DNA of 64,000 nt from an uncultured virus (IMG/VR IMGVR_UViG_3300046009_012017) (taxonomy: Duplodnaviria > Heunggongvirae > Uroviricota > Caudoviricetes): the IMG/VR virus record IMGVR_UViG_3300046009_012017. One strand, written 5' to 3'. Position numbers and translations under genes: made by a program. The notes under the pieces are model-generated. The model was given only the letters and a program-made list of their open reading frames with translations, was not told where the DNA came from and searched no databases. This document shows positions 1-64,000 of this stretch, piece by piece; positions within the stretch are counted from its first letter, which is position 1, and each line of letters opens with the position of its first letter.

Positions 1-327
1 AGGACTTAGTATAGACTCTGGCAATCTAGAAAGATCCCTTTGAGACACTAAAACAACTATAGGTCTTTCTCTTACTGAATATCCGCTAGGGCTCATTACT
101 ATTTCTCTGTTTAATATCTTAGACAGATCATTAACAGAAGCCATTGAAACAGATCCGGGATATTTCCAGTCATTTCTATTAACACTGAAGTACTCATCAA
201 CTGGTCCAACTACAGAAACTAGGAAAGGCGTTTTTCCTCCTTTGGCTATCATTGATTTTAGTTCCTCTCTCGATATAGGTGATGGCTCTTTAGTTGAGAA
301 ATTTTCGAATAATATTAGATTTTTCAT
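1..327 (-). CDS. Hypothetical protein with MKNLILFENF leader (runs off the window start)
   Basis: Manual translation: ATG at 327 directly after the TAA of the upstream gene, MKNLILFENFSTKEPSPISREELK..., open to position 1. Confidence 0.8.
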   Translation of the reverse strand, partial: MKNLILFENFSTKEPSPISREELKSMIAKGGKTPFLVSVVGPVDEYFSVNRNDWKYPGSVSMASVNDLSKILNREIVMSPSGYSVRERPIVVLVSQRDLSRLPESILSP

Positions 328-1530
328 TTACTGTGTTACTTTAAATCTTTCTCTGCCACTAGCAGGAATTCCTGGAGCTGAAACTAGAGGGAAATAAAAT
401 CTTCCACTACTTCTTCCGTCTCCTATGTCAAATTTAAACGATCTGTCATCGTAATCTATTTCGGATATTGTTACAACCTTACCCATCTGGTTTTTATCGA
501 TTAATTTTGTACCAACTTTCAGTACTCCTGATAGAGGATGAGGGGGTTTAGCTTGGACAGGTGCTATCGCTTCAGCGAAAAATATTTTATCCATATTGCT
601 ATCAAGGACATCTTTTAATGATTTTCGAATTTCTGATTTAGAATCCTGTGAGGTTTTTTCATACTCTTCCGCTGCAATATCTAGTAGTTCATTATAGATC
701 ATATCCCAATCTGATTTATCCACCATTAAATATCTTGGCTTGTCTAGAATGAATCCACCGGGCTTCCACATTCTTTTATTAACTTCATCTAATGAAATCT
801 CCATAACTTTTGAAGCTGCCATTAGAAACGACTTTTTAAGCAGATCTGTCTTGAATTTTGGTATAGGTTCATATCTTTTACCGCTAGGACCAAAATTATA
901 TAGTGCATAGCAGAATATATTTTTGCTTATGTTTTTTAATGACTCAGTTTCAATTCTTGATAAAATGTCGGATTTTTTTAATCTATCTTCTGTGATATTT
1001 TTTGTTATGTCTATGATTCCCGAGACGATCTCTACTATTTTGTTTGATATGTCTCTAAGGTCATTACCTTGATTTATGTTATCATCTATAATAAGCATTT
1101 TACCAAAATTCCCATTGTTGTCTCCTAAACAACAGTGATGTACTGCACTTATGAATCCTTCTGTTGCTGTATTGTATTTTGGTCTTAGAGCACCCCTTAT
1201 TCCGCCCATCTCGCCGGAGGATTTTATTTCGAAGCTAGGATCCTCCATTTGTAGTAATTTTTTTACCATATCGTCTATCCACGGTTCAACTCTTTGCATA
1301 GTTGGTGAGGATCTTGGTTTTTCGTCGCCCTTTCTATGAATTATCTCTCCTGTTCTTTTATTAATTATGTCTTTATCGTAATATCTAGGTATAGCAAGCT
1401 CTGATTCTATTTTTCTATTGTATGCCTCCCAGTCCACCGCATCCATTACATTGGTGTACTTTATCTTAGGTATGGGTATTATTGATGCTTTAGGATATAG
1501 GTTTAAAAAAGATTGCGCCATCTTACCCAC
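328..1530 (-). CDS. Phosphoribosyltransferase-fold protein, probably the C-terminal part of a frameshifted gene
   Basis: MLIIDDNINQGND resembles the PRPP-binding loop; the frame stays open upstream of the GTG ([15 protein letters not shown]) and overlaps the end of ORF 1541..1879. Confidence 0.55.
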   Translation of the reverse strand: MGKMAQSFLNLYPKASIIPIPKIKYTNVMDAVDWEAYNRKIESELAIPRYYDKDIINKRTGEIIHRKGDEKPRSSPTMQRVEPWIDDMVKKLLQMEDPSFEIKSSGEMGGIRGALRPKYNTATEGFISAVHHCCLGDNNGNFGKMLIIDDNINQGNDLRDISNKIVEIVSGIIDITKNITEDRLKKSDILSRIETESLKNISKNIFCYALYNFGPSGKRYEPIPKFKTDLLKKSFLMAASKVMEISLDEVNKRMWKPGGFILDKPRYLMVDKSDWDMIYNELLDIAAEEYEKTSQDSKSEIRKSLKDVLDSNMDKIFFAEAIAPVQAKPPHPLSGVLKVGTKLIDKNQMGKVVTISEIDYDDRSFKFDIGDGRSSGRFYFPLVSAPGIPASGRERFKVTQ

Positions 1531-1540
1531 AAGGTCTTTA

Positions 1541-1879
1541 CTACTTCCTATAGTTACTATATAATCTATCTTTAAAAAAGTCTTCTAGCGTTTCTCCCGA
1601 CCACATTGAAAAATCATCATTTTTTAATGGCTCCATTATAAATTTCTTAGCATTCCTGCTTTCTTCATTTCCCTTCTTGTATGAGGTTTTAGGATATAGA
1701 CCGAAGTAGGTTTTTATGTTAGCTACACCTCTTTCCGAGAAATTAAGATTGTTGGGATCTACTGTTTTTAAAAGCTCGTTTGGATTATTAGGATCATTCT
1801 TTACTGAGAGATATGTTTTTCCGTTATCATACCAAGCTCCCTCGTTAATGAAATTAATAAATTTTTTAAGATGTTTCAT
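1541..1879 (-). CDS. Protein with [13 protein letters not shown] leader, probably the N-terminal part of the same gene
   Basis: Leader motif; TATAAATA on the minus strand at 1899-1906. Confidence 0.7.
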
Positions 1880-1933
1880 AAAAATCCTTTTTTTAATATA
1901 TTTATAATCTCTACCTTTGTAAAAAATAGATCT

Positions 1934-2416
1934 ATGAGCTATATATCATTTACAAAAGTCGATCTACCTTATGGCTGGTTAGGTAATATGTCACCATATC
2001 CAGTTTCTTACGAAGGTAAAACGTGGAGAACCACTGAGGCTCTTTTTCAAGCACTTCGATTCAATGACGAAGAGATAAGAGAAGCTATAAGAAACGAGAA
2101 AAGTCCGATGGGAGCTAAATTAAAGGCTAAGAGCATTATGAAGAATGCACATCCGGACAAGATCTGTGTTAAACCTCTGAGCAGAGAAGATTTAGACAAC
2201 ATGAGAATGTGTATTTCTCTTAAGTTGGAACAACATCACAATCTTGTCGCTGAGTTAGTTAAAACTGGCGATGCTAAAATATACGAGGATGTCACATCCC
2301 GTGGTAAGAGGGGAAGCAATCTTTTCTGGGGAGCTCTGATGGAGAATGGAGAATGGATCGGTGATAACCACTTGGGTAAAATGTGGGAGGAGCTAAGAAT
2401 GTCTTATAAGAAATAA
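1934..2416 (+). CDS. NADAR (YbiA-like) family protein
   Basis: [29 protein letters not shown]...[13 protein letters not shown] motifs; start moved to ATG 1934, downstream of TACCTTTG. Confidence 0.85.
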
Positions 2417-2485
2417 ATTTTCTTTAGGAGTTTATTTTTACCGTTTATTTTTGTATAATAATTAAAATCAATAAAAAGTTCAATT

Positions 2486-2827
2486 ATGGCTGTTAAAATG
2501 CAATCAGCAGATTTGCTGAAAGAGTACTTCAACGGGGTTCTAAGTAGAGCCGATCATCACGCTAAAGGCGTACAAGAAATTTCTTTAGCTCTTATGGGAG
2601 CAGTGATCTGGAGATCCGAAGGGGATATCGAGGTTAAGTCCACTAAAGAAGGTGGGATGGGAAATATCCTATGGTTCAACGCTGAAAGCGGAAGATACGC
2701 AATGTATTACAATCACGCGACTATCAGTATTGAAATGCGTGCTAGAACTATGAATGGCGATACCCTACACGTGTTCAATAACGAAACACCGATTTCCGAA
2801 GTGTTTAACGTTTTTAAAGATCTGTAA
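2486..2827 (+). CDS. Integron-cassette protein VCH_CASS14-like
   Basis: YFNGVLSRADHHA..V.EI.LAL.GA.IWR and RYAMYYNH...IEMR...LHVFNNETP match my recollection of this family. Confidence 0.7.
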   Translation: MAVKMQSADLLKEYFNGVLSRADHHAKGVQEISLALMGAVIWRSEGDIEVKSTKEGGMGNILWFNAESGRYAMYYNHATISIEMRARTMNGDTLHVFNNETPISEVFNVFKDL

Positions 2828-2839
2828 AAAGATCTTTAT

Positions 2840-2947
2840 AGTCAGGTGGCGGAATGGTAGACGCACATTAGAAAGTTCCTATAAACCAATGGTTAATATC
2901 GTGGAGCTTTGATATTAATATAACAGGTTCGATTCCTGTCCTGACTA
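2840..2947 (+). tRNA. tRNA-like RNA (Leu-type D arm, canonical T arm, no canonical anticodon arm)
   Basis: Acceptor AGTCAGG/CCTGACT; D arm GCG-GAATGGTAGA-CGC; T arm ACAGG-TTCGATT-CCTGT; long extra arm TTAATATC/GATATTAA; no encoded CCA. Confidence 0.7.
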
Positions 2948-3006
2948 CAAAAAATATAAATCATTTTTTATTTTATATTCGATTATCTATCTTAGCAAAA
3001 AAGGAT

Positions 3007-3306
3007 ATGCTTATAGATTATCTAAAAAAAGAAGGATACCAAAACATAAAAGAAATTCCTGGAAAAGGAATTTGCGGACTAAGAGATTTTATTTTTACAA
3101 CTGGGCTTATGATAGGAATGGATGAGCTCGGTTATTTTGGTAGATATTGTTACGGGTCAAAGGAAGAGGCATTATCTGCTATTAATTCATGGGATGGTCA
3201 AGGAGATCCTCCCGGTGATTGGGTAAAATATAAAGGAAACGGAGGCGAAAGATCCAATCCTAATTTAGATGGTTGTAATTCTTGTAAAAAAGCGAAATAT
3301 GAATAG
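3007..3306 (+). CDS. Hypothetical phage protein
   Basis: 99-aa ORF; TATCTTAG promoter-like element at 2988. Confidence 0.7.
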   Translation: MLIDYLKKEGYQNIKEIPGKGICGLRDFIFTTGLMIGMDELGYFGRYCYGSKEEALSAINSWDGQGDPPGDWVKYKGNGGERSNPNLDGCNSCKKAKYE

Positions 3307-3898
3307 TATATTGGTTTCTGATGACATAAAAGCTATTGTTTCTAGAAGAAGCTCCGATTACTTTAGTTCTGGATATGATTCTAGCACTATGATGAAAGAT
3401 TACGAAAAGAGGGACGATTTTAGATCAGGTACTTCTTGGCACTTACCCACAGAAGATCTAATTCAAGCAATAATAAAATATGGACCCGTCTTGTCAGTTG
3501 GATCCGGATTTGGATACACTGAGTCTTTAGCTAAATCTAGAGGAGCCGATATAATAGCTTCCGACATAGATCCTGATAGTAATAATAAATGGTGTAGAGG
3601 CGGAAAATATCATTGTGAGGTTGAAAAACTTACTGCAATTGAAGCTATTCAAAAATATCCAGATAGGAACGTATTTATGGCTTGGCCTCCTTACGACCAT
3701 CCTATGGCTCATGAAGTAGTTAATGAAATGAGTATTGGTAATTATCTAATATATGTAGGGGAGGGACACGGAGGATGTACAGGAGACGATATGTTCTTTG
3801 ATAAGCTACATTCTGATTTTGAAGAGATTGATTCTGTAGATATTCCGTCATGGTGGGGAATATACGACCATTGTGTAATCTATAAAAAAATAAGATGA
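3299..3898 (+). CDS. Class I SAM-dependent methyltransferase-like protein
   Basis: VLSVGSGFGY glycine loop, IIASD, FMAWPPY, IYVGEGHGGCTG. Confidence 0.6.
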   Translation: MNSILVSDDIKAIVSRRSSDYFSSGYDSSTMMKDYEKRDDFRSGTSWHLPTEDLIQAIIKYGPVLSVGSGFGYTESLAKSRGADIIASDIDPDSNNKWCRGGKYHCEVEKLTAIEAIQKYPDRNVFMAWPPYDHPMAHEVVNEMSIGNYLIYVGEGHGGCTGDDMFFDKLHSDFEEIDSVDIPSWWGIYDHCVIYKKIR

Positions 3899-4245
3899 GC
3901 AATAGAGTGAATTTCAAGAAGGGACATGTTCCATGGAATAAGGGAAAGAAGGGAGTTAATGGCGATTCTAATACTAGATTTTCAAGTGGCGAACATCACA
4001 CTGGAGAAAATCATGTTAGCTGGACTGGCGGTGTTCAAGTAATGAGGGAAGACTGCGTGTACTTATGGAACGGGACCGGAAAGAGAGCTAGACGCCCTAG
4101 GGTAGTATATGAAGAAACTTTCGGACCTATACCCGATGGGCATATTATAATTCACATTGACGGAAACAGATATAATGATGATCCTTATAATTTAATGGCT
4201 ATATCTAGAGCAGAAAACTTAAAAAGAAATAGCAAAAAGGTCTGA
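3895..4245 (+). CDS. HNH endonuclease
   Basis: FKKGHVPWNKG N-terminus; IIHIDGNRYNDDPYNL...RAEN. Confidence 0.8.
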   Translation: MSNRVNFKKGHVPWNKGKKGVNGDSNTRFSSGEHHTGENHVSWTGGVQVMREDCVYLWNGTGKRARRPRVVYEETFGPIPDGHIIIHIDGNRYNDDPYNLMAISRAENLKRNSKKV

Positions 4246-4302
4246 AATCCTTTTTTTCATCCATTATAATAATCTAACTTAGCGGACAATTAAAAAGAAA
4301 AA

Positions 4303-5166
4303 ATGAGACAGCTTAAAATTACACACAGCATTACGAGCAGGGATGATAAGGCTTTAGAAAAATATTTACAAGATATTTCTAAAGAAGAAATGATTACAGC
4401 GGATGAGGAAATAGATTTAACTAGAAAGATCAAAGCAGGAGACGAAAAGGCTTTGGATAAAATGGTCAGAGCAAATTTAAGATTCGTTGTATCTGTTGCT
4501 AAACAATATCAACACCAAGGTTTACCATTAGTAGATTTAATAAACGAAGGTAACGTCGGTCTAATAAAAGCAGCTAAGAAGTTTGACGAAACACGGGGGT
4601 TTAAATTCATCTCATACGCAGTTTGGTGGATTAGACAAGCAATACTAGAAGCTCTTTCAGAAAAAGCTAGAGTTATCCGTATTCCTTTAAACCAGGTTGG
4701 AGTTCTAAGTAAGATCAACAAAACATACTCTAGATTGGAGCAGGAACTTGGAAGAGCTCCTTCAGATGAAGAGATTGCACAAGAACTAGATATGCCCGAG
4801 TTTAAAGTAAGGGATACTTTATATTCTTCTAAAAACCACGTTTCTTATGATGCACCTATGGGAGGTGATACTGAGAATTCTACTATGATCGAAATACTTT
4901 CTAACCCCGATAGTCCAAAAGCAGACTCAGAGGTTATGGTGGAGTCTCTAAAGGTTGATATAGAGAGAAGTCTACAATTTCTAGATCCGAAAGCAAGGGA
5001 GATACTTAAACTCTTCTATGGTATTGGATATAGCCACCCGATATCTTTAGATGAGATCGGACAGAGATATTCTCTAACCAGAGAAAGGGTACGACAGATA
5101 AAAGAGAAAGGTATTCGTAAGATGAAATCCGGACAAGTAAGGAATATACTGAAGGAATACGTTTAA
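4303..5166 (+). CDS. RNA polymerase sigma-70 factor, Bacteroidota RpoD/SigA type
   Basis: MRQLKITHSIT start; ANLRFVVSVAKQY, DLINEGNVGL, FDETRGFKFISYAVWWIRQ, TRERVRQI; no region 1.1. Confidence 0.95.
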   Translation: MRQLKITHSITSRDDKALEKYLQDISKEEMITADEEIDLTRKIKAGDEKALDKMVRANLRFVVSVAKQYQHQGLPLVDLINEGNVGLIKAAKKFDETRGFKFISYAVWWIRQAILEALSEKARVIRIPLNQVGVLSKINKTYSRLEQELGRAPSDEEIAQELDMPEFKVRDTLYSSKNHVSYDAPMGGDTENSTMIEILSNPDSPKADSEVMVESLKVDIERSLQFLDPKAREILKLFYGIGYSHPISLDEIGQRYSLTRERVRQIKEKGIRKMKSGQVRNILKEYV

Positions 5167-5187
5167 TCTATTCATATAATCTATAAT

Positions 5188-5213
5188 AAAAAGGACCTTA
5201 GGGTCCTTTTTTT
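5188..5213 (+). terminator. Intrinsic terminator
   Basis: AAAAAGGACC-TTAG-GGTCCTTTTTTT. Confidence 0.85.
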
Positions 5214-5252
5214 GTTTGCTCTCAATCGGATATATAATTAAAAATACTAGGG

Positions 5253-5543
5253 ATGAAACTAAAAAGATTCAAAGAAATAAACGAAAGCACAGGTAGAATA
5301 TTATACGGAGAAGAAGTACATGCTGCTCATGATAATTTAAAACCGGGAGAGGACATATATTATCTTGAATCTTCCGGTGATGAAAGGATCAAAGGAATGG
5401 TTGTTACCCACCCCGAATATGCCATGATGATGCTTAAAGATGCAGAGGAAAAAAGAGATTGGTCCAAAGTTAATTTCGCTATAATGTATATGCAGAAGCA
5501 CCTAATGCCTGGGTATAATAATAGATTTACAGTTAACCAATAA
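5253..5543 (+). CDS. Hypothetical protein with MKLKRFKEINES leader
   Basis: GATATATA at 5229-5236; leader motif. Confidence 0.75.
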   Translation: MKLKRFKEINESTGRILYGEEVHAAHDNLKPGEDIYYLESSGDERIKGMVVTHPEYAMMMLKDAEEKRDWSKVNFAIMYMQKHLMPGYNNRFTVNQ

Positions 5544-5737
5544 TGGTAAACTTCTTAAGATATTTAATAGTGTGGATAAGTGAAAACTTATCCATTCCTT
5601 TTTGGATAGTTGGACACGTTCATCTTACTATGAATGCTTATGAAGATTTATACGAGATTATTGCTTCTTTTGGTATGAATCTAATAGTTGCCGTTGGATT
5701 TTTTATTGGATACAAAGAGCATAAAAAAAAACAATAA
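5543..5737 (+). CDS. Small membrane protein
   Basis: Two hydrophobic segments; TAATG overlap with the previous gene. Confidence 0.7.
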   Translation: MVNFLRYLIVWISENLSIPFWIVGHVHLTMNAYEDLYEIIASFGMNLIVAVGFFIGYKEHKKKQ

Positions 5738-5775
5738 TTCTTAGGAGATATATACAATATAAAATATATAATAAT

Positions 5776-7473
5776 ATGAACTACGTAGACTCTTTCTATA
5801 ACTTTGTTCCGAATGACGGATCTGTAAATTTTAATGAATTATTTTCCCTTAACGAGAATGGTAGTTCAGCCAGATATTCCAAGGATGAATTTAGATCTCT
5901 TTTTAGCGATTCTCTTCTAGAGTCCGATGGATATGTTAATGAAGAACTTTTAGAGGGAGCTTATGCCTATTACGAACTAAGTACCCTATACGAAAATAAA
6001 TCGGGGTGGATAGATTCTGGATCATCTTATAATAATGTTTTTTTAGATTGTGATTCACATATCATTCTAATTAAAAATGGAATGGGATACCTGATAGAGA
6101 AAAGCACATTGGATATTGCTAGATCTCTTAATGAAAAAGGAATAGGTTGGTTAGAGGATAAATGGAATAAAGTAAAATCTGCTGGAAATTCTGCTATTAA
6201 GAAAACTGTCTCTGCTGTTAAAGGTGGATGGGACGCTCTTAGCTACGGAGCTAAAAAAGCGTGGGAATTTGTTAAGTCTTGTTCTAGTGCAGTTGTTGAG
6301 TTTGTAAAAGGTATGACTTGGTTGGAATGGGCAGCTTTAGGATGCAGCATTCTTTCTGCTATATTGGGGCTTCTAGCAGCGGCAGCTTACGGATCTGGTG
6401 CTTTTGCTTGGGCAGCACCATTTATAGCAGCTATTGGAGGTTTATTACAAGGATTAGGTGGTGGAATACACATTTACGAGGGAATACACAAATCTCAGAA
6501 CGCATATAAGCTTTATGCAAAGGCTACAGAAATTACACCAACAGCAAAATTTGTATCTGTTGTTGCACAGGGTCTCCCAGAGGTAGTAATAGGAGGAGGA
6601 ATGCTAGCACTGGGAATATATGATATAATTGTTGCAGGAACCACTATAGTAAATCCAACAGCAGCAATTGAGGGAATAGCTACGGGTGCTACTGTAAAAA
6701 CTGGTTTAGGAAAAGTAACAGAAACAATTGGAAAGCCGGGTGGAGCGGTTCATCATTTTATAGAACATGCCGGTGTTAGCGTAGCAAAAAAATTCAGTGT
6801 AGATTTAGCTAAGAATGTTGCTGATAGTGCAGCAAAAGCAGCTCTGAAAAGAGCTGGAGCAGCAGCTATAGGAAAGATATTAACAGGAACGGTTGCTTTA
6901 GTATCTTCTAGCATTCTTTCAACCGCTATTGGATGGGTGTGGAAGGGGTTCCTTAAAAACGTATCCATGATTAGTAAAGGATTTGATTTCTTAATAAATA
7001 TACCTAAAAAAATAACTGAAGGAATAGGTGGATTTGTAAAAAAATCCGAAAAGGGTGGTACTTTTGCAAAAATTATAGCAAAAGGACTAGATAAATTGGT
7101 TAAGCCTATGTCTAGTTCTGCTGCAAAAGTTATAGAAAAATATATCCAACCAATTGTTGATAAGTGTAAAAATTGGGCAGATAAGGAGACAAAGGCATTT
7201 AATGAATCAGAGGAGATATTAAAAAAATACAAACACGAGTTACACACAGGTATAAAACATGTTGAAGTTCACAAACCCAAAAAAGGGGAGAATCCTAATG
7301 CTCCTAAACACGAAATAGATCCTAATAAGGTAACCAAGAAGGATATAAAGATAGTTAAAAAGGCGGTCAATAAAACTAAAGGAAAGGAAGATAAAAAGGA
7401 CAAAAAAGTTAAGGAGTCATTACTGTGGGAAAGAAAGCACGTGCATTCTTTCGATGATATGAAATTTATTTAG
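5776..7473 (+). CDS. Large Ala/Gly-rich protein with hydrophobic helices (possible virion or ejection protein)
   Basis: 565 aa; several hydrophobic Gly/Ala segments, Lys-rich tail; GATATATA at 5747. Confidence 0.6.
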   Translation: MNYVDSFYNFVPNDGSVNFNELFSLNENGSSARYSKDEFRSLFSDSLLESDGYVNEELLEGAYAYYELSTLYENKSGWIDSGSSYNNVFLDCDSHIILIKNGMGYLIEKSTLDIARSLNEKGIGWLEDKWNKVKSAGNSAIKKTVSAVKGGWDALSYGAKKAWEFVKSCSSAVVEFVKGMTWLEWAALGCSILSAILGLLAAAAYGSGAFAWAAPFIAAIGGLLQGLGGGIHIYEGIHKSQNAYKLYAKATEITPTAKFVSVVAQGLPEVVIGGGMLALGIYDIIVAGTTIVNPTAAIEGIATGATVKTGLGKVTETIGKPGGAVHHFIEHAGVSVAKKFSVDLAKNVADSAAKAALKRAGAAAIGKILTGTVALVSSSILSTAIGWVWKGFLKNVSMISKGFDFLINIPKKITEGIGGFVKKSEKGGTFAKIIAKGLDKLVKPMSSSAAKVIEKYIQPIVDKCKNWADKETKAFNESEEILKKYKHELHTGIKHVEVHKPKKGENPNAPKHEIDPNKVTKKDIKIVKKAVNKTKGKEDKKDKKVKESLLWERKHVHSFDDMKFI

Positions 7474-7550
7474 TCCTCTTGTCTATCTATTATAGAGAAA
7501 ACTATAATTAGTAAGGAAAACATTACTAGGAAGAATATAAATCTGCTCAT
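7470..7550 (-). CDS. 26-aa single-TM peptide (MSRFIFFLVMFSLLIIVFSIIDRQED)
   Basis: Manual translation; fills the intergenic gap. Confidence 0.4.
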   Translation of the reverse strand: MSRFIFFLVMFSLLIIVFSIIDRQED

Positions 7551-7568
7551 TGTTTTAATATCTATATC

Positions 7569-7763
7569 ATGATGCTTTATACGCTATTTATTATCATTTC
7601 GACTATAATCTTTATTACTGGTCTCGTTTTCTGGATTATATGTATGTTTAATCAAAAAATAGAAAGACCTTTAATGCTATTGATCGGATGTATTTTTTGG
7701 CCTTTATCTATAATTTTTATGTATATGTACGTATACGTATCAAATAGAATATCCAAAAATTAG
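7569..7763 (+). CDS. Small two-TM membrane protein
   Basis: Hydrophobic 64-aa ORF with FWP motif. Confidence 0.55.
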   Translation: MMLYTLFIIISTIIFITGLVFWIICMFNQKIERPLMLLIGCIFWPLSIIFMYMYVYVSNRISKN

Positions 7764-7775
7764 GATATATAAGAA

Positions 7776-8444
7776 ATGAATCGCATAGTTCTTTTTGAAA
7801 ATTTTTCTAATCCTAAATATCTTTGGCCGGATGCTAAGTTTTGGATAGAGGATCTATACCCCGAAGAAATATGCTTTCTAGCTATTTATAATGATTTAAT
7901 ACAAAGCACAAAGTATAGCAAAGAAATTATTCCTCTATTCGAGATGGAAATGGATGATTCCACGCACTCCTTAGAGCCTGATTATTATGATGAGGATAGG
8001 GGTAAGGCTAACTTTGAAATCTTTTATCAAATACCGACAAAGAAAGAAAAATGTAACATATATGCTGAGGTGGAAGCAAAGGGAGGATATGGTCCGTACA
8101 CACCTGCTAGATATATGGAACCTGCCGAAGGCGGGGAACCTATACTATATTCAATTGATATAGAGAGCTTTTCTTATATAAACTCCGATGATACATTCGA
8201 AGCTATATTTACTGATTCATCATATGTATTTAAGTCGGAAACAATAGACAAGAAAAAACTGATGTCCGCTATAGAGTATTTAGCAGCTATGAAGGTAGAA
8301 GCAGACGACGAAACAAGAAGCGTTAAGCCGGAAATTCCCGAGGAACTCATGAAAAAATGTGAATCAATAAGAAAATCAATGCCTGACGTTGTTAGTGGAT
8401 CTAGTATTATCAGTAGATTTACTGACAACGATGGAACAAAATAA
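7776..8444 (+). CDS. Acidic hypothetical protein with MNRIVLFENF leader
   Basis: GATATATA at 7764-7771, 4 nt before the ATG. Confidence 0.8.
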   Translation: MNRIVLFENFSNPKYLWPDAKFWIEDLYPEEICFLAIYNDLIQSTKYSKEIIPLFEMEMDDSTHSLEPDYYDEDRGKANFEIFYQIPTKKEKCNIYAEVEAKGGYGPYTPARYMEPAEGGEPILYSIDIESFSYINSDDTFEAIFTDSSYVFKSETIDKKKLMSAIEYLAAMKVEADDETRSVKPEIPEELMKKCESIRKSMPDVVSGSSIISRFTDNDGTK

Positions 8445-8477
8445 TTTTTATATCTATAATCTGTAAACTAATAGATT

Positions 8478-8768
8478 ATGAGATATTTATTGCTATTTAC
8501 TATTATTCTAACATCTTTTATTTCTTTTTCACAAACTGGTACTTATAAAGTGAGCGAGCTTTCTGTTGTATCCCCGAACAGAGATACTTTATGGCTTATA
8601 AATAATAGTACAGGATTATTGATCGCTAGATCTTGGGAAGTTAATTATTATCCAAACAATGAGAAAAAGCCTGTTATAATTATGGCTGACGTTTTACCAA
8701 ATCCGAATCTTAACCTTTCATCAAATGAGAAAAAAAGCAGAAGAAGAAGATATATAAAAGGTAAATAA
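8478..8768 (+). CDS. Secreted hypothetical protein
   Basis: Signal peptide ending SFS|Q, the Bacteroidota Gln+1 pattern. Confidence 0.65.
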   Translation: MRYLLLFTIILTSFISFSQTGTYKVSELSVVSPNRDTLWLINNSTGLLIARSWEVNYYPNNEKKPVIIMADVLPNPNLNLSSNEKKSRRRRYIKGK

Positions 8769-8774
8769 TAACAA

Positions 8775-9179
8775 ATGATGAAGCACATAAAGCTTTTTGA
8801 AAATTTTGATGTCCCACAAGGAGACGGATCTTCTATAGTATTTGATTGGATGCCTTTTGATGATCAGATTAATAATCCTATAAATTCTTCTATACCAGAA
8901 TCGCTAAACTTAAGAGAAGCAATAGAATTTTGTCAAAGCCGTCCTGAGATAGGAGAGGCAGGCCTTTTTATTGCACATAATAAGATGAGCAATGGCGGAT
9001 TTATTAGATACGTAATAAAATCTACCGAGCCTTTACTTATGGACACTGCGGTATTTGACTCTAATTTTAAGAAGATCAGCGAGCACAATGATATAGATCC
9101 AAAAAAAATAGACGTTGACTCGTACAATAAAGGAGCGTCAGCTCTAGGATCTTTTGGACTTTTTGGGAACAAGGACTAA
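8775..9179 (+). CDS. Hypothetical protein with MKHIKLFENF leader
   Basis: GATATATA at 8749-8756; leader motif. Confidence 0.8.
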   Translation: MMKHIKLFENFDVPQGDGSSIVFDWMPFDDQINNPINSSIPESLNLREAIEFCQSRPEIGEAGLFIAHNKMSNGGFIRYVIKSTEPLLMDTAVFDSNFKKISEHNDIDPKKIDVDSYNKGASALGSFGLFGNKD

Positions 9180-9203
9180 TTAAACCTAAACTATACAATA
9201 GAG

Positions 9204-9226
9204 AAAACCCGGCGACGGGTTTTTTT
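9204..9226 (+). terminator. Intrinsic terminator
   Basis: AAAACCCG-GCGA-CGGGTTTTTTT. Confidence 0.85.
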
Positions 9227-9313
9227 ATTGGTTTTTTTTTCAAAAACGTAAACTTTTTTAAAACCTCTGCATATAATATCTGTATAAATTAAATAAAAAT
9301 AAAATTTAAAATT

Positions 9314-9787
9314 ATGGAAAAAAGAGAAGCAACAATTGAAGCTATTTTAGCATTAAAAAATGACAAGTCTGCAAAAGCTTGGATCGGTCCCAACCACATT
9401 CTTTTTAAGGACAGCACAGAAAATCGAGACATGTTCCTAACCACCTATCGTATAAGAAATGCCTACGAGGAACTTCTTAATAAATTGGAAGTTAATGACG
9501 AGGTTACCGAAGATAAAGACATGACCCTCATTAAAAGATTTTTTGATATGATGTTCTATCCTCCTAGAAAAATGAGTATTAGTGATTGGAAGAACGGAAG
9601 AGATCCTATAGTAAAAATAGTTAAAGCTTATAAGGATACAAGATGGAAAGGTAATCGAAGAAGAAAACATGAGATAACCCTCCTATTGGACGATGGTAAA
9701 AAAGTTCAACTTAACCCCGGGGATATTCTTAATAGATTTTTTCACATCTGGGGTAACTTTGATTCTTTAATAAATTCTAAATTATAA
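9314..9787 (+). CDS. Hypothetical protein
   Basis: 157-aa ORF between two terminators, with its own promoter-like region. Confidence 0.75.
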   Translation: MEKREATIEAILALKNDKSAKAWIGPNHILFKDSTENRDMFLTTYRIRNAYEELLNKLEVNDEVTEDKDMTLIKRFFDMMFYPPRKMSISDWKNGRDPIVKIVKAYKDTRWKGNRRRKHEITLLLDDGKKVQLNPGDILNRFFHIWGNFDSLINSKL

Positions 9788-9811
9788 GTAGTATATTGTT
9801 AATAAATTATT

Positions 9812-9841
9812 AGCCGGCTTTCTAAAAAGCCGGCTTTTTTT
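9812..9841 (+). terminator. Intrinsic terminator
   Basis: AGCCGGCTTT-CTAA-AAAGCCGGCT followed by a T run. Confidence 0.85.
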
Positions 9842-9894
9842 GTTTTTTTTTAGTGGGAGGGGGGATATATAATCAATAAATAAATGATTAAGAA

Positions 9895-10266
9895 ATGGAA
9901 GAATTCGGCCCTCACATTACTATAGATCTAAAAGGATGCCCAAAAGAAACTTTAGCAAATTACGAGCTACACTTTAATTACTTAAAGAGTCTTCCAGAAT
10001 TAATTAAAATGACCCCTATAACACAGCCATACGTTTTTCCTTATTCTGGTTTAGTTCCAGAAGATAAAGGAATAACAGGAATTGTTATTATAGCTGAAAG
10101 CCATCTATCTGTACATTCGTTTGAAGAAAAGGGATATTGCTTTATAGATATATTTTCTTGTAAGGATATGGATGTAGAAAAAGCTATCCAAATAACTATA
10201 GATACTTTTAAACCTGCTGATTACGAAATCAATATGATTAAAAGAGGTAAGGATTTTCCTAGATAG
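9895..10266 (+). CDS. speD: Pyruvoyl-dependent S-adenosylmethionine decarboxylase family proenzyme (class 1b)
   Basis: G.H...DL.GC, GITGIVIIAESHLSVHSF (ES self-cleavage site), IDIFSC. Confidence 0.9.
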   Translation: MEEFGPHITIDLKGCPKETLANYELHFNYLKSLPELIKMTPITQPYVFPYSGLVPEDKGITGIVIIAESHLSVHSFEEKGYCFIDIFSCKDMDVEKAIQITIDTFKPADYEINMIKRGKDFPR

Positions 10267-10722
10267 TTAATGCTTATTAATTTCTTTCTTAATAAGATCA
10301 ATTTCGTTTATTATTTCGCTATTGTCCCTTTTTACTATTATAGTGGAAGTCCTGTTTGGACCTAGGGAATCCACAGTTCTATAAGCTTCTAGATTTGTTT
10401 GTCTTATTATTTGGTTATCTGAGCTTTTAGCCTTCCCCCTTAAATGATCTAGCATAGATATAAATTCTTTCTCCCTTTCTACAATCTGATTGGTGCAGTT
10501 TCTTTGTTCATTTCTTATTAAGTCGTCCTTGTACATTAAATCACTCTCCATCTTTTTTATTTTAGCGTCCATGTTATCTAGTTCATTTTTTAGATCGCTC
10601 TTATCTTGTATTAGCGAGGGTGAAATTGTAATTATAATGATTGATAACAGGATAAGTGATAGTGCTATTATCTTTTGCGGTGTTGAGAACTGAGCTATTA
10701 TTTGAGAGATGTATTTGAACAT
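10267..10722 (-). CDS. Membrane-anchored coiled-coil protein
   Basis: N-terminal TM helix followed by a heptad-rich region. Confidence 0.65.
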   Translation of the reverse strand: MFKYISQIIAQFSTPQKIIALSLILLSIIIITISPSLIQDKSDLKNELDNMDAKIKKMESDLMYKDDLIRNEQRNCTNQIVEREKEFISMLDHLRGKAKSSDNQIIRQTNLEAYRTVDSLGPNRTSTIIVKRDNSEIINEIDLIKKEINKH

Positions 10723-10760
10723 ATTTTTGTGTTATTTAGTATTTCTTAATATATACTCAT

Positions 10761-11069
10761 ATGATCAATATAATAAAGGGAAATTTAGAAATAATGGGGC
10801 AAGACCTTCCTGGTAAAATGGCCTGGACTAGTATCTCAGACGAGATTGAAGCTCTTGGTGGAAATGGATGGAGACTTCCTTATGAAAGCGAATTCAAAAC
10901 GATTAATGATCTTTACAAATTAGGTATAGGTGGGTTCAAACCTGCTAGATATTGGTCATATTCATCTTATTCCTCTAAGGCTTGGTATTATGATCTTAGT
11001 GTTGGATATTCTCCGCACATCATAGAGAAGACTAACCAGTATTACGTTAGACTGGTTAGAACTATATAG
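10761..11069 (+). CDS. DUF1566/Lcl C-terminal-like (C-type-lectin fold) protein
   Basis: GWRLP..E, YWS, AW, YYVRLVR. Confidence 0.7.
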   Translation: MINIIKGNLEIMGQDLPGKMAWTSISDEIEALGGNGWRLPYESEFKTINDLYKLGIGGFKPARYWSYSSYSSKAWYYDLSVGYSPHIIEKTNQYYVRLVRTI

Positions 11070-11101
11070 ATCTATTTCTCTTATTGAATTCTTATGACAT
11101 A

Positions 11102-11317
11102 TTAAATGTCATTTCTCATCCTAGCTAGGTTTTTCCTAACTGAATTATCAAGATCCTCAAATGTAGTTTTCAACCCTTTGTCGTAGATGTTAGATAATGA
11201 TCTAGCCACTTTGTTTTGGTCTAAGATTATTTCCCATTTAGGATTTTTCTCCTTGTTGATAATTTCATCAGCTATTTCTCTTCCTAGCTCTTGTATTTTC
11301 TTTTCGTATGTCTGCAT
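11102..11317 (-). CDS. Hypothetical protein
   Basis: ORF with probable start MQTYEKK. Confidence 0.55.
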   Translation of the reverse strand: MQTYEKKIQELGREIADEIINKEKNPKWEIILDQNKVARSLSNIYDKGLKTTFEDLDNSVRKNLARMRNDI

Positions 11318-11411
11318 GTTATTTTTATTGAGGTTAACCCGTTTTATTTCATATTCATTATATATCAAGAAATAAAAAAGCGGTTGATTGATATAATAGA
11401 GAAAACATTTT

Positions 11412-12386
11412 ATGAAAAAAGGCCCGATCTCTCAATTTATAGAAAGAAACTATAAACACTTTAATGCTGCAGCTTTAAAAGATGCAGCTGTAGCATATTC
11501 ACATCATGTAGACCACGGAGGTAAAATGCTAATATCATTAGGCGGTGCAATGAGTACTGCAGAGCTTGGTATATCCCTTGCTGAAATGATTAGAGAAGGA
11601 AAAGTTGATATTATTTCGTGTACTGGTGCGAATTTAGAGGAGGATATAATGAATCTAGTAGCTCACTCTCACTATAAAAGAATACCAAATTATAGGGATC
11701 TAACACCACAAGAAGAAAGAGAGCTTTTAGACAAAGGATGGAACAGGGTAACAGATACTTGTATTCCCGAGGAGGAAGCTTTTAGGAGACTACAATCCTA
11801 CATATATGATATATGGAAAGAAGCTGAAGATAGGGGTGAGAGATATTTTCCTCATGAATATATGTATAAATTAATCAATAGCGGAGTACTTGCACAGTAT
11901 TATGAAATTGATCCTAAAGATTCTTGGATGGTCGAAGCCGCTAAAAGAAATCTTCCTATGGTTGTTCCCGGGTGGGAGGATTCAACTATGGGAAATATAT
12001 TTGCTTCGTATGTTATTAAAGGCGAGCTAAAGGCAGACACAGTTAAAAGTGGGATCGAATATATGGTCGAGCTGAGCGAATGGTACAAAAGTAATTGCTC
12101 TGGTATGGGAATAGGATTCTTCCAAATAGGCGGTGGTATCGCAGGGGATTTTCCTATATGCGTGGTTCCTATGATGTATCAGGATCTTGAGTGGGAAGAC
12201 GTTCCATTCTGGGCTTACTTCTGTCAAATATCGGATTCGACTACTTCATATGGATCTTACTCTGGTGCAGTACCTAATGAAAAAATTACATGGGGTAAAC
12301 TAGATACTGACACTCCTAAATTTGTAGTTGAATCCGATGCAACTATAGTTGCTCCTCTTATTTTCTATTGGATATTAAATAAGTGA
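11412..12386 (+). CDS. Deoxyhypusine synthase-like protein (possible homospermidine synthase)
   Basis: HFNAA, GGAMSTAELG, CTGANLEED, PGWEDSTMGN, IGGGIAGDF, GSYSGAVPNEKITWGK, SDATIVAPL. Confidence 0.92.
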   Translation: MKKGPISQFIERNYKHFNAAALKDAAVAYSHHVDHGGKMLISLGGAMSTAELGISLAEMIREGKVDIISCTGANLEEDIMNLVAHSHYKRIPNYRDLTPQEERELLDKGWNRVTDTCIPEEEAFRRLQSYIYDIWKEAEDRGERYFPHEYMYKLINSGVLAQYYEIDPKDSWMVEAAKRNLPMVVPGWEDSTMGNIFASYVIKGELKADTVKSGIEYMVELSEWYKSNCSGMGIGFFQIGGGIAGDFPICVVPMMYQDLEWEDVPFWAYFCQISDSTTSYGSYSGAVPNEKITWGKLDTDTPKFVVESDATIVAPLIFYWILNK

Positions 12387-12409
12387 TATTGATATATACA
12401 CTATAATTA

Positions 12410-13090
12410 ATGATTTTGAAGCACCTTAAAACCATACACGAATTTACAGAGATCAATGAGCAGCTTTTTGCTAAATCAGCAGAGCTCTTTGCTAAGATGC
12501 TCGGAGCTTCTTCTGAAACTGCTAAAAAAGCAGAGAGTGTAGATCTAAAAAACGAAGGAGCTCTTAGTATAGCCAGTGATAAAAAAGCAAATTTAGTTGT
12601 TGTTTATGGAGGGGAAGATATAGACGGAAAAAAGAGCGGCGAATATATCGCTAACAATTTTACCGGAAAGATTGGATCTATAAATCTTTTTATCGCTAAA
12701 GATGGTGCAGTAGATGGAGCTAAATCTTATAAGAATGTAAAAAAACAGCTAGAAGATAAATCTGTAAAACCTGCTAAAAAGGTCCTTTATATTTTTTCTA
12801 AGGGATCAGAGCAGGGTATGTCTCTTCTAAAAACTTACGGAGCCTCAGAGTTTGATGCTATTTATATGGCTGATATATTTTTGGGTAATGGCAAAGTTGC
12901 TGATTTTTATAAAGAGCTAGCAAAAAACAACAAGGAGAAGCTTAGATATTTTTACACAAAGTCAGGATCTGGTAACGACGATGCAACAAAAACTATTGCT
13001 GATACACTGACTTACAAAAAGACTAGTGGTAATAACGACCACAAGGAAACAAATAAAGATGCTACTTCGGATCTACTTTCCAAAATATAA
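12410..13090 (+). CDS. Leader-bearing protein with possible alpha/beta-hydrolase fold
   Basis: KHLKTIHEF..INEQLF leader; VVVYGG and IFSKG (nucleophile-elbow-like); late His. Confidence 0.5.
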   Translation: MILKHLKTIHEFTEINEQLFAKSAELFAKMLGASSETAKKAESVDLKNEGALSIASDKKANLVVVYGGEDIDGKKSGEYIANNFTGKIGSINLFIAKDGAVDGAKSYKNVKKQLEDKSVKPAKKVLYIFSKGSEQGMSLLKTYGASEFDAIYMADIFLGNGKVADFYKELAKNNKEKLRYFYTKSGSGNDDATKTIADTLTYKKTSGNNDHKETNKDATSDLLSKI

Positions 13091-13098
13091 TTAATAGG

Positions 13099-13875
13099 AT
13101 GAAACATATAAAAAATATCTCAGAATTCAGTTTATTATATGAGCAGCTTTTCAGTAGAGAAATGGCAGTATTCAATAAATTGATGGGAATATCTGTAGAA
13201 GAGACTGGACAAGAAGAGCCTGGTATGATCCCCGCAGAAAACCCAACTGGATTAGGGAATGCTTTAGTCCCAGTTGTTAAATTAAGTACTGATCAATTAG
13301 ACAACTATGGATCTACTGTTGGTATAAGTGATAAGAGTGATAACGCTCCTATGAATCTTCCTCTAGCTGGACCAATTGGTAATATTGTAAATTCAGCTTA
13401 CGCTAATTTAAATGTTTCAACAAGAAAGATACCTGGTACTAAAAACGGAAATCTCGGATGTGCTGCTGCAGTATCTATTATTTTTTATAGAGCTACCGGA
13501 TATGCTATCGCAGGATCTGGAGCTATAACTTTAGGAACGGGCCATATGTACAACCACATGGAAAAGGAAAGTTCTAAAGCGGATGGTGTATGGGAAAAAA
13601 TAACCAACTGGGCAACTGAGTCTAAGCCGGGAGATATAATTATTACAGCAAGAGGAAGTAAAGCTGGACACGTTGGTGTTGTTGTTGAAGGAAATAATAT
13701 TATATCAAATTCATCTGGAGGATTCAAAGGTGATAAGAAAGGACAAATAGAAATGAACTACAACATAAATACTTGGAGTAGTGTTGCTAATAGAAACCCG
13801 CAAAAAACTGCATCATTCAGATATAAAGGTCCGTATAAGAAAACATGGGGTAAATCTGAGGGAGTTATAGCTTAA
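13099..13875 (+). CDS. Leader-bearing NlpC/P60-superfamily (papain-like) peptidoglycan hydrolase
   Basis: LGCAAAVS (Cys), PGDIII, GHVGVV (His), ISNSS. Confidence 0.7.
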   Translation: MKHIKNISEFSLLYEQLFSREMAVFNKLMGISVEETGQEEPGMIPAENPTGLGNALVPVVKLSTDQLDNYGSTVGISDKSDNAPMNLPLAGPIGNIVNSAYANLNVSTRKIPGTKNGNLGCAAAVSIIFYRATGYAIAGSGAITLGTGHMYNHMEKESSKADGVWEKITNWATESKPGDIIITARGSKAGHVGVVVEGNNIISNSSGGFKGDKKGQIEMNYNINTWSSVANRNPQKTASFRYKGPYKKTWGKSEGVIA

Positions 13876-14124
13876 ATCTTTTTTAACTCCAATAAATATA
13901 CTGGGATTTTTATTGATAAAATATGTGGTTTAAATGATCGCATAAGCACTTTAGAAGGCCCTTGAATAGAATACAGAGGGCTAAGCTTAAAAGTGATCTT
14001 AAAAGACAATTAAACGGTGAATATCCGGGTGTGTCCCCGAATTATAAACATGCAAAATATCTTTGGTGGTAGGAATCATTTTTTTATTCCTAATTTAATC
14101 TCTACATTTGAAAAAACATATTGT

Positions 14125-14349
14125 ATGGCAGAAAAAGTAATTAAAGTAAAAGACAATTATCGTACTAATCCAGAGAGCCATATTCCTGGTGGATCTGTGG
14201 TAGAAACTTTCAATGATAAAGAAATCCGATTAGTCTACGATAAGATAAAAAATCCGGGTGCTTATATTCGGAGAATTACGAAGGATCCGTCTATTATAAA
14301 AGTATATGTTGATGGAGAACTTAAGTTCGACAGAAATGGAGAACAGTAA
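14125..14349 (+). CDS. Hypothetical protein
   Basis: Start moved to MAEKVIK, downstream of TACATTTG at 14103. Confidence 0.7.
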   Translation: MAEKVIKVKDNYRTNPESHIPGGSVVETFNDKEIRLVYDKIKNPGAYIRRITKDPSIIKVYVDGELKFDRNGEQ

Positions 14350-14953
14350 GAAAATTCTATGTAGTGATCCTGTAGAAATATGGAAAGACGTTAATCATCA
14401 TATATTTCGAAAATATTATCAAGTTAGCAATTTAGGTAGAATAAAAACTAAAGGGAGACATGTAACTCGTGGTGGCCCTGCTAATAAATATACTTATTGG
14501 CTCAATGAGAGGATAGTATCTGTTAGAAGATCTAAAGAAAACCCGCATCTTTTCTGTTCTTTATATGCTACTAAGGTGTTAAATAGTAACAAAACAGCAT
14601 ATCTGCACAAATTAGTTGCAGAGTCTTTTATAAAAAGACCATCCAAGAAACATGTTTTTGTTACTCATATAGACGGAAATTATGAGAATAATATGGTTAC
14701 AAATCTTAAATGGATAACTGCATCAGAGAATTCTAAGAGAAATATAGAAAAATATCCAGAGAATAAAACAAAGCTTAAGGAACACAACGAAAAAGTTGGA
14801 TACTATGAAAATCTTAGACATCCTGCATGGGGTGAAGAAAATAAGATAAAAATAAAATACATGGTAAGATGGGGTGTTTCTATTGAAGAAATTTCTAGAA
14901 TATTTAAATGCTCATCTGCTACAGTTTATAAAATAGTAAAAACAATAAAATGA
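14336..14953 (+). CDS. NUMOD4-HNH homing-endonuclease-like protein with C-terminal HTH
   Basis: EIWKDV...YQVSNLGRIK, LHKLVAESFI, HIDGNYENN.VTNLKW.T.SEN. Confidence 0.85.
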   Translation: MENSKKILCSDPVEIWKDVNHHIFRKYYQVSNLGRIKTKGRHVTRGGPANKYTYWLNERIVSVRRSKENPHLFCSLYATKVLNSNKTAYLHKLVAESFIKRPSKKHVFVTHIDGNYENNMVTNLKWITASENSKRNIEKYPENKTKLKEHNEKVGYYENLRHPAWGEENKIKIKYMVRWGVSIEEISRIFKCSSATVYKIVKTIK

Positions 14954-15468
14954 AATATTTAGATTACGAAGTAACAGAGGAGCAAGACTCTATAGAGAAT
15001 ATCTTTTGTAAAGAACTGGAAAAAAGGGGAAAGACTAAGCCACTGAACGACCAGGAGGCTATGATATTGATGCACCTCATTTTGGAGAAAAATAAAGGTG
15101 GTGGATCAATCGATGATCTTTACGAAAAATTAAAAAATGAGTCCGCGTCTTTGTCGATACTAAAAGACAGAATAGAAAATCTAAATAGGATAATGTCAAA
15201 AGAGGCTCTTATATTATGTTCCATTTTTTGTAGAACTCCTGGCGAGTGCGTTATGTATGCTAACTATATAGCATATAAGATGAAAGTAAATAACTTAGAA
15301 ACTCTAAATATAGATGATCTATGTAGTCTTGTTTTCCCTTTCGGATTTTTTACCGATGAAACACTAGAGGAATTCTGGGACATACAGAAAGTTAGAGTAC
15401 CATCAGGTGAAAGAGGAAGCGACAATTTACTCGACTATCATGAAGCAAGTCTGAGTATATCGAAATAA
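14950..15468 (+). CDS. Hypothetical protein
   Basis: 172-aa ORF in operon. Confidence 0.75.
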   Translation: MKYLDYEVTEEQDSIENIFCKELEKRGKTKPLNDQEAMILMHLILEKNKGGGSIDDLYEKLKNESASLSILKDRIENLNRIMSKEALILCSIFCRTPGECVMYANYIAYKMKVNNLETLNIDDLCSLVFPFGFFTDETLEEFWDIQKVRVPSGERGSDNLLDYHEASLSISK

Positions 15469-15505
15469 AACTTCCTTTTTTGACTATAATAATTAAAACG
15501 TTTTT

Positions 15506-16033
15506 ATGGGAAAAGGAATGGGAGGGATCCAATATATTAAGGATCTAATAGAAAAATACCCAAATGATTCAGATTTAGGAAGAGCACTAAGAAACTCTAT
15601 TATTTCTAGAGAATCTTTAAGCGAATTGCCCCCACTTGAGCAAGGAAATAAGAAGGGAATTGTTATTGGCGTTGATTTTGACGGAACTTGTGTTACCCAT
15701 GATTTTCCTTACGTTGGAAAAGACATAGGATCAGTTCCTGTACTAAAAAGAATGTGCGAATCAGGTAACATGCTAGTTCTCTGGACAATGCGATGTGACA
15801 AATTTTTAGCTGACGCAGTAAATTGGTTTAAAGAAAACGAAATACCTCTGTGGGGTATACAAACAAATCCTTTACAATCTTCGTGGACCTCATCTCCTAA
15901 AGCATATTGTGAGATCTATATAGATGATGCTGCTCTAGGATGTCCACTCAAGTATGACAAATCAATATCAACAAGAGGATTTGTAGATTGGGAAGAGGTT
16001 GAATCTATCCTAGAAAAGAGAGGGGTAATATAA
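15506..16033 (+). CDS. HAD-superfamily hydrolase
   Basis: IGVDFDGT motif I, LWTMR, K..., IYIDD. Confidence 0.85.
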   Translation: MGKGMGGIQYIKDLIEKYPNDSDLGRALRNSIISRESLSELPPLEQGNKKGIVIGVDFDGTCVTHDFPYVGKDIGSVPVLKRMCESGNMLVLWTMRCDKFLADAVNWFKENEIPLWGIQTNPLQSSWTSSPKAYCEIYIDDAALGCPLKYDKSISTRGFVDWEEVESILEKRGVI

Positions 16034-16557
16034 TGATAGATTTACCTGTTAAGTATTATGCGGGAATAGGATCTAGAGAAACCCCGCCGGGAATAGAACC
16101 GATGATAGAGGAGATCTGTAATATACTTCCAAAATTCGGTTATATTTTAAGATCGGGTGGCGCACCTGGCGCAGATTCGATGTTTGAGAAATATTCAGGA
16201 GATAACAAGGAAATATATCTTCCTTGGAGAGGTTTCAATGATAATGATTCGGAACTTTATCTGGATAATATGAATATAGAGTTTGTACAGAAAGCTAAAT
16301 CAACAGCGATGAAATATCATCCAAGATGGAACCAGCTTTCCCTTGCTGCAAAAAAGCTAATGACAAGAAACAGTTTTCAGGTTTTAGGACCAGATTTACA
16401 AAGCCCTGTATCTTTTGTCGTTTGTTGGACAACAGGAGGTAAAATATCAGGGGGAACTGGACAAGCTTTAAGAATAGCTAAGGATCTATCTATACCGATA
16501 TTTAATCTGTACGATAAGGATTGCTTACATAAAATAAAAATACAAATAAGTAAATAA
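16033..16557 (+). CDS. SLOG/DprA-like nucleotide-binding protein
   Basis: YAGIGSRETP, LRSGGAPGAD, RN..QVLG, GGTGQA. Confidence 0.8.
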   Translation: MIDLPVKYYAGIGSRETPPGIEPMIEEICNILPKFGYILRSGGAPGADSMFEKYSGDNKEIYLPWRGFNDNDSELYLDNMNIEFVQKAKSTAMKYHPRWNQLSLAAKKLMTRNSFQVLGPDLQSPVSFVVCWTTGGKISGGTGQALRIAKDLSIPIFNLYDKDCLHKIKIQISK

Positions 16558-17130
16558 ATGGCAGACACAATCAATTTACCAAATCCCAAGGAAAGGAATC
16601 TTTTCTTCGACAAACAAGTTACACAAAGTTCCATAAACGCCTTATCTAAGGAAATCGTAGAAATTAGTGAACATGACGCGTACATTAAAAAAATATACGA
16701 AGCCCATGATTTAACTTATAATCCCAAGCCGATTAAGATTTATATAGATTCTTATGGAGGATACGTTTATCAGTGCTTAGGTTTAATCGGTATAATGAGA
16801 TCTTCAAAAACTGATATCCATACCATAGTAACTGGATGCGCTATGTCTTGCGGATTTTTAATAGCAATATCAGGTCACAAAAGATTTGGATATCCTAAAT
16901 CAACCTATTTATATCACCAAGTAGCTGGAGGAGCTTTTGGTAAGGTTAAGGATATAGAGGAAGAATTAGTTGAGATATTAAGACTCCAAGAAAACATCGA
17001 GGAGATAACTCTAGAAAGCACTTCTATAACTAAAAAGATGCTTGAGAAAGCTTATAAGGGTAAGAAAGATTGGTATATGGATAGCCAAGAGGCTATTAGA
17101 TTAAGAGTTATAGATCAAATAATTGAGTAA
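16558..17130 (+). CDS. ClpP-like protease subunit
   Basis: IKIYIDSYGG, GCAMSCG (Ser), YLYHQ (His), DWYMDSQEA. Confidence 0.85.
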   Translation: MADTINLPNPKERNLFFDKQVTQSSINALSKEIVEISEHDAYIKKIYEAHDLTYNPKPIKIYIDSYGGYVYQCLGLIGIMRSSKTDIHTIVTGCAMSCGFLIAISGHKRFGYPKSTYLYHQVAGGAFGKVKDIEEELVEILRLQENIEEITLESTSITKKMLEKAYKGKKDWYMDSQEAIRLRVIDQIIE

Positions 17131-18557
17131 TGTCTGATGAGAAGGTAGTTTCCAAGTCTGTAGTAGATTTATCTACCCTAAATAAAGACCAAAGGGAAGC
17201 ATTTAACGAACTTAGGAATTTCATTTACGACCGAGAGAATGATGATATCTATGTGTTAAAAGGTTGGGCAGGAACTGGTAAAACCTATTGTGTTAGTGTT
17301 TTAGTTCGCTACGTGTTAGATGTCATATATCCGGACAAAAACTGGTATAAAATAGCCGTAACTGGTCCAACTAATAAATCAGTAAGGGTTATCAAGAAAA
17401 GTACCGGTATACGCAATACTAGGGTGGTTTTTCAGACTATACACAAGATGCTGGGACTTACTGAAAGAATAACTCCGGATGGTCAGCAAGAGTTTGTTAA
17501 CCAAGGGGACTTTGTTCCGCAGATCCAAAAGACAAAGCTTTTAATCATAGATGAGGTTTCTATGTTAAATGACGATCTATTTCACGAGATAATTAAATAT
17601 AGGGATAGGGTTAAGATTATATGTATGGGTGATCCCGCACAAATCCCACCAGTAGGAAAGCCCGACTGTATACCATTCAGAGAGGATCTATTAGAAATGT
17701 ATGGGATAAAAACTCTGGAGCTAAAAACAATAATGAGACAGAAGGGAGATAATCCTATTATAGACACGTCAGTAACGATCCGTAATGATTTAGAAAATCC
17801 TTACATAGATATAGGATGTGAATCTAAGACTAATGATAACGGGGAGGGCATACAATTTATAGATATAAACTCAGCAGAAACACGTACTTCTTTTACTGAT
17901 CTGCTTTCTTTGTATTTTAAAACAGAAGAATTCAAAGAGGATTCTGAATACTCCAAAGTAATCGCATGGAGAAATAAAACAGTTGATACAATGAATAATC
18001 TTGTTCGTAAGGTTATTTATGGGGAAGAAAATTTGGGATCTAAGATATTAATAGGGGAAAAGCTTATTGCGAATAATCCTATTATAGAAATGAATCAGAT
18101 CATCTTTAATACTAACGACGAGTTTAGTGTGGATGGTTTTGAAATAAAGAAGGAGAAGGTTAGAGTAGAGGGAGAGGAAGCTATTCTAAAATATTACGAA
18201 GCTAAAGTTAGTTTTCTTAACGATGAGGATAAAAAAATAGTCTATTACATAGATATATTACATGAGGATAGTGAATCTTACTTTTATGTTCTTGCTAATA
18301 AATTAAAAAAGATAGCAATAGAAAAAAGAGGTAAGGAGAAATCGTGGATTAAATACTATGATTTTTTGAGAAGATTTGCTGATGTGAGTTATGCTTATGC
18401 TATAACTGCACACAAATCTCAGGGTAGTACTTACAATACTGCTTTTGTTCTTGACGATGATATAGACGTTAACCCTAATGTAGTTGAAAGGAACCGAATA
18501 AAATACACAGCATACACAAGATCAAGTAAAAAACTCTATGTACTCAAAAGATTCTAG
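17130..18557 (+). CDS. SF1B DNA helicase (Dda/RecD2-like)
   Basis: GWAGTGKT, IIDEVSM, GDPAQIPPV, MRQ, YAITAHKSQGST, YTAYTR. Confidence 0.92.
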   Translation: MSDEKVVSKSVVDLSTLNKDQREAFNELRNFIYDRENDDIYVLKGWAGTGKTYCVSVLVRYVLDVIYPDKNWYKIAVTGPTNKSVRVIKKSTGIRNTRVVFQTIHKMLGLTERITPDGQQEFVNQGDFVPQIQKTKLLIIDEVSMLNDDLFHEIIKYRDRVKIICMGDPAQIPPVGKPDCIPFREDLLEMYGIKTLELKTIMRQKGDNPIIDTSVTIRNDLENPYIDIGCESKTNDNGEGIQFIDINSAETRTSFTDLLSLYFKTEEFKEDSEYSKVIAWRNKTVDTMNNLVRKVIYGEENLGSKILIGEKLIANNPIIEMNQIIFNTNDEFSVDGFEIKKEKVRVEGEEAILKYYEAKVSFLNDEDKKIVYYIDILHEDSESYFYVLANKLKKIAIEKRGKEKSWIKYYDFLRRFADVSYAYAITAHKSQGSTYNTAFVLDDDIDVNPNVVERNRIKYTAYTRSSKKLYVLKRF

Positions 18558-18909
18558 AATTATATACACACTTATATTCTTCTTCAGCGTTGGGACTGCG
18601 GATGAATTTCTAAGATTGACTGGGTACAATCATGACGTAACTTCAATCCTTTATATCGGACTGATGATATACACTTTTCTCAACTATAATAGATACACAG
18701 ATGAAGGATATCTATGGGAGGGAGCCTTTCCTATTATAGGACTTTTCTCTTTAATGGAAATGTTTGCTAACATCTTTAATTTCTATTCTTCTTTCTTTGA
18801 GAGAATAGATTCTATTGTTTCCATAGTGGTTTGGATAAAATGTGTGCAGTATTTAAATGATTACAAAAAAAATAAAGAAGATAAAGATGGAAGTGTGGAA
18901 GAAATATAG
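18538..18909 (+). CDS. Multi-pass membrane protein
   Basis: About four hydrophobic segments. Confidence 0.6.
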   Translation: MYSKDSRIIYTLIFFFSVGTADEFLRLTGYNHDVTSILYIGLMIYTFLNYNRYTDEGYLWEGAFPIIGLFSLMEMFANIFNFYSSFFERIDSIVSIVVWIKCVQYLNDYKKNKEDKDGSVEEI

Positions 18910-19321
18910 ACACGTTGGGTATTCTTATCCAAATGTTCCCAAAGGTTGGGTATCTATAGTGGAAAATGCCATAAAAGATATCGAAAGAGAAATGTGGCCT
19001 CGATGGATTCCTCTTTTTATTAAAAGGAAAATTCACTATTGGGCTACTGGGGATAGCATTGTAAGAATTAAAAGTAATTTTTGGTATAGGGTGAGAAAAA
19101 AACTCACTAAGGGACAAATGGTAACTGATATAAAGGATAAGTTTGCTACCCTTCGAATATACGGATATTTTGGTCCGGAGATAGAAAAAATAATAGAAAT
19201 ATCAGAGGATCAGTGTTTTGCTACTTGTGAAAGATGTGGTAGCCAACAAAAGGTTCGAACTATAGGAAAAAACTGGATCTATAATTTGTGTAGATCCTGC
19301 AGATATCACAAAAAGAAATAA
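18887..19321 (+). CDS. Hypothetical protein with C-terminal Zn-ribbon
   Basis: IKDKFATLRIY; CERCG...CRSC. Confidence 0.7.
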   Translation: MEVWKKYRHVGYSYPNVPKGWVSIVENAIKDIEREMWPRWIPLFIKRKIHYWATGDSIVRIKSNFWYRVRKKLTKGQMVTDIKDKFATLRIYGYFGPEIEKIIEISEDQCFATCERCGSQQKVRTIGKNWIYNLCRSCRYHKKK

Positions 19322-19361
19322 ATCTATTTTTTATTAAAATATATAATTCTATCTTTATGAT

Positions 19362-20180
19362 ATGAAGATATTAACTATTGGCGATGTTCATGGCCGTGAT
19401 AGGTGGATGTTCCACACGCACGGAAGCCCATATGAATTTAATTTTTGGATGACTGCTGTTGAAAATGGTGCTCCTGCAGATAATGAAGAATTATGGAAAG
19501 AAATGCCATATACACAGTATGACAAGATAATATTTGTGGGTGATTACGTCGATAGCTATGACCTTAGCAATGTGGTAATCTTAGATAATCTTAAAAAAAT
19601 ACTTTTCTTTAAAAAAGCATTACCAGATAAAGTTGTGCTCTTACTAGGAAATCACGATATACAATATTTTGTTCCTAATGAGATATGTAGTGGATATAGG
19701 GCAGAAATGCAGCCAGATCTTTATCAGATCTTTACCGAAAATAAAGAGTGTTTCAAGGCTGCTCATTTAGTTAAGGATAACACTGGAATCAAGTATTTAT
19801 GGACGCACGCAGGAGTTACTGATAGATGGCTAAAAGATACACATAAGGATATTCTTAATCCAAAATATAGACATTATGAAATAACTAAGGATTTCGATCC
19901 AGATGATCTGGAAAAATTCCTAAATGATTTGTTCGAGCTTAGAGTTGATAACATATTTAACGTCGATGCACACAGCGGTGGTTATAACTTATGGGCAGGA
20001 CCTTTCTGGGTTAGACCTATGATCTTGAATGAATTTCCTCTGGAAGGAGTTAATCAGATAGTAGGGCACACTCCACAGAGAATGGTAAAGGATATTGTGT
20101 GTGGTGAAGTTACACACTACTTAGTAGATTGTCTATGGGACGATTGCGATGATGTCTTAGTATTAGATATACAAGAATGA
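19362..20180 (+). CDS. Calcineurin-like metallophosphoesterase
   Basis: GDVHG, GDYVD, LGNHD, THAG, VGHT. Confidence 0.9.
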   Translation: MKILTIGDVHGRDRWMFHTHGSPYEFNFWMTAVENGAPADNEELWKEMPYTQYDKIIFVGDYVDSYDLSNVVILDNLKKILFFKKALPDKVVLLLGNHDIQYFVPNEICSGYRAEMQPDLYQIFTENKECFKAAHLVKDNTGIKYLWTHAGVTDRWLKDTHKDILNPKYRHYEITKDFDPDDLEKFLNDLFELRVDNIFNVDAHSGGYNLWAGPFWVRPMILNEFPLEGVNQIVGHTPQRMVKDIVCGEVTHYLVDCLWDDCDDVLVLDIQE

Positions 20181-20500
20181 CAAGAAGATTTAAATTCTAT
20201 AAAGAGGAAGACGGAAAATGGTTTGTAGATCTTCCTGAATGGGAAGGAGATAAGGATGATCTCGAAATGGTTATGGGTGCAGATATACTTTTGGAAATAT
20301 TATCCAATAATTCAGACTATTGCTACGTAACATTTAGCGATGAACCATTTGACGGAGCTAAGACACTGACGTACGATCATACGGAATCTACTCCTGGATA
20401 TTATAATAATGATGCGTGGCACGGACCATCTACTATTTGGCTTTGTTATGTAACTGAATTTGTTTTTGGTAAATATCCGGAGAAGATTTATTTCTCGTAG
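20177..20500 (+). CDS. Conserved hypothetical protein
   Basis: WFVDLPEW, LEMVMGAD.LL, WLC.VT.FVFG.YP. Confidence 0.75.
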   Translation: MTRRFKFYKEEDGKWFVDLPEWEGDKDDLEMVMGADILLEILSNNSDYCYVTFSDEPFDGAKTLTYDHTESTPGYYNNDAWHGPSTIWLCYVTEFVFGKYPEKIYFS

Positions 20501-20940
20501 TACTCTATCATCTTTACAGCATTAGATACTAGCCAAGGATCTACACCTGGTATTTTCATTAGAAAATTAAGCTCATACTTATAGCAAAGAGCCTCTTCCT
20601 TATTGGGATCTAACTTAGAATATAGTTGCTTGATATAGAGGTGCATCGATTCATGTACAAGTATAGCTGCGATGTTATAAATATTAGGATTTTTTATATC
20701 ATTAACTGCTATGGTTATCATAGAATCTCCCTCCGTAGTAGAGAATGATCCGTTCCAGTATCCGATATCTGTGCAAGACTCTAAAAGTACATTGTATTTT
20801 TCTAAGTCGTATTTTTTTATAATAGATATTGCACTGTCGACCTTGTTTTTCCATCCATCACCGACGTCTGCTACTCTTATTTGTGACAAGATAGAATTTG
20901 TTATAAATATAAAAATTATAAAGAGAGAGCTTCTTATCAT
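20488..20940 (-). CDS. Secreted zincin-like metallopeptidase
   Basis: Signal peptide; ILVHESMH (HExxH) plus downstream EE. Confidence 0.7.
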   Translation of the reverse strand: MIRSSLFIIFIFITNSILSQIRVADVGDGWKNKVDSAISIIKKYDLEKYNVLLESCTDIGYWNGSFSTTEGDSMITIAVNDIKNPNIYNIAAILVHESMHLYIKQLYSKLDPNKEEALCYKYELNFLMKIPGVDPWLVSNAVKMIEYYEK

Positions 20941-21389
20941 ATCTTTATTACTGCTTCATGTATTGCTTTTTTAAGTGCTGATGATACTGTCATTTTTTCA
21001 AAAGGTAACATTCCCTCTTTCACCTCGATCATAATTGCTCTTATTTCAGTTTCAGATTCCCCAATCCCCTCGTAACATTTACCGTCGTAGTATAATTTAA
21101 TACCAACTTGTGTTACGGATTCTGTTTTTTCTATTCCAACAACTCTTATAGTTGTTTTAGGTAAACCAAAGTAAAAAACTTCAACATCTATATCCTTTCC
21201 ATCTTCGGACAAGCAGAACCTTTCAGAGAGTTCGTCTTCTACTATTTGTCTTATACCAAATCGTATATCTCGATTTCCCATCTCTTTTAATTTTGCTGTA
21301 TTGTAAACCGAATCTACATACACACATTGCTGGGCATTAGCATTTATACAAAATACTATTGAAATTAGAATTAGGATTATATTTTTCAT
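20937..21389 (-). CDS. Secreted protein resembling the CsgG-like neighbour
   Basis: Signal peptide; FGIRQIVEDEL and GIGESET...F...TVSSALKKA parallel LGVTNIVIEYL and GLGEAVT...F...TVGISTKKA of 25393..26133. Confidence 0.55.
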   Translation of the reverse strand: MKNIILILISIVFCINANAQQCVYVDSVYNTAKLKEMGNRDIRFGIRQIVEDELSERFCLSEDGKDIDVEVFYFGLPKTTIRVVGIEKTESVTQVGIKLYYDGKCYEGIGESETEIRAIMIEVKEGMLPFEKMTVSSALKKAIHEAVIKI

Positions 21390-21976
21390 TTGATTAGATA
21401 TTTATTATAGTCTGTAGATATGGGTTTTTCATTTTTGAAGTAATATCTTTCGACCTTATTTCCGTATTTTATAGTTTTAATGTATCCATCAGGTATAGTT
21501 GCTCCAGTTGGGAGTACAACAGATTTACTAGAAAATATACATCTGATCTCGACAATAACTTCTTTATTTGTTTTTGCCAATTCTCTTTCTCTAACTTCTA
21601 ACAATCTCCACGTAGTCCTATTTAGGTTCTCTTGCTGTAGGGAACAATTCAAATATGTAAAGGTATTATATAATTTTTCTTTTGTACAGTTAAAATCTGC
21701 AGCAGGAGCAAGGTGTCCTTTGTCGTATGGATTACTCTCATAGTCTTTGTGATCTGACGTTACTATTGAATCGCAAACATAAAAGTCCATGCCAGTTCTT
21801 GGTGCAGTTCCGTTTGGACATTGTACGGTATATCTGATAAATTTGGGTTGCTGTAATTTTTCCGAGTATACAATTTCAAACATGTCTGTTTTGATGTAAA
21901 TTGAATCCCTTAGTGACTTTTGCGAAAATACAAATAGTGGTGAGATAAAGATTAATGGTAGTAGTAGTTTTTTCAT
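21386..21976 (-). CDS. Secreted DNA/RNA non-specific endonuclease (NucA/EndoG family)
   Basis: Signal peptide; YDKGHLAPAADF, TF.Y.N...Q...LNR..W..LE. Confidence 0.92.
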   Translation of the reverse strand: MKKLLLPLIFISPLFVFSQKSLRDSIYIKTDMFEIVYSEKLQQPKFIRYTVQCPNGTAPRTGMDFYVCDSIVTSDHKDYESNPYDKGHLAPAADFNCTKEKLYNTFTYLNCSLQQENLNRTTWRLLEVRERELAKTNKEVIVEIRCIFSSKSVVLPTGATIPDGYIKTIKYGNKVERYYFKNEKPISTDYNKYLIK

Positions 21977-21977
21977 A

Positions 21978-23654
21978 TTAATAATTTACTGTTGATTTAT
22001 AAGCTGGTGCTATTAGATAATAATTTACTGATCCTCCGCTTACTGGAGAGTTTATAGTTATTGAATTAACACCAGGTATAGTTATTCTTAGATCCGCTGT
22101 ATTGCTATTAAGTGTGCTATACTGCGCTGTAGTATAGTATCTAGCGGGTGGAGTGTTTATCCATCCCCCCATAAAATTATTTCTTCTTAAATTGATGTAG
22201 CTTTCATCTGCCACCGTTATTCTTCCATCGTTATTAACGTCATATCTGTTGTAATGGATGCTTTTCCTTGATGTTATACCTAGGACTATTTTAGAAACTT
22301 CTACCATGTCGGATACGCTTAGCTGAGTAACTGGTGTTGTCTGGTCAAGCTGGATGTACCATTCTATCGATGGATTGGTGGACACGGTAAAGTTCCAATA
22401 TCCGGATGAATTGGTATAAACAGTCTGATGCAAAACCCACGGCGTATATGTGACAATATAATCAAACTCTAAAACATATGGAAGAGATACACCGTTGGGT
22501 AAGTCATTCCATAAACCTCCACCAACAAACTGTGCATAATCTTCACTTCCCGAATTATTAGGTTCCCCGCCGTTCCAAGAAAGATATGGATTTAAACCAA
22601 ATCTATAAGATAGGGACATATAACATCTATCAATCTCGTCCGTTGATAGACATGTATTGTAGACCTGAAAAGCACCTAATCTAAAAGATCCATAGCCTCC
22701 GTGTCCCATGTTTGTAAAATCACTTAATCCAAGAGCAAATACTTGATTTCCCCCTCCGTCTGTGTGAGGAGCTAGTCTAACAAAGCTAACAGATCCAAAA
22801 CTTACACCGTTCTTGTAACCTGTCATAGTTGTTCCGTTATATGTGACAGCAATCATTGTCCATTGATTGAGCGTAATTGGTGTAGATAACTGCGTAATTC
22901 CTAAGCCATTCCAAAATCCAACTCTGAGCGTATTTCCTCCAGTAATTTCCATGACAGATTCATGCCATCCAGATGAAGGGGATTGAACACCTAGCTCACT
23001 AGCTATTACACCGTTTCCTGTTGGATAAACCCAAGCAATAAGTGTAATTACTTTAGATAAGCCGAAGTAATTTGTTAATCCAGGAGTAATTCCGTAAGTA
23101 TTGACCCCGTTGAATGTAAGGTATTTACCCCCTCCGCTCGTATAAACCGGTGAGTTTGTGAGTGACATGTTATTTCCGTTACCAGAATCAGGCAATGTTG
23201 GACCCGCAACATAATTAGCGACATCGTAGTTACTCACTCTTCCGGCAGTTACGTAATTTTCTGTCCATCTCCATCCACCTAAAGGCTCTGTATAAAAAGC
23301 TCCGGTTTTATCCTGATAATATCCAATCCAGCCTGATGGCCAAGTATTATAAAGGAAAGTCCTTTCTGCCAGATTTGATATTGTTGCTAAGTGACCGTTC
23401 ATGCCCTCGCATGCAGCTTTAGCATTCGTCCAGAACATTGAACCTGTTGATCTATAATATGAATGTCCGTTGTAGTTAGTTTGTGACGTAAAGCCATTCA
23501 TAACCGGGGTGGTTCTTTTGTATAATTTGACAGGTACGTTCACTGCTCCTGTACCATCTGCATTGTATATGTAGCCCGAATATGTAAAGTTTTGTGCGTG
23601 TATTTGGAACACGGAAAACAATACTATTGCCCAACTAATAATCTTGTTCCACAT
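21978..23654 (-). CDS. Secreted adhesin: C-type lectin with inserted LamG domain, plus dockerin-like repeat
   Basis: Signal MWNKII...IHA|Q; YNGHSYY..W..A...C....GHLATI, WIG, EPNN..ED..WND; LamG NQWTMIAVTY; DVNNDGRITVAD. Confidence 0.8.
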   Translation of the reverse strand: MWNKIISWAIVLFSVFQIHAQNFTYSGYIYNADGTGAVNVPVKLYKRTTPVMNGFTSQTNYNGHSYYRSTGSMFWTNAKAACEGMNGHLATISNLAERTFLYNTWPSGWIGYYQDKTGAFYTEPLGGWRWTENYVTAGRVSNYDVANYVAGPTLPDSGNGNNMSLTNSPVYTSGGGKYLTFNGVNTYGITPGLTNYFGLSKVITLIAWVYPTGNGVIASELGVQSPSSGWHESVMEITGGNTLRVGFWNGLGITQLSTPITLNQWTMIAVTYNGTTMTGYKNGVSFGSVSFVRLAPHTDGGGNQVFALGLSDFTNMGHGGYGSFRLGAFQVYNTCLSTDEIDRCYMSLSYRFGLNPYLSWNGGEPNNSGSEDYAQFVGGGLWNDLPNGVSLPYVLEFDYIVTYTPWVLHQTVYTNSSGYWNFTVSTNPSIEWYIQLDQTTPVTQLSVSDMVEVSKIVLGITSRKSIHYNRYDVNNDGRITVADESYINLRRNNFMGGWINTPPARYYTTAQYSTLNSNTADLRITIPGVNSITINSPVSGGSVNYYLIAPAYKSTVNY

Positions 23655-25396
23655 GTTATTGTATAATTTAAAGTGTTCACCTTTATAGCCCAAGCTCCCC
23701 CCGCATTTATATTAAATTTAAATCTCTTAGTTATATTTATATTCGTTCCTAAACTTGGCAGAATAACATATGGTGACTTTAAAACCAGATCGTTATAATA
23801 GCTTACGTAAGGTGAATAAACGAAAAGTGACATTAGCTTTACATCTATTCTTTTACCAAATTTAAGATCATACATTCCCCCTGCAATTAAAGCCGATCCT
23901 ATAAAAGGAGTTTTATATACCTGGCCATAAGATACTGTCGCCATATATACAGCTTTTAAATGTGGTACTTTTGGGAACATAAACATCTGTCCTCCTGCTA
24001 TAGTTCCGTATAGAGACCCTCTTCCCTCAAATCCTATTGATAATGTACCAGATAGAAGTCCTACGCTTTTTTTGTTAATCCACGCATGATATCCAGTTAT
24101 ATTTGGACCTCTTTGTGCAGAAACATAATCCATTAATCCACCTCTGGCAGTTGCACCATCCCACCTCATGTTGTGATATCCCCCAGTAAGCTTTAATCCA
24201 GTTCTAACTTCTGAGTTCTGAAAGTTAAATCCAACAAAGTCACTGGATGCTATAACGGTTGGTTTTCCACCATCCCTATTTTGATTTACTGTTTTTGTTG
24301 CTCCCTGAGTAATATTAGTTTGCCCTCCCTGCTCTTCTGTTTGCGACTGTGTCTCTTCCGAATTTGGCGAATTTCCATTTCCATTCGGAGATCCATTTTG
24401 TGAGGATGTATTTCCTGATCCACTATTAGGATCGCTAGTATTTGTACCGCTATTGGGAGAATTACCTACTTCTTGTCCCGGTTCTTGATTATTTCCCGAG
24501 CTGTTGTTATTAATCCCATTAGACCCATTACCACCAGTACTACTATTATTACTGCTGGTAGAATTGTTGACGTTGTTTCCATTGGTGTTAGTGGTTTGAT
24601 TATTTATAGTCGGCAAAGTCGATGAATTTCCGTTTTCATTTGATCCATTTTGAGTTGTAGTGCCTCCTGCTGGTGTTTCACCTTGAGCTCCAACATTTGT
24701 ATTAGCGGATCCAGCTCCTCCAGTGTTTGGAGATGCTTCATTTGTTCCAGAAGAGGTTTGATTTCCTCCATTAGTGTTACTTGTTCCATTTTCTTGGTTA
24801 TTTGATACGGAATTATTAGTACCTATTTCTGAATTGTTCGTATTAGTCTGGTTTGTATTTACGTTTGTGTTACCTGTTGTATTATTTTCCGTATTGTTAT
24901 TTCCAGATGATCCTGGATTGTTATTTTCTTGATTACCTGATGAGGCGGTATTGTTATTCTTTTTATCTGAGTTTTTTTTACCCGTATTGGAAGAGTTAGA
25001 AGCTGCAGTTAAAGTCCCACTTAAAAAGTCAGTAGCCCCATTAGAGATATCCATAAGTGAGGATAATGAATTAATTATCCCTACGGTATTTAGGGCAACA
25101 TCCTGAGCTATGTTTATTTGACCGCCAAGTCCAATTATTTCAGAACACGGAGATCCGTCATATTGTGTGAAGATGTCATTAGCCCATATTTCAAAATTAC
25201 CATTGTAAAAATCTTGCGATGTAAAGTTTTGTACAAATCCATAATAACCTACTGTAACAGATCCGTTAATAGGCACAATTATATTTTTAATATTTCCTGT
25301 ACATGGATCTGTGTATGAATAGTTATAGGTCTGAGCTTTTACACTAAAAAACCCAAGAACAAAAAAAAATACTAGTATGTAATTTTTTATTTTCAC
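23624..25396 (-). CDS. Secreted protein with long Asn/Gly/Ser/Thr-rich linker and probable C-terminal outer-membrane beta-barrel
   Basis: Signal peptide; about 230-aa low-complexity tract; amphipathic beta-strands in the last ~200 aa. Confidence 0.65.
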   Translation of the reverse strand: MKIKNYILVFFFVLGFFSVKAQTYNYSYTDPCTGNIKNIIVPINGSVTVGYYGFVQNFTSQDFYNGNFEIWANDIFTQYDGSPCSEIIGLGGQINIAQDVALNTVGIINSLSSLMDISNGATDFLSGTLTAASNSSNTGKKNSDKKNNNTASSGNQENNNPGSSGNNNTENNTTGNTNVNTNQTNTNNSEIGTNNSVSNNQENGTSNTNGGNQTSSGTNEASPNTGGAGSANTNVGAQGETPAGGTTTQNGSNENGNSSTLPTINNQTTNTNGNNVNNSTSSNNSSTGGNGSNGINNNSSGNNQEPGQEVGNSPNSGTNTSDPNSGSGNTSSQNGSPNGNGNSPNSEETQSQTEEQGGQTNITQGATKTVNQNRDGGKPTVIASSDFVGFNFQNSEVRTGLKLTGGYHNMRWDGATARGGLMDYVSAQRGPNITGYHAWINKKSVGLLSGTLSIGFEGRGSLYGTIAGGQMFMFPKVPHLKAVYMATVSYGQVYKTPFIGSALIAGGMYDLKFGKRIDVKLMSLFVYSPYVSYYNDLVLKSPYVILPSLGTNINITKRFKFNINAGGAWAIKVNTLNYTITCGTRLLVGQ

Positions 25397-26133
25397 CTTG
25401 GGAATATTCCTTTAGATATTAACCTAGTAACGACCCTAGATGAGGCAGTTTCCAATGCTTTTTTAGTGGATATACCTACTGTTGACTGATTGAATTTTAC
25501 TTCATCGCTAATATCACCCAATATTGAGGAAGTTTTAATGGTTACAGCTTCACCTAAACCTGATCCAACGATAACTTGGCTTGTTTCAGCATCTACAAAT
25601 TTGATTTGAAGTCCTAATCTAGTTGTCTGGTTGACCGTTTGCTGTCCGTTCACTTTTACTATCTCGTCTTCTGACACGCTAAAGTCGTAAACCTCTATAT
25701 AAACAAAGTATTTAGCTAGGACAACATTTCCCTTTACTTCTATCTTATTAGATGATACTCCCTTGTCGGAAGCTTTATCCTGGGCTATCATTCTTTGCTT
25801 GATCTCCTCTTTTTCCTCCGTAAAGATAAATCTATTAGTGTATTCTAGATATTCAATTACTATGTTTGTAACCCCTAGACCTACCCTTTTGTCTTTTAAC
25901 TCTGGGTATAATTCATATAGCTCCTCATTAATACCTATTTTCAGTAATTGTATTGGGACCTGTATTTCTCCGTCATAGTCCGCAACAGAATCTATTGATT
26001 GCTTTTTTTCGAAATCTGCAACGTACTGTTCCGTTTTAACAGACCCAATTCCCCCTCCTTGAGGGGGTTGGGCGTTCAGAGTTTTACAACTGAATAAACT
26101 TAATATAGATATTATGATTATTAGATTTTTCAT
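25393..26133 (-). CDS. CsgG-like lipoprotein
   Basis: Lipobox-like LFSC; L..TNRF...E, V.I.VYDF, LQIKFVDAETSQVI. Confidence 0.75.
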   Translation of the reverse strand: MKNLIIIISILSLFSCKTLNAQPPQGGGIGSVKTEQYVADFEKKQSIDSVADYDGEIQVPIQLLKIGINEELYELYPELKDKRVGLGVTNIVIEYLEYTNRFIFTEEKEEIKQRMIAQDKASDKGVSSNKIEVKGNVVLAKYFVYIEVYDFSVSEDEIVKVNGQQTVNQTTRLGLQIKFVDAETSQVIVGSGLGEAVTIKTSSILGDISDEVKFNQSTVGISTKKALETASSRVVTRLISKGIFPR

Positions 26134-26135
26134 TC

Positions 26136-26753
26136 TTATTCTTCTATTTGGCTTCTTAGTAATCCGCAAGTTTGACATTCTTCGAAACCGTCACCATCTG
26201 CGTCTCCCCAAATGTGCTCGCAGTTTCTGTGTTCGAAATATTCGTCAATGTCTCCATCTCCGTCAGTATCATATCCATCATTTACTCCGTCACCGTCTTC
26301 GTCAACTTCAGCTTTTTGAAATTCTTCGACTATAGCTTCTTCTACTGGAGCAGGATATTCTACTACAGGCTCTTCGTAAACTTCCTCTGTTACTTTAGTT
26401 TTTTTTTCAGGGGAAGGCTCAGATACGTTAGAAAGTGCTACGCCATCTTCCTCGTCAACTTTCTGGATAAGCATCTTATCTCTATCCTCAGAATTGAACC
26501 AGTAATCCACCACTTTATTTAAGTTACCTACAAAGGCACCTAAAAGGATAAGTAGCATTTCTTTCCAATCCTCGTTAACAGTTGTTCCTATAAAAACTCC
26601 TGCGTTTATTCCAAGAATGATAAAGAAAAATAATCCTAGCACGATCGCTGTAATTCTCCATCTATTAGCTTGCATTTGTTGAAGCATATAATAGAATCTG
26701 TTTTTGTCTTCTACCTTAACGTACTCGCTTTTTGTGTTGAAAATGTTTCTCAT
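26136..26753 (-). CDS. Two-TM membrane protein with acidic Ca-binding-like DxDGDG repeats
   Basis: Two TM helices; DEDGDG, DTDGDGD, DADGDG; terminal CxH...CxxC. Confidence 0.7.
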   Translation of the reverse strand: MRNIFNTKSEYVKVEDKNRFYYMLQQMQANRWRITAIVLGLFFFIILGINAGVFIGTTVNEDWKEMLLILLGAFVGNLNKVVDYWFNSEDRDKMLIQKVDEEDGVALSNVSEPSPEKKTKVTEEVYEEPVVEYPAPVEEAIVEEFQKAEVDEDGDGVNDGYDTDGDGDIDEYFEHRNCEHIWGDADGDGFEECQTCGLLRSQIEE

Positions 26754-26775
26754 TTGTTTGTTTTATTTTATTTAG

Positions 26776-27117
26776 TTACCAAGATTCCTCTTCCTCTTTT
26801 TTAGGTTTAGCAGGCTCTTGTGTTGCTGCAGGTTTTTCAATAACTCTTTCTCTAATTACTGTACCACCTCCGTTATTTTCAGTCTTTTGCTTGTTTTCTT
26901 GGTTTTGTTGTACGTTTAAGTTAATAACCGGTTGCTGTGCTGGAGCAGCTTGTTCAGTTTTAGTTTCTTCACTGTCCTCACTACCGCCACCGAAAATTAT
27001 AGTACTTACCCATACTCCGCCACCTGCAATTACTGTAGTTAACGTTCCGATGATTGTCTTCTTTAATCCTGACCAAGTTCCGTCATTGGTCTCTGGTGCA
27101 TTTGTTTCTTCGCTCAT
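26776..27117 (-). CDS. Single-TM protein
   Basis: One TM helix followed by a polar low-complexity region. Confidence 0.7.
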   Translation of the reverse strand: MSEETNAPETNDGTWSGLKKTIIGTLTTVIAGGGVWVSTIIFGGGSEDSEETKTEQAAPAQQPVINLNVQQNQENKQKTENNGGGTVIRERVIEKPAATQEPAKPKKEEEESW

Positions 27118-27121
27118 TTTT

Positions 27122-29053
27122 TTATTTTATTTTGGCTATCTTTTCTACTATAGTGTTTCCGTTCTCAGTGGTTAGAGTTACGAAATATAATCCCGATTCT
27201 AATTTACCAAGATCTGTATAGTATGAAAATTGTCCGTTTGGTACTTGACCAGTTAATATTGTAGCTAGTTTTCTTCCCTGTAAATCTGATATGTATAATG
27301 TAGCATTAGAAGTTTCTGATAGGCTAAATGTTATAGTAACTTCCTCTTCGAATGGATTAGGGTAGACTAGCATAGAGTTTGCATCTATTATTTGTCCGTT
27401 AGATATCTTTAATACCTGAAGAATTCCGTTTGTTGGCGTTAATGTTAAGTCCTTGTAATTCGATGCGTTACCTGCAAATTTTCTAGTGGTATATAAAGGA
27501 CTCTCATCCCATTGATTTTGTGGTTGTAGTGCTACGAATTGTAGGGTTATAACTTCGTCGCCATCTTTTAGCGTCTTCTGATTGTTAGTTATGTCATATC
27601 CACCCCAATCTACTTCTCCGTCGTTTGGATTGACATAAGTAAGCCATTCCATTACTGAAGATGTTGAGTAAATTCCCTTGAATGAAAGTATATCTGAGTT
27701 ATATTTTAATCCAAATTGAAGGGAGTTTAATTCCTTTCCGTTGGTTAATACCTTTACTGGTACATTTACTAAGTTCCCCTCTTGTACTGAAATGTGAGGA
27801 ACGTTAACCTCTACTGATTCTGTAGGAAAGTCGTATTCTACCTTAGTGTCTATTACGTTGTATATTTGATTTTCAAGACCTGGTGCAGGACCAACTATTA
27901 CTTCAATTGGAGTTACACGAGCCATATGATAACCAGTACCGTTAGCATCACCTGGTACGACTACGTAGTAAACAACTGAATCTGGTTGTCCAGGTAATAT
28001 CTCAAATGTAAAGTTAGTTGCTCCGGCTATTGATGATGTATAGTTAGTTGCTGATCCGTTAATAGTGTTATATTCGGATTGTGTAAAGAATTTAACATCC
28101 TTCGTATTGTTAGGCCATACTGCGAATCTTCCTGAAATTCTACCGAATACTCCGTATGCGTCAGTAATAGTTACATTATCTGATTCGTTAACATCTGCTG
28201 CATAATAATCAAATCCTGTCATCGTACCGTTACCTAGTACCCATTGATTAATTAATTGTGCATCTGCAGTCGAAATAACGTTACCTACTGCCATTGAATC
28301 TCCTTGTATTGCTAATCTCACGTCCCAATAAGTAGTATCTAATGGTACAGATATAGCGAAGTCACCGTTTATATCAGTAACATAAGTTGAATGTTGTGAC
28401 CATACGTTACCACCTAATGGTCTTCTTTGTAGAGCTAAAGTTAAGTTCTTAGCAGGTGTTCCAGTTACGTTGGTAAATGTTCCGTGGTAATCGAAATTCT
28501 GAAATATAAAGTTACCTCCGTAGTTGTGTAGATTTAGTGTTGTGTCTGCTCCTTCCTGAGTAGCTGCATATTGTTGGAAGGGGTTAGCTGCCGGAACAAC
28601 AGACCAAGCTAATGGTGTGATAGTTGCTAAGTTATTAAACACTGATGAAGCAGCATGAGTGAAATTAATTTCGAATCTCTCTCCATCGGGTAGCGTATAC
28701 GTTGAACTAGATCCCGTATAAACTAAGGTCATGGTGATGTAACCATTTGCTGCGTTAGTTATGTATTGAAAATCTAAATTCGTAGGAGATCCTAGAAGAG
28801 ATACGGTAGCATTGGTGAATGCTATTTTATCGTAGAATACTCTAAATTGTACACCTGTATATTTTGAAAGTGTAGTGTTCTTAGAAGTAATTCTTGCGGT
28901 CGTAAAACCTTGTGTGGTTGTACCAACAGTGTAGTTGGTGTCTATTATTGCCCATATTCCTGTTGAAGGTGCTGGTGGACCAGATTGAGCAAATAAATTA
29001 AAGTTTGTAGCAAAGATTGCTAATAGGAAGCCTATTAATCTTAGTGGTTTCAT
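27122..29053 (-). CDS. T9SS type A sorting-domain protein with cohesin-like and dockerin-like modules
   Basis: Signal peptide; GVQFRVFYD and VNVPVKV...SLQFGLKYNSDIL (cohesin-like); AADVNESDNVTITDA (dockerin-like); VYPNPF...LESGLYFV...KIAKIK (CTD). Confidence 0.85.
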   Translation of the reverse strand: MKPLRLIGFLLAIFATNFNLFAQSGPPAPSTGIWAIIDTNYTVGTTTQGFTTARITSKNTTLSKYTGVQFRVFYDKIAFTNATVSLLGSPTNLDFQYITNAANGYITMTLVYTGSSSTYTLPDGERFEINFTHAASSVFNNLATITPLAWSVVPAANPFQQYAATQEGADTTLNLHNYGGNFIFQNFDYHGTFTNVTGTPAKNLTLALQRRPLGGNVWSQHSTYVTDINGDFAISVPLDTTYWDVRLAIQGDSMAVGNVISTADAQLINQWVLGNGTMTGFDYYAADVNESDNVTITDAYGVFGRISGRFAVWPNNTKDVKFFTQSEYNTINGSATNYTSSIAGATNFTFEILPGQPDSVVYYVVVPGDANGTGYHMARVTPIEVIVGPAPGLENQIYNVIDTKVEYDFPTESVEVNVPHISVQEGNLVNVPVKVLTNGKELNSLQFGLKYNSDILSFKGIYSTSSVMEWLTYVNPNDGEVDWGGYDITNNQKTLKDGDEVITLQFVALQPQNQWDESPLYTTRKFAGNASNYKDLTLTPTNGILQVLKISNGQIIDANSMLVYPNPFEEEVTITFSLSETSNATLYISDLQGRKLATILTGQVPNGQFSYYTDLGKLESGLYFVTLTTENGNTIVEKIAKIK

Positions 29054-29154
29054 TTTTTTCGTCGTTTATCTATATATTTTTTAAACTTGAAAACATGGTA
29101 TAATTTTTTAAAAAATTGTTGAATTTTTTTAATCCCTTAAAATATGATATAAAA

Positions 29155-29250
29155 AATAAAGACCAGGGTGGTTGCGATTCCCCTGGTCTTAGATGATACT
29201 CTCGTAACATCACGGTCCTAAGCCGTGTAAAGATGAATTTTTATCTCTTT
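29155..29250 (-). ncRNA. Candidate stand-alone structured small RNA
   Basis: Hairpins CACGG-CTTAGGA-CCGTG and GATG.TAC-GAGA-GTA.CATC, then terminator-like AAGACCAGGG...CCCTGGTCTT plus T run. Confidence 0.55.
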
Positions 29251-29279
29251 ATCTATCTATAATAGGCATATTATTTAAG

Positions 29280-29456
29280 ATGCAGGAAAGAATTAAATTC
29301 CCTCTTGGTGTTAAGTTAGAAGGGGAGAGGCTAGAATTATACAATCTATTAAGAAAAAAATATCCTAAGGACAAGAAAGAAAAACAAATGGAGCTTTGTT
29401 TACAGCTCAACGACAATAGGATAGAAGTATATAAAGAACTGTTTAGTTCTAATTAG
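29280..29456 (+). CDS. Small hypothetical protein (58 aa)
   Basis: Manual translation MQERIKFPLGVKLEGERLELY... Confidence 0.5.
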   Translation: MQERIKFPLGVKLEGERLELYNLLRKKYPKDKKEKQMELCLQLNDNRIEVYKELFSSN

Positions 29457-29503
29457 ATCAGAAAACGTTTTTTATCTCCCAGATTTTTTTCTATATTTGA
29501 AAT

Positions 29504-29749
29504 ATGAACAACTTTTTATTATTTTTTGGGCTACTACTTTTTTCTTCTTGTGTTGATTTTAAGAAGAAAGAGGAAGTTTTTAAGTGTGCTGTTATTTCTT
29601 GTGAGGAAATTCAACCTTCATCAGTTCATGATGATATAAATCGTCCATTAGGATTCAGATTAAAAACATCTTGTGGGAGGACTTTTAGAACAAAAAAGAA
29701 ATATCAGATCGGTGACACCGTAGAAGTTACCAAGGTTACCTACCAATAG
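29504..29749 (+). CDS. Small lipoprotein
   Basis: LLLFSSC lipobox; TATATTTG at 29492. Confidence 0.7.
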   Translation: MNNFLLFFGLLLFSSCVDFKKKEEVFKCAVISCEEIQPSSVHDDINRPLGFRLKTSCGRTFRTKKKYQIGDTVEVTKVTYQ

Positions 29750-29792
29750 TTTTTATCCCAAACTGGGAATATATAATAAAAAATATATTCCT

Positions 29793-30626
29793 ATGTTACT
29801 TAAAAATGGATCTAAGGGAGAAGATGTAAAAAAACTCCAAGAAAAATTGGGCCTTACCGCAGATGGTTCCTTCGGTCCAGGAACAGAAGCAAAAGTTAAA
29901 GAATGGCAAGCAGCTAACGGTCTAAAAGCCGACGGTATTGTTGGCGACGGTACTTGGGCTAAGATGTTTGGTTCAGCACCAGTAGCAGCAGCTCCTGCAG
30001 CAGCTCCAGTTTCTATACCACCTTCAGCTTTCAAGCTAGAAAATTTAAAGGGTCATATTCCTGATGCAGTTCTTGCACAGATCCCAGATACAGCAGCTAA
30101 ATTTAATATCACTAACACATTAAGACTTGCACACTTCTTAGCACAGTGTGGACACGAGTCTGGAGGTTTTAAAGCCGTTTCAGAAAATCTTAATTATTCT
30201 GCCGACGGCCTTAAAAAGATATTCCCAAAATATTTCCCTGGAAATCTTAATGAATCTTATGCAAGACAGCCAGAAAAGATAGCTTCTAGGGTTTATGGAA
30301 ACAGAATGGGCAATGGTGACGAAGCTTCTAAAGAAGGTTTTAAATTTAGAGGTAGAGGCTATATCCAATTAACAGGAAAATCTAACTATGCTTCTTTTGA
30401 TAAATTCGTAGATGACGATATCTTAGGAAATCCGGATTTAGTTGCTACTAAATACCCTCTAATGTCTGCAGCATTCTTCTTCAATAACAATAGCTTATGG
30501 TCAATTTGCGACAGAGGATCAGACGATGCTACAGTTACCGCAGTAACAAAAAGAGTAAATGGAGGTACTATCGGATTACCTGATAGAATCAAACACTTTA
30601 AAGAGTATTACTCATTGCTTAAATAA
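29793..30626 (+). CDS. Endolysin: peptidoglycan-binding domain plus GH19 lysozyme/chitinase-like domain
   Basis: LKNGSKGEDVKKLQ..L...DG.FG..T; RLAHFLAQCGHES, ENLNYS, FRGRGYIQLTG, TKRVNGG. Confidence 0.93.
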   Translation: MLLKNGSKGEDVKKLQEKLGLTADGSFGPGTEAKVKEWQAANGLKADGIVGDGTWAKMFGSAPVAAAPAAAPVSIPPSAFKLENLKGHIPDAVLAQIPDTAAKFNITNTLRLAHFLAQCGHESGGFKAVSENLNYSADGLKKIFPKYFPGNLNESYARQPEKIASRVYGNRMGNGDEASKEGFKFRGRGYIQLTGKSNYASFDKFVDDDILGNPDLVATKYPLMSAAFFFNNNSLWSICDRGSDDATVTAVTKRVNGGTIGLPDRIKHFKEYYSLLK

Positions 30627-30628
30627 TC

Positions 30629-30763
30629 GTGGAAGCTAAAACCCCAATGGGAGGATTTTTTGATGTTTTTATTTCTAAGCTTAAGGAGCAATCTTTCGTG
30701 ATTATCCTTATGCTTGGTGTAATATATTATCAAAATAGATTAATGAACAGAGAATTGTTATAA
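30629..30763 (+). CDS. Short single-TM ORF (holin-like or truncated)
   Basis: GTG start 2 nt after the endolysin stop; FVIILMLGVIYY hydrophobic core. Confidence 0.4.
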   Translation: MEAKTPMGGFFDVFISKLKEQSFVIILMLGVIYYQNRLMNRELL

Positions 30764-30829
30764 GTATGAATTTTAGATACAAGAATTATTGAAATATTGA
30801 GATAAATAATATCAAATAAAGTATAAAAT

Positions 30830-31432
30830 ATGTACACAAGAGAACAGGTTGAGGCTGCCGTTAAAGCCAAGGGATATGTCTATTTCGAAGACGCTAATAA
30901 CAAAGGATTCGATGTTAATATTATTGGGATCAGAAATTCATCTACCGGACAAAAAGTTACTAATGCTTTTGATGATTTATTAACCATATCCTACAAAGAC
31001 GAGACTGGAGCATGGAAATATCATGAATGGCCTGCAACTACAGATCCTGGAAAAAAAGGTGTTCTTGAATATCATAATACTGCTGGTGTAGCTAGATTAG
31101 TTGAGGGACAATACAGAGGATCACATGGAATTGGTTTACACCAGGGAAAATACGAAGCATTAAAGCAAGCTAAACCAGTAAAGGTTTATAGAGACGCTGA
31201 TAAGGATCTAGAATATGACGAGAATAAAATCCAGGAGGGCGTTTTTGGTATCAATATACATAAAGCTGGAGCTGATTCAACATATGTTGAAAACTGGTCT
31301 GAAGGATGTCAGGTATTTAAAAAATCTGCAGATTTTGAATCGTTCATGACGATTGTAAGAAAAGCTAGAGGAATACACGGTAATTCTTTTACCTATACTT
31401 TAATAGAATCTTCAGATATTAAAGCAGCCTAG
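30830..31432 (+). CDS. YkuD/L,D-transpeptidase-like protein
   Basis: GINIH...WSEGCQV resembles the H...S.GC catalytic motif. Confidence 0.55.
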   Translation: MYTREQVEAAVKAKGYVYFEDANNKGFDVNIIGIRNSSTGQKVTNAFDDLLTISYKDETGAWKYHEWPATTDPGKKGVLEYHNTAGVARLVEGQYRGSHGIGLHQGKYEALKQAKPVKVYRDADKDLEYDENKIQEGVFGINIHKAGADSTYVENWSEGCQVFKKSADFESFMTIVRKARGIHGNSFTYTLIESSDIKAA

Positions 31433-31695
31433 TATCTAGTTACTTTAATTCTTAGGGGAGTGGAACCTTTAATAATTCGGTGCCATTCCCCTTTTTTTAT
31501 TTCTATAGTTCCTTCTATTTTAACAGGAAGCTTATTGTCAGATTGAAATTGCCAATCGTTTTCACTAAGGGATTCTATTATTCGGTCTTCCATATCAATG
31601 TGCCATTTTAGCTCTTCGGATTCAGTGTCCGGGCTAAAAGTCCTTATCGATATGTTATCAGATATCCAAGATTCTTCAAATGGTAAATCTTTCAC
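31429..31695 (-). CDS. Cupin-like small protein
   Basis: WH.D.EDR...I.KGEWHRIIKG. Confidence 0.65.
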   Translation of the reverse strand: MKDLPFEESWISDNISIRTFSPDTESEELKWHIDMEDRIIESLSENDWQFQSDNKLPVKIEGTIEIKKGEWHRIIKGSTPLRIKVTRY

Positions 31696-31705
31696 CTCTT
31701 ATATA

Positions 31706-32275
31706 TTATTCAAATCTTTTTTCTGAAGCTATATGATCTAGATATTCATTAAGATTCATCTCTAACCCGTCTTTTTTAATTACAAAGTTTAAGATCCCGG
31801 AATCTATATTTTCTGTAGATGTTCTATCTTCTATAGATTCTATATCTAATCTGAATTTTATATTATCCATAATAGATTTTCTAGTTTCCTCTGTGTTTAG
31901 ATCCCAGGAGTACTTAGATAAAATTTCAGATATTTCTTCTCTAACGATATCAGATTCAGTGCTAGAAGGTAATAGATTGTTTAATTGTTTTATGCTCATT
32001 AAATGAGAAGAAAGCGATGGAACTAGATGGATTTTCATCATTACTACTGGTATCATTGCTGACTCATCTATCCAAGATTCAAATTCAAAGTCTAGAATTT
32101 TATCTTTATGTGACTCAATGTAATCCTCAATAACTTGGATACACCCTTCGTAGTCTTGATTAAGATCCTCGATACTAAATACAAAGAATTTTTTTAACGT
32201 CTGTGGTTCTCTTTGTAATTTTTCTATTTTTTTAAATATTAGATTTCTAATATCCCTCTTTATACTTTCTGTCAT
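31706..32275 (-). CDS. Hypothetical protein
   Basis: 189-aa ORF. Confidence 0.65.
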   Translation of the reverse strand: MTESIKRDIRNLIFKKIEKLQREPQTLKKFFVFSIEDLNQDYEGCIQVIEDYIESHKDKILDFEFESWIDESAMIPVVMMKIHLVPSLSSHLMSIKQLNNLLPSSTESDIVREEISEILSKYSWDLNTEETRKSIMDNIKFRLDIESIEDRTSTENIDSGILNFVIKKDGLEMNLNEYLDHIASEKRFE

Positions 32276-33860
32276 AGAATTCGCTTATTTGTTTAGATCT
32301 ATTGTATTGATGTACTATGCATGGTTTATTTTTACCAGTCTCTATATAATCTTCTTTTATTTCTATAAAATCAGGATCTTTTTGGCAAACTAGTCCTATA
32401 GTTGCTATAAAATCACCACACTTTTTCACTTCCGAATTTTTAAAAAGAATTGTGTTGTTTCTAGCAATATAATTATGTACACCTTGATCGATACCTTCGG
32501 ATTCAATTCCTGGATTAATCTCAATCTTTTCTGACATAATCATAACCATGGATTTAAGATAATTCATTATATTTTTTATGGATCCGATAGTTGTACCTGC
32601 ACATATAATAGGCATATCCCCTATTTTATCCAATCCGCTATTTCCGAAAGTTATAGAAACCCATCTTCTGTTAAAAGAGTTATCTTTTATTTTCTCACCT
32701 TCGTACTCTTCAGAAAATACTATGAATTCTTTTTTAAAGTCGTTCTCAAAAGGATTAGATTGAAAAACTACATCCGTAACATCAGTTATTAAAATGTTCT
32801 TATATTGATCCTTATTTTCAGAAATGAAATCTAGATATTTATAGAATCTGTGTACGTTTAGATTAAAGTTAGTTCTATTTATAGTGTTAAAAGAGCTAGA
32901 AAGTATTGATACGTTGTATTTTTTTAGCAGTAGGACTAATCCTCTATTGGGAGATACATTTGTTATTAGATATACATCATCTGCCTTGTTAAATTCTCTG
33001 AATGATTTAACAAAATTCATTACATCATCTGGTCCTAATCCTATTGCAGTTCCTAAGACTAGATTTTTTTTACTCCTTGTTGGTATTTCGGTATTACCCT
33101 CATGTAGGATTCTCCAATTTTTTGGTAGATCCGGATTTTTTTCTGGATCTTTCCTGTCAAATTTTCTCCATTCCCCGAAAAGATCCTTTCCGTTAGATAT
33201 TGAATCCTCTATATGATTCAGATCCTTGAATTTATCTTTGTTGTATTCCTGGTGTGCAAAATTCTCTAATTTGTTTGCTATTCGTTCGGATCCGCCAAAG
33301 TAAGTTAGGTGCCATCCCCCATTTTCCCACCATTGACAATCAAAAGTTAATCTGCACTGGTCTGGAGTTGTTCCTTTTAAAGTTCCCCAATTAACAACCT
33401 TAGGATGATACCATTTATTTGTAATCTCCTTATTATAGAAATTACCAAAATATGTTATCATCTCCATCTTATTAATACAATTAAGATCGTAAGAATTTTT
33501 TATGTATTCTACTCTTTCTGAATTTAAGATCTCATCTACATCAGTGATAAAAACTATATCCCTATCTGAAAGTCCCAACGAATAAAGAGTGGGCATAAAG
33601 GAATTTCTTTGGAATTTCTCCCTACCCCAAGGATCTGATATATTACTCGGGTAGTACGCTTTAACGTGTATGATTTTATCGATCCATTTTTCAAATCTCC
33701 ATTTGTTTTCTTCGAAAATGAATCTTTTATTCTCTCCCTTATGAGTTTTTTCTGCCTCTACTAATATAAAATGGTCTACAACATCGTATAGTTCGGTAAG
33801 CCTTAGTTCAAGTATTTCTAATTCGTTATAGAATGTAAAACAATCTATTACCTTTTTCAT
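32247..33860 (-). CDS. Two-domain glycosyltransferase: GT17-like N-terminus plus a second GT-A domain
   Basis: DCFTFYNELEILELR, RE.FQRN, DVDEI, GWHL.YFG, K..NFAHQE; second domain RF..Y, TDVTDVVFQ.NPF, DQGVHN, HQYNR. Confidence 0.85.
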   Translation of the reverse strand: MKKVIDCFTFYNELEILELRLTELYDVVDHFILVEAEKTHKGENKRFIFEENKWRFEKWIDKIIHVKAYYPSNISDPWGREKFQRNSFMPTLYSLGLSDRDIVFITDVDEILNSERVEYIKNSYDLNCINKMEMITYFGNFYNKEITNKWYHPKVVNWGTLKGTTPDQCRLTFDCQWWENGGWHLTYFGGSERIANKLENFAHQEYNKDKFKDLNHIEDSISNGKDLFGEWRKFDRKDPEKNPDLPKNWRILHEGNTEIPTRSKKNLVLGTAIGLGPDDVMNFVKSFREFNKADDVYLITNVSPNRGLVLLLKKYNVSILSSSFNTINRTNFNLNVHRFYKYLDFISENKDQYKNILITDVTDVVFQSNPFENDFKKEFIVFSEEYEGEKIKDNSFNRRWVSITFGNSGLDKIGDMPIICAGTTIGSIKNIMNYLKSMVMIMSEKIEINPGIESEGIDQGVHNYIARNNTILFKNSEVKKCGDFIATIGLVCQKDPDFIEIKEDYIETGKNKPCIVHQYNRSKQISEFYDRKYKEGY

Positions 33861-33899
33861 TCGTGTCTATATTATATCAATTTATAGACACTATTAAGG

Positions 33900-34199
33900 C
33901 TATTGTTTCTTTTCCTTTGCTTTTTGAATTGCTTCAGATAGATCTGTAGAACCTATGTGTAAAAAATAAATCTCTGCACATTCGGAAAGAGCCCACACGG
34001 GTTTTAAACCGTCCCATATTCCTTCTGAATCCTTATAAATTATGGGGTATCTTTTTATGTTCTCTCCTATATTTTGGTATATCTCAGTAATAACATCTTC
34101 TGCTCCGTTTGTGACAGACATGTTCCCCTGATTTAGATCTTCGATAACCAAAACATCATCAATAATATTAAAGGTATAGTCGCATTTACATTTCCTCAT
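33900..34199 (-). CDS. Hypothetical protein
   Basis: SVTNGAE.VI, IIYKDSEG.WD. Confidence 0.7.
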   Translation of the reverse strand: MRKCKCDYTFNIIDDVLVIEDLNQGNMSVTNGAEDVITEIYQNIGENIKRYPIIYKDSEGIWDGLKPVWALSECAEIYFLHIGSTDLSEAIQKAKEKKQ

Positions 34200-34265
34200 A
34201 CTATCATAATTTTCCCAATTGTAGAAATTAAAATCCTATTAAAAAAAAGATTAAATATATACACT

Positions 34266-34466
34266 ATGGACTATAGAGAGTATTTAGAAAACGTAAAAAA
34301 GAAGCTGGATTCTTTAAACAAAGCTGCTGGAGTTAATCCCGAAGCAGATAGAGAATTCAAAAAACATATGCAGCAATCAGAAATGCCATCGAATGAAATA
34401 TTTGATATGCTAGGAAATGGTGCTAAAATGTGGATGGAAAAGAATAAAAATCAGAATTTCATGTAA
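34266..34466 (+). CDS. Hypothetical protein
   Basis: 66-aa ORF; AATATATA upstream. Confidence 0.6.
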   Translation: MDYREYLENVKKKLDSLNKAAGVNPEADREFKKHMQQSEMPSNEIFDMLGNGAKMWMEKNKNQNFM

Positions 34467-34514
34467 CTAATTTCTGTTTAGTTAATAAGATTATAAACCA
34501 TTAAATATAAATGA

Positions 34515-35399
34515 ATGCGTGATTTTAAAATAGTCAACCGAATCACTAACATAACAGATAATTTAAATCGATATTTTACAGAAATTTCCAGATATCCTAT
34601 ACTTACACCTGACGAAGAAGCAAGACTAGCAATAAAATCAAGGGAGGGGGATGCAAAATCTAAAGAGATAATCTTAAAATCTAATTTAAGATTTGTAGTT
34701 TCTGTAGCAAAAGCTTATGAATCCCCAAAGGCAAATTTAGAAGACCTAATATCAGAGGGAAACAAGGGACTAGTAGAAGCCATAGAGACTTTCGATCCTA
34801 GTACTGGTTTTAAATTTATAAGCTATGCCGTATGGCACATAAGAAAAAACATATTAATGTATCTTAATAATCATTCCAGGTCAATAAGAATACCAACTAA
34901 CATTAATCATGAAATGAGGAGATACCAGCTGTTAGAGGATGAATTTACCTCCTATAATGGTAGAGAGCCTTCGCTCGAGGAGATGATAGAAATAATAAAA
35001 GATCCAGAAAATGGAATTAAGATCTCTAACAGCACAATAGAAACTATAAAGAATAATCCAGTTTCAATTCCACTAGAAAGCCACGGTAGTAATAATCCGG
35101 ATGAAGATATATTTAGTCCTATAAATTTTATAGAGTCATCAGAGAATAGCGACAGTATAGTTATAGATGAGGACTTTAAAAATATTGTTTTACAGGTTCT
35201 TTCTGAATTAAAGCCTATCGAAAAGGAAGTTATTATGCTGAGATATGGATTGGGAGAAGAAAAGGAACCTATGGAATTTAGAGCTATAGGAGAAAAAATG
35301 GGAAGAACACCAGAGTGGGCTCGAATAATTGCAAAAAAAGCAGAGAAGAGATTTAAGGTGATAGCCAGAAGAAAAAAAATAAGCGGAATTTTTGGCTAG
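34515..35399 (+). CDS. Second, divergent sigma-70 family factor
   Basis: SNLRFVVSVAK, DLISEGNKGL, FDPSTGFKFISYAVWHIRK; region 4.2 reads TPEWARII instead of TRERVRQI. Confidence 0.92.
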   Translation: MRDFKIVNRITNITDNLNRYFTEISRYPILTPDEEARLAIKSREGDAKSKEIILKSNLRFVVSVAKAYESPKANLEDLISEGNKGLVEAIETFDPSTGFKFISYAVWHIRKNILMYLNNHSRSIRIPTNINHEMRRYQLLEDEFTSYNGREPSLEEMIEIIKDPENGIKISNSTIETIKNNPVSIPLESHGSNNPDEDIFSPINFIESSENSDSIVIDEDFKNIVLQVLSELKPIEKEVIMLRYGLGEEKEPMEFRAIGEKMGRTPEWARIIAKKAEKRFKVIARRKKISGIFG

Positions 35400-35710
35400 C
35401 TTAACTCCATTTCGTGTATAGTAAAAGGAAGCTTAGTTCCATATCTATAGTAACAAAAATACTTAAATTCATCTTCTGACATTTGATCTAGATAAAATCC
35501 TTTATCCTCCCAAGGTGAATCCTCACTACCTTCTTTGATATACTTATCAAATATTTCTTTACCCTTTTCTATATCAGATAGAAGGGAACTATTTAGTGTT
35601 TCTTTAATCTTTTCTGCTCTTGGTTTTGATATGGTTACCCTTTCTATCCAAACCTTTCTTTCCTCTCCTTCTATTCTAGATCCTTTAATTAAATAAGCCT
35701 TTTTGTTCAT
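35396..35710 (-). CDS. Hypothetical protein
   Basis: 104-aa ORF. Confidence 0.65.
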   Translation of the reverse strand: MNKKAYLIKGSRIEGEERKVWIERVTISKPRAEKIKETLNSSLLSDIEKGKEIFDKYIKEGSEDSPWEDKGFYLDQMSEDEFKYFCYYRYGTKLPFTIHEMELS

Positions 35711-35772
35711 ATCGCTAATTTAAGAGAAATAGTTTAAAAAATTAAAGATATATAAGAGGTAACATAATAAAA

Positions 35773-36597
35773 ATGAAGTATCTTAAAACACTAAATGAAT
35801 TTAGATCGATGAACGAGCAGTTATTCGGTGACTATGCGGGATCTCTAATGAAACTCCTTGGAGGAGAAGGATTACAGAAGTCTCCTGTTGGGGGTTCTAT
35901 CACAATGAAAGGTGAAGTCTCGGGAGACAAAGCAAAAAATGCTCAGGCAATTATAAGTGCAATGCAAAAACATGAAATAACTAATCCATTCACACAAAAA
36001 GCTATACTCGGTGTTATAGGAAAAGAAACAGGATTTGTGCCTAAGAATGAGACATCATATTCTAATACATCAGCTTCGAGAATAAGAGGTATATTTGGAA
36101 GTCGTGTTGGTGAAATGTCAGATGCTCAAATAGATCAGTTGAAAAAAGACGATCAGGCATTTTATAATAAAGTTTACGGTGGAAGATATGGAAATGCGCC
36201 AGGTGAGGGTTATAAATACAGAGGAAGAGGATTCAACGGTATAACTTTCAAGGGAATATATCAAAATATGCAGAAACTACTAGATAAGCTAGGAAAACTA
36301 GATAGAAAAGTAGATATAGTGGCGAATCCTGATGTTTTAAATGATATAGACGTAGCAGCAGAGACAGCAGTTCTTTATTTCTTAGACAGAGCTTCTAATC
36401 CTAAAATGTATCAAAAATATGGGGTTAAGGATATAAATGCTTTTAAGGATCAAGAGACTGCTTTAAAAGCGATGGTCAACGCAAATGCTGGATGGGGAAA
36501 AGATATCAACAATGACTATCTTGGAAGTTTAGAAAAAGCAAGAGTACAAGCGGACAAGTTTAATATCTCCGATTTAGGGCAAAACAACGTTGCTTAA
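35773..36597 (+). CDS. Leader-bearing GH19/lysozyme-like peptidoglycan hydrolase
   Basis: MKYLKTLNEF..MNEQLF leader; ILG...KETG, GYKYRGRGFNGIT, NPD. Confidence 0.75.
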   Translation: MKYLKTLNEFRSMNEQLFGDYAGSLMKLLGGEGLQKSPVGGSITMKGEVSGDKAKNAQAIISAMQKHEITNPFTQKAILGVIGKETGFVPKNETSYSNTSASRIRGIFGSRVGEMSDAQIDQLKKDDQAFYNKVYGGRYGNAPGEGYKYRGRGFNGITFKGIYQNMQKLLDKLGKLDRKVDIVANPDVLNDIDVAAETAVLYFLDRASNPKMYQKYGVKDINAFKDQETALKAMVNANAGWGKDINNDYLGSLEKARVQADKFNISDLGQNNVA

Positions 36598-36598
36598 T

Positions 36599-36940
36599 TT
36601 ATCTTCTAAATTTATTAGGGAATAGCATTCTCCACTCGTGTCCTTGTGGAACATCCTTAGCTCTAACTCCGAATATTTTTTCTTCTGGACATGGATTCAT
36701 TTCTCTAGCCATTCGGTTATTCATCCATGTTTCTATTTTAATGAAGTTGTTATTACAAGCCCATGTTTCTATCGATCTATTCCATGAAGATCCAACCATA
36801 AAGGGGAAGTTTATGTTGGAATTATTTACAACATCCATTATTTGGCTTCCTTGTAATTCAACTTTAATTTCACCAAAGTTTCTGTGTTTAAGAATCATAG
36901 TTCTTTGATTAAAGTTTTCGTATATTTCTATATGATTCAT
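36599..36940 (-). CDS. Hypothetical protein with MNHIEIYENF leader
   Basis: Leader motif. Confidence 0.7.
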   Translation of the reverse strand: MNHIEIYENFNQRTMILKHRNFGEIKVELQGSQIMDVVNNSNINFPFMVGSSWNRSIETWACNNNFIKIETWMNNRMAREMNPCPEEKIFGVRAKDVPQGHEWRMLFPNKFRR

Positions 36941-37512
36941 TACCATGGATTACTTGATTTTATTCCCAGAAGCTTTCTATATCTTGCTACGTTACAAGCC
37001 CAATACTTAGCTTTCCATTTGGGTCCAGGAGAATCGCATCGCATTCTTTTCTGAAAAGATCTAGCTTTTTTAGGATCGTTGTTGTTTACTCTCATTCCTG
37101 GCTCGCCAAACCCAACTTTAACAACGTTGCCACTTTCGTTTTTGGTGTATACTGCAAATTTTCTAGGGCCTGAAGGAGTTCTGAATGGCTTATTGAGGTT
37201 AACTTTTCTTCCTCTATACTCTGCCTCATGTAGTTCTTCCACATCTTCAAAAGGTATGTCAAGAAGAACCTCTCTTCCTTCATATATTCCCTTTTTGCCA
37301 GCATCCGTGCTAACCAGCCAGATCTCGTCTTCAGTTAGTCCTATTTTATTTCCGTAGAATAAATCCCTTGCCTCGTTAACAAGATCTAACCAAGCTTCAG
37401 ATTCCACTCTAAAAACGCTTTCTAATAAGCTTATATTGTTATCGAAATGATAAGATATATTTTCAGATACAAAATCTTTTTTAAATGAGCTATAAGCTTC
37501 TATATGCTTCAT
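36940..37512 (-). CDS. Leader-bearing phage protein with basic C-terminal domain
   Basis: MKHIEAYSSF; EAEYRG..V.LNKP, KKARSF..RMRC, KYWAC. Confidence 0.75.
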   Translation of the reverse strand: MKHIEAYSSFKKDFVSENISYHFDNNISLLESVFRVESEAWLDLVNEARDLFYGNKIGLTEDEIWLVSTDAGKKGIYEGREVLLDIPFEDVEELHEAEYRGRKVNLNKPFRTPSGPRKFAVYTKNESGNVVKVGFGEPGMRVNNNDPKKARSFQKRMRCDSPGPKWKAKYWACNVARYRKLLGIKSSNPW

Positions 37513-37521
37513 TATTATTAT

Positions 37522-38247
37522 TTATTTGATGAGATTATTTTCTGCTATAATATCTGCGATCATTCTAGATATTTTAGTATCTGAAGGATAATGTATTCCT
37601 GTTACTTCTCTACTATCTGCAATTCTTTTTCCCAGTTCTTGTAAATCTTCTGAAATTTCTGGATATTTATTTGAATAGTGGTCTGCCATAACAAAAGCAG
37701 TAAGTGAGTGTCCACTAGGATATGCTGCAGTCATAGCATTAGTACGAATAAGAGGATAAAGAGGCAAATCATAAGCTTTAGCAAGTTGGTATGGCCTTGG
37801 ACGATTTATAACATCCTTAAGAAAATTTAATATTACGTCGGTTTGATTATCTACCATGAAATATCCCTCCATAGTTTCACTGTATCCTTTAGATTGTAAA
37901 AGATCTATAAACAAGTTAGGAAGATTATTTTGATCGTCAGCATATCTAGCAAAATTGAGATCGTCTCCCGTTGCTTTAGATGTTTTTTCTATTAAAATTG
38001 AGAGATCCTCCTTTGTCGTTTCACTACTATTAAGAGGTGCTTCCTCTATGATTTTTTTAATAAGCCCCTCTTTTTCGAACCAATTTTTTATTGGATCTTT
38101 CTTATCCTCAATAATTTCTTTAAATTCTATAGGAGCATTTCCGTATACTATTCCGTCTATATTTTCACCATCCCTGGTATAGGTGGACGTATCTTTTTCT
38201 AATATAGATTTTTGTTTAAATAGGTTAAAATATTCTATATGTCTCAT
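37522..38247 (-). CDS. PAP2-superfamily phosphatase with leader
   Basis: K....RPRP, YPSGH, SR..TG.HYPSD; GATATATA 7 nt upstream. Confidence 0.85.
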   Translation of the reverse strand: MRHIEYFNLFKQKSILEKDTSTYTRDGENIDGIVYGNAPIEFKEIIEDKKDPIKNWFEKEGLIKKIIEEAPLNSSETTKEDLSILIEKTSKATGDDLNFARYADDQNNLPNLFIDLLQSKGYSETMEGYFMVDNQTDVILNFLKDVINRPRPYQLAKAYDLPLYPLIRTNAMTAAYPSGHSLTAFVMADHYSNKYPEISEDLQELGKRIADSREVTGIHYPSDTKISRMIADIIAENNLIK

Positions 38248-38277
38248 ATAAGACTATATATCGATTAATCCAAACCT

Positions 38278-38472
38278 TTAATCCAGCCACCATGTATCTG
38301 GACACCCGTTATCTTTCCCTAAGCGGTGTTCGTAACCAGGAACTGAATATACAGGGTATAATTTTTTGTCAATCATTATATCAAAAATCTTGTGAACTCT
38401 CTCAAATGGAGCTGATTATGGCTTATGATATTTTTCTATAGCCTGAGCTAATGTTAGTCTTTCCTTACTCAT
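38278..38472 (-). pseudogene. Probable frameshifted and truncated gene remnant
   Basis: MSKERLTLAQAIEKYHKPII stops; the +1 frame continues PFERVHKIFDIMIDKKLYPVYSVPGYEH...WWLD then stops. Confidence 0.45.
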
Positions 38473-38830
38473 ATTTTTTATTAAATTCTTTCCATCCTAG
38501 TTCAGATCCCATTATTTTATTTTCTTCCTCTAGGTCCTTAACGTATTTTTTTAGAAGAACGATTTCCTCTTTTAGAATCTTAATACTGTCCGTACAATTA
38601 GTAAGGTGGTTTTTACAGTTTCCTTTGTGTGAACCCCATCTGGTGTTTCCATATCCAACAACAACATACTCACAACCCTCGAGTGTGTAAATTTTGTAAT
38701 TTTGGTTTACATAAATGGAGGTACTATCAAGCTTCATTTTTTTGGAATCTGGAGCTTCTTTACCCTCTGGGGTTTCACCACAAGAGAGTAGGATAGAATT
38801 TAGAAGGATTATAATTGCTATTTTTTTCAT
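38465..38830 (-). CDS. Lipoprotein
   Basis: ILLSC lipobox; GCEY...HKGNC. Confidence 0.75.
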   Translation of the reverse strand: MKKIAIIILLNSILLSCGETPEGKEAPDSKKMKLDSTSIYVNQNYKIYTLEGCEYVVVGYGNTRWGSHKGNCKNHLTNCTDSIKILKEEIVLLKKYVKDLEEENKIMGSELGWKEFNKKYE

Positions 38831-38857
38831 AATATGATTTATTTGATATTTTTACTT

Positions 38858-39388
38858 TTAATTTAAATCCCAGTAAGGTCCAAGAATAAATCTGGCATCC
38901 TTCCAATCTGTTATCTCTTCTTTATGTTTTCTACTGAATTCTGCTGCTTCTTCTGGCTGGCTATTACCCCACAAAGTTGATTGATCAAAGTGATTAAGTT
39001 TAGCCAGACGGATCATTTCGTCGTAATCCTTCTGTAGAATGTAGCCCTTGAGAGGGGTTATTCTCCCAACACAAGAATGGAGAGTAATTTTTCTTCCATC
39101 GTAAAGAGCATAGTAATAATCATTATCGTCGTCACCTATTCCTATAAAACGATATACTCTGTCGCTACAAATAACAAATTGCCCTTTTAGATCGTTAAAC
39201 TCTTTTGTAAATATTTCTAGATTATCCATTAATGCTAAATTATTCTCGAGGGATTTGTCTAATTGATTCATTTCTTCTTGAAATTCGGGATCGTTCTTGG
39301 TTTTAGCATCCTCCCAAGCTTCTTTTCTGTCGCCCCACATTATCCACAAGCGAAAAAAATCATATATTATTTTAATCCTCCTTATCAT
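38858..39388 (-). CDS. Hypothetical protein
   Basis: Probable start MIRRIK, overlapping the upstream gene. Confidence 0.7.
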   Translation of the reverse strand: MIRRIKIIYDFFRLWIMWGDRKEAWEDAKTKNDPEFQEEMNQLDKSLENNLALMDNLEIFTKEFNDLKGQFVICSDRVYRFIGIGDDDNDYYYALYDGRKITLHSCVGRITPLKGYILQKDYDEMIRLAKLNHFDQSTLWGNSQPEEAAEFSRKHKEEITDWKDARFILGPYWDLN

Positions 39389-39650
39389 TTCTATAAATTC
39401 TATCGTACGTTTCGTCCCATATTTTATCGACCTGATCCTTATACTTAGGATCTTCACTGACCATATTAAATAATTCCTTGTACATAATATAGCCAAATTT
39501 AAGATCCCTTAGATATGTTTTACAATAATCTCCTTCAGGATGCTGCTGGCAAGAAACAGCAGAGCAACACCCATCCTCTCCACAGGAGTCACATATTTTA
39601 CAGTATGGAGAATATTCTTCGGACAATTCTATTTTATTTTCATGAGCCAA
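39372..39650 (-). CDS. Cys-rich hypothetical protein
   Basis: CKICDSCGEDGCC...C...C. Confidence 0.7.
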   Translation of the reverse strand: MAHENKIELSEEYSPYCKICDSCGEDGCCSAVSCQQHPEGDYCKTYLRDLKFGYIMYKELFNMVSEDPKYKDQVDKIWDETYDRIYRNDKED

Positions 39651-39904
39651 TTTGTCAAGTGCTCATCTATAGTGAGTTCGTCCCATTCGTAATCAGTGAA
39701 TCCCTTTCTGCAATACTCGCCAAAATTTATAAGATCTGTAGCAGTAAATCCAGGGGTTCTTTTTAAAACATCTTCTACTTTTTGTGGTGAGATGTCTTCT
39801 CCTTGGCTTTCAATATCTTTCCATTCCTTTTCTATTGATTCGGAATCCATTGAGTTAAATTTCTCTGCTAACATAGCAGTTAGCTTCATTTCATTTAGGT
39901 TCAT
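39629..39904 (-). CDS. Hypothetical protein
   Basis: 91-aa ORF in operon. Confidence 0.65.
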   Translation of the reverse strand: MNLNEMKLTAMLAEKFNSMDSESIEKEWKDIESQGEDISPQKVEDVLKRTPGFTATDLINFGEYCRKGFTDYEWDELTIDEHLTNWLMKIK

Positions 39905-40361
39905 ATTGATTTATTTGTTTTATGTAATTTTCGTTTACCATTGTTTTCGTTGATCCTGATTTTTCATACTTGTCCACGGGGATCCATTTACTAACCATTG
40001 TGTCTTTATCTTTATATTCACAAGGGAATGCAATAATAGTTAATTTTTCTATATCATCTCCGTCACAATCAAGTTCTTTCCAAGTTGATTTATCAAAATA
40101 GTTCCTCAGTGCACTCCAATTTTCCATATCGGTAGTTAACCACTTATTGTCATCCAATCTTATTGCATCCTCGATCTGTCTTTGTATTTCTTGCGACAAT
40201 TGTTTTTTCTGATCCTCTGAGAGTCTTTCTCCGAAATTATTAACCAAATCTGCTGGATACATGGCAGAAGCTATAGTGTATCTTCCACAAAAGTATCTAA
40301 GGGAAGACCAGGTTAGGTCCCATTCCCATGAACTCAACGGCTTTATTTTCTTCTCTTTCAT
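39891..40361 (-). CDS. Hypothetical protein
   Basis: 156-aa ORF; GAAAC-N18-TATAAT upstream. Confidence 0.75.
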   Translation of the reverse strand: MKEKKIKPLSSWEWDLTWSSLRYFCGRYTIASAMYPADLVNNFGERLSEDQKKQLSQEIQRQIEDAIRLDDNKWLTTDMENWSALRNYFDKSTWKELDCDGDDIEKLTIIAFPCEYKDKDTMVSKWIPVDKYEKSGSTKTMVNENYIKQINQYEPK

Positions 40362-40440
40362 AAAAAATTATATTAAAAACGTTGGTTTAAGTTTCTTCTT
40401 CTAAAAATAAAGATCTTCTAAAAATAAAGATAAATATGAT

Positions 40441-40770
40441 ATGTCTGAAGGATATGTTTATTTGATTGTTGAAGGTGACCAAAACGGAGAAGAAAAGTAT
40501 AAGATAGGTGTAACTAAAAATAATCCGGAACAAAGGCTTAAAAAGCTAAGAACTGGAAATTCGAACGAGTTAGACATACTTAAACTTTATAAGAGTAGGC
40601 ATTACAAAAAAATAGAGAAAATATTACACCGCAGATTCGGATCACTAAGAACACTATCGCGGAATGAATTTTTTTATCTTTCTAATGAACAAGTTTTCAG
40701 CTTTAATAATTATTGTAAAGAAGCCGAAGAAATAATAGAGTCGTTATCAGATAACCCTTTTTTTAAATAG
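40441..40770 (+). CDS. GIY-YIG family protein (T5orf172/Mug113-like)
   Basis: GYVYLI, YKIGVT, R...L.TGN, IEK.LH, EFF. Confidence 0.85.
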   Translation: MSEGYVYLIVEGDQNGEEKYKIGVTKNNPEQRLKKLRTGNSNELDILKLYKSRHYKKIEKILHRRFGSLRTLSRNEFFYLSNEQVFSFNNYCKEAEEIIESLSDNPFFK

Positions 40771-41308
40771 ATCCACTGGATCCTATTTTTAATAGATTTA
40801 ACAAAGCCGCTCCGTCGCCTTTTAATGTGTCCATTAATTTTGCTTCTATAACTTTATCCAATACACTCTTAGGATTATTCCTATATAATCTGGCCATATC
40901 TACTGGGTATTCAACAAATGATTCTAAAAGATCACACATATGATCGTAAATTTCTTGTCCCCTTGAATCCTCTCGATTTGGTATGATCTGTCTCCAGTCC
41001 ACAAAGCATTCCAAAATTTCTAGCTTATTTTCAAGATCCCCGTTAATTCCCTCTAATTCATCTAATTTGTCCTTAATGGTATCAAAATCATACTTGAGTT
41101 CATCTCTAGAATCTTTCATATTGTCAAAATCGCACTCCAGAACAGATATTCTTTCATTAGCTTCGGTAACATCCCTAATTAAATTATAGTTCTCGTCTTC
41201 TAGTTCTGAGTTTTTATTCTCGAGATCCACAATATCTTTTTCAATATTCTTTATGGTCTCTTCTAGATGTTTTATTTTTTCTTGGAGTAATTTTTCTTCA
41301 CCTGACAT
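40763..41308 (-). CDS. Coiled-coil protein
   Basis: Long heptad N-terminus; TAACTTTG at 41323-41330 on the minus strand. Confidence 0.75.
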   Translation of the reverse strand: MSGEEKLLQEKIKHLEETIKNIEKDIVDLENKNSELEDENYNLIRDVTEANERISVLECDFDNMKDSRDELKYDFDTIKDKLDELEGINGDLENKLEILECFVDWRQIIPNREDSRGQEIYDHMCDLLESFVEYPVDMARLYRNNPKSVLDKVIEAKLMDTLKGDGAALLNLLKIGSSGSI

Positions 41309-41358
41309 AAAAACAATTTATGCAAAGTTAGAAAAAATAACGGGATATAAAAAATGAT

Positions 41359-41943
41359 TTATCTTTTCTTTTTCCTGTTTGCTTTTGCTTGTTGATAAAG
41401 CTTCTTGTCGTGCATTTTTGTTGTTTTCCCTCCAGTAACAAAAGAATTTACTCTTGCCATAGCCCATTGCTGTGGGGTCGTCCCAGGAATATGTCCAGTT
41501 TTCCATGCTGCATATCCTCTTTTCCAAACCTGTGTAAGTATACCTTGCGGGAATCCTGTTTTATCTGATTTATTTTTTAAAGCCTTTCTGACCGGACTTG
41601 ATGGAGAGGTCACTCCCTCATTTAAGAATCCTTCTAGTTCATATAAAGATGCCTCCGATAATGTGTCAAGAAATTCTATAAATTCGTTTTCTAATTCCTC
41701 CATGATCTTCATGTATTCGTAAGGATCTGTTATTAGATTCTCGCCAAACATCTGTTTGTATTTTTTGGTGTATTTGCTAGTTTTGGTTTTAACCGGTTTA
41801 CCCACGCCCGCTTTGCGCGATTTGTAATCAGCATCCCATGGCCCATAAGCAGAATCATCATCGTCTCTCTTATTAGCATGCTTTCTTACCTCCCTTTTCA
41901 TTACATTGGGATTGGTCGACAAATATTTCTTGGGTAATTTCAT
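41359..41943 (-). CDS. Basic phage protein
   Basis: RGYAAWKTGH.PG.TPQQWAMARVNSF; GATAAATA 4 nt upstream. Confidence 0.75.
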   Translation of the reverse strand: MKLPKKYLSTNPNVMKREVRKHANKRDDDDSAYGPWDADYKSRKAGVGKPVKTKTSKYTKKYKQMFGENLITDPYEYMKIMEELENEFIEFLDTLSEASLYELEGFLNEGVTSPSSPVRKALKNKSDKTGFPQGILTQVWKRGYAAWKTGHIPGTTPQQWAMARVNSFVTGGKTTKMHDKKLYQQAKANRKKKR

Positions 41944-42013
41944 ATAGTATTTATCCTATTTGTGTGTGAATTCTTTTTTTTTGACATCTGAAATTTCTAT
42001 GTTTGCGACATCT

Positions 42014-42397
42014 ATGACATTTATGGAATTTAAGAGAAGCAAATTCAGTAGAAAAGTAAGGAAGAAAAAAAGATTGGGGGAATTTAGGGTTTATGGATTT
42101 TGCATGGATGTTTATTGCGAATCCGATCCAAATGGGCTTATTATAGATTTAGTTCTTGATTTAATAATTTCTAAAGGAATCTATCTTTCCGGCGGGGGTG
42201 ACCGGGATAAATATTCATTCTTTGTAGAGGGGATAAAAAAGGAGGAAGATAGGGATTTCGTAGTGGAAGGAGTTAAGAAAATAGAGGGAGTTTCTAAAGT
42301 AGTAGATTATCCAATAGTCGATGTCTGGCACGATAACGCGGATTTATACTTTGATAATATCGATAAAATTAGAGAGGAAAATGGCCAAGAGAAGTAA
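42014..42397 (+). CDS. YggL-like (DUF469) ribosome-binding protein
   Basis: SRKVRKKKRLGEF..YGF, GGG, DVW match the YggL pattern; TATGTTTG at 41998. Confidence 0.7.
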   Translation: MTFMEFKRSKFSRKVRKKKRLGEFRVYGFCMDVYCESDPNGLIIDLVLDLIISKGIYLSGGGDRDKYSFFVEGIKKEEDRDFVVEGVKKIEGVSKVVDYPIVDVWHDNADLYFDNIDKIREENGQEK

Positions 42398-42905
42398 ATA
42401 CCCACAATTGATTTACGGTGATATTTTTACGCCGTGTTTTATGTCAGAGGAGGAGTTTGAAAAGGGATATAAGGAATCAGTATTTTATGTTGATAAGGAT
42501 TTTAAAAAAGAATACGAGTCACACATAGCTGCTATGGGTCACATAGCTAACATAGCTAAAACCTACATTTTAAATAACTGGACCAAGGTAAAAGACTGGT
42601 CAAATCTGGAGGTGGTTGTTGTACATGGACCTACTGGTGAAGCCACTTACTATTATTCTTACAAGGAAAGAATTAGGAAGAAGGATTACTCAACCGACAT
42701 ATTTCTTAAATTTGATAAGCAGAAGAAAAGAAATCAGAATCCAGTAAAAACTATCGATGAAGTCATATTAGATCCAACTGATGGTGACTTTTCTGTTACT
42801 ATAAATGGTAAGGAGCATTGGTGGATACAAGACGAAGCGATAATTATTATTGCTGATTATATTGAAAAGCAGATTAAGAGCCAGGATAATACAGAACAAT
42901 TATAA
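42381..42905 (+). CDS. Hypothetical protein
   Basis: Probable start MAKRSK. Confidence 0.7.
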   Translation: MAKRSKYPQLIYGDIFTPCFMSEEEFEKGYKESVFYVDKDFKKEYESHIAAMGHIANIAKTYILNNWTKVKDWSNLEVVVVHGPTGEATYYYSYKERIRKKDYSTDIFLKFDKQKKRNQNPVKTIDEVILDPTDGDFSVTINGKEHWWIQDEAIIIIADYIEKQIKSQDNTEQL

Positions 42906-42909
42906 AGAT

Positions 42910-43161
42910 ATGTTGGAAATTAGATACAGGGATATAGATCCGGATACAGGAAATATCACAAGAGACGAGATGGTTTGTCAATGCCCTACTGAGATGCTAG
43001 CCAAATGGGTATATTCTGCTATTGTTAAGGAGTCTCTTGATTTAGATGATCCTAATAGGGAATTTTATATAAAAAGTAATAAACCATCACTGGATGAAAT
43101 ATTAAGAGATGCTTATTTAGAAAACAAAAATGAGAAAGTTAGCAACAATTCAGAAAATTAA
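42910..43161 (+). CDS. Hypothetical protein
   Basis: Probable start MLEIRY. Confidence 0.65.
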   Translation: MLEIRYRDIDPDTGNITRDEMVCQCPTEMLAKWVYSAIVKESLDLDDPNREFYIKSNKPSLDEILRDAYLENKNEKVSNNSEN

Positions 43162-44152
43162 AGAAATCCATCCTATCGAAGGAGCGGATGCAATCGAATT
43201 AGCAATAATCAACGGATGGAAAGTTGTTGTTGCTAAAAACGTAGGACACCAAATTGGTGATTATGTTATCTACTGTGAGATAGATTCATTTCTTCCAATA
43301 AAAGAAGAATTTGAATTTCTTAGAAAGTCATCTTATAAAAAGATGTCAGATGGAACTGAAGGATTTAGATTGAGAACCATTAAACTTAGAGGCCAGGTAT
43401 CGCAGGGATTAATAATCCCGATAGATGTTCTTTTAAAGTATGGTATATCTTCTGACGATGTATACGAAGGATTAGAAGTGGGCGATATTTTAGGAATCAT
43501 CAAATATGAACCTCCTATTCCTGCTGAATTAGCAGGAAAAGTCAAAGGTAATTTTCCTTCATTTATTCCAAAGACCGACGAGGAAAGAATTCAGAATCTA
43601 ACAAAAGAATTTGAGGAATGGAAAGGATCTGATATAGATTTTTATGTTACTGAAAAGCTTGATGGGAGTTCTGCAACTTACTATTATAAAGACGGTGTAT
43701 TTGGAGTTTGCTCTAGGAATCTAGAATTATTAGAGACCGAGGGTAACACTTTTTGGAAAGTCGCTAGGGAGCTTGATCTAGAGAATAAAATGAGATCTCT
43801 CAGATATAACGTTTCTTTTCAGGGCGAATTAGTAGGAGAGGGTATACAAGGAAATCCTTATAAGATTAAGGGACAGAAGGTATTCTTCTTTAATGTGTTT
43901 AATATAGACAAACACGAATATGTAGATCTAACAGAATTTGTAAACACTATTCATGGATTATCCCTAGATACAGTTCCTAAAATAGAAACTAATTTTAAAC
44001 TTCCGGATACTATAGAAGAATTACTATTGTATTCTGACGGAAAATCTTACCATAATCCAAATTTCGACCGTGAAGGATTAGTTATTAGAAGTATGGACAG
44101 GAAGGTATCATTTAAAGTGATAAGCAATAAATTTCTTCTTAATGAAAAATAA
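43130..44152 (+). CDS. ATP-dependent RNA ligase, DRB0094/Rnl5-like
   Basis: N-terminal OB module (I.PIEGADAIE, YCEIDS, LRGQVSQG); TEKLDGSS, CSRN, QGEL.G, REG.V, FKVISN. Confidence 0.9.
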   Translation: MRKLATIQKIKEIHPIEGADAIELAIINGWKVVVAKNVGHQIGDYVIYCEIDSFLPIKEEFEFLRKSSYKKMSDGTEGFRLRTIKLRGQVSQGLIIPIDVLLKYGISSDDVYEGLEVGDILGIIKYEPPIPAELAGKVKGNFPSFIPKTDEERIQNLTKEFEEWKGSDIDFYVTEKLDGSSATYYYKDGVFGVCSRNLELLETEGNTFWKVARELDLENKMRSLRYNVSFQGELVGEGIQGNPYKIKGQKVFFFNVFNIDKHEYVDLTEFVNTIHGLSLDTVPKIETNFKLPDTIEELLLYSDGKSYHNPNFDREGLVIRSMDRKVSFKVISNKFLLNEK

Positions 44153-44179
44153 TATTTAGTAACCTTAAACTACTACCAA

Positions 44180-44668
44180 TTGAAAAGTCTTGAATATAGA
44201 ATGTATGGAATAGTAGCTAATAATATTAATTCCACACAAAAAGGAGTTAATTTTTCCAAGTGCGCAATAAAATATTGTTTAGAGCACGGGGGATCGGATT
44301 TTTTTATTAATTGGTCCGAAAGAGATATGGGAACTATTTTATTGGATGGAGGAACAACAAATTTTCGTAGGTTTGATGGAAAATATATTGGTAGTATAAA
44401 TAGGCACCTAGAGGAAATAAATAGGATTGGTATAAAAAATTCAACCTACTGCGACAAAAATTTAGGCGATCAATTAACAGCTATTGTTTTTTTAGTTGAT
44501 GAGAGGGTATGGAATTTTAAAAAATATCCTGACTATGAAGGTCCATGGTCAGATGATGGAAAAACCCCATTTGATATCCCGTATAAACATTGGCTATCAA
44601 AGTTTGGCGAAGATAGTGATAAAGTATTTTCTATAAGGAACTTCTTGAAAAAATTTACAGCGATTTAG
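44180..44668 (+). CDS. PTH2 (peptidyl-tRNA hydrolase II)-like fold protein, degenerate
   Basis: RMYGIV, ILLDGGTTN, LGDQLTAIVF; catalytic residues unclear. Confidence 0.4.
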   Translation: MKSLEYRMYGIVANNINSTQKGVNFSKCAIKYCLEHGGSDFFINWSERDMGTILLDGGTTNFRRFDGKYIGSINRHLEEINRIGIKNSTYCDKNLGDQLTAIVFLVDERVWNFKKYPDYEGPWSDDGKTPFDIPYKHWLSKFGEDSDKVFSIRNFLKKFTAI

Positions 44669-45685
44669 ATGACAAAAGTGAAAACAGAATCCGAGATAAG
44701 GGATAGAATAAACAATATAATTAAAATATCAAATAAGATGATGAAAAGAAGGAGAAACGAATACATTGACATGTCAGAAGACGATGATATGAACCCGATC
44801 GGTACTAATAAGCACACACAGTGGTCGGTTTTACAGAATGATGAATTTGCAGCATCGTATTCGTCGGTTTCGAGAGTTCCTAGTGGATTATATGAAATGA
44901 AATGGAATTCTAGTTTACAGACGTGGGTTTTATCAAAACAAGCGCTCAATATAGATGAACTGTACGAGCTCCCTTCTCCTGAGATCGAAAGCATACTCAA
45001 CGATATTAGATTGTTTTGGAAAAAAAGGGATGTTTATCGGGACTATAATTTTGTACACAAAAGAGGTATACTTCTTTATGGAGATCCTGGGTGTGGTAAA
45101 TCGGGTATTATCCAACTCTGTGTTAAAAATCTAATAGAGGAAGAAAATGGAATAGTGATAAACATAAAAGAAGATGAGGATTTTAAAGCCTTCATAGAGT
45201 TCGTTCCTACTATAAGAAATATCGAACCCGAAAGACCTCTTATTGTTATTTTGGAAGATATCGATTCATTAGCTGGCGAGGACAGATACTCGACTACTAA
45301 GCTATTAAATATATTAGATGGTGTTAAGCAAATAGAGAATGTGGTTTATCTGGCAACAACAAATTATCCAGATAAGTTACAAGAAAGAATAACTAATAGA
45401 CCATCGAGATTTGATAGAAGATATGAGGTACAAATGCCATCTAGAGAGATTAGGGAAGCTTATATTAAAAATAAATTAAGCGATGAAGATCTAAAGGGTA
45501 TAAATATAGAGGAATGGTTAGATGCTTCTGATAATATGTCATTATCACACCTAAAAGAAATGGTGATATCAGTTGTAGTAATGGGTAAAGAATTGGATGA
45601 ATGCCTATCCGCATTGGATGCACTATCAGAAAGACCAAAGATAAAAGGGGGTAAAAGAAAACCGGGGATCGGATTTGGTAATTAA
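44669..45685 (+). CDS. AAA+ ATPase
   Basis: GILLYGDPGCGKS, ILEDID, LLNILDG, TTNY, RPSRFDR. Confidence 0.92.
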   Translation: MTKVKTESEIRDRINNIIKISNKMMKRRRNEYIDMSEDDDMNPIGTNKHTQWSVLQNDEFAASYSSVSRVPSGLYEMKWNSSLQTWVLSKQALNIDELYELPSPEIESILNDIRLFWKKRDVYRDYNFVHKRGILLYGDPGCGKSGIIQLCVKNLIEEENGIVINIKEDEDFKAFIEFVPTIRNIEPERPLIVILEDIDSLAGEDRYSTTKLLNILDGVKQIENVVYLATTNYPDKLQERITNRPSRFDRRYEVQMPSREIREAYIKNKLSDEDLKGINIEEWLDASDNMSLSHLKEMVISVVVMGKELDECLSALDALSERPKIKGGKRKPGIGFGN

Positions 45686-45715
45686 TAACTTGGATATATA
45701 ATCTGAAGTTATTAT

Positions 45716-46783
45716 ATGAAAAGTTTCAGAGAAAAATTTATTGGCCTTACTGAGGAGCAAATCAAAATAAAGCATAAGCTTTGGGAGAGGGAGAAAGAAA
45801 AGGAAAGATTATTGAGAGAATCTCTAGAAAAAAAGAGGAGGATCCCTTTTAAAGAAGATGATGAAGGCGATGAAGGAGGAGGTTATGCAGGTAGCCTCGA
45901 TATAGGGGGATCACATGGAGTGGTTTCAGATGCTGCATTAGTTGCATCGGATGTAACTTTTCACTATAATAACGGTAATAAGGTTTTTACTAAAACTGAT
46001 CTATCTGGTAGATTTAATATACCTAGAAGTTTTGGTTCCGGATTTGTAATAGTTAATGGAGGGACGGATTCGGTAAACGGTCTAGATTATAAAGGACAAT
46101 ATCGAATAGATTCTGCTTTTTTTCACAAGTTCCTTGCAATAACCCCGATAACTCACATTGCTAGTCATATATGGGATTGTACACCAACAAGAACCCCGGA
46201 TGAAGCTATGAATTTGGTTATTGAAAATCTATCACATCTATCAGAAGTAAAACTTCCAGCAATAGATAAGAATTTAATGTTTAACGACGATCACGTTAAA
46301 CTGTCTTTACGAGGCGTTGACGGAGCTATACAGATACAAGCAATCAATACTATTATAGAAATATATTCGGACCTAATAGGAGCTTTAAAATCAAATCACG
46401 AGAGTGAAATAATAGCAAATAAGATCCAAACTTATAGAGAAATAGGAGATTCATTACTTGGTAAGGTCAATGGACAGGTCTCAATAAATTATATAGATGA
46501 CCTATTCAAATTCCATCTTTCAAATCAGGATAAAATACACGAAAAGTGCTGCTCCTTCTTAATAAACAAAGCTATAAAGAGCATAAATAAGGCACTATCT
46601 AAAGACATCATAGAATCAACCAAGGAAATACAGGCTTTAAATTATGCAGTAAAATCCGAATGGTGTAATATGTCACTTAATATGACTATGGATAAGGGAG
46701 CTACTCCGGAAAAAATATGGGAGGGAATAGAGAAAAAGAATCCCGCTTTATTGGCTAATTCTATAAATATCCCGGTTGTCTAA
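45716..46783 (+). CDS. Hypothetical protein
   Basis: 355 aa; GATATATA at 45693. Confidence 0.75.
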   Translation: MKSFREKFIGLTEEQIKIKHKLWEREKEKERLLRESLEKKRRIPFKEDDEGDEGGGYAGSLDIGGSHGVVSDAALVASDVTFHYNNGNKVFTKTDLSGRFNIPRSFGSGFVIVNGGTDSVNGLDYKGQYRIDSAFFHKFLAITPITHIASHIWDCTPTRTPDEAMNLVIENLSHLSEVKLPAIDKNLMFNDDHVKLSLRGVDGAIQIQAINTIIEIYSDLIGALKSNHESEIIANKIQTYREIGDSLLGKVNGQVSINYIDDLFKFHLSNQDKIHEKCCSFLINKAIKSINKALSKDIIESTKEIQALNYAVKSEWCNMSLNMTMDKGATPEKIWEGIEKKNPALLANSINIPVV

Positions 46784-47377
46784 TTATTTATGGTGATCTA
46801 AATCCGTTGGATAATCAACTATCTTGTCCATTGTTCTTTTTAGATCTTCGAATGAATAAGGTCTAAATTCATTAGTATCTACACCGACATCCATTGTTCT
46901 TCTGCGTTTTGATTTTGTCCACCATTCATCATCTTTTAAATTGTTGTGACAGTGTCCGTACAAATGCCAAGATCCTTTATGGTATTTGTTCCATATTTTC
47001 ATTGGCCAATGGCTAAGAACAATAAAATTCTTCTCTATTTCTATTTCTAAATAAGAATTGACACTCTGAAATATTTCTTGACAATTATCTCTATTCTTGT
47101 AAATGTGCTCGTCATGATTACCCAATATAAGATGCACATTATTACAAATTATTCTCTCTCTAAATTTGAAAATGTTCTCCACACCACCAAAGCTCCAATC
47201 TCCCAGGTGATAAAGGGTATCCTCCTGCCCAACTACAGAATTTATAGAATCAACTATTTTCTCGTTGTGCTCCTCTAGGGTTTTAAAATTCCTGCATTGA
47301 TTTCCATCAGGCCAGCTAGTAACACCCCTAACTATGTTCTTGTGTCCGTAATGTGTGTCTGAAGTAAAATATATCAT
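46784..47377 (-). CDS. Metallophosphoesterase
   Basis: FTSDTHYGH, HLGD, GNHD, HLYGHCH, DVGVD. Confidence 0.9.
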   Translation of the reverse strand: MIYFTSDTHYGHKNIVRGVTSWPDGNQCRNFKTLEEHNEKIVDSINSVVGQEDTLYHLGDWSFGGVENIFKFRERIICNNVHLILGNHDEHIYKNRDNCQEIFQSVNSYLEIEIEKNFIVLSHWPMKIWNKYHKGSWHLYGHCHNNLKDDEWWTKSKRRRTMDVGVDTNEFRPYSFEDLKRTMDKIVDYPTDLDHHK

Positions 47378-47443
47378 AAAAATTATATTAGTTAAACAGC
47401 ATTGTGTTCCGGAACTTTTGCTATAATAACTCGTAAAAATAAT

Positions 47444-47770
47444 ATGGATTTTAAGGACTTCAAAGAATGTATAGATAATTTAGTCATTATGTCTAATAAA
47501 AATAGGGAAGCCTATAAAATAGGGATAGACATATTAGATTATCACGACCCGTACGATAAGGCCATTAATATTTTATTTGAACAAATACTCACAGAAGAGG
47601 GGATGGATTGGTTGGGGTGGTATTTATACGAAAAAGATGGTATCTCGGGAAATCCAAGAAAGGATATGAAAGCATGGGATAATAGCAAAGAAATTTGTAA
47701 AAATCTCAATGATCTTCATTCCTATTTAACTAGAAATAACTATTTTAGACGAAATGCAGGAAACGAATAA
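47444..47770 (+). CDS. Hypothetical protein
   Basis: Probable start MDFKDF. Confidence 0.7.
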   Translation: MDFKDFKECIDNLVIMSNKNREAYKIGIDILDYHDPYDKAINILFEQILTEEGMDWLGWYLYEKDGISGNPRKDMKAWDNSKEICKNLNDLHSYLTRNNYFRRNAGNE

Positions 47771-47966
47771 ATCAATAATTAACTGGGAACTCCATCAGAA
47801 GTTTCTCAAAAAGAAAAAGATCGAAAAGGATTTTAAATACAAAAAATACAAAAAAGATCCTAAAAAAAAGAAGAGCGGATTTTTTAAAAGAGCACTTCTG
47901 AAAATTAAAAGTGTTTTTTACAAGTTAATCAATACGATAAAAAATGGAAAACAGACCCGGCTCTAA
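47754..47966 (+). CDS. Small Lys-rich protein
   Basis: Overlapping operon ORF. Confidence 0.55.
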   Translation: MQETNKSIINWELHQKFLKKKKIEKDFKYKKYKKDPKKKKSGFFKRALLKIKSVFYKLINTIKNGKQTRL

Positions 47967-48171
47967 ACCTAAGCCCTCTTTAGTAATGGATGGCGAAAAA
48001 TATATCATAGACGATATATTCATTTCTGAATTAGGGTATCTTATGGTAAAATTATACTCAAGAGAAAAAAAAACATACACAACATATAATCTGGGAAACT
48101 ATAATCCTGAGGATAATTTTTTAAAAGATGCAATTGAAAAAGAAAGAATTACAAGAAATAGTACTAATTAA
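47944..48171 (+). CDS. Hypothetical protein
   Basis: Overlapping operon ORF. Confidence 0.6.
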   Translation: MENRPGSKPKPSLVMDGEKYIIDDIFISELGYLMVKLYSREKKTYTTYNLGNYNPEDNFLKDAIEKERITRNSTN

Positions 48172-48643
48172 TATCGAAGGCCCGATACTTAAATTAAAAA
48201 GAGCGGAAGACGATAATTATGTACTTTATGATAAAGAAGACAGCATAGTAGATATTCTTTCGTATAAGAAGGTAATAGACTTTATTTTCAATAAAATGCC
48301 ATTAACTTACACCGATGGAAAACAGATATTATATACGGACTTTAATCCTAAAGACCGGGCTAATAGGGGTGAACTCGCTAGATTCCTTTTTGGTAAAGGC
48401 GTAGCCACTGGATTTTTGGAATTTAGTAAAGAAAATGGCCAATGGCTTTCTCCTGTACCAGAGGAAAGGGAATGGCAAGAAGATGTGCTAAAAGAACTTT
48501 TCCCAAGCTATCCTAATGCTGCTCCTAAATGGCAATATTTAAACGGGCTTCTTCAGATAGCTCTCAGATACAAAGAGGGTATTGAGATAGATCCAGAAGT
48601 TAATAACAATAGCGAAGAACTAGAAGATGACGAAAATGGCTAA
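48128..48643 (+). CDS. Hypothetical protein
   Basis: 171-aa ORF. Confidence 0.65.
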   Translation: MQLKKKELQEIVLINIEGPILKLKRAEDDNYVLYDKEDSIVDILSYKKVIDFIFNKMPLTYTDGKQILYTDFNPKDRANRGELARFLFGKGVATGFLEFSKENGQWLSPVPEEREWQEDVLKELFPSYPNAAPKWQYLNGLLQIALRYKEGIEIDPEVNNNSEELEDDENG

Positions 48644-48974
48644 GAAATTAATATACGTTGCATCTCCATATTCTAATCCTGATGATAGAGTAAGACACGA
48701 GAATTACTTAATAGTTACAAAAATAGTTGCAGATCTGGTCTCAAGGGGACACGTAGCTATATCTCCAATAACTTATGGGCACATCCTTTTAGAGCATGCT
48801 AAAATGCCTACCGATTGGGAATTCTGGAATGATTTCTGTTTAACCCTTTTAGAAAAGTGCGACAAATTACTAGTTTGTAATACAATGGTAGGGTGGGATA
48901 AATCCAAAGGACTTGCAGAAGAATTAAAATTCGCAGAAAAAAGAGGTATAGAAATCGAGTATTTAAAAAAGTAA
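48636..48974 (+). CDS. DUF1937 / nucleoside 2-deoxyribosyltransferase-like protein
   Basis: IYVASPYS, SPI..GH, W...C..LL..CD, GW..SKG...E. Confidence 0.8.
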   Translation: MAKKLIYVASPYSNPDDRVRHENYLIVTKIVADLVSRGHVAISPITYGHILLEHAKMPTDWEFWNDFCLTLLEKCDKLLVCNTMVGWDKSKGLAEELKFAEKRGIEIEYLKK

Positions 48975-48977
48975 GAA

Positions 48978-49295
48978 ATGGAAAGAACGATCGATATAAT
49001 AATCGAAAGTATGTCTGATGAAGAGTGGGAAAAAATATCCCTGAAGGCCAGTGCTAATAGAGCACACAGGGCTGCTGAAAGGTATAGAGATAGGAGAGAT
49101 TCTGTTATAAAATTCGGTGACTGGATACTAAATCACTCTGTATATCCGGATTATAATGATAAAAATGAGCCTAGATGGACCACACGCTTTGGAGACGAGT
49201 ATACTTACTATACCACGGAAGAGCTTTTTAATATTTATATTAGAGGTGATTGGGACATGGAGGAAGATGATGAAACAGATGATGATTTAGTATGA
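48978..49295 (+). CDS. Hypothetical protein
   Basis: 105-aa ORF. Confidence 0.65.
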   Translation: MERTIDIIIESMSDEEWEKISLKASANRAHRAAERYRDRRDSVIKFGDWILNHSVYPDYNDKNEPRWTTRFGDEYTYYTTEELFNIYIRGDWDMEEDDETDDDLV

Positions 49296-49546
49296 CTGAG
49301 AAAGAATTACAAATGCTAGGATTTAATGGAACCCTAGTAAAAGATGAAAATTGGGGTATTTATTATTACTACTCTTACGAAATATCTAAGAACTTAAAAC
49401 TGGTATCTAATTCCAGCGACGGATTGAAGGATGGCGAAGAATGGCATGTAGAATTTCATGAATCAGATCCTCCCATCAGATTTTATAAATTTGGTGAAGT
49501 GCAGGGATTAATAAACAATCTAGAAAAACATAAGGAAAAACAATAG
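49292..49546 (+). CDS. Hypothetical protein
   Basis: 84-aa ORF; ATGA overlap. Confidence 0.65.
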   Translation: MTEKELQMLGFNGTLVKDENWGIYYYYSYEISKNLKLVSNSSDGLKDGEEWHVEFHESDPPIRFYKFGEVQGLINNLEKHKEKQ

Positions 49547-49548
49547 TA

Positions 49549-50748
49549 ATGAATAATCTGGACAAACAATACATTTCTCTTCTTAAAGACATTCTCGATA
49601 ACGGAGTGAATAAAGCAGATAGAACCGGGACTGGAACTATCTCCGTATTTGGTAGACAAATCAGACATAAAATGAGCGAAGGATTCCCTTTGCTTACAAC
49701 TAAAAAGATGCCTTTCAAGACTATCGTAACAGAATTACTGTGGTTTTTACGAGGCGATACGAATATTAAGTTTCTCGTTGATAATAATTGTCATATTTGG
49801 AATGGGGATGCTTTCAAAAACTTTATGGATACGAGCGAAGGAGATCCCGACTTAATCTGGAATCAAGATCAATTTATTAATATGATCAAGACGGATGACG
49901 AGTTTGCTAAACAGTGGGGTGATCTAGGTCCAATCTATGGTAAACAATGGAGAAATTGGGGAGGTAAACAAGTGTCAGTAAAAGACGGTAAAGTTGTAAC
50001 AACAATCAATGACCAAATCACAAACCTAATTAACGTCCTTAAAACAAATCCAGACAGTAGACGATTAATGGTTTCAGCTTGGAATGTTGGTGAATTGGAT
50101 TCAATGGTTCTTCCACCTTGTCACTATGGATTTCAAGTTTATACAAGAGAGTTGAGTTTAGATGAGAGAAGAAAATTGGCTAATTATGATTCTGTATTTG
50201 TATCACCTATTACGGTTGAATCTTGGGATAGAAATAATATCCCAACCAGAGCAATCTCTTTAATGTGGAATCAGAGATCTGTAGATACTTTCTTGGGTTT
50301 ACCATTTAATATAGCATCTTACGGATTGCTTTTAGAAATCATTGCAAAGGCAGTTAATATGGTTCCTGACGAATTGATAGGAAACTTGGGAGATGTCCAT
50401 TTATACTCGGACCATATTGATCAAGCTAAAGAACAAATTGGTAGGAAATATACTCCAGAGGAAAGAAAAACCCTGCTAAAAGATGCTATGAGCTGGCGTT
50501 TATATAATAAAGCACTTAATGAACTTATGCCATTTGGCGGAGGAATGTCGGAGTATTACGAGGCTCATAAAATACCATACTATAGTAGGGAGCCATACAA
50601 ATTACCATCTTTAAAACATATGAAATCTTTAGAATTCTATAACTCTTTATCCGAAGATGCGTCTTTATTTTCCCATCTGGAGATTAATGATTTTATGGTT
50701 GAAAATTATCAATCCCATCCTGCGATTAAAGCTAGATTATCCAATTAA
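49549..50748 (+). CDS. thyA: Thymidylate synthase
   Basis: DRTGTGT, FPLLTTKK, ELLWFL, GPIYG.QWR, DSRR, LPPCH, QRSVD.FLGLPFN, HLY. Confidence 0.97.
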   Translation: MNNLDKQYISLLKDILDNGVNKADRTGTGTISVFGRQIRHKMSEGFPLLTTKKMPFKTIVTELLWFLRGDTNIKFLVDNNCHIWNGDAFKNFMDTSEGDPDLIWNQDQFINMIKTDDEFAKQWGDLGPIYGKQWRNWGGKQVSVKDGKVVTTINDQITNLINVLKTNPDSRRLMVSAWNVGELDSMVLPPCHYGFQVYTRELSLDERRKLANYDSVFVSPITVESWDRNNIPTRAISLMWNQRSVDTFLGLPFNIASYGLLLEIIAKAVNMVPDELIGNLGDVHLYSDHIDQAKEQIGRKYTPEERKTLLKDAMSWRLYNKALNELMPFGGGMSEYYEAHKIPYYSREPYKLPSLKHMKSLEFYNSLSEDASLFSHLEINDFMVENYQSHPAIKARLSN

Positions 50749-50758
50749 TATTAAAAAT

Positions 50759-51052
50759 ATGGGAAGAGACACAACATGGGACGATCCTCAGCTTTCTGAT
50801 GGGGATATGAGACCTCTAAATCAAAAATTAAGAACTGAGCAAATAAATGAGCATCATCATAAAGTGATGTTTAATAATCGTCTTCTCGGACATATTGTTA
50901 TGGATATTGATGGTTATTATTATTTTGATTTTGTTACAGCACCAAATGGTCTATGGACATCTTACTCGTTAAGGATGGTTGCTGATGTTTTAGAAAAAAT
51001 GAATAAACCCCACGAGGAAAGAATAAAAGAATTTTTTAAAGATGAGCTATGA
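50759..51052 (+). CDS. Hypothetical protein
   Basis: Probable start MGRDTT. Confidence 0.65.
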   Translation: MGRDTTWDDPQLSDGDMRPLNQKLRTEQINEHHHKVMFNNRLLGHIVMDIDGYYYFDFVTAPNGLWTSYSLRMVADVLEKMNKPHEERIKEFFKDEL

Positions 51053-51285
51053 AAACAATCAAGATTAGGTACGTAAAAAGAAAAGACACCTATTACATGG
51101 AAAGAAAAACTTTATTTGGGTGGAAAAGGATAGGATATAGCGTGGATATGGGGTATGGAGGTTTTTGGCAATCCTATACCTCAAAAAATAAAGAAGAACT
51201 GTTAAATGAGGTTCTAGATAAACATTATAGCCTGTGTAAAAAACACGTAGAAATAGTAGAATATCCAATGATTAAAGTTTATTAG
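51049..51285 (+). CDS. Hypothetical protein
   Basis: 78-aa ORF; ATGA overlap. Confidence 0.65.
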   Translation: MKTIKIRYVKRKDTYYMERKTLFGWKRIGYSVDMGYGGFWQSYTSKNKEELLNEVLDKHYSLCKKHVEIVEYPMIKVY

Positions 51286-51289
51286 TATT

Positions 51290-51847
51290 ATGAAAGAAAT
51301 TGAAAAAGAAATAACACAAGAGGAAATCCAAAAAATCGAAAGATTAACAGGTGGAAAAATAGGGGCACATACATTTGGTCCAAACAACGAGCATACGTTG
51401 GATAATTCATTTCTATCACCTAACGGACACTATATCGGGAATTTCGAAAGAGCGCAATGGTACGTGAAAAATAGAATGATGGTAGACGAGGAATATCCAC
51501 ATGGGGTTGCAGCAGTTATTGTTGAAGAAACTTATGGTACAGATAATCCTATAATTGAGGGTATGTATGGGTATACTCACAGAGGTGGAAATATGTTTAG
51601 AATTGGAGATAGATTATTCGACGAAAAATACCAGCCACTTAAAGATGACTACCCTGAAGAGGATTGGAATAAATGGGAAGACAGATTTAAAGAACTTCGT
51701 GAGGAGAGTGACGATCTAGATAAAAAATGGATGGACGAGTCTGGGATATCATATGTTATACCATTTAGGTTAAGAGGTAAAAAAATCATAGAAACCATGG
51801 AAGAAGCTTTTGAAGCTGCTAAAAATATGTCCAATTATTTAAGTTAA
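51290..51847 (+). CDS. Hypothetical protein
   Basis: YGYTHRG...F.IGD.LFD. Confidence 0.75.
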   Translation: MKEIEKEITQEEIQKIERLTGGKIGAHTFGPNNEHTLDNSFLSPNGHYIGNFERAQWYVKNRMMVDEEYPHGVAAVIVEETYGTDNPIIEGMYGYTHRGGNMFRIGDRLFDEKYQPLKDDYPEEDWNKWEDRFKELREESDDLDKKWMDESGISYVIPFRLRGKKIIETMEEAFEAAKNMSNYLS

Positions 51848-51875
51848 TCAACGGTTTAATCAAATAAAATAAAAA

Positions 51876-52175
51876 ATGGAAAATTCAAAAATTTCACTTG
51901 TTATTAGATCTGGAATCAAAATCATTCAAAACAGCATTGAAGGTGTTACTATAAAAATATTAGACGATGAAATGTCTAGAAGCGAGCCAACAGAATTACT
52001 TCCTCTAGGAGCTCTAGGAGTTAACGTAAGGATAGATTGGGAAGAAATGGGATTTAGAGATGTTTTCCTTACAGCTCAATTGTGTGAGGACATGCACAGT
52101 TTATATGGAGATAAAATAGCAGAGGAATTTGTATTTCCTATGTTCAGAGAAGAAATGGAGAAAATCAATGGATAA
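51876..52175 (+). CDS. Hypothetical protein
   Basis: 99-aa ORF. Confidence 0.65.
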   Translation: MENSKISLVIRSGIKIIQNSIEGVTIKILDDEMSRSEPTELLPLGALGVNVRIDWEEMGFRDVFLTAQLCEDMHSLYGDKIAEEFVFPMFREEMEKING

Positions 52176-52176
52176 C

Positions 52177-52593
52177 ATGGAGCTTTTAAATACACACCCA
52201 ATCAAGAAATCTGATCTTGGGTTTCACGGAAATTTATTCGGAGGAAAATTGTTGGCTTGGATAGATGCAGCAGCAGCAGGTTATTGTATGCAGCTTTGTG
52301 ATAGCCCAAGGATGGTAACGGTTTCTATAGATAAATGTAATTTTGAGAAACCAGCTAGAGAAAGCCAGTTATTAAAAATATATGGCGCACCAACAAAAGT
52401 TGGCAACTGTTCAGTAACACTCTATATGGAAGCAAGAGCACATAATGTCTATACAGGAAAACAGGCTCTGGTTTTAAAAACACATATAACGTTTGTTCAC
52501 ATTGATGAGGAGGGAAATCCTATTCCGATAGGAGAGAAAGGAAAAATCCGGATAAATAGAATGGTTGGATCTCAACCGGACCCCAACCAATAA
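52177..52593 (+). CDS. Hotdog-fold acyl-CoA thioesterase (YciA-like)
   Basis: DLGFHGNLFGG.LL.WID, VTVSID...F..P, TFVHIDE.G.P. Confidence 0.85.
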   Translation: MELLNTHPIKKSDLGFHGNLFGGKLLAWIDAAAAGYCMQLCDSPRMVTVSIDKCNFEKPARESQLLKIYGAPTKVGNCSVTLYMEARAHNVYTGKQALVLKTHITFVHIDEEGNPIPIGEKGKIRINRMVGSQPDPNQ

Positions 52594-52598
52594 TACAC

Positions 52599-53012
52599 AT
52601 GGAGAAAGTAAAAATATATCTAGACGATATTAGGACGCCACACGACGATAGTTGGGTAGTTTGCAGAGATTATGATGATTTCGTTGAAAAAGTTCAGGAG
52701 ATTGGCCTAGATAACATAGAATTAATATCTCTGGATCATGATCTAGGAAAAACAGCTATACGAGAGTATTTTACTAACGTAACTACTAATTATATCCTAG
52801 ACTATGAGAATATCCATGAAAAAACTGGGTACGATTGTGCTAAGTGGTTGGTAGCAAAGAGCATGGAGGAAGATATAAATCTTCCACTTATTTTAACCCA
52901 TAGCGCAAATCCTATAGGATCTGCTAATATTATGGGTTACATCAATAACTACCTTAAAAATAAAAGAATGCCTCAGACTTGTGTAAGGACTAAGATACCT
53001 CACAATGCTTGA
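52599..53012 (+). CDS. Cyclic-phosphate-processing receiver-like domain protein
   Basis: IYLDD.R.P, ISLDHDLG, TGYDCAKWL, HSANP.G. Confidence 0.8.
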   Translation: MEKVKIYLDDIRTPHDDSWVVCRDYDDFVEKVQEIGLDNIELISLDHDLGKTAIREYFTNVTTNYILDYENIHEKTGYDCAKWLVAKSMEEDINLPLILTHSANPIGSANIMGYINNYLKNKRMPQTCVRTKIPHNA

Positions 53013-53025
53013 GATATATAGATGA

Positions 53026-53346
53026 ATGGAATTATTAAAGAAAATATCTTCTGCAGTACTATTATCTTTATTGATAGCTCTTCCACTTTCTTTTTTAGAA
53101 TCACTAACGATTTATTGTATCATAAATTTATATGAAATCCCATATTTAATAAATTTTGAATACTATCAAATAATGGGAATCAGCTTTATATACATGATAA
53201 CAAGAAACAGAATAAGAATAAAAAACGAATCCGAAAATGAAGATCTACTGCCCCAGATATTATCAATGAGTGCAAATAGATTTTTTAGAATAGTTTTTGT
53301 TTGGTCCGTTTCACTAGCAATACATTACTTATTTTTTAATTATTAA
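53026..53346 (+). CDS. Membrane protein
   Basis: Three hydrophobic segments; GATATATA at 53013. Confidence 0.7.
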   Translation: MELLKKISSAVLLSLLIALPLSFLESLTIYCIINLYEIPYLINFEYYQIMGISFIYMITRNRIRIKNESENEDLLPQILSMSANRFFRIVFVWSVSLAIHYLFFNY

Positions 53347-53351
53347 CCAAA

Positions 53352-53906
53352 ATGATTAGCTCTATTATAACTATAGTCATACCATGTATGAATAACGTTT
53401 TAGGTGTGAAGACGACAATAGAAAATCTGTCTACTAAAAGTAAAATAAATGGAACTAGAATTCTAGTTTTAGATTTTGGATCTAAGGACGGATCATATCA
53501 ATATGTTGCACAGGCATCTTCTGAGATGATACGCTCACTTAAGATTGAATCTATTAAAGCTGAAGCTGGTCAATCGGTTAAGGATTTTAAAAATATAATA
53601 CACACGGAATATGTTCTGGTTGTTTCTCCAGGAACAATATTTAACGATAAAGATTTCGTCCTGAAATCAATAAATGATATACTTGGGTATAGCAAATATC
53701 CAATAGTGTATTTAAAGCAATCCACACTAATAAATAATATGCTATCTAGATTCATAAACAAAAACAGAAGGATCGGGGCTATATTATCCAAAACCGAAGT
53801 AATGGAAGATATAAAGTTCGATCACGAGATATCAGATCTAGATATAAATCTTAAAAATAAATCTGTATCCGGTGGGATAAAAATAGGTGGATTTGCTGAT
53901 ATCTAG
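53352..53906 (+). CDS. Degenerate GT2-like glycosyltransferase
   Basis: ITIVIPCMN, ILVLDFGSKDGS; the DxD motif appears lost (VVSPG). Confidence 0.55.
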   Translation: MISSIITIVIPCMNNVLGVKTTIENLSTKSKINGTRILVLDFGSKDGSYQYVAQASSEMIRSLKIESIKAEAGQSVKDFKNIIHTEYVLVVSPGTIFNDKDFVLKSINDILGYSKYPIVYLKQSTLINNMLSRFINKNRRIGAILSKTEVMEDIKFDHEISDLDINLKNKSVSGGIKIGGFADI

Positions 53907-54109
53907 GATTGGTATATTTTACTTCTTCCTTTAGATTTTTTTTCGAGAATATCAAACTCTTCCCTTACGCTTCTCCAAAGAACCTCTAGGGGTTTGCTTA
54001 TATTACCTCCGTCTTTTTGAATAGAAGCTATCAGTTTTACCCATAGCTTAAATTCTCTTTCGTCTCTTACATTAATTCCCTCATTTTTAGAGGAATCTTT
54101 TGTTGACAT
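53903..54109 (-). CDS. Hypothetical protein
   Basis: 68-aa ORF. Confidence 0.55.
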   Translation of the reverse strand: MSTKDSSKNEGINVRDEREFKLWVKLIASIQKDGGNISKPLEVLWRSVREEFDILEKKSKGRSKIYQS

Positions 54110-54212
54110 CTTTTTTAATTTTAGTTAAACTTAATAACCTTTGTTTTGCTAAATTAACACATTATTGTTAATAAAAAAAATTAAAACCGATTTTTTTTGA
54201 TATTTATTATGA

Positions 54213-54506
54213 TTACTGAGTAGTTTTATCCATAGAATCCTTCGCATTTTTTGCCATCTGAGCATATTCATAAAGCTCATTGTTAACAAAGTATTCTATC
54301 GCTTTATCCATTGCTTTCGGAATATCCTGTCTTTTCATGTATATCTTAGAGTAAATCTCGTTGTCCCATGAGAATTCAATAAAAGACTCAGATTCTTTTT
54401 TATTTTTTATCATCGATATTGCAGTTTCAACGGATCTTTTGTAAACTTTATCTGGGTTATTTATTAACCACTCCTCTAGATAATCCGGATCAACTTCATT
54501 TCGCAT
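54213..54506 (-). CDS. Hypothetical protein
   Basis: Probable start MRNEVD; C-terminal YF...E.YE.A. Confidence 0.65.
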   Translation of the reverse strand: MRNEVDPDYLEEWLINNPDKVYKRSVETAISMIKNKKESESFIEFSWDNEIYSKIYMKRQDIPKAMDKAIEYFVNNELYEYAQMAKNAKDSMDKTTQ

Positions 54507-54605
54507 TTTCTTAGTATAAATCATATTAGATCATACCCTATAAAACAATTTTGTTCCGAAACTAAACGTGGTATATTCAATAAGAATTAATGAAATAATA
54601 ATATC

Positions 54606-54767
54606 ATGGAAAATTCAATAAATTTACCCTCTTGTATTTCTCATTTAGGAGAAGAGATTAGAATAGAAACATTAGAAGAAGCTATGAAGTTTGAGATACT
54701 AATGGATCTGTTTAAATCAAAAACATATCTAGAGATATCTAATATGATTGACAGCGAAAGTAAATAG
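54606..54767 (+). CDS. Small hypothetical protein (53 aa)
   Basis: Manual translation MENSINLPSCISHLGEE..., ends 3 nt before the next ATG. Confidence 0.55.
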   Translation: MENSINLPSCISHLGEEIRIETLEEAMKFEILMDLFKSKTYLEISNMIDSESK

Positions 54768-54770
54768 TAT

Positions 54771-55433
54771 ATGAAACTTGTATTTATATCTGATACACAT
54801 ACTCTACATAATAGATTTAACATACCAGATGGGGATTTTATAATTCATTGTGGTGATGTGTCTAGCAGGGGATATAGAAGTGAAGTTGAGTCATTTTTAG
54901 ATTGGTACGGAGATCTTCCACATAAGAACAAAATAATGATTCCTGGTAATCATGATTTTTTCTTTGAGGACTATTACCAGACCGCATTAAATATGACTGA
55001 GTCCAGAGGGATAAATTTGTTATTAGATAGTGGAGTTGAAATAGAAGGAATAAAATTCTGGGGATCTCCTATAACTCCATATTTTCACAATTGGGCATTT
55101 AATAGGTACAGAGGTTCTTCCATCCAACCACACTGGGACAAAATACCAGATGATATTGATGTTCTTATAACTCACGGACCTCCAGCTCATATAGAGAATG
55201 GATTATCTATGGTACTCGAGGGAGAGGATGTAGGATGTGAGGATTTATACAAAGCAATCAAAAGAGTAAATCCAAAAATAAACGCATTTGGACACATCCA
55301 CGAGGGATATGGGACATATCAGGACGATGATACTATTTTTATAAACTGTAGTTTGTTAAACAGAAGATATTCTCCAGTAAATAAACCAATAGAAGTATTT
55401 TATAATGATGGAAGGTTCTCTATCGATCAATAA
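54771..55433 (+). CDS. Metallophosphoesterase (MPPED/Icc-like)
   Basis: ISDTH, IHCGD, PGNHD, LITHGPP, FGHIHE. Confidence 0.92.
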   Translation: MKLVFISDTHTLHNRFNIPDGDFIIHCGDVSSRGYRSEVESFLDWYGDLPHKNKIMIPGNHDFFFEDYYQTALNMTESRGINLLLDSGVEIEGIKFWGSPITPYFHNWAFNRYRGSSIQPHWDKIPDDIDVLITHGPPAHIENGLSMVLEGEDVGCEDLYKAIKRVNPKINAFGHIHEGYGTYQDDDTIFINCSLLNRRYSPVNKPIEVFYNDGRFSIDQ

Positions 55434-55806
55434 TATACAAAAAACAACCCCGGTATCCGATTCATTCAGAAAAAAATTAGTGGAACTTGGATATCGGAAG
55501 TTTGACGGAAAACCTATAAAAGGTGAAATATGCTATGACGCATATTATAAGGACTTTAATGTTGAAAAAGAATTAAAGTATACGATATATTGCTACTGTT
55601 ACGATCTTAAAGGAATGTTAGATAATCCAGAATTGTTTGAATTTGCGTTTGAAACCCAAATAAATGCGGGTGCTGGTGTAATAGGCTTAGAAGCAATACA
55701 ATGGGATTTTAGAACTGAGGAAAGCTCTGAATTTAATATAAGATTTTTCGAAAATAGAGTAGATGCTGTTTGGAAATCTTTCGGATCTATTAAATTCCCG
55801 TCCTAG
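55405..55806 (+). CDS. Hypothetical protein
   Basis: 133-aa ORF. Confidence 0.6.
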   Translation: MMEGSLSINNIQKTTPVSDSFRKKLVELGYRKFDGKPIKGEICYDAYYKDFNVEKELKYTIYCYCYDLKGMLDNPELFEFAFETQINAGAGVIGLEAIQWDFRTEESSEFNIRFFENRVDAVWKSFGSIKFPS

Positions 55807-56561
55807 AAATCCATAAGTCTTTTTATAAATCTAAACTTATTACTTAGAGATTCTTTTAGTCTCGTTATTGATATTTCAAATTCTTTACCGAATTCTTTTG
55901 GTGCATCCTTATAAGAAGCCTGAGATTCGTCATTAGAATCCTGTGTATATTGCCAATAGAATGATAAGTCATCAGGAACATTGAATCCATAAAACTCATA
56001 AACTTGTTTTTGTGTTTCTAAAACCTGTTCACCGTTCCAGTTTTGACCAAGTATAACGCAACCAGCATCTATATTAGCTACTATATTTTCTTCACCTAGA
56101 GTTGTGTGCATATTTTCTATCCAGTTTAATCTTTCTATAAGTTTCTGGTAAAATGCGTTGGCTTGACCCCATCTAACACTTATGAAAAATATCACTGCGT
56201 CGGATTCAAAAAGCTCTTTTGATACCTTCCATAGCTCATCTTCTTTATTGTTTAATGAAGCCCAGCATCTGTGATATCCTGATGGATCCTTCTCCTCATC
56301 CTTTAATAAAGCATCTTTTACGCCACAGTTGTTTCCTTCCACCCCAGATACGTTACCCTCACATGGAAATATTTTAAGCTTGGGTATTTCTAACAAAGAA
56401 ACCTCAGTTGTTTCTTTTAGAATTTCCATCACTTCCATTGCTAATAGAGTGGATTTGGGAATTTCTTTGCTCCCCTCCCATCTATTAGAGGTTGTAAGAA
56501 GAAGTACTTTCTTTTTACCGGAAAGAGCCTGTATCAATTTTTCAAGTTGTTCATTTGGCAT
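55803..56561 (-). CDS. Flavodoxin-fold NAD(P)H-dependent FMN reductase-like protein
   Basis: VLLLTTSNR, KSTLLA, I.PCEG, ESDAVIF...VRWG, QKLIERL. Confidence 0.75.
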   Translation of the reverse strand: MPNEQLEKLIQALSGKKKVLLLTTSNRWEGSKEIPKSTLLAMEVMEILKETTEVSLLEIPKLKIFPCEGNVSGVEGNNCGVKDALLKDEEKDPSGYHRCWASLNNKEDELWKVSKELFESDAVIFFISVRWGQANAFYQKLIERLNWIENMHTTLGEENIVANIDAGCVILGQNWNGEQVLETQKQVYEFYGFNVPDDLSFYWQYTQDSNDESQASYKDAPKEFGKEFEISITRLKESLSNKFRFIKRLMDF

Positions 56562-56629
56562 ATATTATATATCTTAGAAATATTTTAGCATTTTAATCTA
56601 TAATATATAGAGTAAAATAAGAAGACAAG

Positions 56630-59593
56630 TTGATTGGATTAGTAATTACTGGTAGAACATATAATCCAGAAACATACGAGATTTCTATAGAATCAGTATT
56701 AGCGAAAGTTATAGATACTGGTATTTCGAGTCTAAGATTTTGGACTAGTTATAGCAGAGATCAATTCTCTGCTTCTGTTGATTTTTTGTATTGCGCTAAA
56801 TGGGACGGGACAACATTTTCGTCCTCTGACGTAGTTAGAATACCCGCGTGTTTATTAACATCAATTTCCGGTGCAACTGTTGACACTTCTGTTACTGGAT
56901 TAGTAAACGGATTTCCACAGGTATTTTCTAAAGAAAATCCATTCGGAGATCCATCTTTAGTGGAAAATACAGGTGGAATCATATCGAAAGTAAAATGCCC
57001 CGTTATTTATTTTAATGGCGCCAATAGATTGGATTCTTTGCTTGGTGTTTCTGATTTTCTAATTTGCTATCCAACAACTTCTATTTCACCTTTAACTTTT
57101 GATGAATCATCTCTAATATATTTAGATGTCTCTAAATCCAATTTCATATCCCCAACATTTGTTCCTCCTACCCCTGGAGGTGGCGGAACATCAGGAAGTA
57201 GTGGTACTAGCGGTACTAGCGGTGTGGGTACTAGTGGTACTGGAGGAACTAGTGGTACTTCGGGGACCAGTGGGATAGGAATATCTGGTAGCTCTGGAAC
57301 ATCTGGAACATCTGGAACTTCATTCTTTGGTGTTACTAGTGGATCTAGTGGGACTTCCGGATCTGGATCTAGTGGGACTTCAGGAACAAGCGGATCTTCA
57401 GGAACAAGAGGAACATCAGGATCGTCCGGATCTAGCGGAACAAGTGGATCTTCAGGATCTTCAGGAACTAGTGGTTCTAGCGGTACTTCAGGATCTGGGT
57501 CTAGTGGAACGAGCGGATCTAGTGGAACCAGTGGTTCTTCTGGTATATCTGGGTCTAGCGGTACTAGTGGTTCTAGTGGATCTTCAGGAACATCAGGAAC
57601 TAGTGGATCGTCAGGAACTTCTGGATCTAGTGGATCGTCAGGAACTAGCGGATCGTCGGGAACAAATGGAACATCGGGTAGTTCAGGAAGTAGCGGATCT
57701 TCAGGAACTTCAGGTACAGACGGCACCCCGGGCATAGACGGTAATGATTCTTCAAATAGCGGTAGATGGATTTATGCTGCTACTACTACTCCTGGAAGTG
57801 GAAATTTTGGAACAGATGATTCTGTAATGAGTTTAATTGAATATGTCTACATAAATACGGATGCTGCAAACGGAGCAGATTATTCTACATGGCTTTCCGG
57901 AGTAGACAGTATACATGATCTCGGTTACCCTGTCTATTTACAAATCACACAAGTAGGTTCTAACAATATTATCGGTATTTGGAGAGTTATATCCATTACT
58001 TCAGGTAGTACTTACGAGTTTCAAGTTGATACGCCACTTGTGGCGAATGGTACCATATCAGATATATGTACAATATCATGGGTATACAATGGGATAAACG
58101 GTACATCCGGATCTAGTGGATCTTCAGGCTCTTCAGGATCTAGTGGAACTTCAGGATCTAGTGGAACAGACGGAACTAGTGGAACATCAGGATCTTCAGG
58201 AACAGACGGAACTAGTGGAACAGACGGAACTAGTGGATCCTCAGGAACAGACGGAACATCAGGATCTAGTGGAACAGACGGAACTAGTGGATCTTCAGGA
58301 ACAGACGGAACATCAGGATCTAGTGGAACAGACGGAACTAGTGGATCTTCAGGAACAGACGGAACATCAGGATCAAGTGGAACAGACGGAACTAGTGGAT
58401 CCTCAGGAACTAGTGGATCTTCCGGTTCCTCGGGAACAAGTGGATCTAGTGGAACATCTGGAACAACCCCAATAGGAGTTCTGAATTATCAACAGACTCA
58501 AGGAACTCAGGTGACAATTAATGCGGGAGCAACTGGTACAGTAGTTACTGCTCCTGTGATTACTACAACAGGTAAGCCAGTACAAATTATAGTAACTGGT
58601 GATGCTAACCCCAACTCCGGAGCGGGAGCTTGGTGTAGACTTCAATTGTTCAGGGACTCTACAGCAATTGGAAAATCCGTCCAGGCTGAATCAAGTGCAT
58701 CTAACGAGAATATCCCTTACGCTTTAAATCTTATAGATACGCCTTCTACCGGAACATATACATATTCATTAAGAGCGACTTCAGTAAACGGAAGTAATTT
58801 CCAATTTGGCGAATCTGATGGTCCGGTAATAAATGTTATAGAGTTAGCAGGTTCAGGATCTTCAGGAACATCAGGAACATCAATAACCATAGCAAATGAT
58901 GCAGATACTAGATTAGTAACTGCCAATGGAAATGGAACATTGAACGGGGAAGGGAATTTGACATTTAATGGATCTGTTCTTTCTGTTACAGGTACATTAT
59001 CTACCACTGGAAATACCACAATAAACGGGGAGCTCACAGTAGGTACTAGCACAGCATCAGGAAATGAAGGTGGGCAAATTGCTTTAGCACAAGCACCTTC
59101 CAGTGGTGGTCTTACGGGAGCTAATGTTAATATTGATGTCTACACAAATAGGCTAAGAATATTTGAAGGCGGAGGGAATGCTAGAGGTGTGTATATAGAT
59201 CTTAGCAAAGCACCAGACGGTGTAGGCGGTGAGATAACATGGAAAGCTAGTGGAATAGTAAATTCCGGAATAGATGTTACATTAGGAAATCTAAAAGCGA
59301 GATTGGCAGGTTCTGGAAATAGAAGTTTACAAGTATCAACTGTATCAGGAACTTATAGTGTTATCGGTAGTGGTGTATACTCGCAATCCGGTGTAGCAGG
59401 ATCAACTCTATCATCTCTACTGACTATTACAACAACGCCTTCATATATTAATGCTGGATATAATTTCGGAACAGCAGGATCAACAGACACATGGATTCTA
59501 ATGGATGCGGCAAATACTATTGCTTGGCGTATAACACTGATAGTTGGTTTTTCCTACAATAGTAACCTCATTACTATAGAAAGATTATTGTAA
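56630..59593 (+). CDS. Fibre-like structural protein with Gly-(Ser/Thr)-(Ser/Asp) triplet repeats
   Basis: 987 aa; two long GTS/GSS/GTD blocks flanked by beta-rich domains. Confidence 0.75.
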   Translation: MIGLVITGRTYNPETYEISIESVLAKVIDTGISSLRFWTSYSRDQFSASVDFLYCAKWDGTTFSSSDVVRIPACLLTSISGATVDTSVTGLVNGFPQVFSKENPFGDPSLVENTGGIISKVKCPVIYFNGANRLDSLLGVSDFLICYPTTSISPLTFDESSLIYLDVSKSNFISPTFVPPTPGGGGTSGSSGTSGTSGVGTSGTGGTSGTSGTSGIGISGSSGTSGTSGTSFFGVTSGSSGTSGSGSSGTSGTSGSSGTRGTSGSSGSSGTSGSSGSSGTSGSSGTSGSGSSGTSGSSGTSGSSGISGSSGTSGSSGSSGTSGTSGSSGTSGSSGSSGTSGSSGTNGTSGSSGSSGSSGTSGTDGTPGIDGNDSSNSGRWIYAATTTPGSGNFGTDDSVMSLIEYVYINTDAANGADYSTWLSGVDSIHDLGYPVYLQITQVGSNNIIGIWRVISITSGSTYEFQVDTPLVANGTISDICTISWVYNGINGTSGSSGSSGSSGSSGTSGSSGTDGTSGTSGSSGTDGTSGTDGTSGSSGTDGTSGSSGTDGTSGSSGTDGTSGSSGTDGTSGSSGTDGTSGSSGTDGTSGSSGTSGSSGSSGTSGSSGTSGTTPIGVLNYQQTQGTQVTINAGATGTVVTAPVITTTGKPVQIIVTGDANPNSGAGAWCRLQLFRDSTAIGKSVQAESSASNENIPYALNLIDTPSTGTYTYSLRATSVNGSNFQFGESDGPVINVIELAGSGSSGTSGTSITIANDADTRLVTANGNGTLNGEGNLTFNGSVLSVTGTLSTTGNTTINGELTVGTSTASGNEGGQIALAQAPSSGGLTGANVNIDVYTNRLRIFEGGGNARGVYIDLSKAPDGVGGEITWKASGIVNSGIDVTLGNLKARLAGSGNRSLQVSTVSGTYSVIGSGVYSQSGVAGSTLSSLLTITTTPSYINAGYNFGTAGSTDTWILMDAANTIAWRITLIVGFSYNSNLITIERLL
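57176..57749 (+). repeat. Coding 9-bp-period degenerate repeat (GTS/GSS), block 1
   Basis: Recurring ggaactagt, ggatcttca, ggatctagt units. Confidence 0.9.
58091..58468 (+). repeat. Coding repeat block 2, including 7 x 27-bp alternating units (GTDGTSGSS) at 58217-58405
   Basis: ggaacagacggaactagtggatcYtca alternates with ggaacagacggaacatcaggatcWagt. Confidence 0.9.
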
Positions 59594-59624
59594 AAATAAT
59601 CTAAAATTTGAAGATATATAAGCC

Positions 59625-59879
59625 ATGAATCATATCCAATTGTTCGAGAATTTTAACCAAGGCGGAAGAAAGGAATTTACTGATGATGAAATTAATTATT
59701 ATCAGAAATTATGGGACTGGCTTCCAGAAAAATACAGATATAATAGATTCTTTTCTAGTCTATGGGACCAGGCTAAAATGAAAAGGTCCCTCTCACAAAA
59801 ACAATGGACCCAGTTAGAATTTCTTCTTAAGAATGGGAAATCTCAATACGAAGCCGGTATACTCCCTTCTAACTATTGA
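59625..59879 (+). CDS. Hypothetical protein with MNHIQLFENF leader
   Basis: GATATATA at 59613-59620, 4 nt before the ATG. Confidence 0.8.
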   Translation: MNHIQLFENFNQGGRKEFTDDEINYYQKLWDWLPEKYRYNRFFSSLWDQAKMKRSLSQKQWTQLEFLLKNGKSQYEAGILPSNY

Positions 59880-59923
59880 AACAAAATATATTTTTCTAGA
59901 TATTATTATTAATTTTACATAAT

Positions 59924-60529
59924 ATGTCTAACAATAAAAGAAGATGGGGAAAATCCAATAGATTTTCAGAGTCACACAGGGATTGCTTACCACACAACTT
60001 CTGTTTATTTGATGTTGATGCAATATTGTTAGACGAAGAAAGAAATCCCAAATTTATATACGAAGGAAAATACAAGATCTTCTCCAAGGATAAAGGTGAT
60101 TTTATAGAGACATTTTACAACCCAAAAAATACACAGGCTTTTTTTCTCAGGAATCTATCTCAAAAAATAGGTGTTTACATACACGAAGAGAGAACAAATA
60201 GATGGTGGTTCTTAAATGACAGAACACTAGAACAATCTGAAGATCCAAAATTGGATAAGGTTAAAACAGAGAATAAAATATACATAGAAGACATTCTAAA
60301 TAAATTTGCGCAAAGAATTTCTGGCGTATTTATTAGAACAGAAGGAGAAAAGCCTTCCGAAATGGAACAATATGGTGACTTTATAGCACAAATAATTGAT
60401 GTTCCTAAGGTATTAGTTAATGATGTGTTCGAAAGTGATTATATACACTTTAAAACAGGAGATAAGATGCTTAAGATAGAAGATCAATCCGACTGGAAAT
60501 CTTTGTGGGAAGATATGGATCTATTATAA
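59924..60529 (+). CDS. Possible PD-(D/E)xK nuclease-fold protein
   Basis: FDVDAIL...IYEGKYK spacing. Confidence 0.45.
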   Translation: MSNNKRRWGKSNRFSESHRDCLPHNFCLFDVDAILLDEERNPKFIYEGKYKIFSKDKGDFIETFYNPKNTQAFFLRNLSQKIGVYIHEERTNRWWFLNDRTLEQSEDPKLDKVKTENKIYIEDILNKFAQRISGVFIRTEGEKPSEMEQYGDFIAQIIDVPKVLVNDVFESDYIHFKTGDKMLKIEDQSDWKSLWEDMDLL

Positions 60530-60587
60530 GTATAAAATTAGAAACTCTACCTCCTTCTTTGGCTATAAAAGTAAATAATCTAACAAA

Positions 60588-60953
60588 ATGGCTACTAAAA
60601 GTAGAGTAAGAAAGAAAAACGGAAACCCCGTAAAATATAAACCGAAGCCAAAGGGTTTATCTAAAACAAAAATGAAAAAGCTTCTTCAGATGATCGAGGA
60701 TCAGCAAAAAAATTCTGCAGAAAACCAGGCAGGAACCACAGAGATAAGAGAAGGAGGAGGGGAGCTATTAATATCTCCGGATTTCATAAAAAAATTAAAT
60801 GTTAGCTCATCAGTATTAATCGATAATGGCCCTGAACTAGCAGAAGACTCTAAACACAACATAACTGGTGACACTGATGAGATACCCGAAGTATCTGAAA
60901 CACCAGAACAAAATAACGAAGAAGAGGAAGGCCCAATCTCTTCAGAAATTTAA
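60588..60953 (+). CDS. Hypothetical protein with basic N-terminus and acidic C-terminus
   Basis: 121-aa ORF; GAAAC-N18-TATAAA upstream. Confidence 0.7.
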   Translation: MATKSRVRKKNGNPVKYKPKPKGLSKTKMKKLLQMIEDQQKNSAENQAGTTEIREGGGELLISPDFIKKLNVSSSVLIDNGPELAEDSKHNITGDTDEIPEVSETPEQNNEEEEGPISSEI

Positions 60954-60960
60954 AAAAACA

Positions 60961-60987
60961 TAATCCCTCCGAAAGGGAGGATTATTT
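60961..60987 (+). terminator. Probable intrinsic terminator
   Basis: TAATCCCTCC-GAAA-GGGAGGATTA (one mismatch). Confidence 0.6.
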
Positions 60988-61028
60988 GTGGGCATATGGT
61001 TATATACCATGTAAATAATGTTATTCAC

Positions 61029-61349
61029 ATGAAAATTATTAACGATGATCAATTGAAAGAAACAATTGAAAGCGGGGAAAGAACTTTAGTACTTTTTTCT
61101 GCAGAATGGTGCGGTCCTTGTAAGATAATAAAGCCAGCACTTGAAAAATTAGAGGGAGAGATTTCTGAAGAATTAAAAATAGTAAAAGCAGACATCGGAG
61201 AGGCAGAGAAATCAACTAAGAATTTTAACATTAGAAATATACCAACTTGTGTTATTATAGAAGGCGAAAATGAGATAGCTAGATTCTCCGGCGTAAAAAA
61301 TTTAGATCAGATCAAGGATTTTTTGAAAGAACATCAGATTTTAAATTGA
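61029..61349 (+). CDS. Thioredoxin
   Basis: FSAEWCGPCK, IRNIPT. Confidence 0.93.
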   Translation: MKIINDDQLKETIESGERTLVLFSAEWCGPCKIIKPALEKLEGEISEELKIVKADIGEAEKSTKNFNIRNIPTCVIIEGENEIARFSGVKNLDQIKDFLKEHQILN

Positions 61350-61396
61350 AACTTTTTCTATATTTGCGATATTATTAAAATACGTTCTTTAACATA
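61348..61396 (+). promoter_or_regulatory. Promoter(s) and boxA-like element for the RNA array
   Basis: TATATTTG at 61359-61366; GAAAC-N17-TATTAT at 61348-61375; CGTTCTTTAACA at 61383-61394 compared with boxA TGCTCTTTAACA. Confidence 0.6.
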
Positions 61397-61400
61397 CATA

Positions 61401-61620
61401 TTTTCTTGAAGCGGTTTAAAGGGTTACTTCAAATATACAATTAACAGCGATAGGATTGGTTCTATGGTTCCAATCTAATTAAAGGCTAATTACTGTATTA
61501 ATCTGAAAGCGCCAGAAATGGAACTAAAGGTAGATGCCCGGTTTAATCCACCTGACTAGAAATTCGGGGGCGATTACCTCACGTAATGAGGGACCACTCT
61601 TTAAAGATTTCTCAAGAAAA
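61401..61620 (+). ncRNA. Candidate Y-like RNA 1 (long, multi-hairpin insert)
   Basis: TTTTCTTGA/TCAAGAAAA closing stem, GAAGCGG, TTTAAAGGGT/ACTCTTTAAA second stem, TACTTCAAA. Confidence 0.7.
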
Positions 61621-61635
61621 CTATTATATATAAAC

Positions 61636-61707
61636 TCCGAAGCGGGAATGAGGGATACTTCAAATTATAGGAAAAACGAAAACAAACCCTCGTTTAATAT
61701 TCTCGGA
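61636..61707 (+). ncRNA. Candidate Y-like RNA 2
   Basis: TCCGA/TCGGA, GAAGCGG, GAATGAGGG/CCCTCGTTT, TACTTCAAA. Confidence 0.7.
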
Positions 61708-61718
61708 TTTTAAATTTT

Positions 61719-61800
61719 TATTCTGAAGCGGGATTGGCGGATACTTCAAAAATGATTGTTAGACACCAAAAAAATCCACGAATCAAAAATTCTCAGAATA
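61719..61800 (+). ncRNA. Candidate Y-like RNA 3
   Basis: TATTCTGA/TCAGAATA, GAAGCGG, GATT..GGA/TCC..AATC, TACTTCAAA. Confidence 0.7.
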
Positions 61801-61807
61801 TAACTTT

Positions 61808-61845
61808 AAGGGGTTTGGACGCTATGCGACTGGACCCCTTTTTTA
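61808..61845 (+). terminator. Intrinsic terminator between the RNA array and the TROVE gene
   Basis: AAGGGGTTTGG...CTGGACCCCTT followed by TTTT. Confidence 0.7.
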
Positions 61846-61870
61846 TTGTGTAATTATTAAAAACAAATAT

Positions 61871-63496
61871 ATGTCAAGATTAAGTGGATTTGCAGAAAAG
61901 GAAACAGCTAAAAGAATAGCTGAAAATTCAAAATATGGTGCTTTTGCAGTAGAGAACTTCATGGGCGGAACTTCCTATGAGTTAAACCCTCTCAATACTT
62001 TAAAGATCATAGCTGCTTCTTCTATATTCGGCGAGCCTCAATATTACAGAGATGGATTAGGAACGCCTAAGAATATAGATACGCTAACGAAATATTCTAT
62101 ATTCCCAGAGATGTTTAAGGATTCTAGAAGTGCTGTTGAAATATTCGAGAGCGCAATAGACTCTTCTTTAGATTATGATTTTAAGGGAACTTTAGATCTT
62201 GCTCTTGAGTTAAGAAGTGTTTACTTCATGAGATTAAATCCCTCCGTTATATTTGTAAGAGCTTCTCAGCATCCAAATAGGATCGAATTCAACGAGATGG
62301 TCCCTGGATATATGAAATCCATTGGTAAAAAGATTGCAGAAAGACCGGACGATCTAACTAATCAATTTGAATATTACATGTTTAAAAACAAAGGTAAGGC
62401 AAAACTACCTTCCCTTGTTAAAAGAACATGGGCTGAACGATTAGAGGAGTTTAGCAGATACCAGTTAAACAAATACAAGGGGAAAAAACTTATCGATCTA
62501 GTTCGTATCTCACATGCTTCTAATGATGATATTAGTGAGCTAATGAGAACAGGAAAGCTTGAAATTAAAGAATCAGAAAAAACATGGGAGTCTTTAAAGT
62601 CAGAGGGAAAAACTTGGAAAGAAATAACTGATACTATCGTTATTCCTCATATGGCTCTTCTAAGAAATCTTAGAGGAATATTCACAGAGGTCGAAGACAG
62701 ATCGATAGCTGCTAGAATCTTAGCACAGTTAAAAGGCGGTGTGGAAAAAGGTAAGCAATTTCCTTTCCGCTATTGGTCAGCTTATAAAGCAATACAGGGT
62801 GCGGACGTCCATAACAAGCAAGCCATTCTGGATACACTCGAAGAATGTATAGATATTTCTGTTGGTAATATGCCTAAATTAAACGGTAAAGTTGCTTGCT
62901 TGTCCGATAATTCAGGATCTTCGTGGGGATCTTGTAATAGCGAATATGGGACAGTAACTGTAGCAGAGATTGCTAATCTTTCGTCCCTTATTACTGCATT
63001 ACAATCAGATGAAGGAGTGGTTGGAGTATTTGGTGACGAATTATCATTACAGCCAGTATCCAAAAGAAATGGTCTGCTAACCCAATTAAAAGAAACATCT
63101 GAAAGGGGTAGAAAACAAGGAGGAGGAACAGAAAATGGTATTTGGATTTTCTGGGATGATGCTATAAAAAATAAAGTTCACTATGACACTGTATTCATAT
63201 ATTCAGATATGCAGGCAGGTCATGGAGGTCTTTATGGGCACAGACATACTGTAGGTTCATCGCCTTACGGATTCGACGGGCAAGGAGATGTACACGTTGA
63301 CGTATTATCTATGGTACAGGAATACAGAAGAACTGTAAATTCTAAAGTTAATGTCTTCTGTGTACAAGTAGCTGGATACAACAATTCAGTATTACCTGAG
63401 AATCTTTACCGAGGAGCAATCCTTGCCGGATGGACTGGTAAAGAGCCTTCATTCGCAAAATCAATTATTGACATCTGGGATTCTATAGAGTCATAA
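61871..63496 (+). CDS. TROVE-domain Ro60/Rsr-like RNA-binding protein with vWA domain
   Basis: N..GG.SY, FGEPQYY, YQL.KY, DL.R.SH, TWE, HMALLRNLR, QFPFRY.SAY, DNSGS (MIDAS), GGT, SDMQ. Confidence 0.92.
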   Translation: MSRLSGFAEKETAKRIAENSKYGAFAVENFMGGTSYELNPLNTLKIIAASSIFGEPQYYRDGLGTPKNIDTLTKYSIFPEMFKDSRSAVEIFESAIDSSLDYDFKGTLDLALELRSVYFMRLNPSVIFVRASQHPNRIEFNEMVPGYMKSIGKKIAERPDDLTNQFEYYMFKNKGKAKLPSLVKRTWAERLEEFSRYQLNKYKGKKLIDLVRISHASNDDISELMRTGKLEIKESEKTWESLKSEGKTWKEITDTIVIPHMALLRNLRGIFTEVEDRSIAARILAQLKGGVEKGKQFPFRYWSAYKAIQGADVHNKQAILDTLEECIDISVGNMPKLNGKVACLSDNSGSSWGSCNSEYGTVTVAEIANLSSLITALQSDEGVVGVFGDELSLQPVSKRNGLLTQLKETSERGRKQGGGTENGIWIFWDDAIKNKVHYDTVFIYSDMQAGHGGLYGHRHTVGSSPYGFDGQGDVHVDVLSMVQEYRRTVNSKVNVFCVQVAGYNNSVLPENLYRGAILAGWTGKEPSFAKSIIDIWDSIES

Positions 63497-63520
63497 TCAG
63501 ATATTATAGACTAATTATCT

Positions 63521-63549
63521 AATCCTCACCTTAGGGTGAGGATTTTTTT
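63521..63549 (+). terminator. Intrinsic terminator
   Basis: AATCCTCACC-TTAG-GGTGAGGATT followed by a T run. Confidence 0.88.
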
Positions 63550-63583
63550 GTGTTTTTTTGATAGAATCAAGATAAATAGCTAT

Positions 63584-63859
63584 ATGAAGAATATAAAAAC
63601 GTTTGAGAGCTACGGCTACGAGGTTAAAGATATAAGTAGTCAATTCCCAATAAAAAAATACGGAGATGAATTTCCTCTATCAAATTTAAGCCCTGGTGAT
63701 TCTGTTGTATATCTAGGTGCTAAATTTACAGTGGATAGTGTTGATGATTATGTAATGGTTTTGAGAAGCAATGACGGATCAACTATTAAGGTTAACCAAA
63801 ATATGTTTAATACTAGAGGGTTTATTGGAAAAGATTACGTTCCCTCTAAAATGATGTAA
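63584..63859 (+). CDS. Small SH3-like protein with MKNIKTFESY leader
   Basis: GATAAATA at 63571-63578; start moved to ATG 63584. Confidence 0.75.
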   Translation: MKNIKTFESYGYEVKDISSQFPIKKYGDEFPLSNLSPGDSVVYLGAKFTVDSVDDYVMVLRSNDGSTIKVNQNMFNTRGFIGKDYVPSKMM

Positions 63860-63860
63860 T

Positions 63861-64000
63861 ATGAGAGACAACGTTAAGATATTCGAGATGCTTTCTGAAA
63901 AAACTAGAAATGATCTAAATAGTTTTTCAGATCTTCTAGAGGAATCAACTGGAAATATTGATATTAGTAAGAGATTCTCTGATCTAATACAAAGGGTAGT
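63861..64000 (+). CDS. Partial hypothetical protein (MRDNVKIFEML...)
   Basis: Open to the window end. Confidence 0.65.
   Translation, partial: MRDNVKIFEMLSEKTRNDLNSFSDLLEESTGNIDISKRFSDLIQRV

What the first reader, a model, noticed from the sequence alone, without database searches (positions are those of the whole stretch)
20488..29053. Nine-gene cell-envelope operon with cohesin/dockerin modules, T9SS cargo, lectin adhesin, CsgG-like proteins, barrel, nuclease and protease
Seen: nine tightly packed minus-strand genes (short gaps or overlaps), all with signal peptides, a lipobox or TM helices. In order: cohesin-dockerin-cohesin-CTD protein, TM protein, TM protein with DxDGDG repeats, CsgG-like lipoprotein, linker plus beta-barrel protein, lectin-dockerin protein, NucA-type nuclease, second CsgG-like protein, HExxH peptidase. 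Known: type A CTDs route cargo through the Bacteroidota T9SS, cohesin-dockerin pairs assemble extracellular complexes, and CsgG forms outer-membrane secretion pores. Inference: a phage-borne module that assembles a surface complex on the infected cell, for adhesion, receptor masking or superinfection exclusion, or extracellular DNA breakdown. I do not know of a described phage system like this.
Basis: partly seen in the sequence, partly recalled or inferred. Interest (0 to 1): 0.85.

Follow-up and report, generated by a model that had tools for sequence, protein, structure and literature searches.

The report
Late phage envelope-display module
A large lake phage of Flavobacterium-type bacteria carries nine linked genes, shared among unrelated phages and apparently switched on with the lysis genes, that look like a kit for mounting swappable sugar-binding proteins in the infected cell's outer envelope; what this does for the phage has never been tested.

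Summary
Observation largely confirmed. Nine exported or membrane proteins are encoded at 20488-29053 of a large T4-like phage, under purifying selection. A five-gene core recurs in 30 of 30 non-redundant phage loci with full flanks: cohesin/dockerin protein with T9SS CTD, small inner-membrane protein, two CsgG-fold proteins, stalked 12-strand outer-membrane barrel. It moves between unrelated phages and was not found in two samples of 300 and 400 host-group genomes. Added here: the module carries a late-promoter-like motif shared with endolysin and some structural genes; marine versions encode their own PorV/PorQ-family protein beside the CTD protein; the lectin slot swaps domains and lacks a CTD. 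Corrections: the second CsgG hairpin is short, so a curli-type pore is doubtful; dockerins score below cut-off. Best reading: a late envelope-display apparatus that makes the infected cell adhesive (0.45); lysis control and receptor masking remain open. The cultured Flavobacterium phage immuto has it, unstudied. This scan found the module before on other DNA.

The parts
29071..29077 (-). Promoter-like ATATATA motif 24 nt before g1; candidate late promoter
   Evidence: same motif before sheath, tape-measure, head-protease and endolysin genes of a related phage
27122..29053 (-). g1, 643 aa: signal peptide, cohesin-like domain (about 26-188), transthyretin-like linker, degenerate dockerin (about 250-311), cohesin (about 410-545), T9SS type A CTD (563-641). 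Core gene
26776..27117 (-). g2, 113 aa: weakly hydrophobic Gly/Thr-rich membrane helix, then an acidic tail with two conserved beta-type motifs and a C-terminal Trp. Core slot (a TM plus coiled-coil protein fills it in marine phages)
26136..26753 (-). g3, 205 aa: inner-membrane protein with two predicted helices; the DxDGDG/Cys-His tail is optional among homologues. Accessory (17 of 30 loci); no family match
25393..26178 (-). g4: CsgG/PelC-fold exported protein, probable start at 26133, lipobox usually present. Core, most conserved gene
23624..25396 (-). g5, 590 aa: signal peptide, N-terminal domain with an invariant Cys pair, about 240-aa Asn/Ser/Gly/Thr linker, 12-strand outer-membrane beta-barrel (372-590; DNA 23624-24283). 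Core
21978..23693 (-). g6: signal peptide, C-type lectin and LamG domains, C-terminal dockerin-like region, no CTD; central domain differs among phages (C-lectin, LamG, GEVED, PA14, Ig_7)
21386..21976 (-). g7: exported NucA/EndoG-type non-specific nuclease, catalytic motif intact. Accessory (5 of 30 loci)
20937..21389 (-). g8: short CsgG-fold paralogue of g4 with hydrophobic hairpin tips, no lipobox. Core
20488..20940 (-). g9: exported zinc metallopeptidase-like protein, HExxH..EE. Accessory (20 of 30 loci)
29769..29775 (+). Same ATATATA motif 24 nt before the endolysin
29793..30626 (+). GH19 endolysin with peptidoglycan-binding domain; commonest neighbour of the module
30830..31432 (+). Second endolysin-like gene (phrog_3000, phrog_33083), also a frequent neighbour

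Best explanation
A horizontally exchanged module of large phages of Bacteroidota and related (FCB) hosts, expressed late with the lysis genes, that builds a display apparatus in the infected cell's envelope. Shown by sequence or model: all products are exported or membrane-bound; g1 bears a T9SS signal; g5 is an outer-membrane barrel with a tethered domain; g4 and g8 have the CsgG/PelC ring-protein fold; g6 is a cassette-like lectin without CTD. Inferred: g1 leaves through the host T9SS and is held at the surface (phage PorV-like protein in marine forms); g6 docks on g1 through dockerin-cohesin contacts; g4 and g8 form a periplasm-facing ring, PelC-like rather than a full pore, coupled to the g5 barrel and to inner-membrane g2, and anchor or export the CTD-less parts; nuclease and peptidase clear matrix or cell material around lysis. 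Most likely purpose: the doomed cell sticks to neighbours or particles so that the burst is released beside new hosts. I put about 0.75 on 'late envelope apparatus' and 0.45 on this adhesive purpose.
For: Five-gene core in 30 of 30 non-redundant loci with full flanks (g1 in 29 by profile plus L085 by BLAST) across four sequence groups including marine phages. dN/dS 0.04-0.24 in the 12 of 18 comparisons where synonymous sites were not saturated. Exchange between unrelated phages: G868 and G870 share g4 at 93-95% while their capsid proteins align at 30% over 109 aa. CTD in 145 of 146 long g1 homologues and 0 of 139 g6. PorV_fam above cut-off in 3 of 3 marine genes tested, directly behind g1. g6 central domain swapped among five adhesin-type families. 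In immuto g1 is split into a cohesin-dockerin half and a cohesin-CTD half, as expected if the halves join non-covalently. Late timing: TATTTAT precedes the module in immuto and 8 of 14 hand-picked structural genes, 0 of 6 replication/metabolic and 0 of 11 small early-region genes; it precedes g1 in 18 of 19 and GH19 in 14 of 16 group B loci; in L024 the order is motif-GH19-g1..g9-second endolysin on one strand. A published lake phage with the same gene order shows transcripts for the front genes (PMC9723584 supplement).
Against: No experiment shows secretion, assembly or adhesion. Dockerins are below cut-off and their first calcium loop is degenerate. g6 is absent from the marine loci and from L084/L085, so lectin display is not the universal core; L084/L085 g1 lacks the CTD. 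In the window's lineage the motif marks only 3 of 10 structural genes tested against 0 of 11 replication genes, and only 12 motif hits over 36 group A g1 upstream regions (4 ATATATA, 8 TATTTAT). In the published table the barrel, lectin and last gene have zero reads, and identity with this module rests on gene order and annotation, not sequence. The Melnitz authors saw no clumping in a phage with csgGF (PMC9004378), though that is a different cluster.
Confidence: 0.45

Rival explanations
1. The core (inner-membrane g2, CsgG-fold g4/g8, barrel g5) is a trans-envelope device for lysis: it breaks the outer membrane in place of spanins or times lysis, with g1/g6 as outside sensors of hosts or other phages.
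For: Lysis gene within 2.5 kb in 24 of 30 loci at 95% clustering and 11 of 15 at 90%, on either side and strand; shared promoter-like motif with the endolysin; g2 precedes g4 like an inner/outer spanin pair; a lysis role was proposed for phage CsgGF (PMC9004378).
Against: The cultured immuto module and three marine loci have no recognised lysis gene within 2.5 kb (immuto lysozyme is gp228). g3 and g2 match no holin or spanin family. Recognised holins (Phage_holin_4_1, GTA_holin_3TM) lie beside, not in, the module. A separate TM plus beta-hairpin protein that could be a spanin sits elsewhere in relative G867 (architecture only, recalled resemblance).
Confidence: 0.25
2. The module masks or remodels host surface receptors late in infection, to block superinfection or to stop progeny adsorbing to debris of the lysed cell; the lectin binds the host's own glycan and the nuclease destroys incoming DNA.
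For: Variable lectin slot as expected of a host-glycan binder; exported nuclease and peptidase with intact motifs; outer-membrane location of g5.
Against: Late-type motif fits poorly with classical exclusion; nuclease in only 5 of 30 loci; a five-gene trans-envelope core is more than masking needs (inference).
Confidence: 0.2
3. A loose cluster of host-derived envelope genes or of virion proteins with no joint function in the infected cell.
For: Each domain is common in FCB bacteria; a KSB1 contig has a CsgG-like, barrel, CsgG-like triad (g4 33% identical); g2 has a weak match to a 'virion structural protein' family (E 0.007).
Against: Core kept together through rearrangement in four groups; purifying selection; signal peptides on seven genes; g4 profile found in 0 of 300 other genomes of the host genus and 0 of 400 of the phylum sampled.
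Confidence: 0.1

Closest known systems
Flavobacterium phage vB_FspM_immuto (MW353175), genes 12-19
   Same: Same module: nuclease, lectin, split g1, g2, g4 (71% identical), g5, g8.
   Different: Order changed, g1 split in two, no g3 or g9 found, no lysis gene adjacent. Annotated only as lectin, cohesin and hypothetical proteins; I could not find its isolation paper in the library.
csgG/csgF clusters of pelagimyophages and methylophage Melnitz (PMC7029224, PMC9004378)
   Same: Phage-encoded CsgG-fold protein absent from the host; 'sibling capture' and lysis control were both proposed there.
   Different: No sequence match: g4 hit only immuto among 50,697 phage records. No CsgF homology. In the passages read, those clusters have no T9SS cargo, cohesin, dockerin, lectin or barrel.
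Curli secretion channel CsgG (type VIII secretion)
   Same: Fold and distant sequence homology.
   Different: Second hairpin 17-19 residues against 30; two divergent paralogues; no match to csgA or csgF for the genes compared.
PelBC export complex of Pseudomonas aeruginosa (PMC12141448, PMC13631591)
   Same: A CsgG-related periplasmic ring that lacks membrane-spanning segments and sits on a separate outer-membrane barrel: the best architectural analogue for g4/g8 plus g5.
   Different: g5 is a 12-strand barrel with a low-complexity linker; no polysaccharide synthase in the module; no contact between ring and barrel has been shown here.
T9SS type A cargo with PorV shuttle (PMC11611037)
   Same: Signal peptide plus TIGR04183 CTD; PorV/PorQ-family gene in marine versions.
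   Different: Encoded by a lytic phage; no phage use of the T9SS was found in the searches made.
Cellulosome cohesin-dockerin scaffolds
   Same: Cohesin and dockerin-like domains, with an exchangeable dockerin-bearing subunit.
   Different: Only two cohesins, degenerate dockerins, lectin instead of glycoside hydrolase cargo, Gram-negative envelope.

Membership tests
T9SS type A cargo (g1) | C-terminal TIGR04183/PF18962 domain above cut-off | tested here: met
   43.8 vs 23 bits and 49.9 vs 27 bits; 43 of 43 aligned members
T9SS type A cargo (g1) | N-terminal Sec signal peptide | tested here: met
   hydrophobic N-terminus and invariant Gln23; no dedicated predictor was available
T9SS type A cargo (g1) | T9SS-dependent secretion and CTD cleavage | not testable with these tools
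   needs wild-type versus gldN/sprA/porV mutant hosts
Cellulosomal cohesin-dockerin system | Cohesin domain | tested here: inconclusive
   PF00963 in 36 of 43 homologues, not in the window copy; first domain only by feature match 0.92
Cellulosomal cohesin-dockerin system | Dockerin with two calcium-binding loop-helix repeats | tested here: not met
   below cut-off; second loop present, first degenerate in g1; loop pattern in 76 of 109 distinct g6
Cellulosomal cohesin-dockerin system | Cohesin-dockerin binding | not tested
Curli CsgG channel | CsgG alpha/beta core fold | tested here: met
   profile hits PDB CsgG E 2.6e-4; top Foldseek hit 4uv2 with a low-confidence model, pLDDT 51; distant homologues pass PF03783
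Curli CsgG channel | Two membrane-spanning hairpins per subunit | tested here: not met
   hairpin 1 22 vs 26 residues, hairpin 2 17-19 vs 30; length measure only
Curli CsgG channel | Lipoprotein signal | tested here: inconclusive
   Cys in 142 of 162 g4 homologues, absent in some; g8 has no lipobox
Curli operon | csgA/csgB/csgE/csgF partners | tested here: not met
   g5 N-domain and g2 against E. coli CsgF, g2 against CsgA: not significant; CsgB and CsgE were not compared; no curli Pfam hit in the nine genes
PelBC-type ring on barrel | Oligomeric ring bound to a co-encoded outer-membrane barrel | not testable with these tools
   co-encoding shown; the contact needs structure or co-purification
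Autotransporter (type Va) (g5) | C-terminal 12-strand beta-barrel | tested here: met
   Z 20.7, rmsd 2.5, 204 aligned to NalP; tied with KdgM and EstA
Autotransporter (type Va) (g5) | Passenger threaded through the barrel to the surface | not tested
   full-length fold job failed; side of the membrane unknown; no Autotransporter Pfam hit in 40 members
Holin (g3) | Match to a holin family or holin slot in the lysis cassette | tested here: inconclusive
   no family match; exclusive with another 2-TM gene in 74 loci (33/30/0 both/11 neither) but co-occurring in 12 of 30 once more groups were added
NucA/EndoG nuclease (g7) | PF01223 and D-R/K-G-H motif | tested here: met
   66.8 vs 23 bits; 24 of 24
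Zincin metallopeptidase (g9) | HExxH with downstream Glu ligand | tested here: met
   89 of 89; no family above cut-off

The most novel reading that the evidence does not exclude
Large phages of Bacteroidota build their own trans-envelope display or secretion machine (inner-membrane g2, twin CsgG-fold ring, stalked barrel whose N-terminal strand docks in the ring as CsgF does in CsgG) and hijack the host T9SS to raise a cohesin scaffold carrying exchangeable lectins, turning the infected cell into an adhesive delivery body that lyses on its next hosts.
Probability: 0.35. Interest if true: 0.92.

Novelty: categorically new. Interest (0 to 1): 0.75.

Why it matters
If it works as read, a lytic phage would be using the type IX secretion system and a cellulosome-like scaffold to change the surface behaviour of the infected cell, a kind of host takeover not found in the searches made. 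The module is common: about 2,000 g1 relatives among 8,000 candidates scored and 126 viral-contig matches in each of two scans. It would bear on how phages spread among dilute or particle-attached Flavobacteria. It also makes the open question of phage CsgG proteins (sibling capture versus lysis control) testable, because a cultured phage-host pair (immuto, Flavobacterium sp. LMO8) carries the module.

Tried and rejected
Complex prediction of g4 x2, g8 x2 and the g5 N-domain: no verdict, score 0.00, partner fold uncertain; not evidence either way. RNA runs: none listed. g4 model was low confidence (pLDDT 51), so its fold matches are only supporting; the viral-structure search gave nothing clear. 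Full-length g5 fold failed. g3 as displaced holin: suggested, undone by co-occurrence in group C. g5 N-terminus as CsgF: same register of aromatic residues and Pro10 from the mature end, but hhalign not significant; kept as a lead. g2 as curlin or CsgF: not significant. Lipoprotein after CTD-less g1 in L084/L085 as split-off CTD: probability 17%, unresolved. Sigma-70 promoter and terminator scan at chance level (40 vs 35.8; 7 vs 5.2). Cellular origin: of 5 genome-collection hits, 4 read as phage contigs in Bacteroidota bins by gene content (L082 is only 2.6 kb) and 1 is a KSB1 contig; two further KSB1 hits have a barrel-like neighbour but no g5, g8 or g1 match. The KSB1 tally of generic CsgG-family hits (131 of 167) includes unpublished genomes G159 and G163; no other claim rests on them. 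P0022 found no viral locus. Literature: searches returned 0 papers; searches returned none describing this module by listing; PMC7162821 has no mention of the terms searched.


Full report
Observation. The nine minus-strand ORFs are at the stated coordinates and abut or overlap. I call them g1 (27122-29053) to g9 (20488-20940). The window is phage DNA: tail-fibre-like gene, Dda-like helicase, two endolysins, 33-39% GC across the module like its flanks. Close relatives lie on 250-290 kb contigs with Gp23-type capsid genes. No genome is held for the window.

Domains. g1 ends in a T9SS type A CTD above both cut-offs. Among 43 aligned homologues 43 match the CTD, 36 Cohesin and 27 Dockerin_1 at E up to 0.05; the window's own copy has no cohesin hit and a sub-threshold dockerin. 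The N-terminal domain is cohesin-like only by language-model features (0.92, 181-184 shared). g6 has C-type lectin and LamG domains and a sub-threshold dockerin. g7 is a PF01223 nuclease with the motif intact in 24 of 24; g9 has HExxH..EE in 89 of 89. g4 had no family hit, but its profile reaches proteins that pass the CsgG cut-off, a widened profile hits solved CsgG (E 2.6e-4), and a poor model (pLDDT 51) ranks CsgG first. g8 is a shortened paralogue (97.7%). Their second hairpin averages 17.5 and 18.5 residues against 30 in E. coli CsgG, the first 22 against 26, so a CsgG-type pore is doubtful; PelC is a relative that forms a periplasmic ring on a separate barrel (PMC13631591 passages; PMC12141448 abstract). 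g5 residues 372-590 model as a 12-strand barrel (pLDDT 81), tied between NalP, KdgM and EstA (Z 20.4-20.7). g2 and g3 match no family.

Distribution. A scan with g4 gave 126 viral matches, 80 kept; g4 and g5 are in 80, g1 and g2 in 75, g8 and g9 in 66, most losses at contig ends. Distant g4 relatives gave a third freshwater group (80 kept of 126) and a marine group (8 loci). After clustering g4 at 95% (45 clusters; L086 and L094 left out), the 30 clusters with 2.5 kb on both flanks all have g4, g5, g8 and a g2-slot gene; g1 in 29 by profile (L085 by BLAST), g6 25, g9 20, g3 17, g7 5. The nine genes show dN/dS 0.04-0.24 against two relatives in 12 of 18 comparisons; the other 6 have saturated synonymous sites. 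The module moves: G868 and G870 share g4 at 93-95% and g1 at 70% while their capsid proteins align at 30% over 109 aa. The only named phage with it among 50,697 records is Flavobacterium phage immuto, genes 12-19. In bacterial genomes the scan found four phage-like contigs in Bacteroidota bins and one KSB1 contig with a CsgG-like, barrel, CsgG-like triad but no g1 or g2; the g4 profile was not found in 300 other genomes of the host genus or 400 of the phylum.

T9SS link and lectin slot. The CTD is kept in 145 of 146 long g1 homologues and is in 0 of 139 g6. In the marine group a PorV/PorQ-family gene follows g1 directly (above the NF033709 cut-off in 3 of 3 tested; labelled in 6 of 8 loci, the other two being cut short). 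PorV is the shuttle for type A CTD proteins (PMC11611037 passages). The g6 slot keeps its ends and swaps the middle among C-type lectin, LamG, GEVED, PA14 and Ig_7. Against universality: marine loci, L084 and L085 lack g6, and L084/L085 g1 lacks the CTD.

Timing and lysis. GH19 is the commonest non-module neighbour: present in 39 of 44 full-flank loci of the first scan, each within 1.3 kb; a lysis gene lies within 2.5 kb in 24 of 30 clusters, 11 of 15 at 90%, the exceptions including immuto and three marine loci. In the window ATATATA lies 11-30 nt before 16 of 97 ORFs, including g1 and GH19 (both at -24), and accounts for 17 of its 25 copies. In relative G867 it precedes sheath, tape-measure and head-protease genes and the GH19 that heads the run GH19-g1..g9-second endolysin; 3 of 10 structural and 0 of 11 replication genes tested have it. 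Group B uses TATTTAT (18 of 19 g1, 14 of 16 GH19); in immuto that motif precedes the lectin gene and 8 of 14 structural genes, 0 of 6 replication or metabolic and 0 of 11 small early-region genes, all hand-picked from 243 features. Many group A and C g1 genes lack either motif, some being mid-operon. That these motifs are late promoters is inference. In the supplement of PMC9723584 one curated lake phage has genes 56-65 in the same order by annotation; 56, 57, 59, 60 and 61 have transcripts in several samples, 58 and 64 few, 62, 63 and 65 none. The main text does not mention cohesin, lectin or secretion. I could not check those sequences.

Mechanism. The data support a late-made apparatus in the infected cell's envelope (about 0.75). 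For its purpose I favour adhesion of the infected cell to neighbours or particles (0.45): it explains a T9SS-exported scaffold, a swappable lectin and late timing together, and resembles the untested 'sibling capture' idea for pelagimyophage curli genes (PMC7029224 passages). Lysis execution or timing (0.25) explains the gene linkage and the lectin-free variants, and was proposed for Melnitz CsgGF (PMC9004378 section 9 part 1). Receptor masking (0.2) and a non-functional or virion cluster (0.1) follow. No binding, secretion or phenotype is shown; the one complex prediction gave no verdict.

Known relatives and novelty. Every part has a known fold; the combination matches no described system in the searches made (the library lacks most subscription journals, and I did not see the immuto isolation paper). 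It fails membership of the curli system and of canonical cellulosomes on tested features, while working by analogy like T9SS cargo plus a PelBC-like ring and barrel. Earlier agents of this scan reported the same module on other DNA and gave me the immuto, Melnitz and PelC leads, which I checked. The late-promoter motif, the marine PorV variant, the capsid-versus-module discordance and the transcript rows were obtained here; a word search of earlier findings for the PorV and promoter points returned nothing.

Noticed in passing
window, 16 ORF starts (e.g. 5253, 7776, 8775, 12410, 35773, 59625): ATATATA lies 11-30 nt upstream, and many of these ORFs begin with a similar M-K-H-x-K-x-F-E-x-F leader; probably a late regulon with a shared N-terminal motif.
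   Followed up: partly
L087-L093 (marine phage contigs): Module variant with a 937-992 aa g1, a PorV/PorQ-family gene, a TM plus coiled-coil gene in the g2 slot and no lectin; GTA_holin_3TM upstream in L088 and L089.
   Followed up: partly
window 25333-25304, minus strand (g5 mature N-terminus): First ten residues have aromatic residues and a Pro in the same register as the mature N-terminus of E. coli CsgF; not significant by hhalign.
   Followed up: partly
L086 (KSB1 contig) 98-3591: Cellular cluster: barrel-like gene, small lipoprotein, g4 homologue, N-domain-linker-barrel, second CsgG-like gene; possible cellular source of the core.
   Followed up: partly
L006, L015, L052, L060, L083: A second, stalk-less barrel paralogue (262-273 aa) is inserted in some modules; L083 also has a DUF481 barrel upstream.
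   Followed up: partly
window 26136-26400 (g3 tail): DxDGDG repeats plus a Cys/His motif form an optional tail present in 6 of 17 aligned g3 sequences.
   Followed up: partly
window 10267-10722 (-): TM helix plus coiled coil, resembling an inner-membrane spanin by recalled architecture; no PHROG match.
   Followed up: partly
L230:12762-13595 (G867), L085:2223-2828, L091:10484-11206: TM plus C-terminal amphipathic beta-hairpin proteins, candidate spanin-like; no BLAST similarity to each other.
   Followed up: partly
window 9895-10266 and 11412-12386: Look like S-adenosylmethionine decarboxylase and deoxyhypusine/homospermidine synthase (recalled from sequence, not scanned): polyamine genes.
   Followed up: no
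window 4303-5166 and 34515-35399: Two sigma-70-like factors (recalled from sequence, not scanned); one may read the ATATATA motif.
   Followed up: no
window 61871-63496, 43130-44152, 1871-2416: TROVE/Ro-like protein, RNA ligase-like protein and NADAR-like protein by recalled resemblance; not scanned.
   Followed up: no
window 32247-33860 and 35773-36597: Glycosyltransferase family 17 protein and a second GH19-like lysozyme (recalled from sequence).
   Followed up: no
L039 and L041: Module interrupted by unrelated 290 and 336 aa ORFs around the nuclease gene; not examined.
   Followed up: no
L046:4933-6651: An extra LamG-repeat protein lies just upstream of g1.
   Followed up: no
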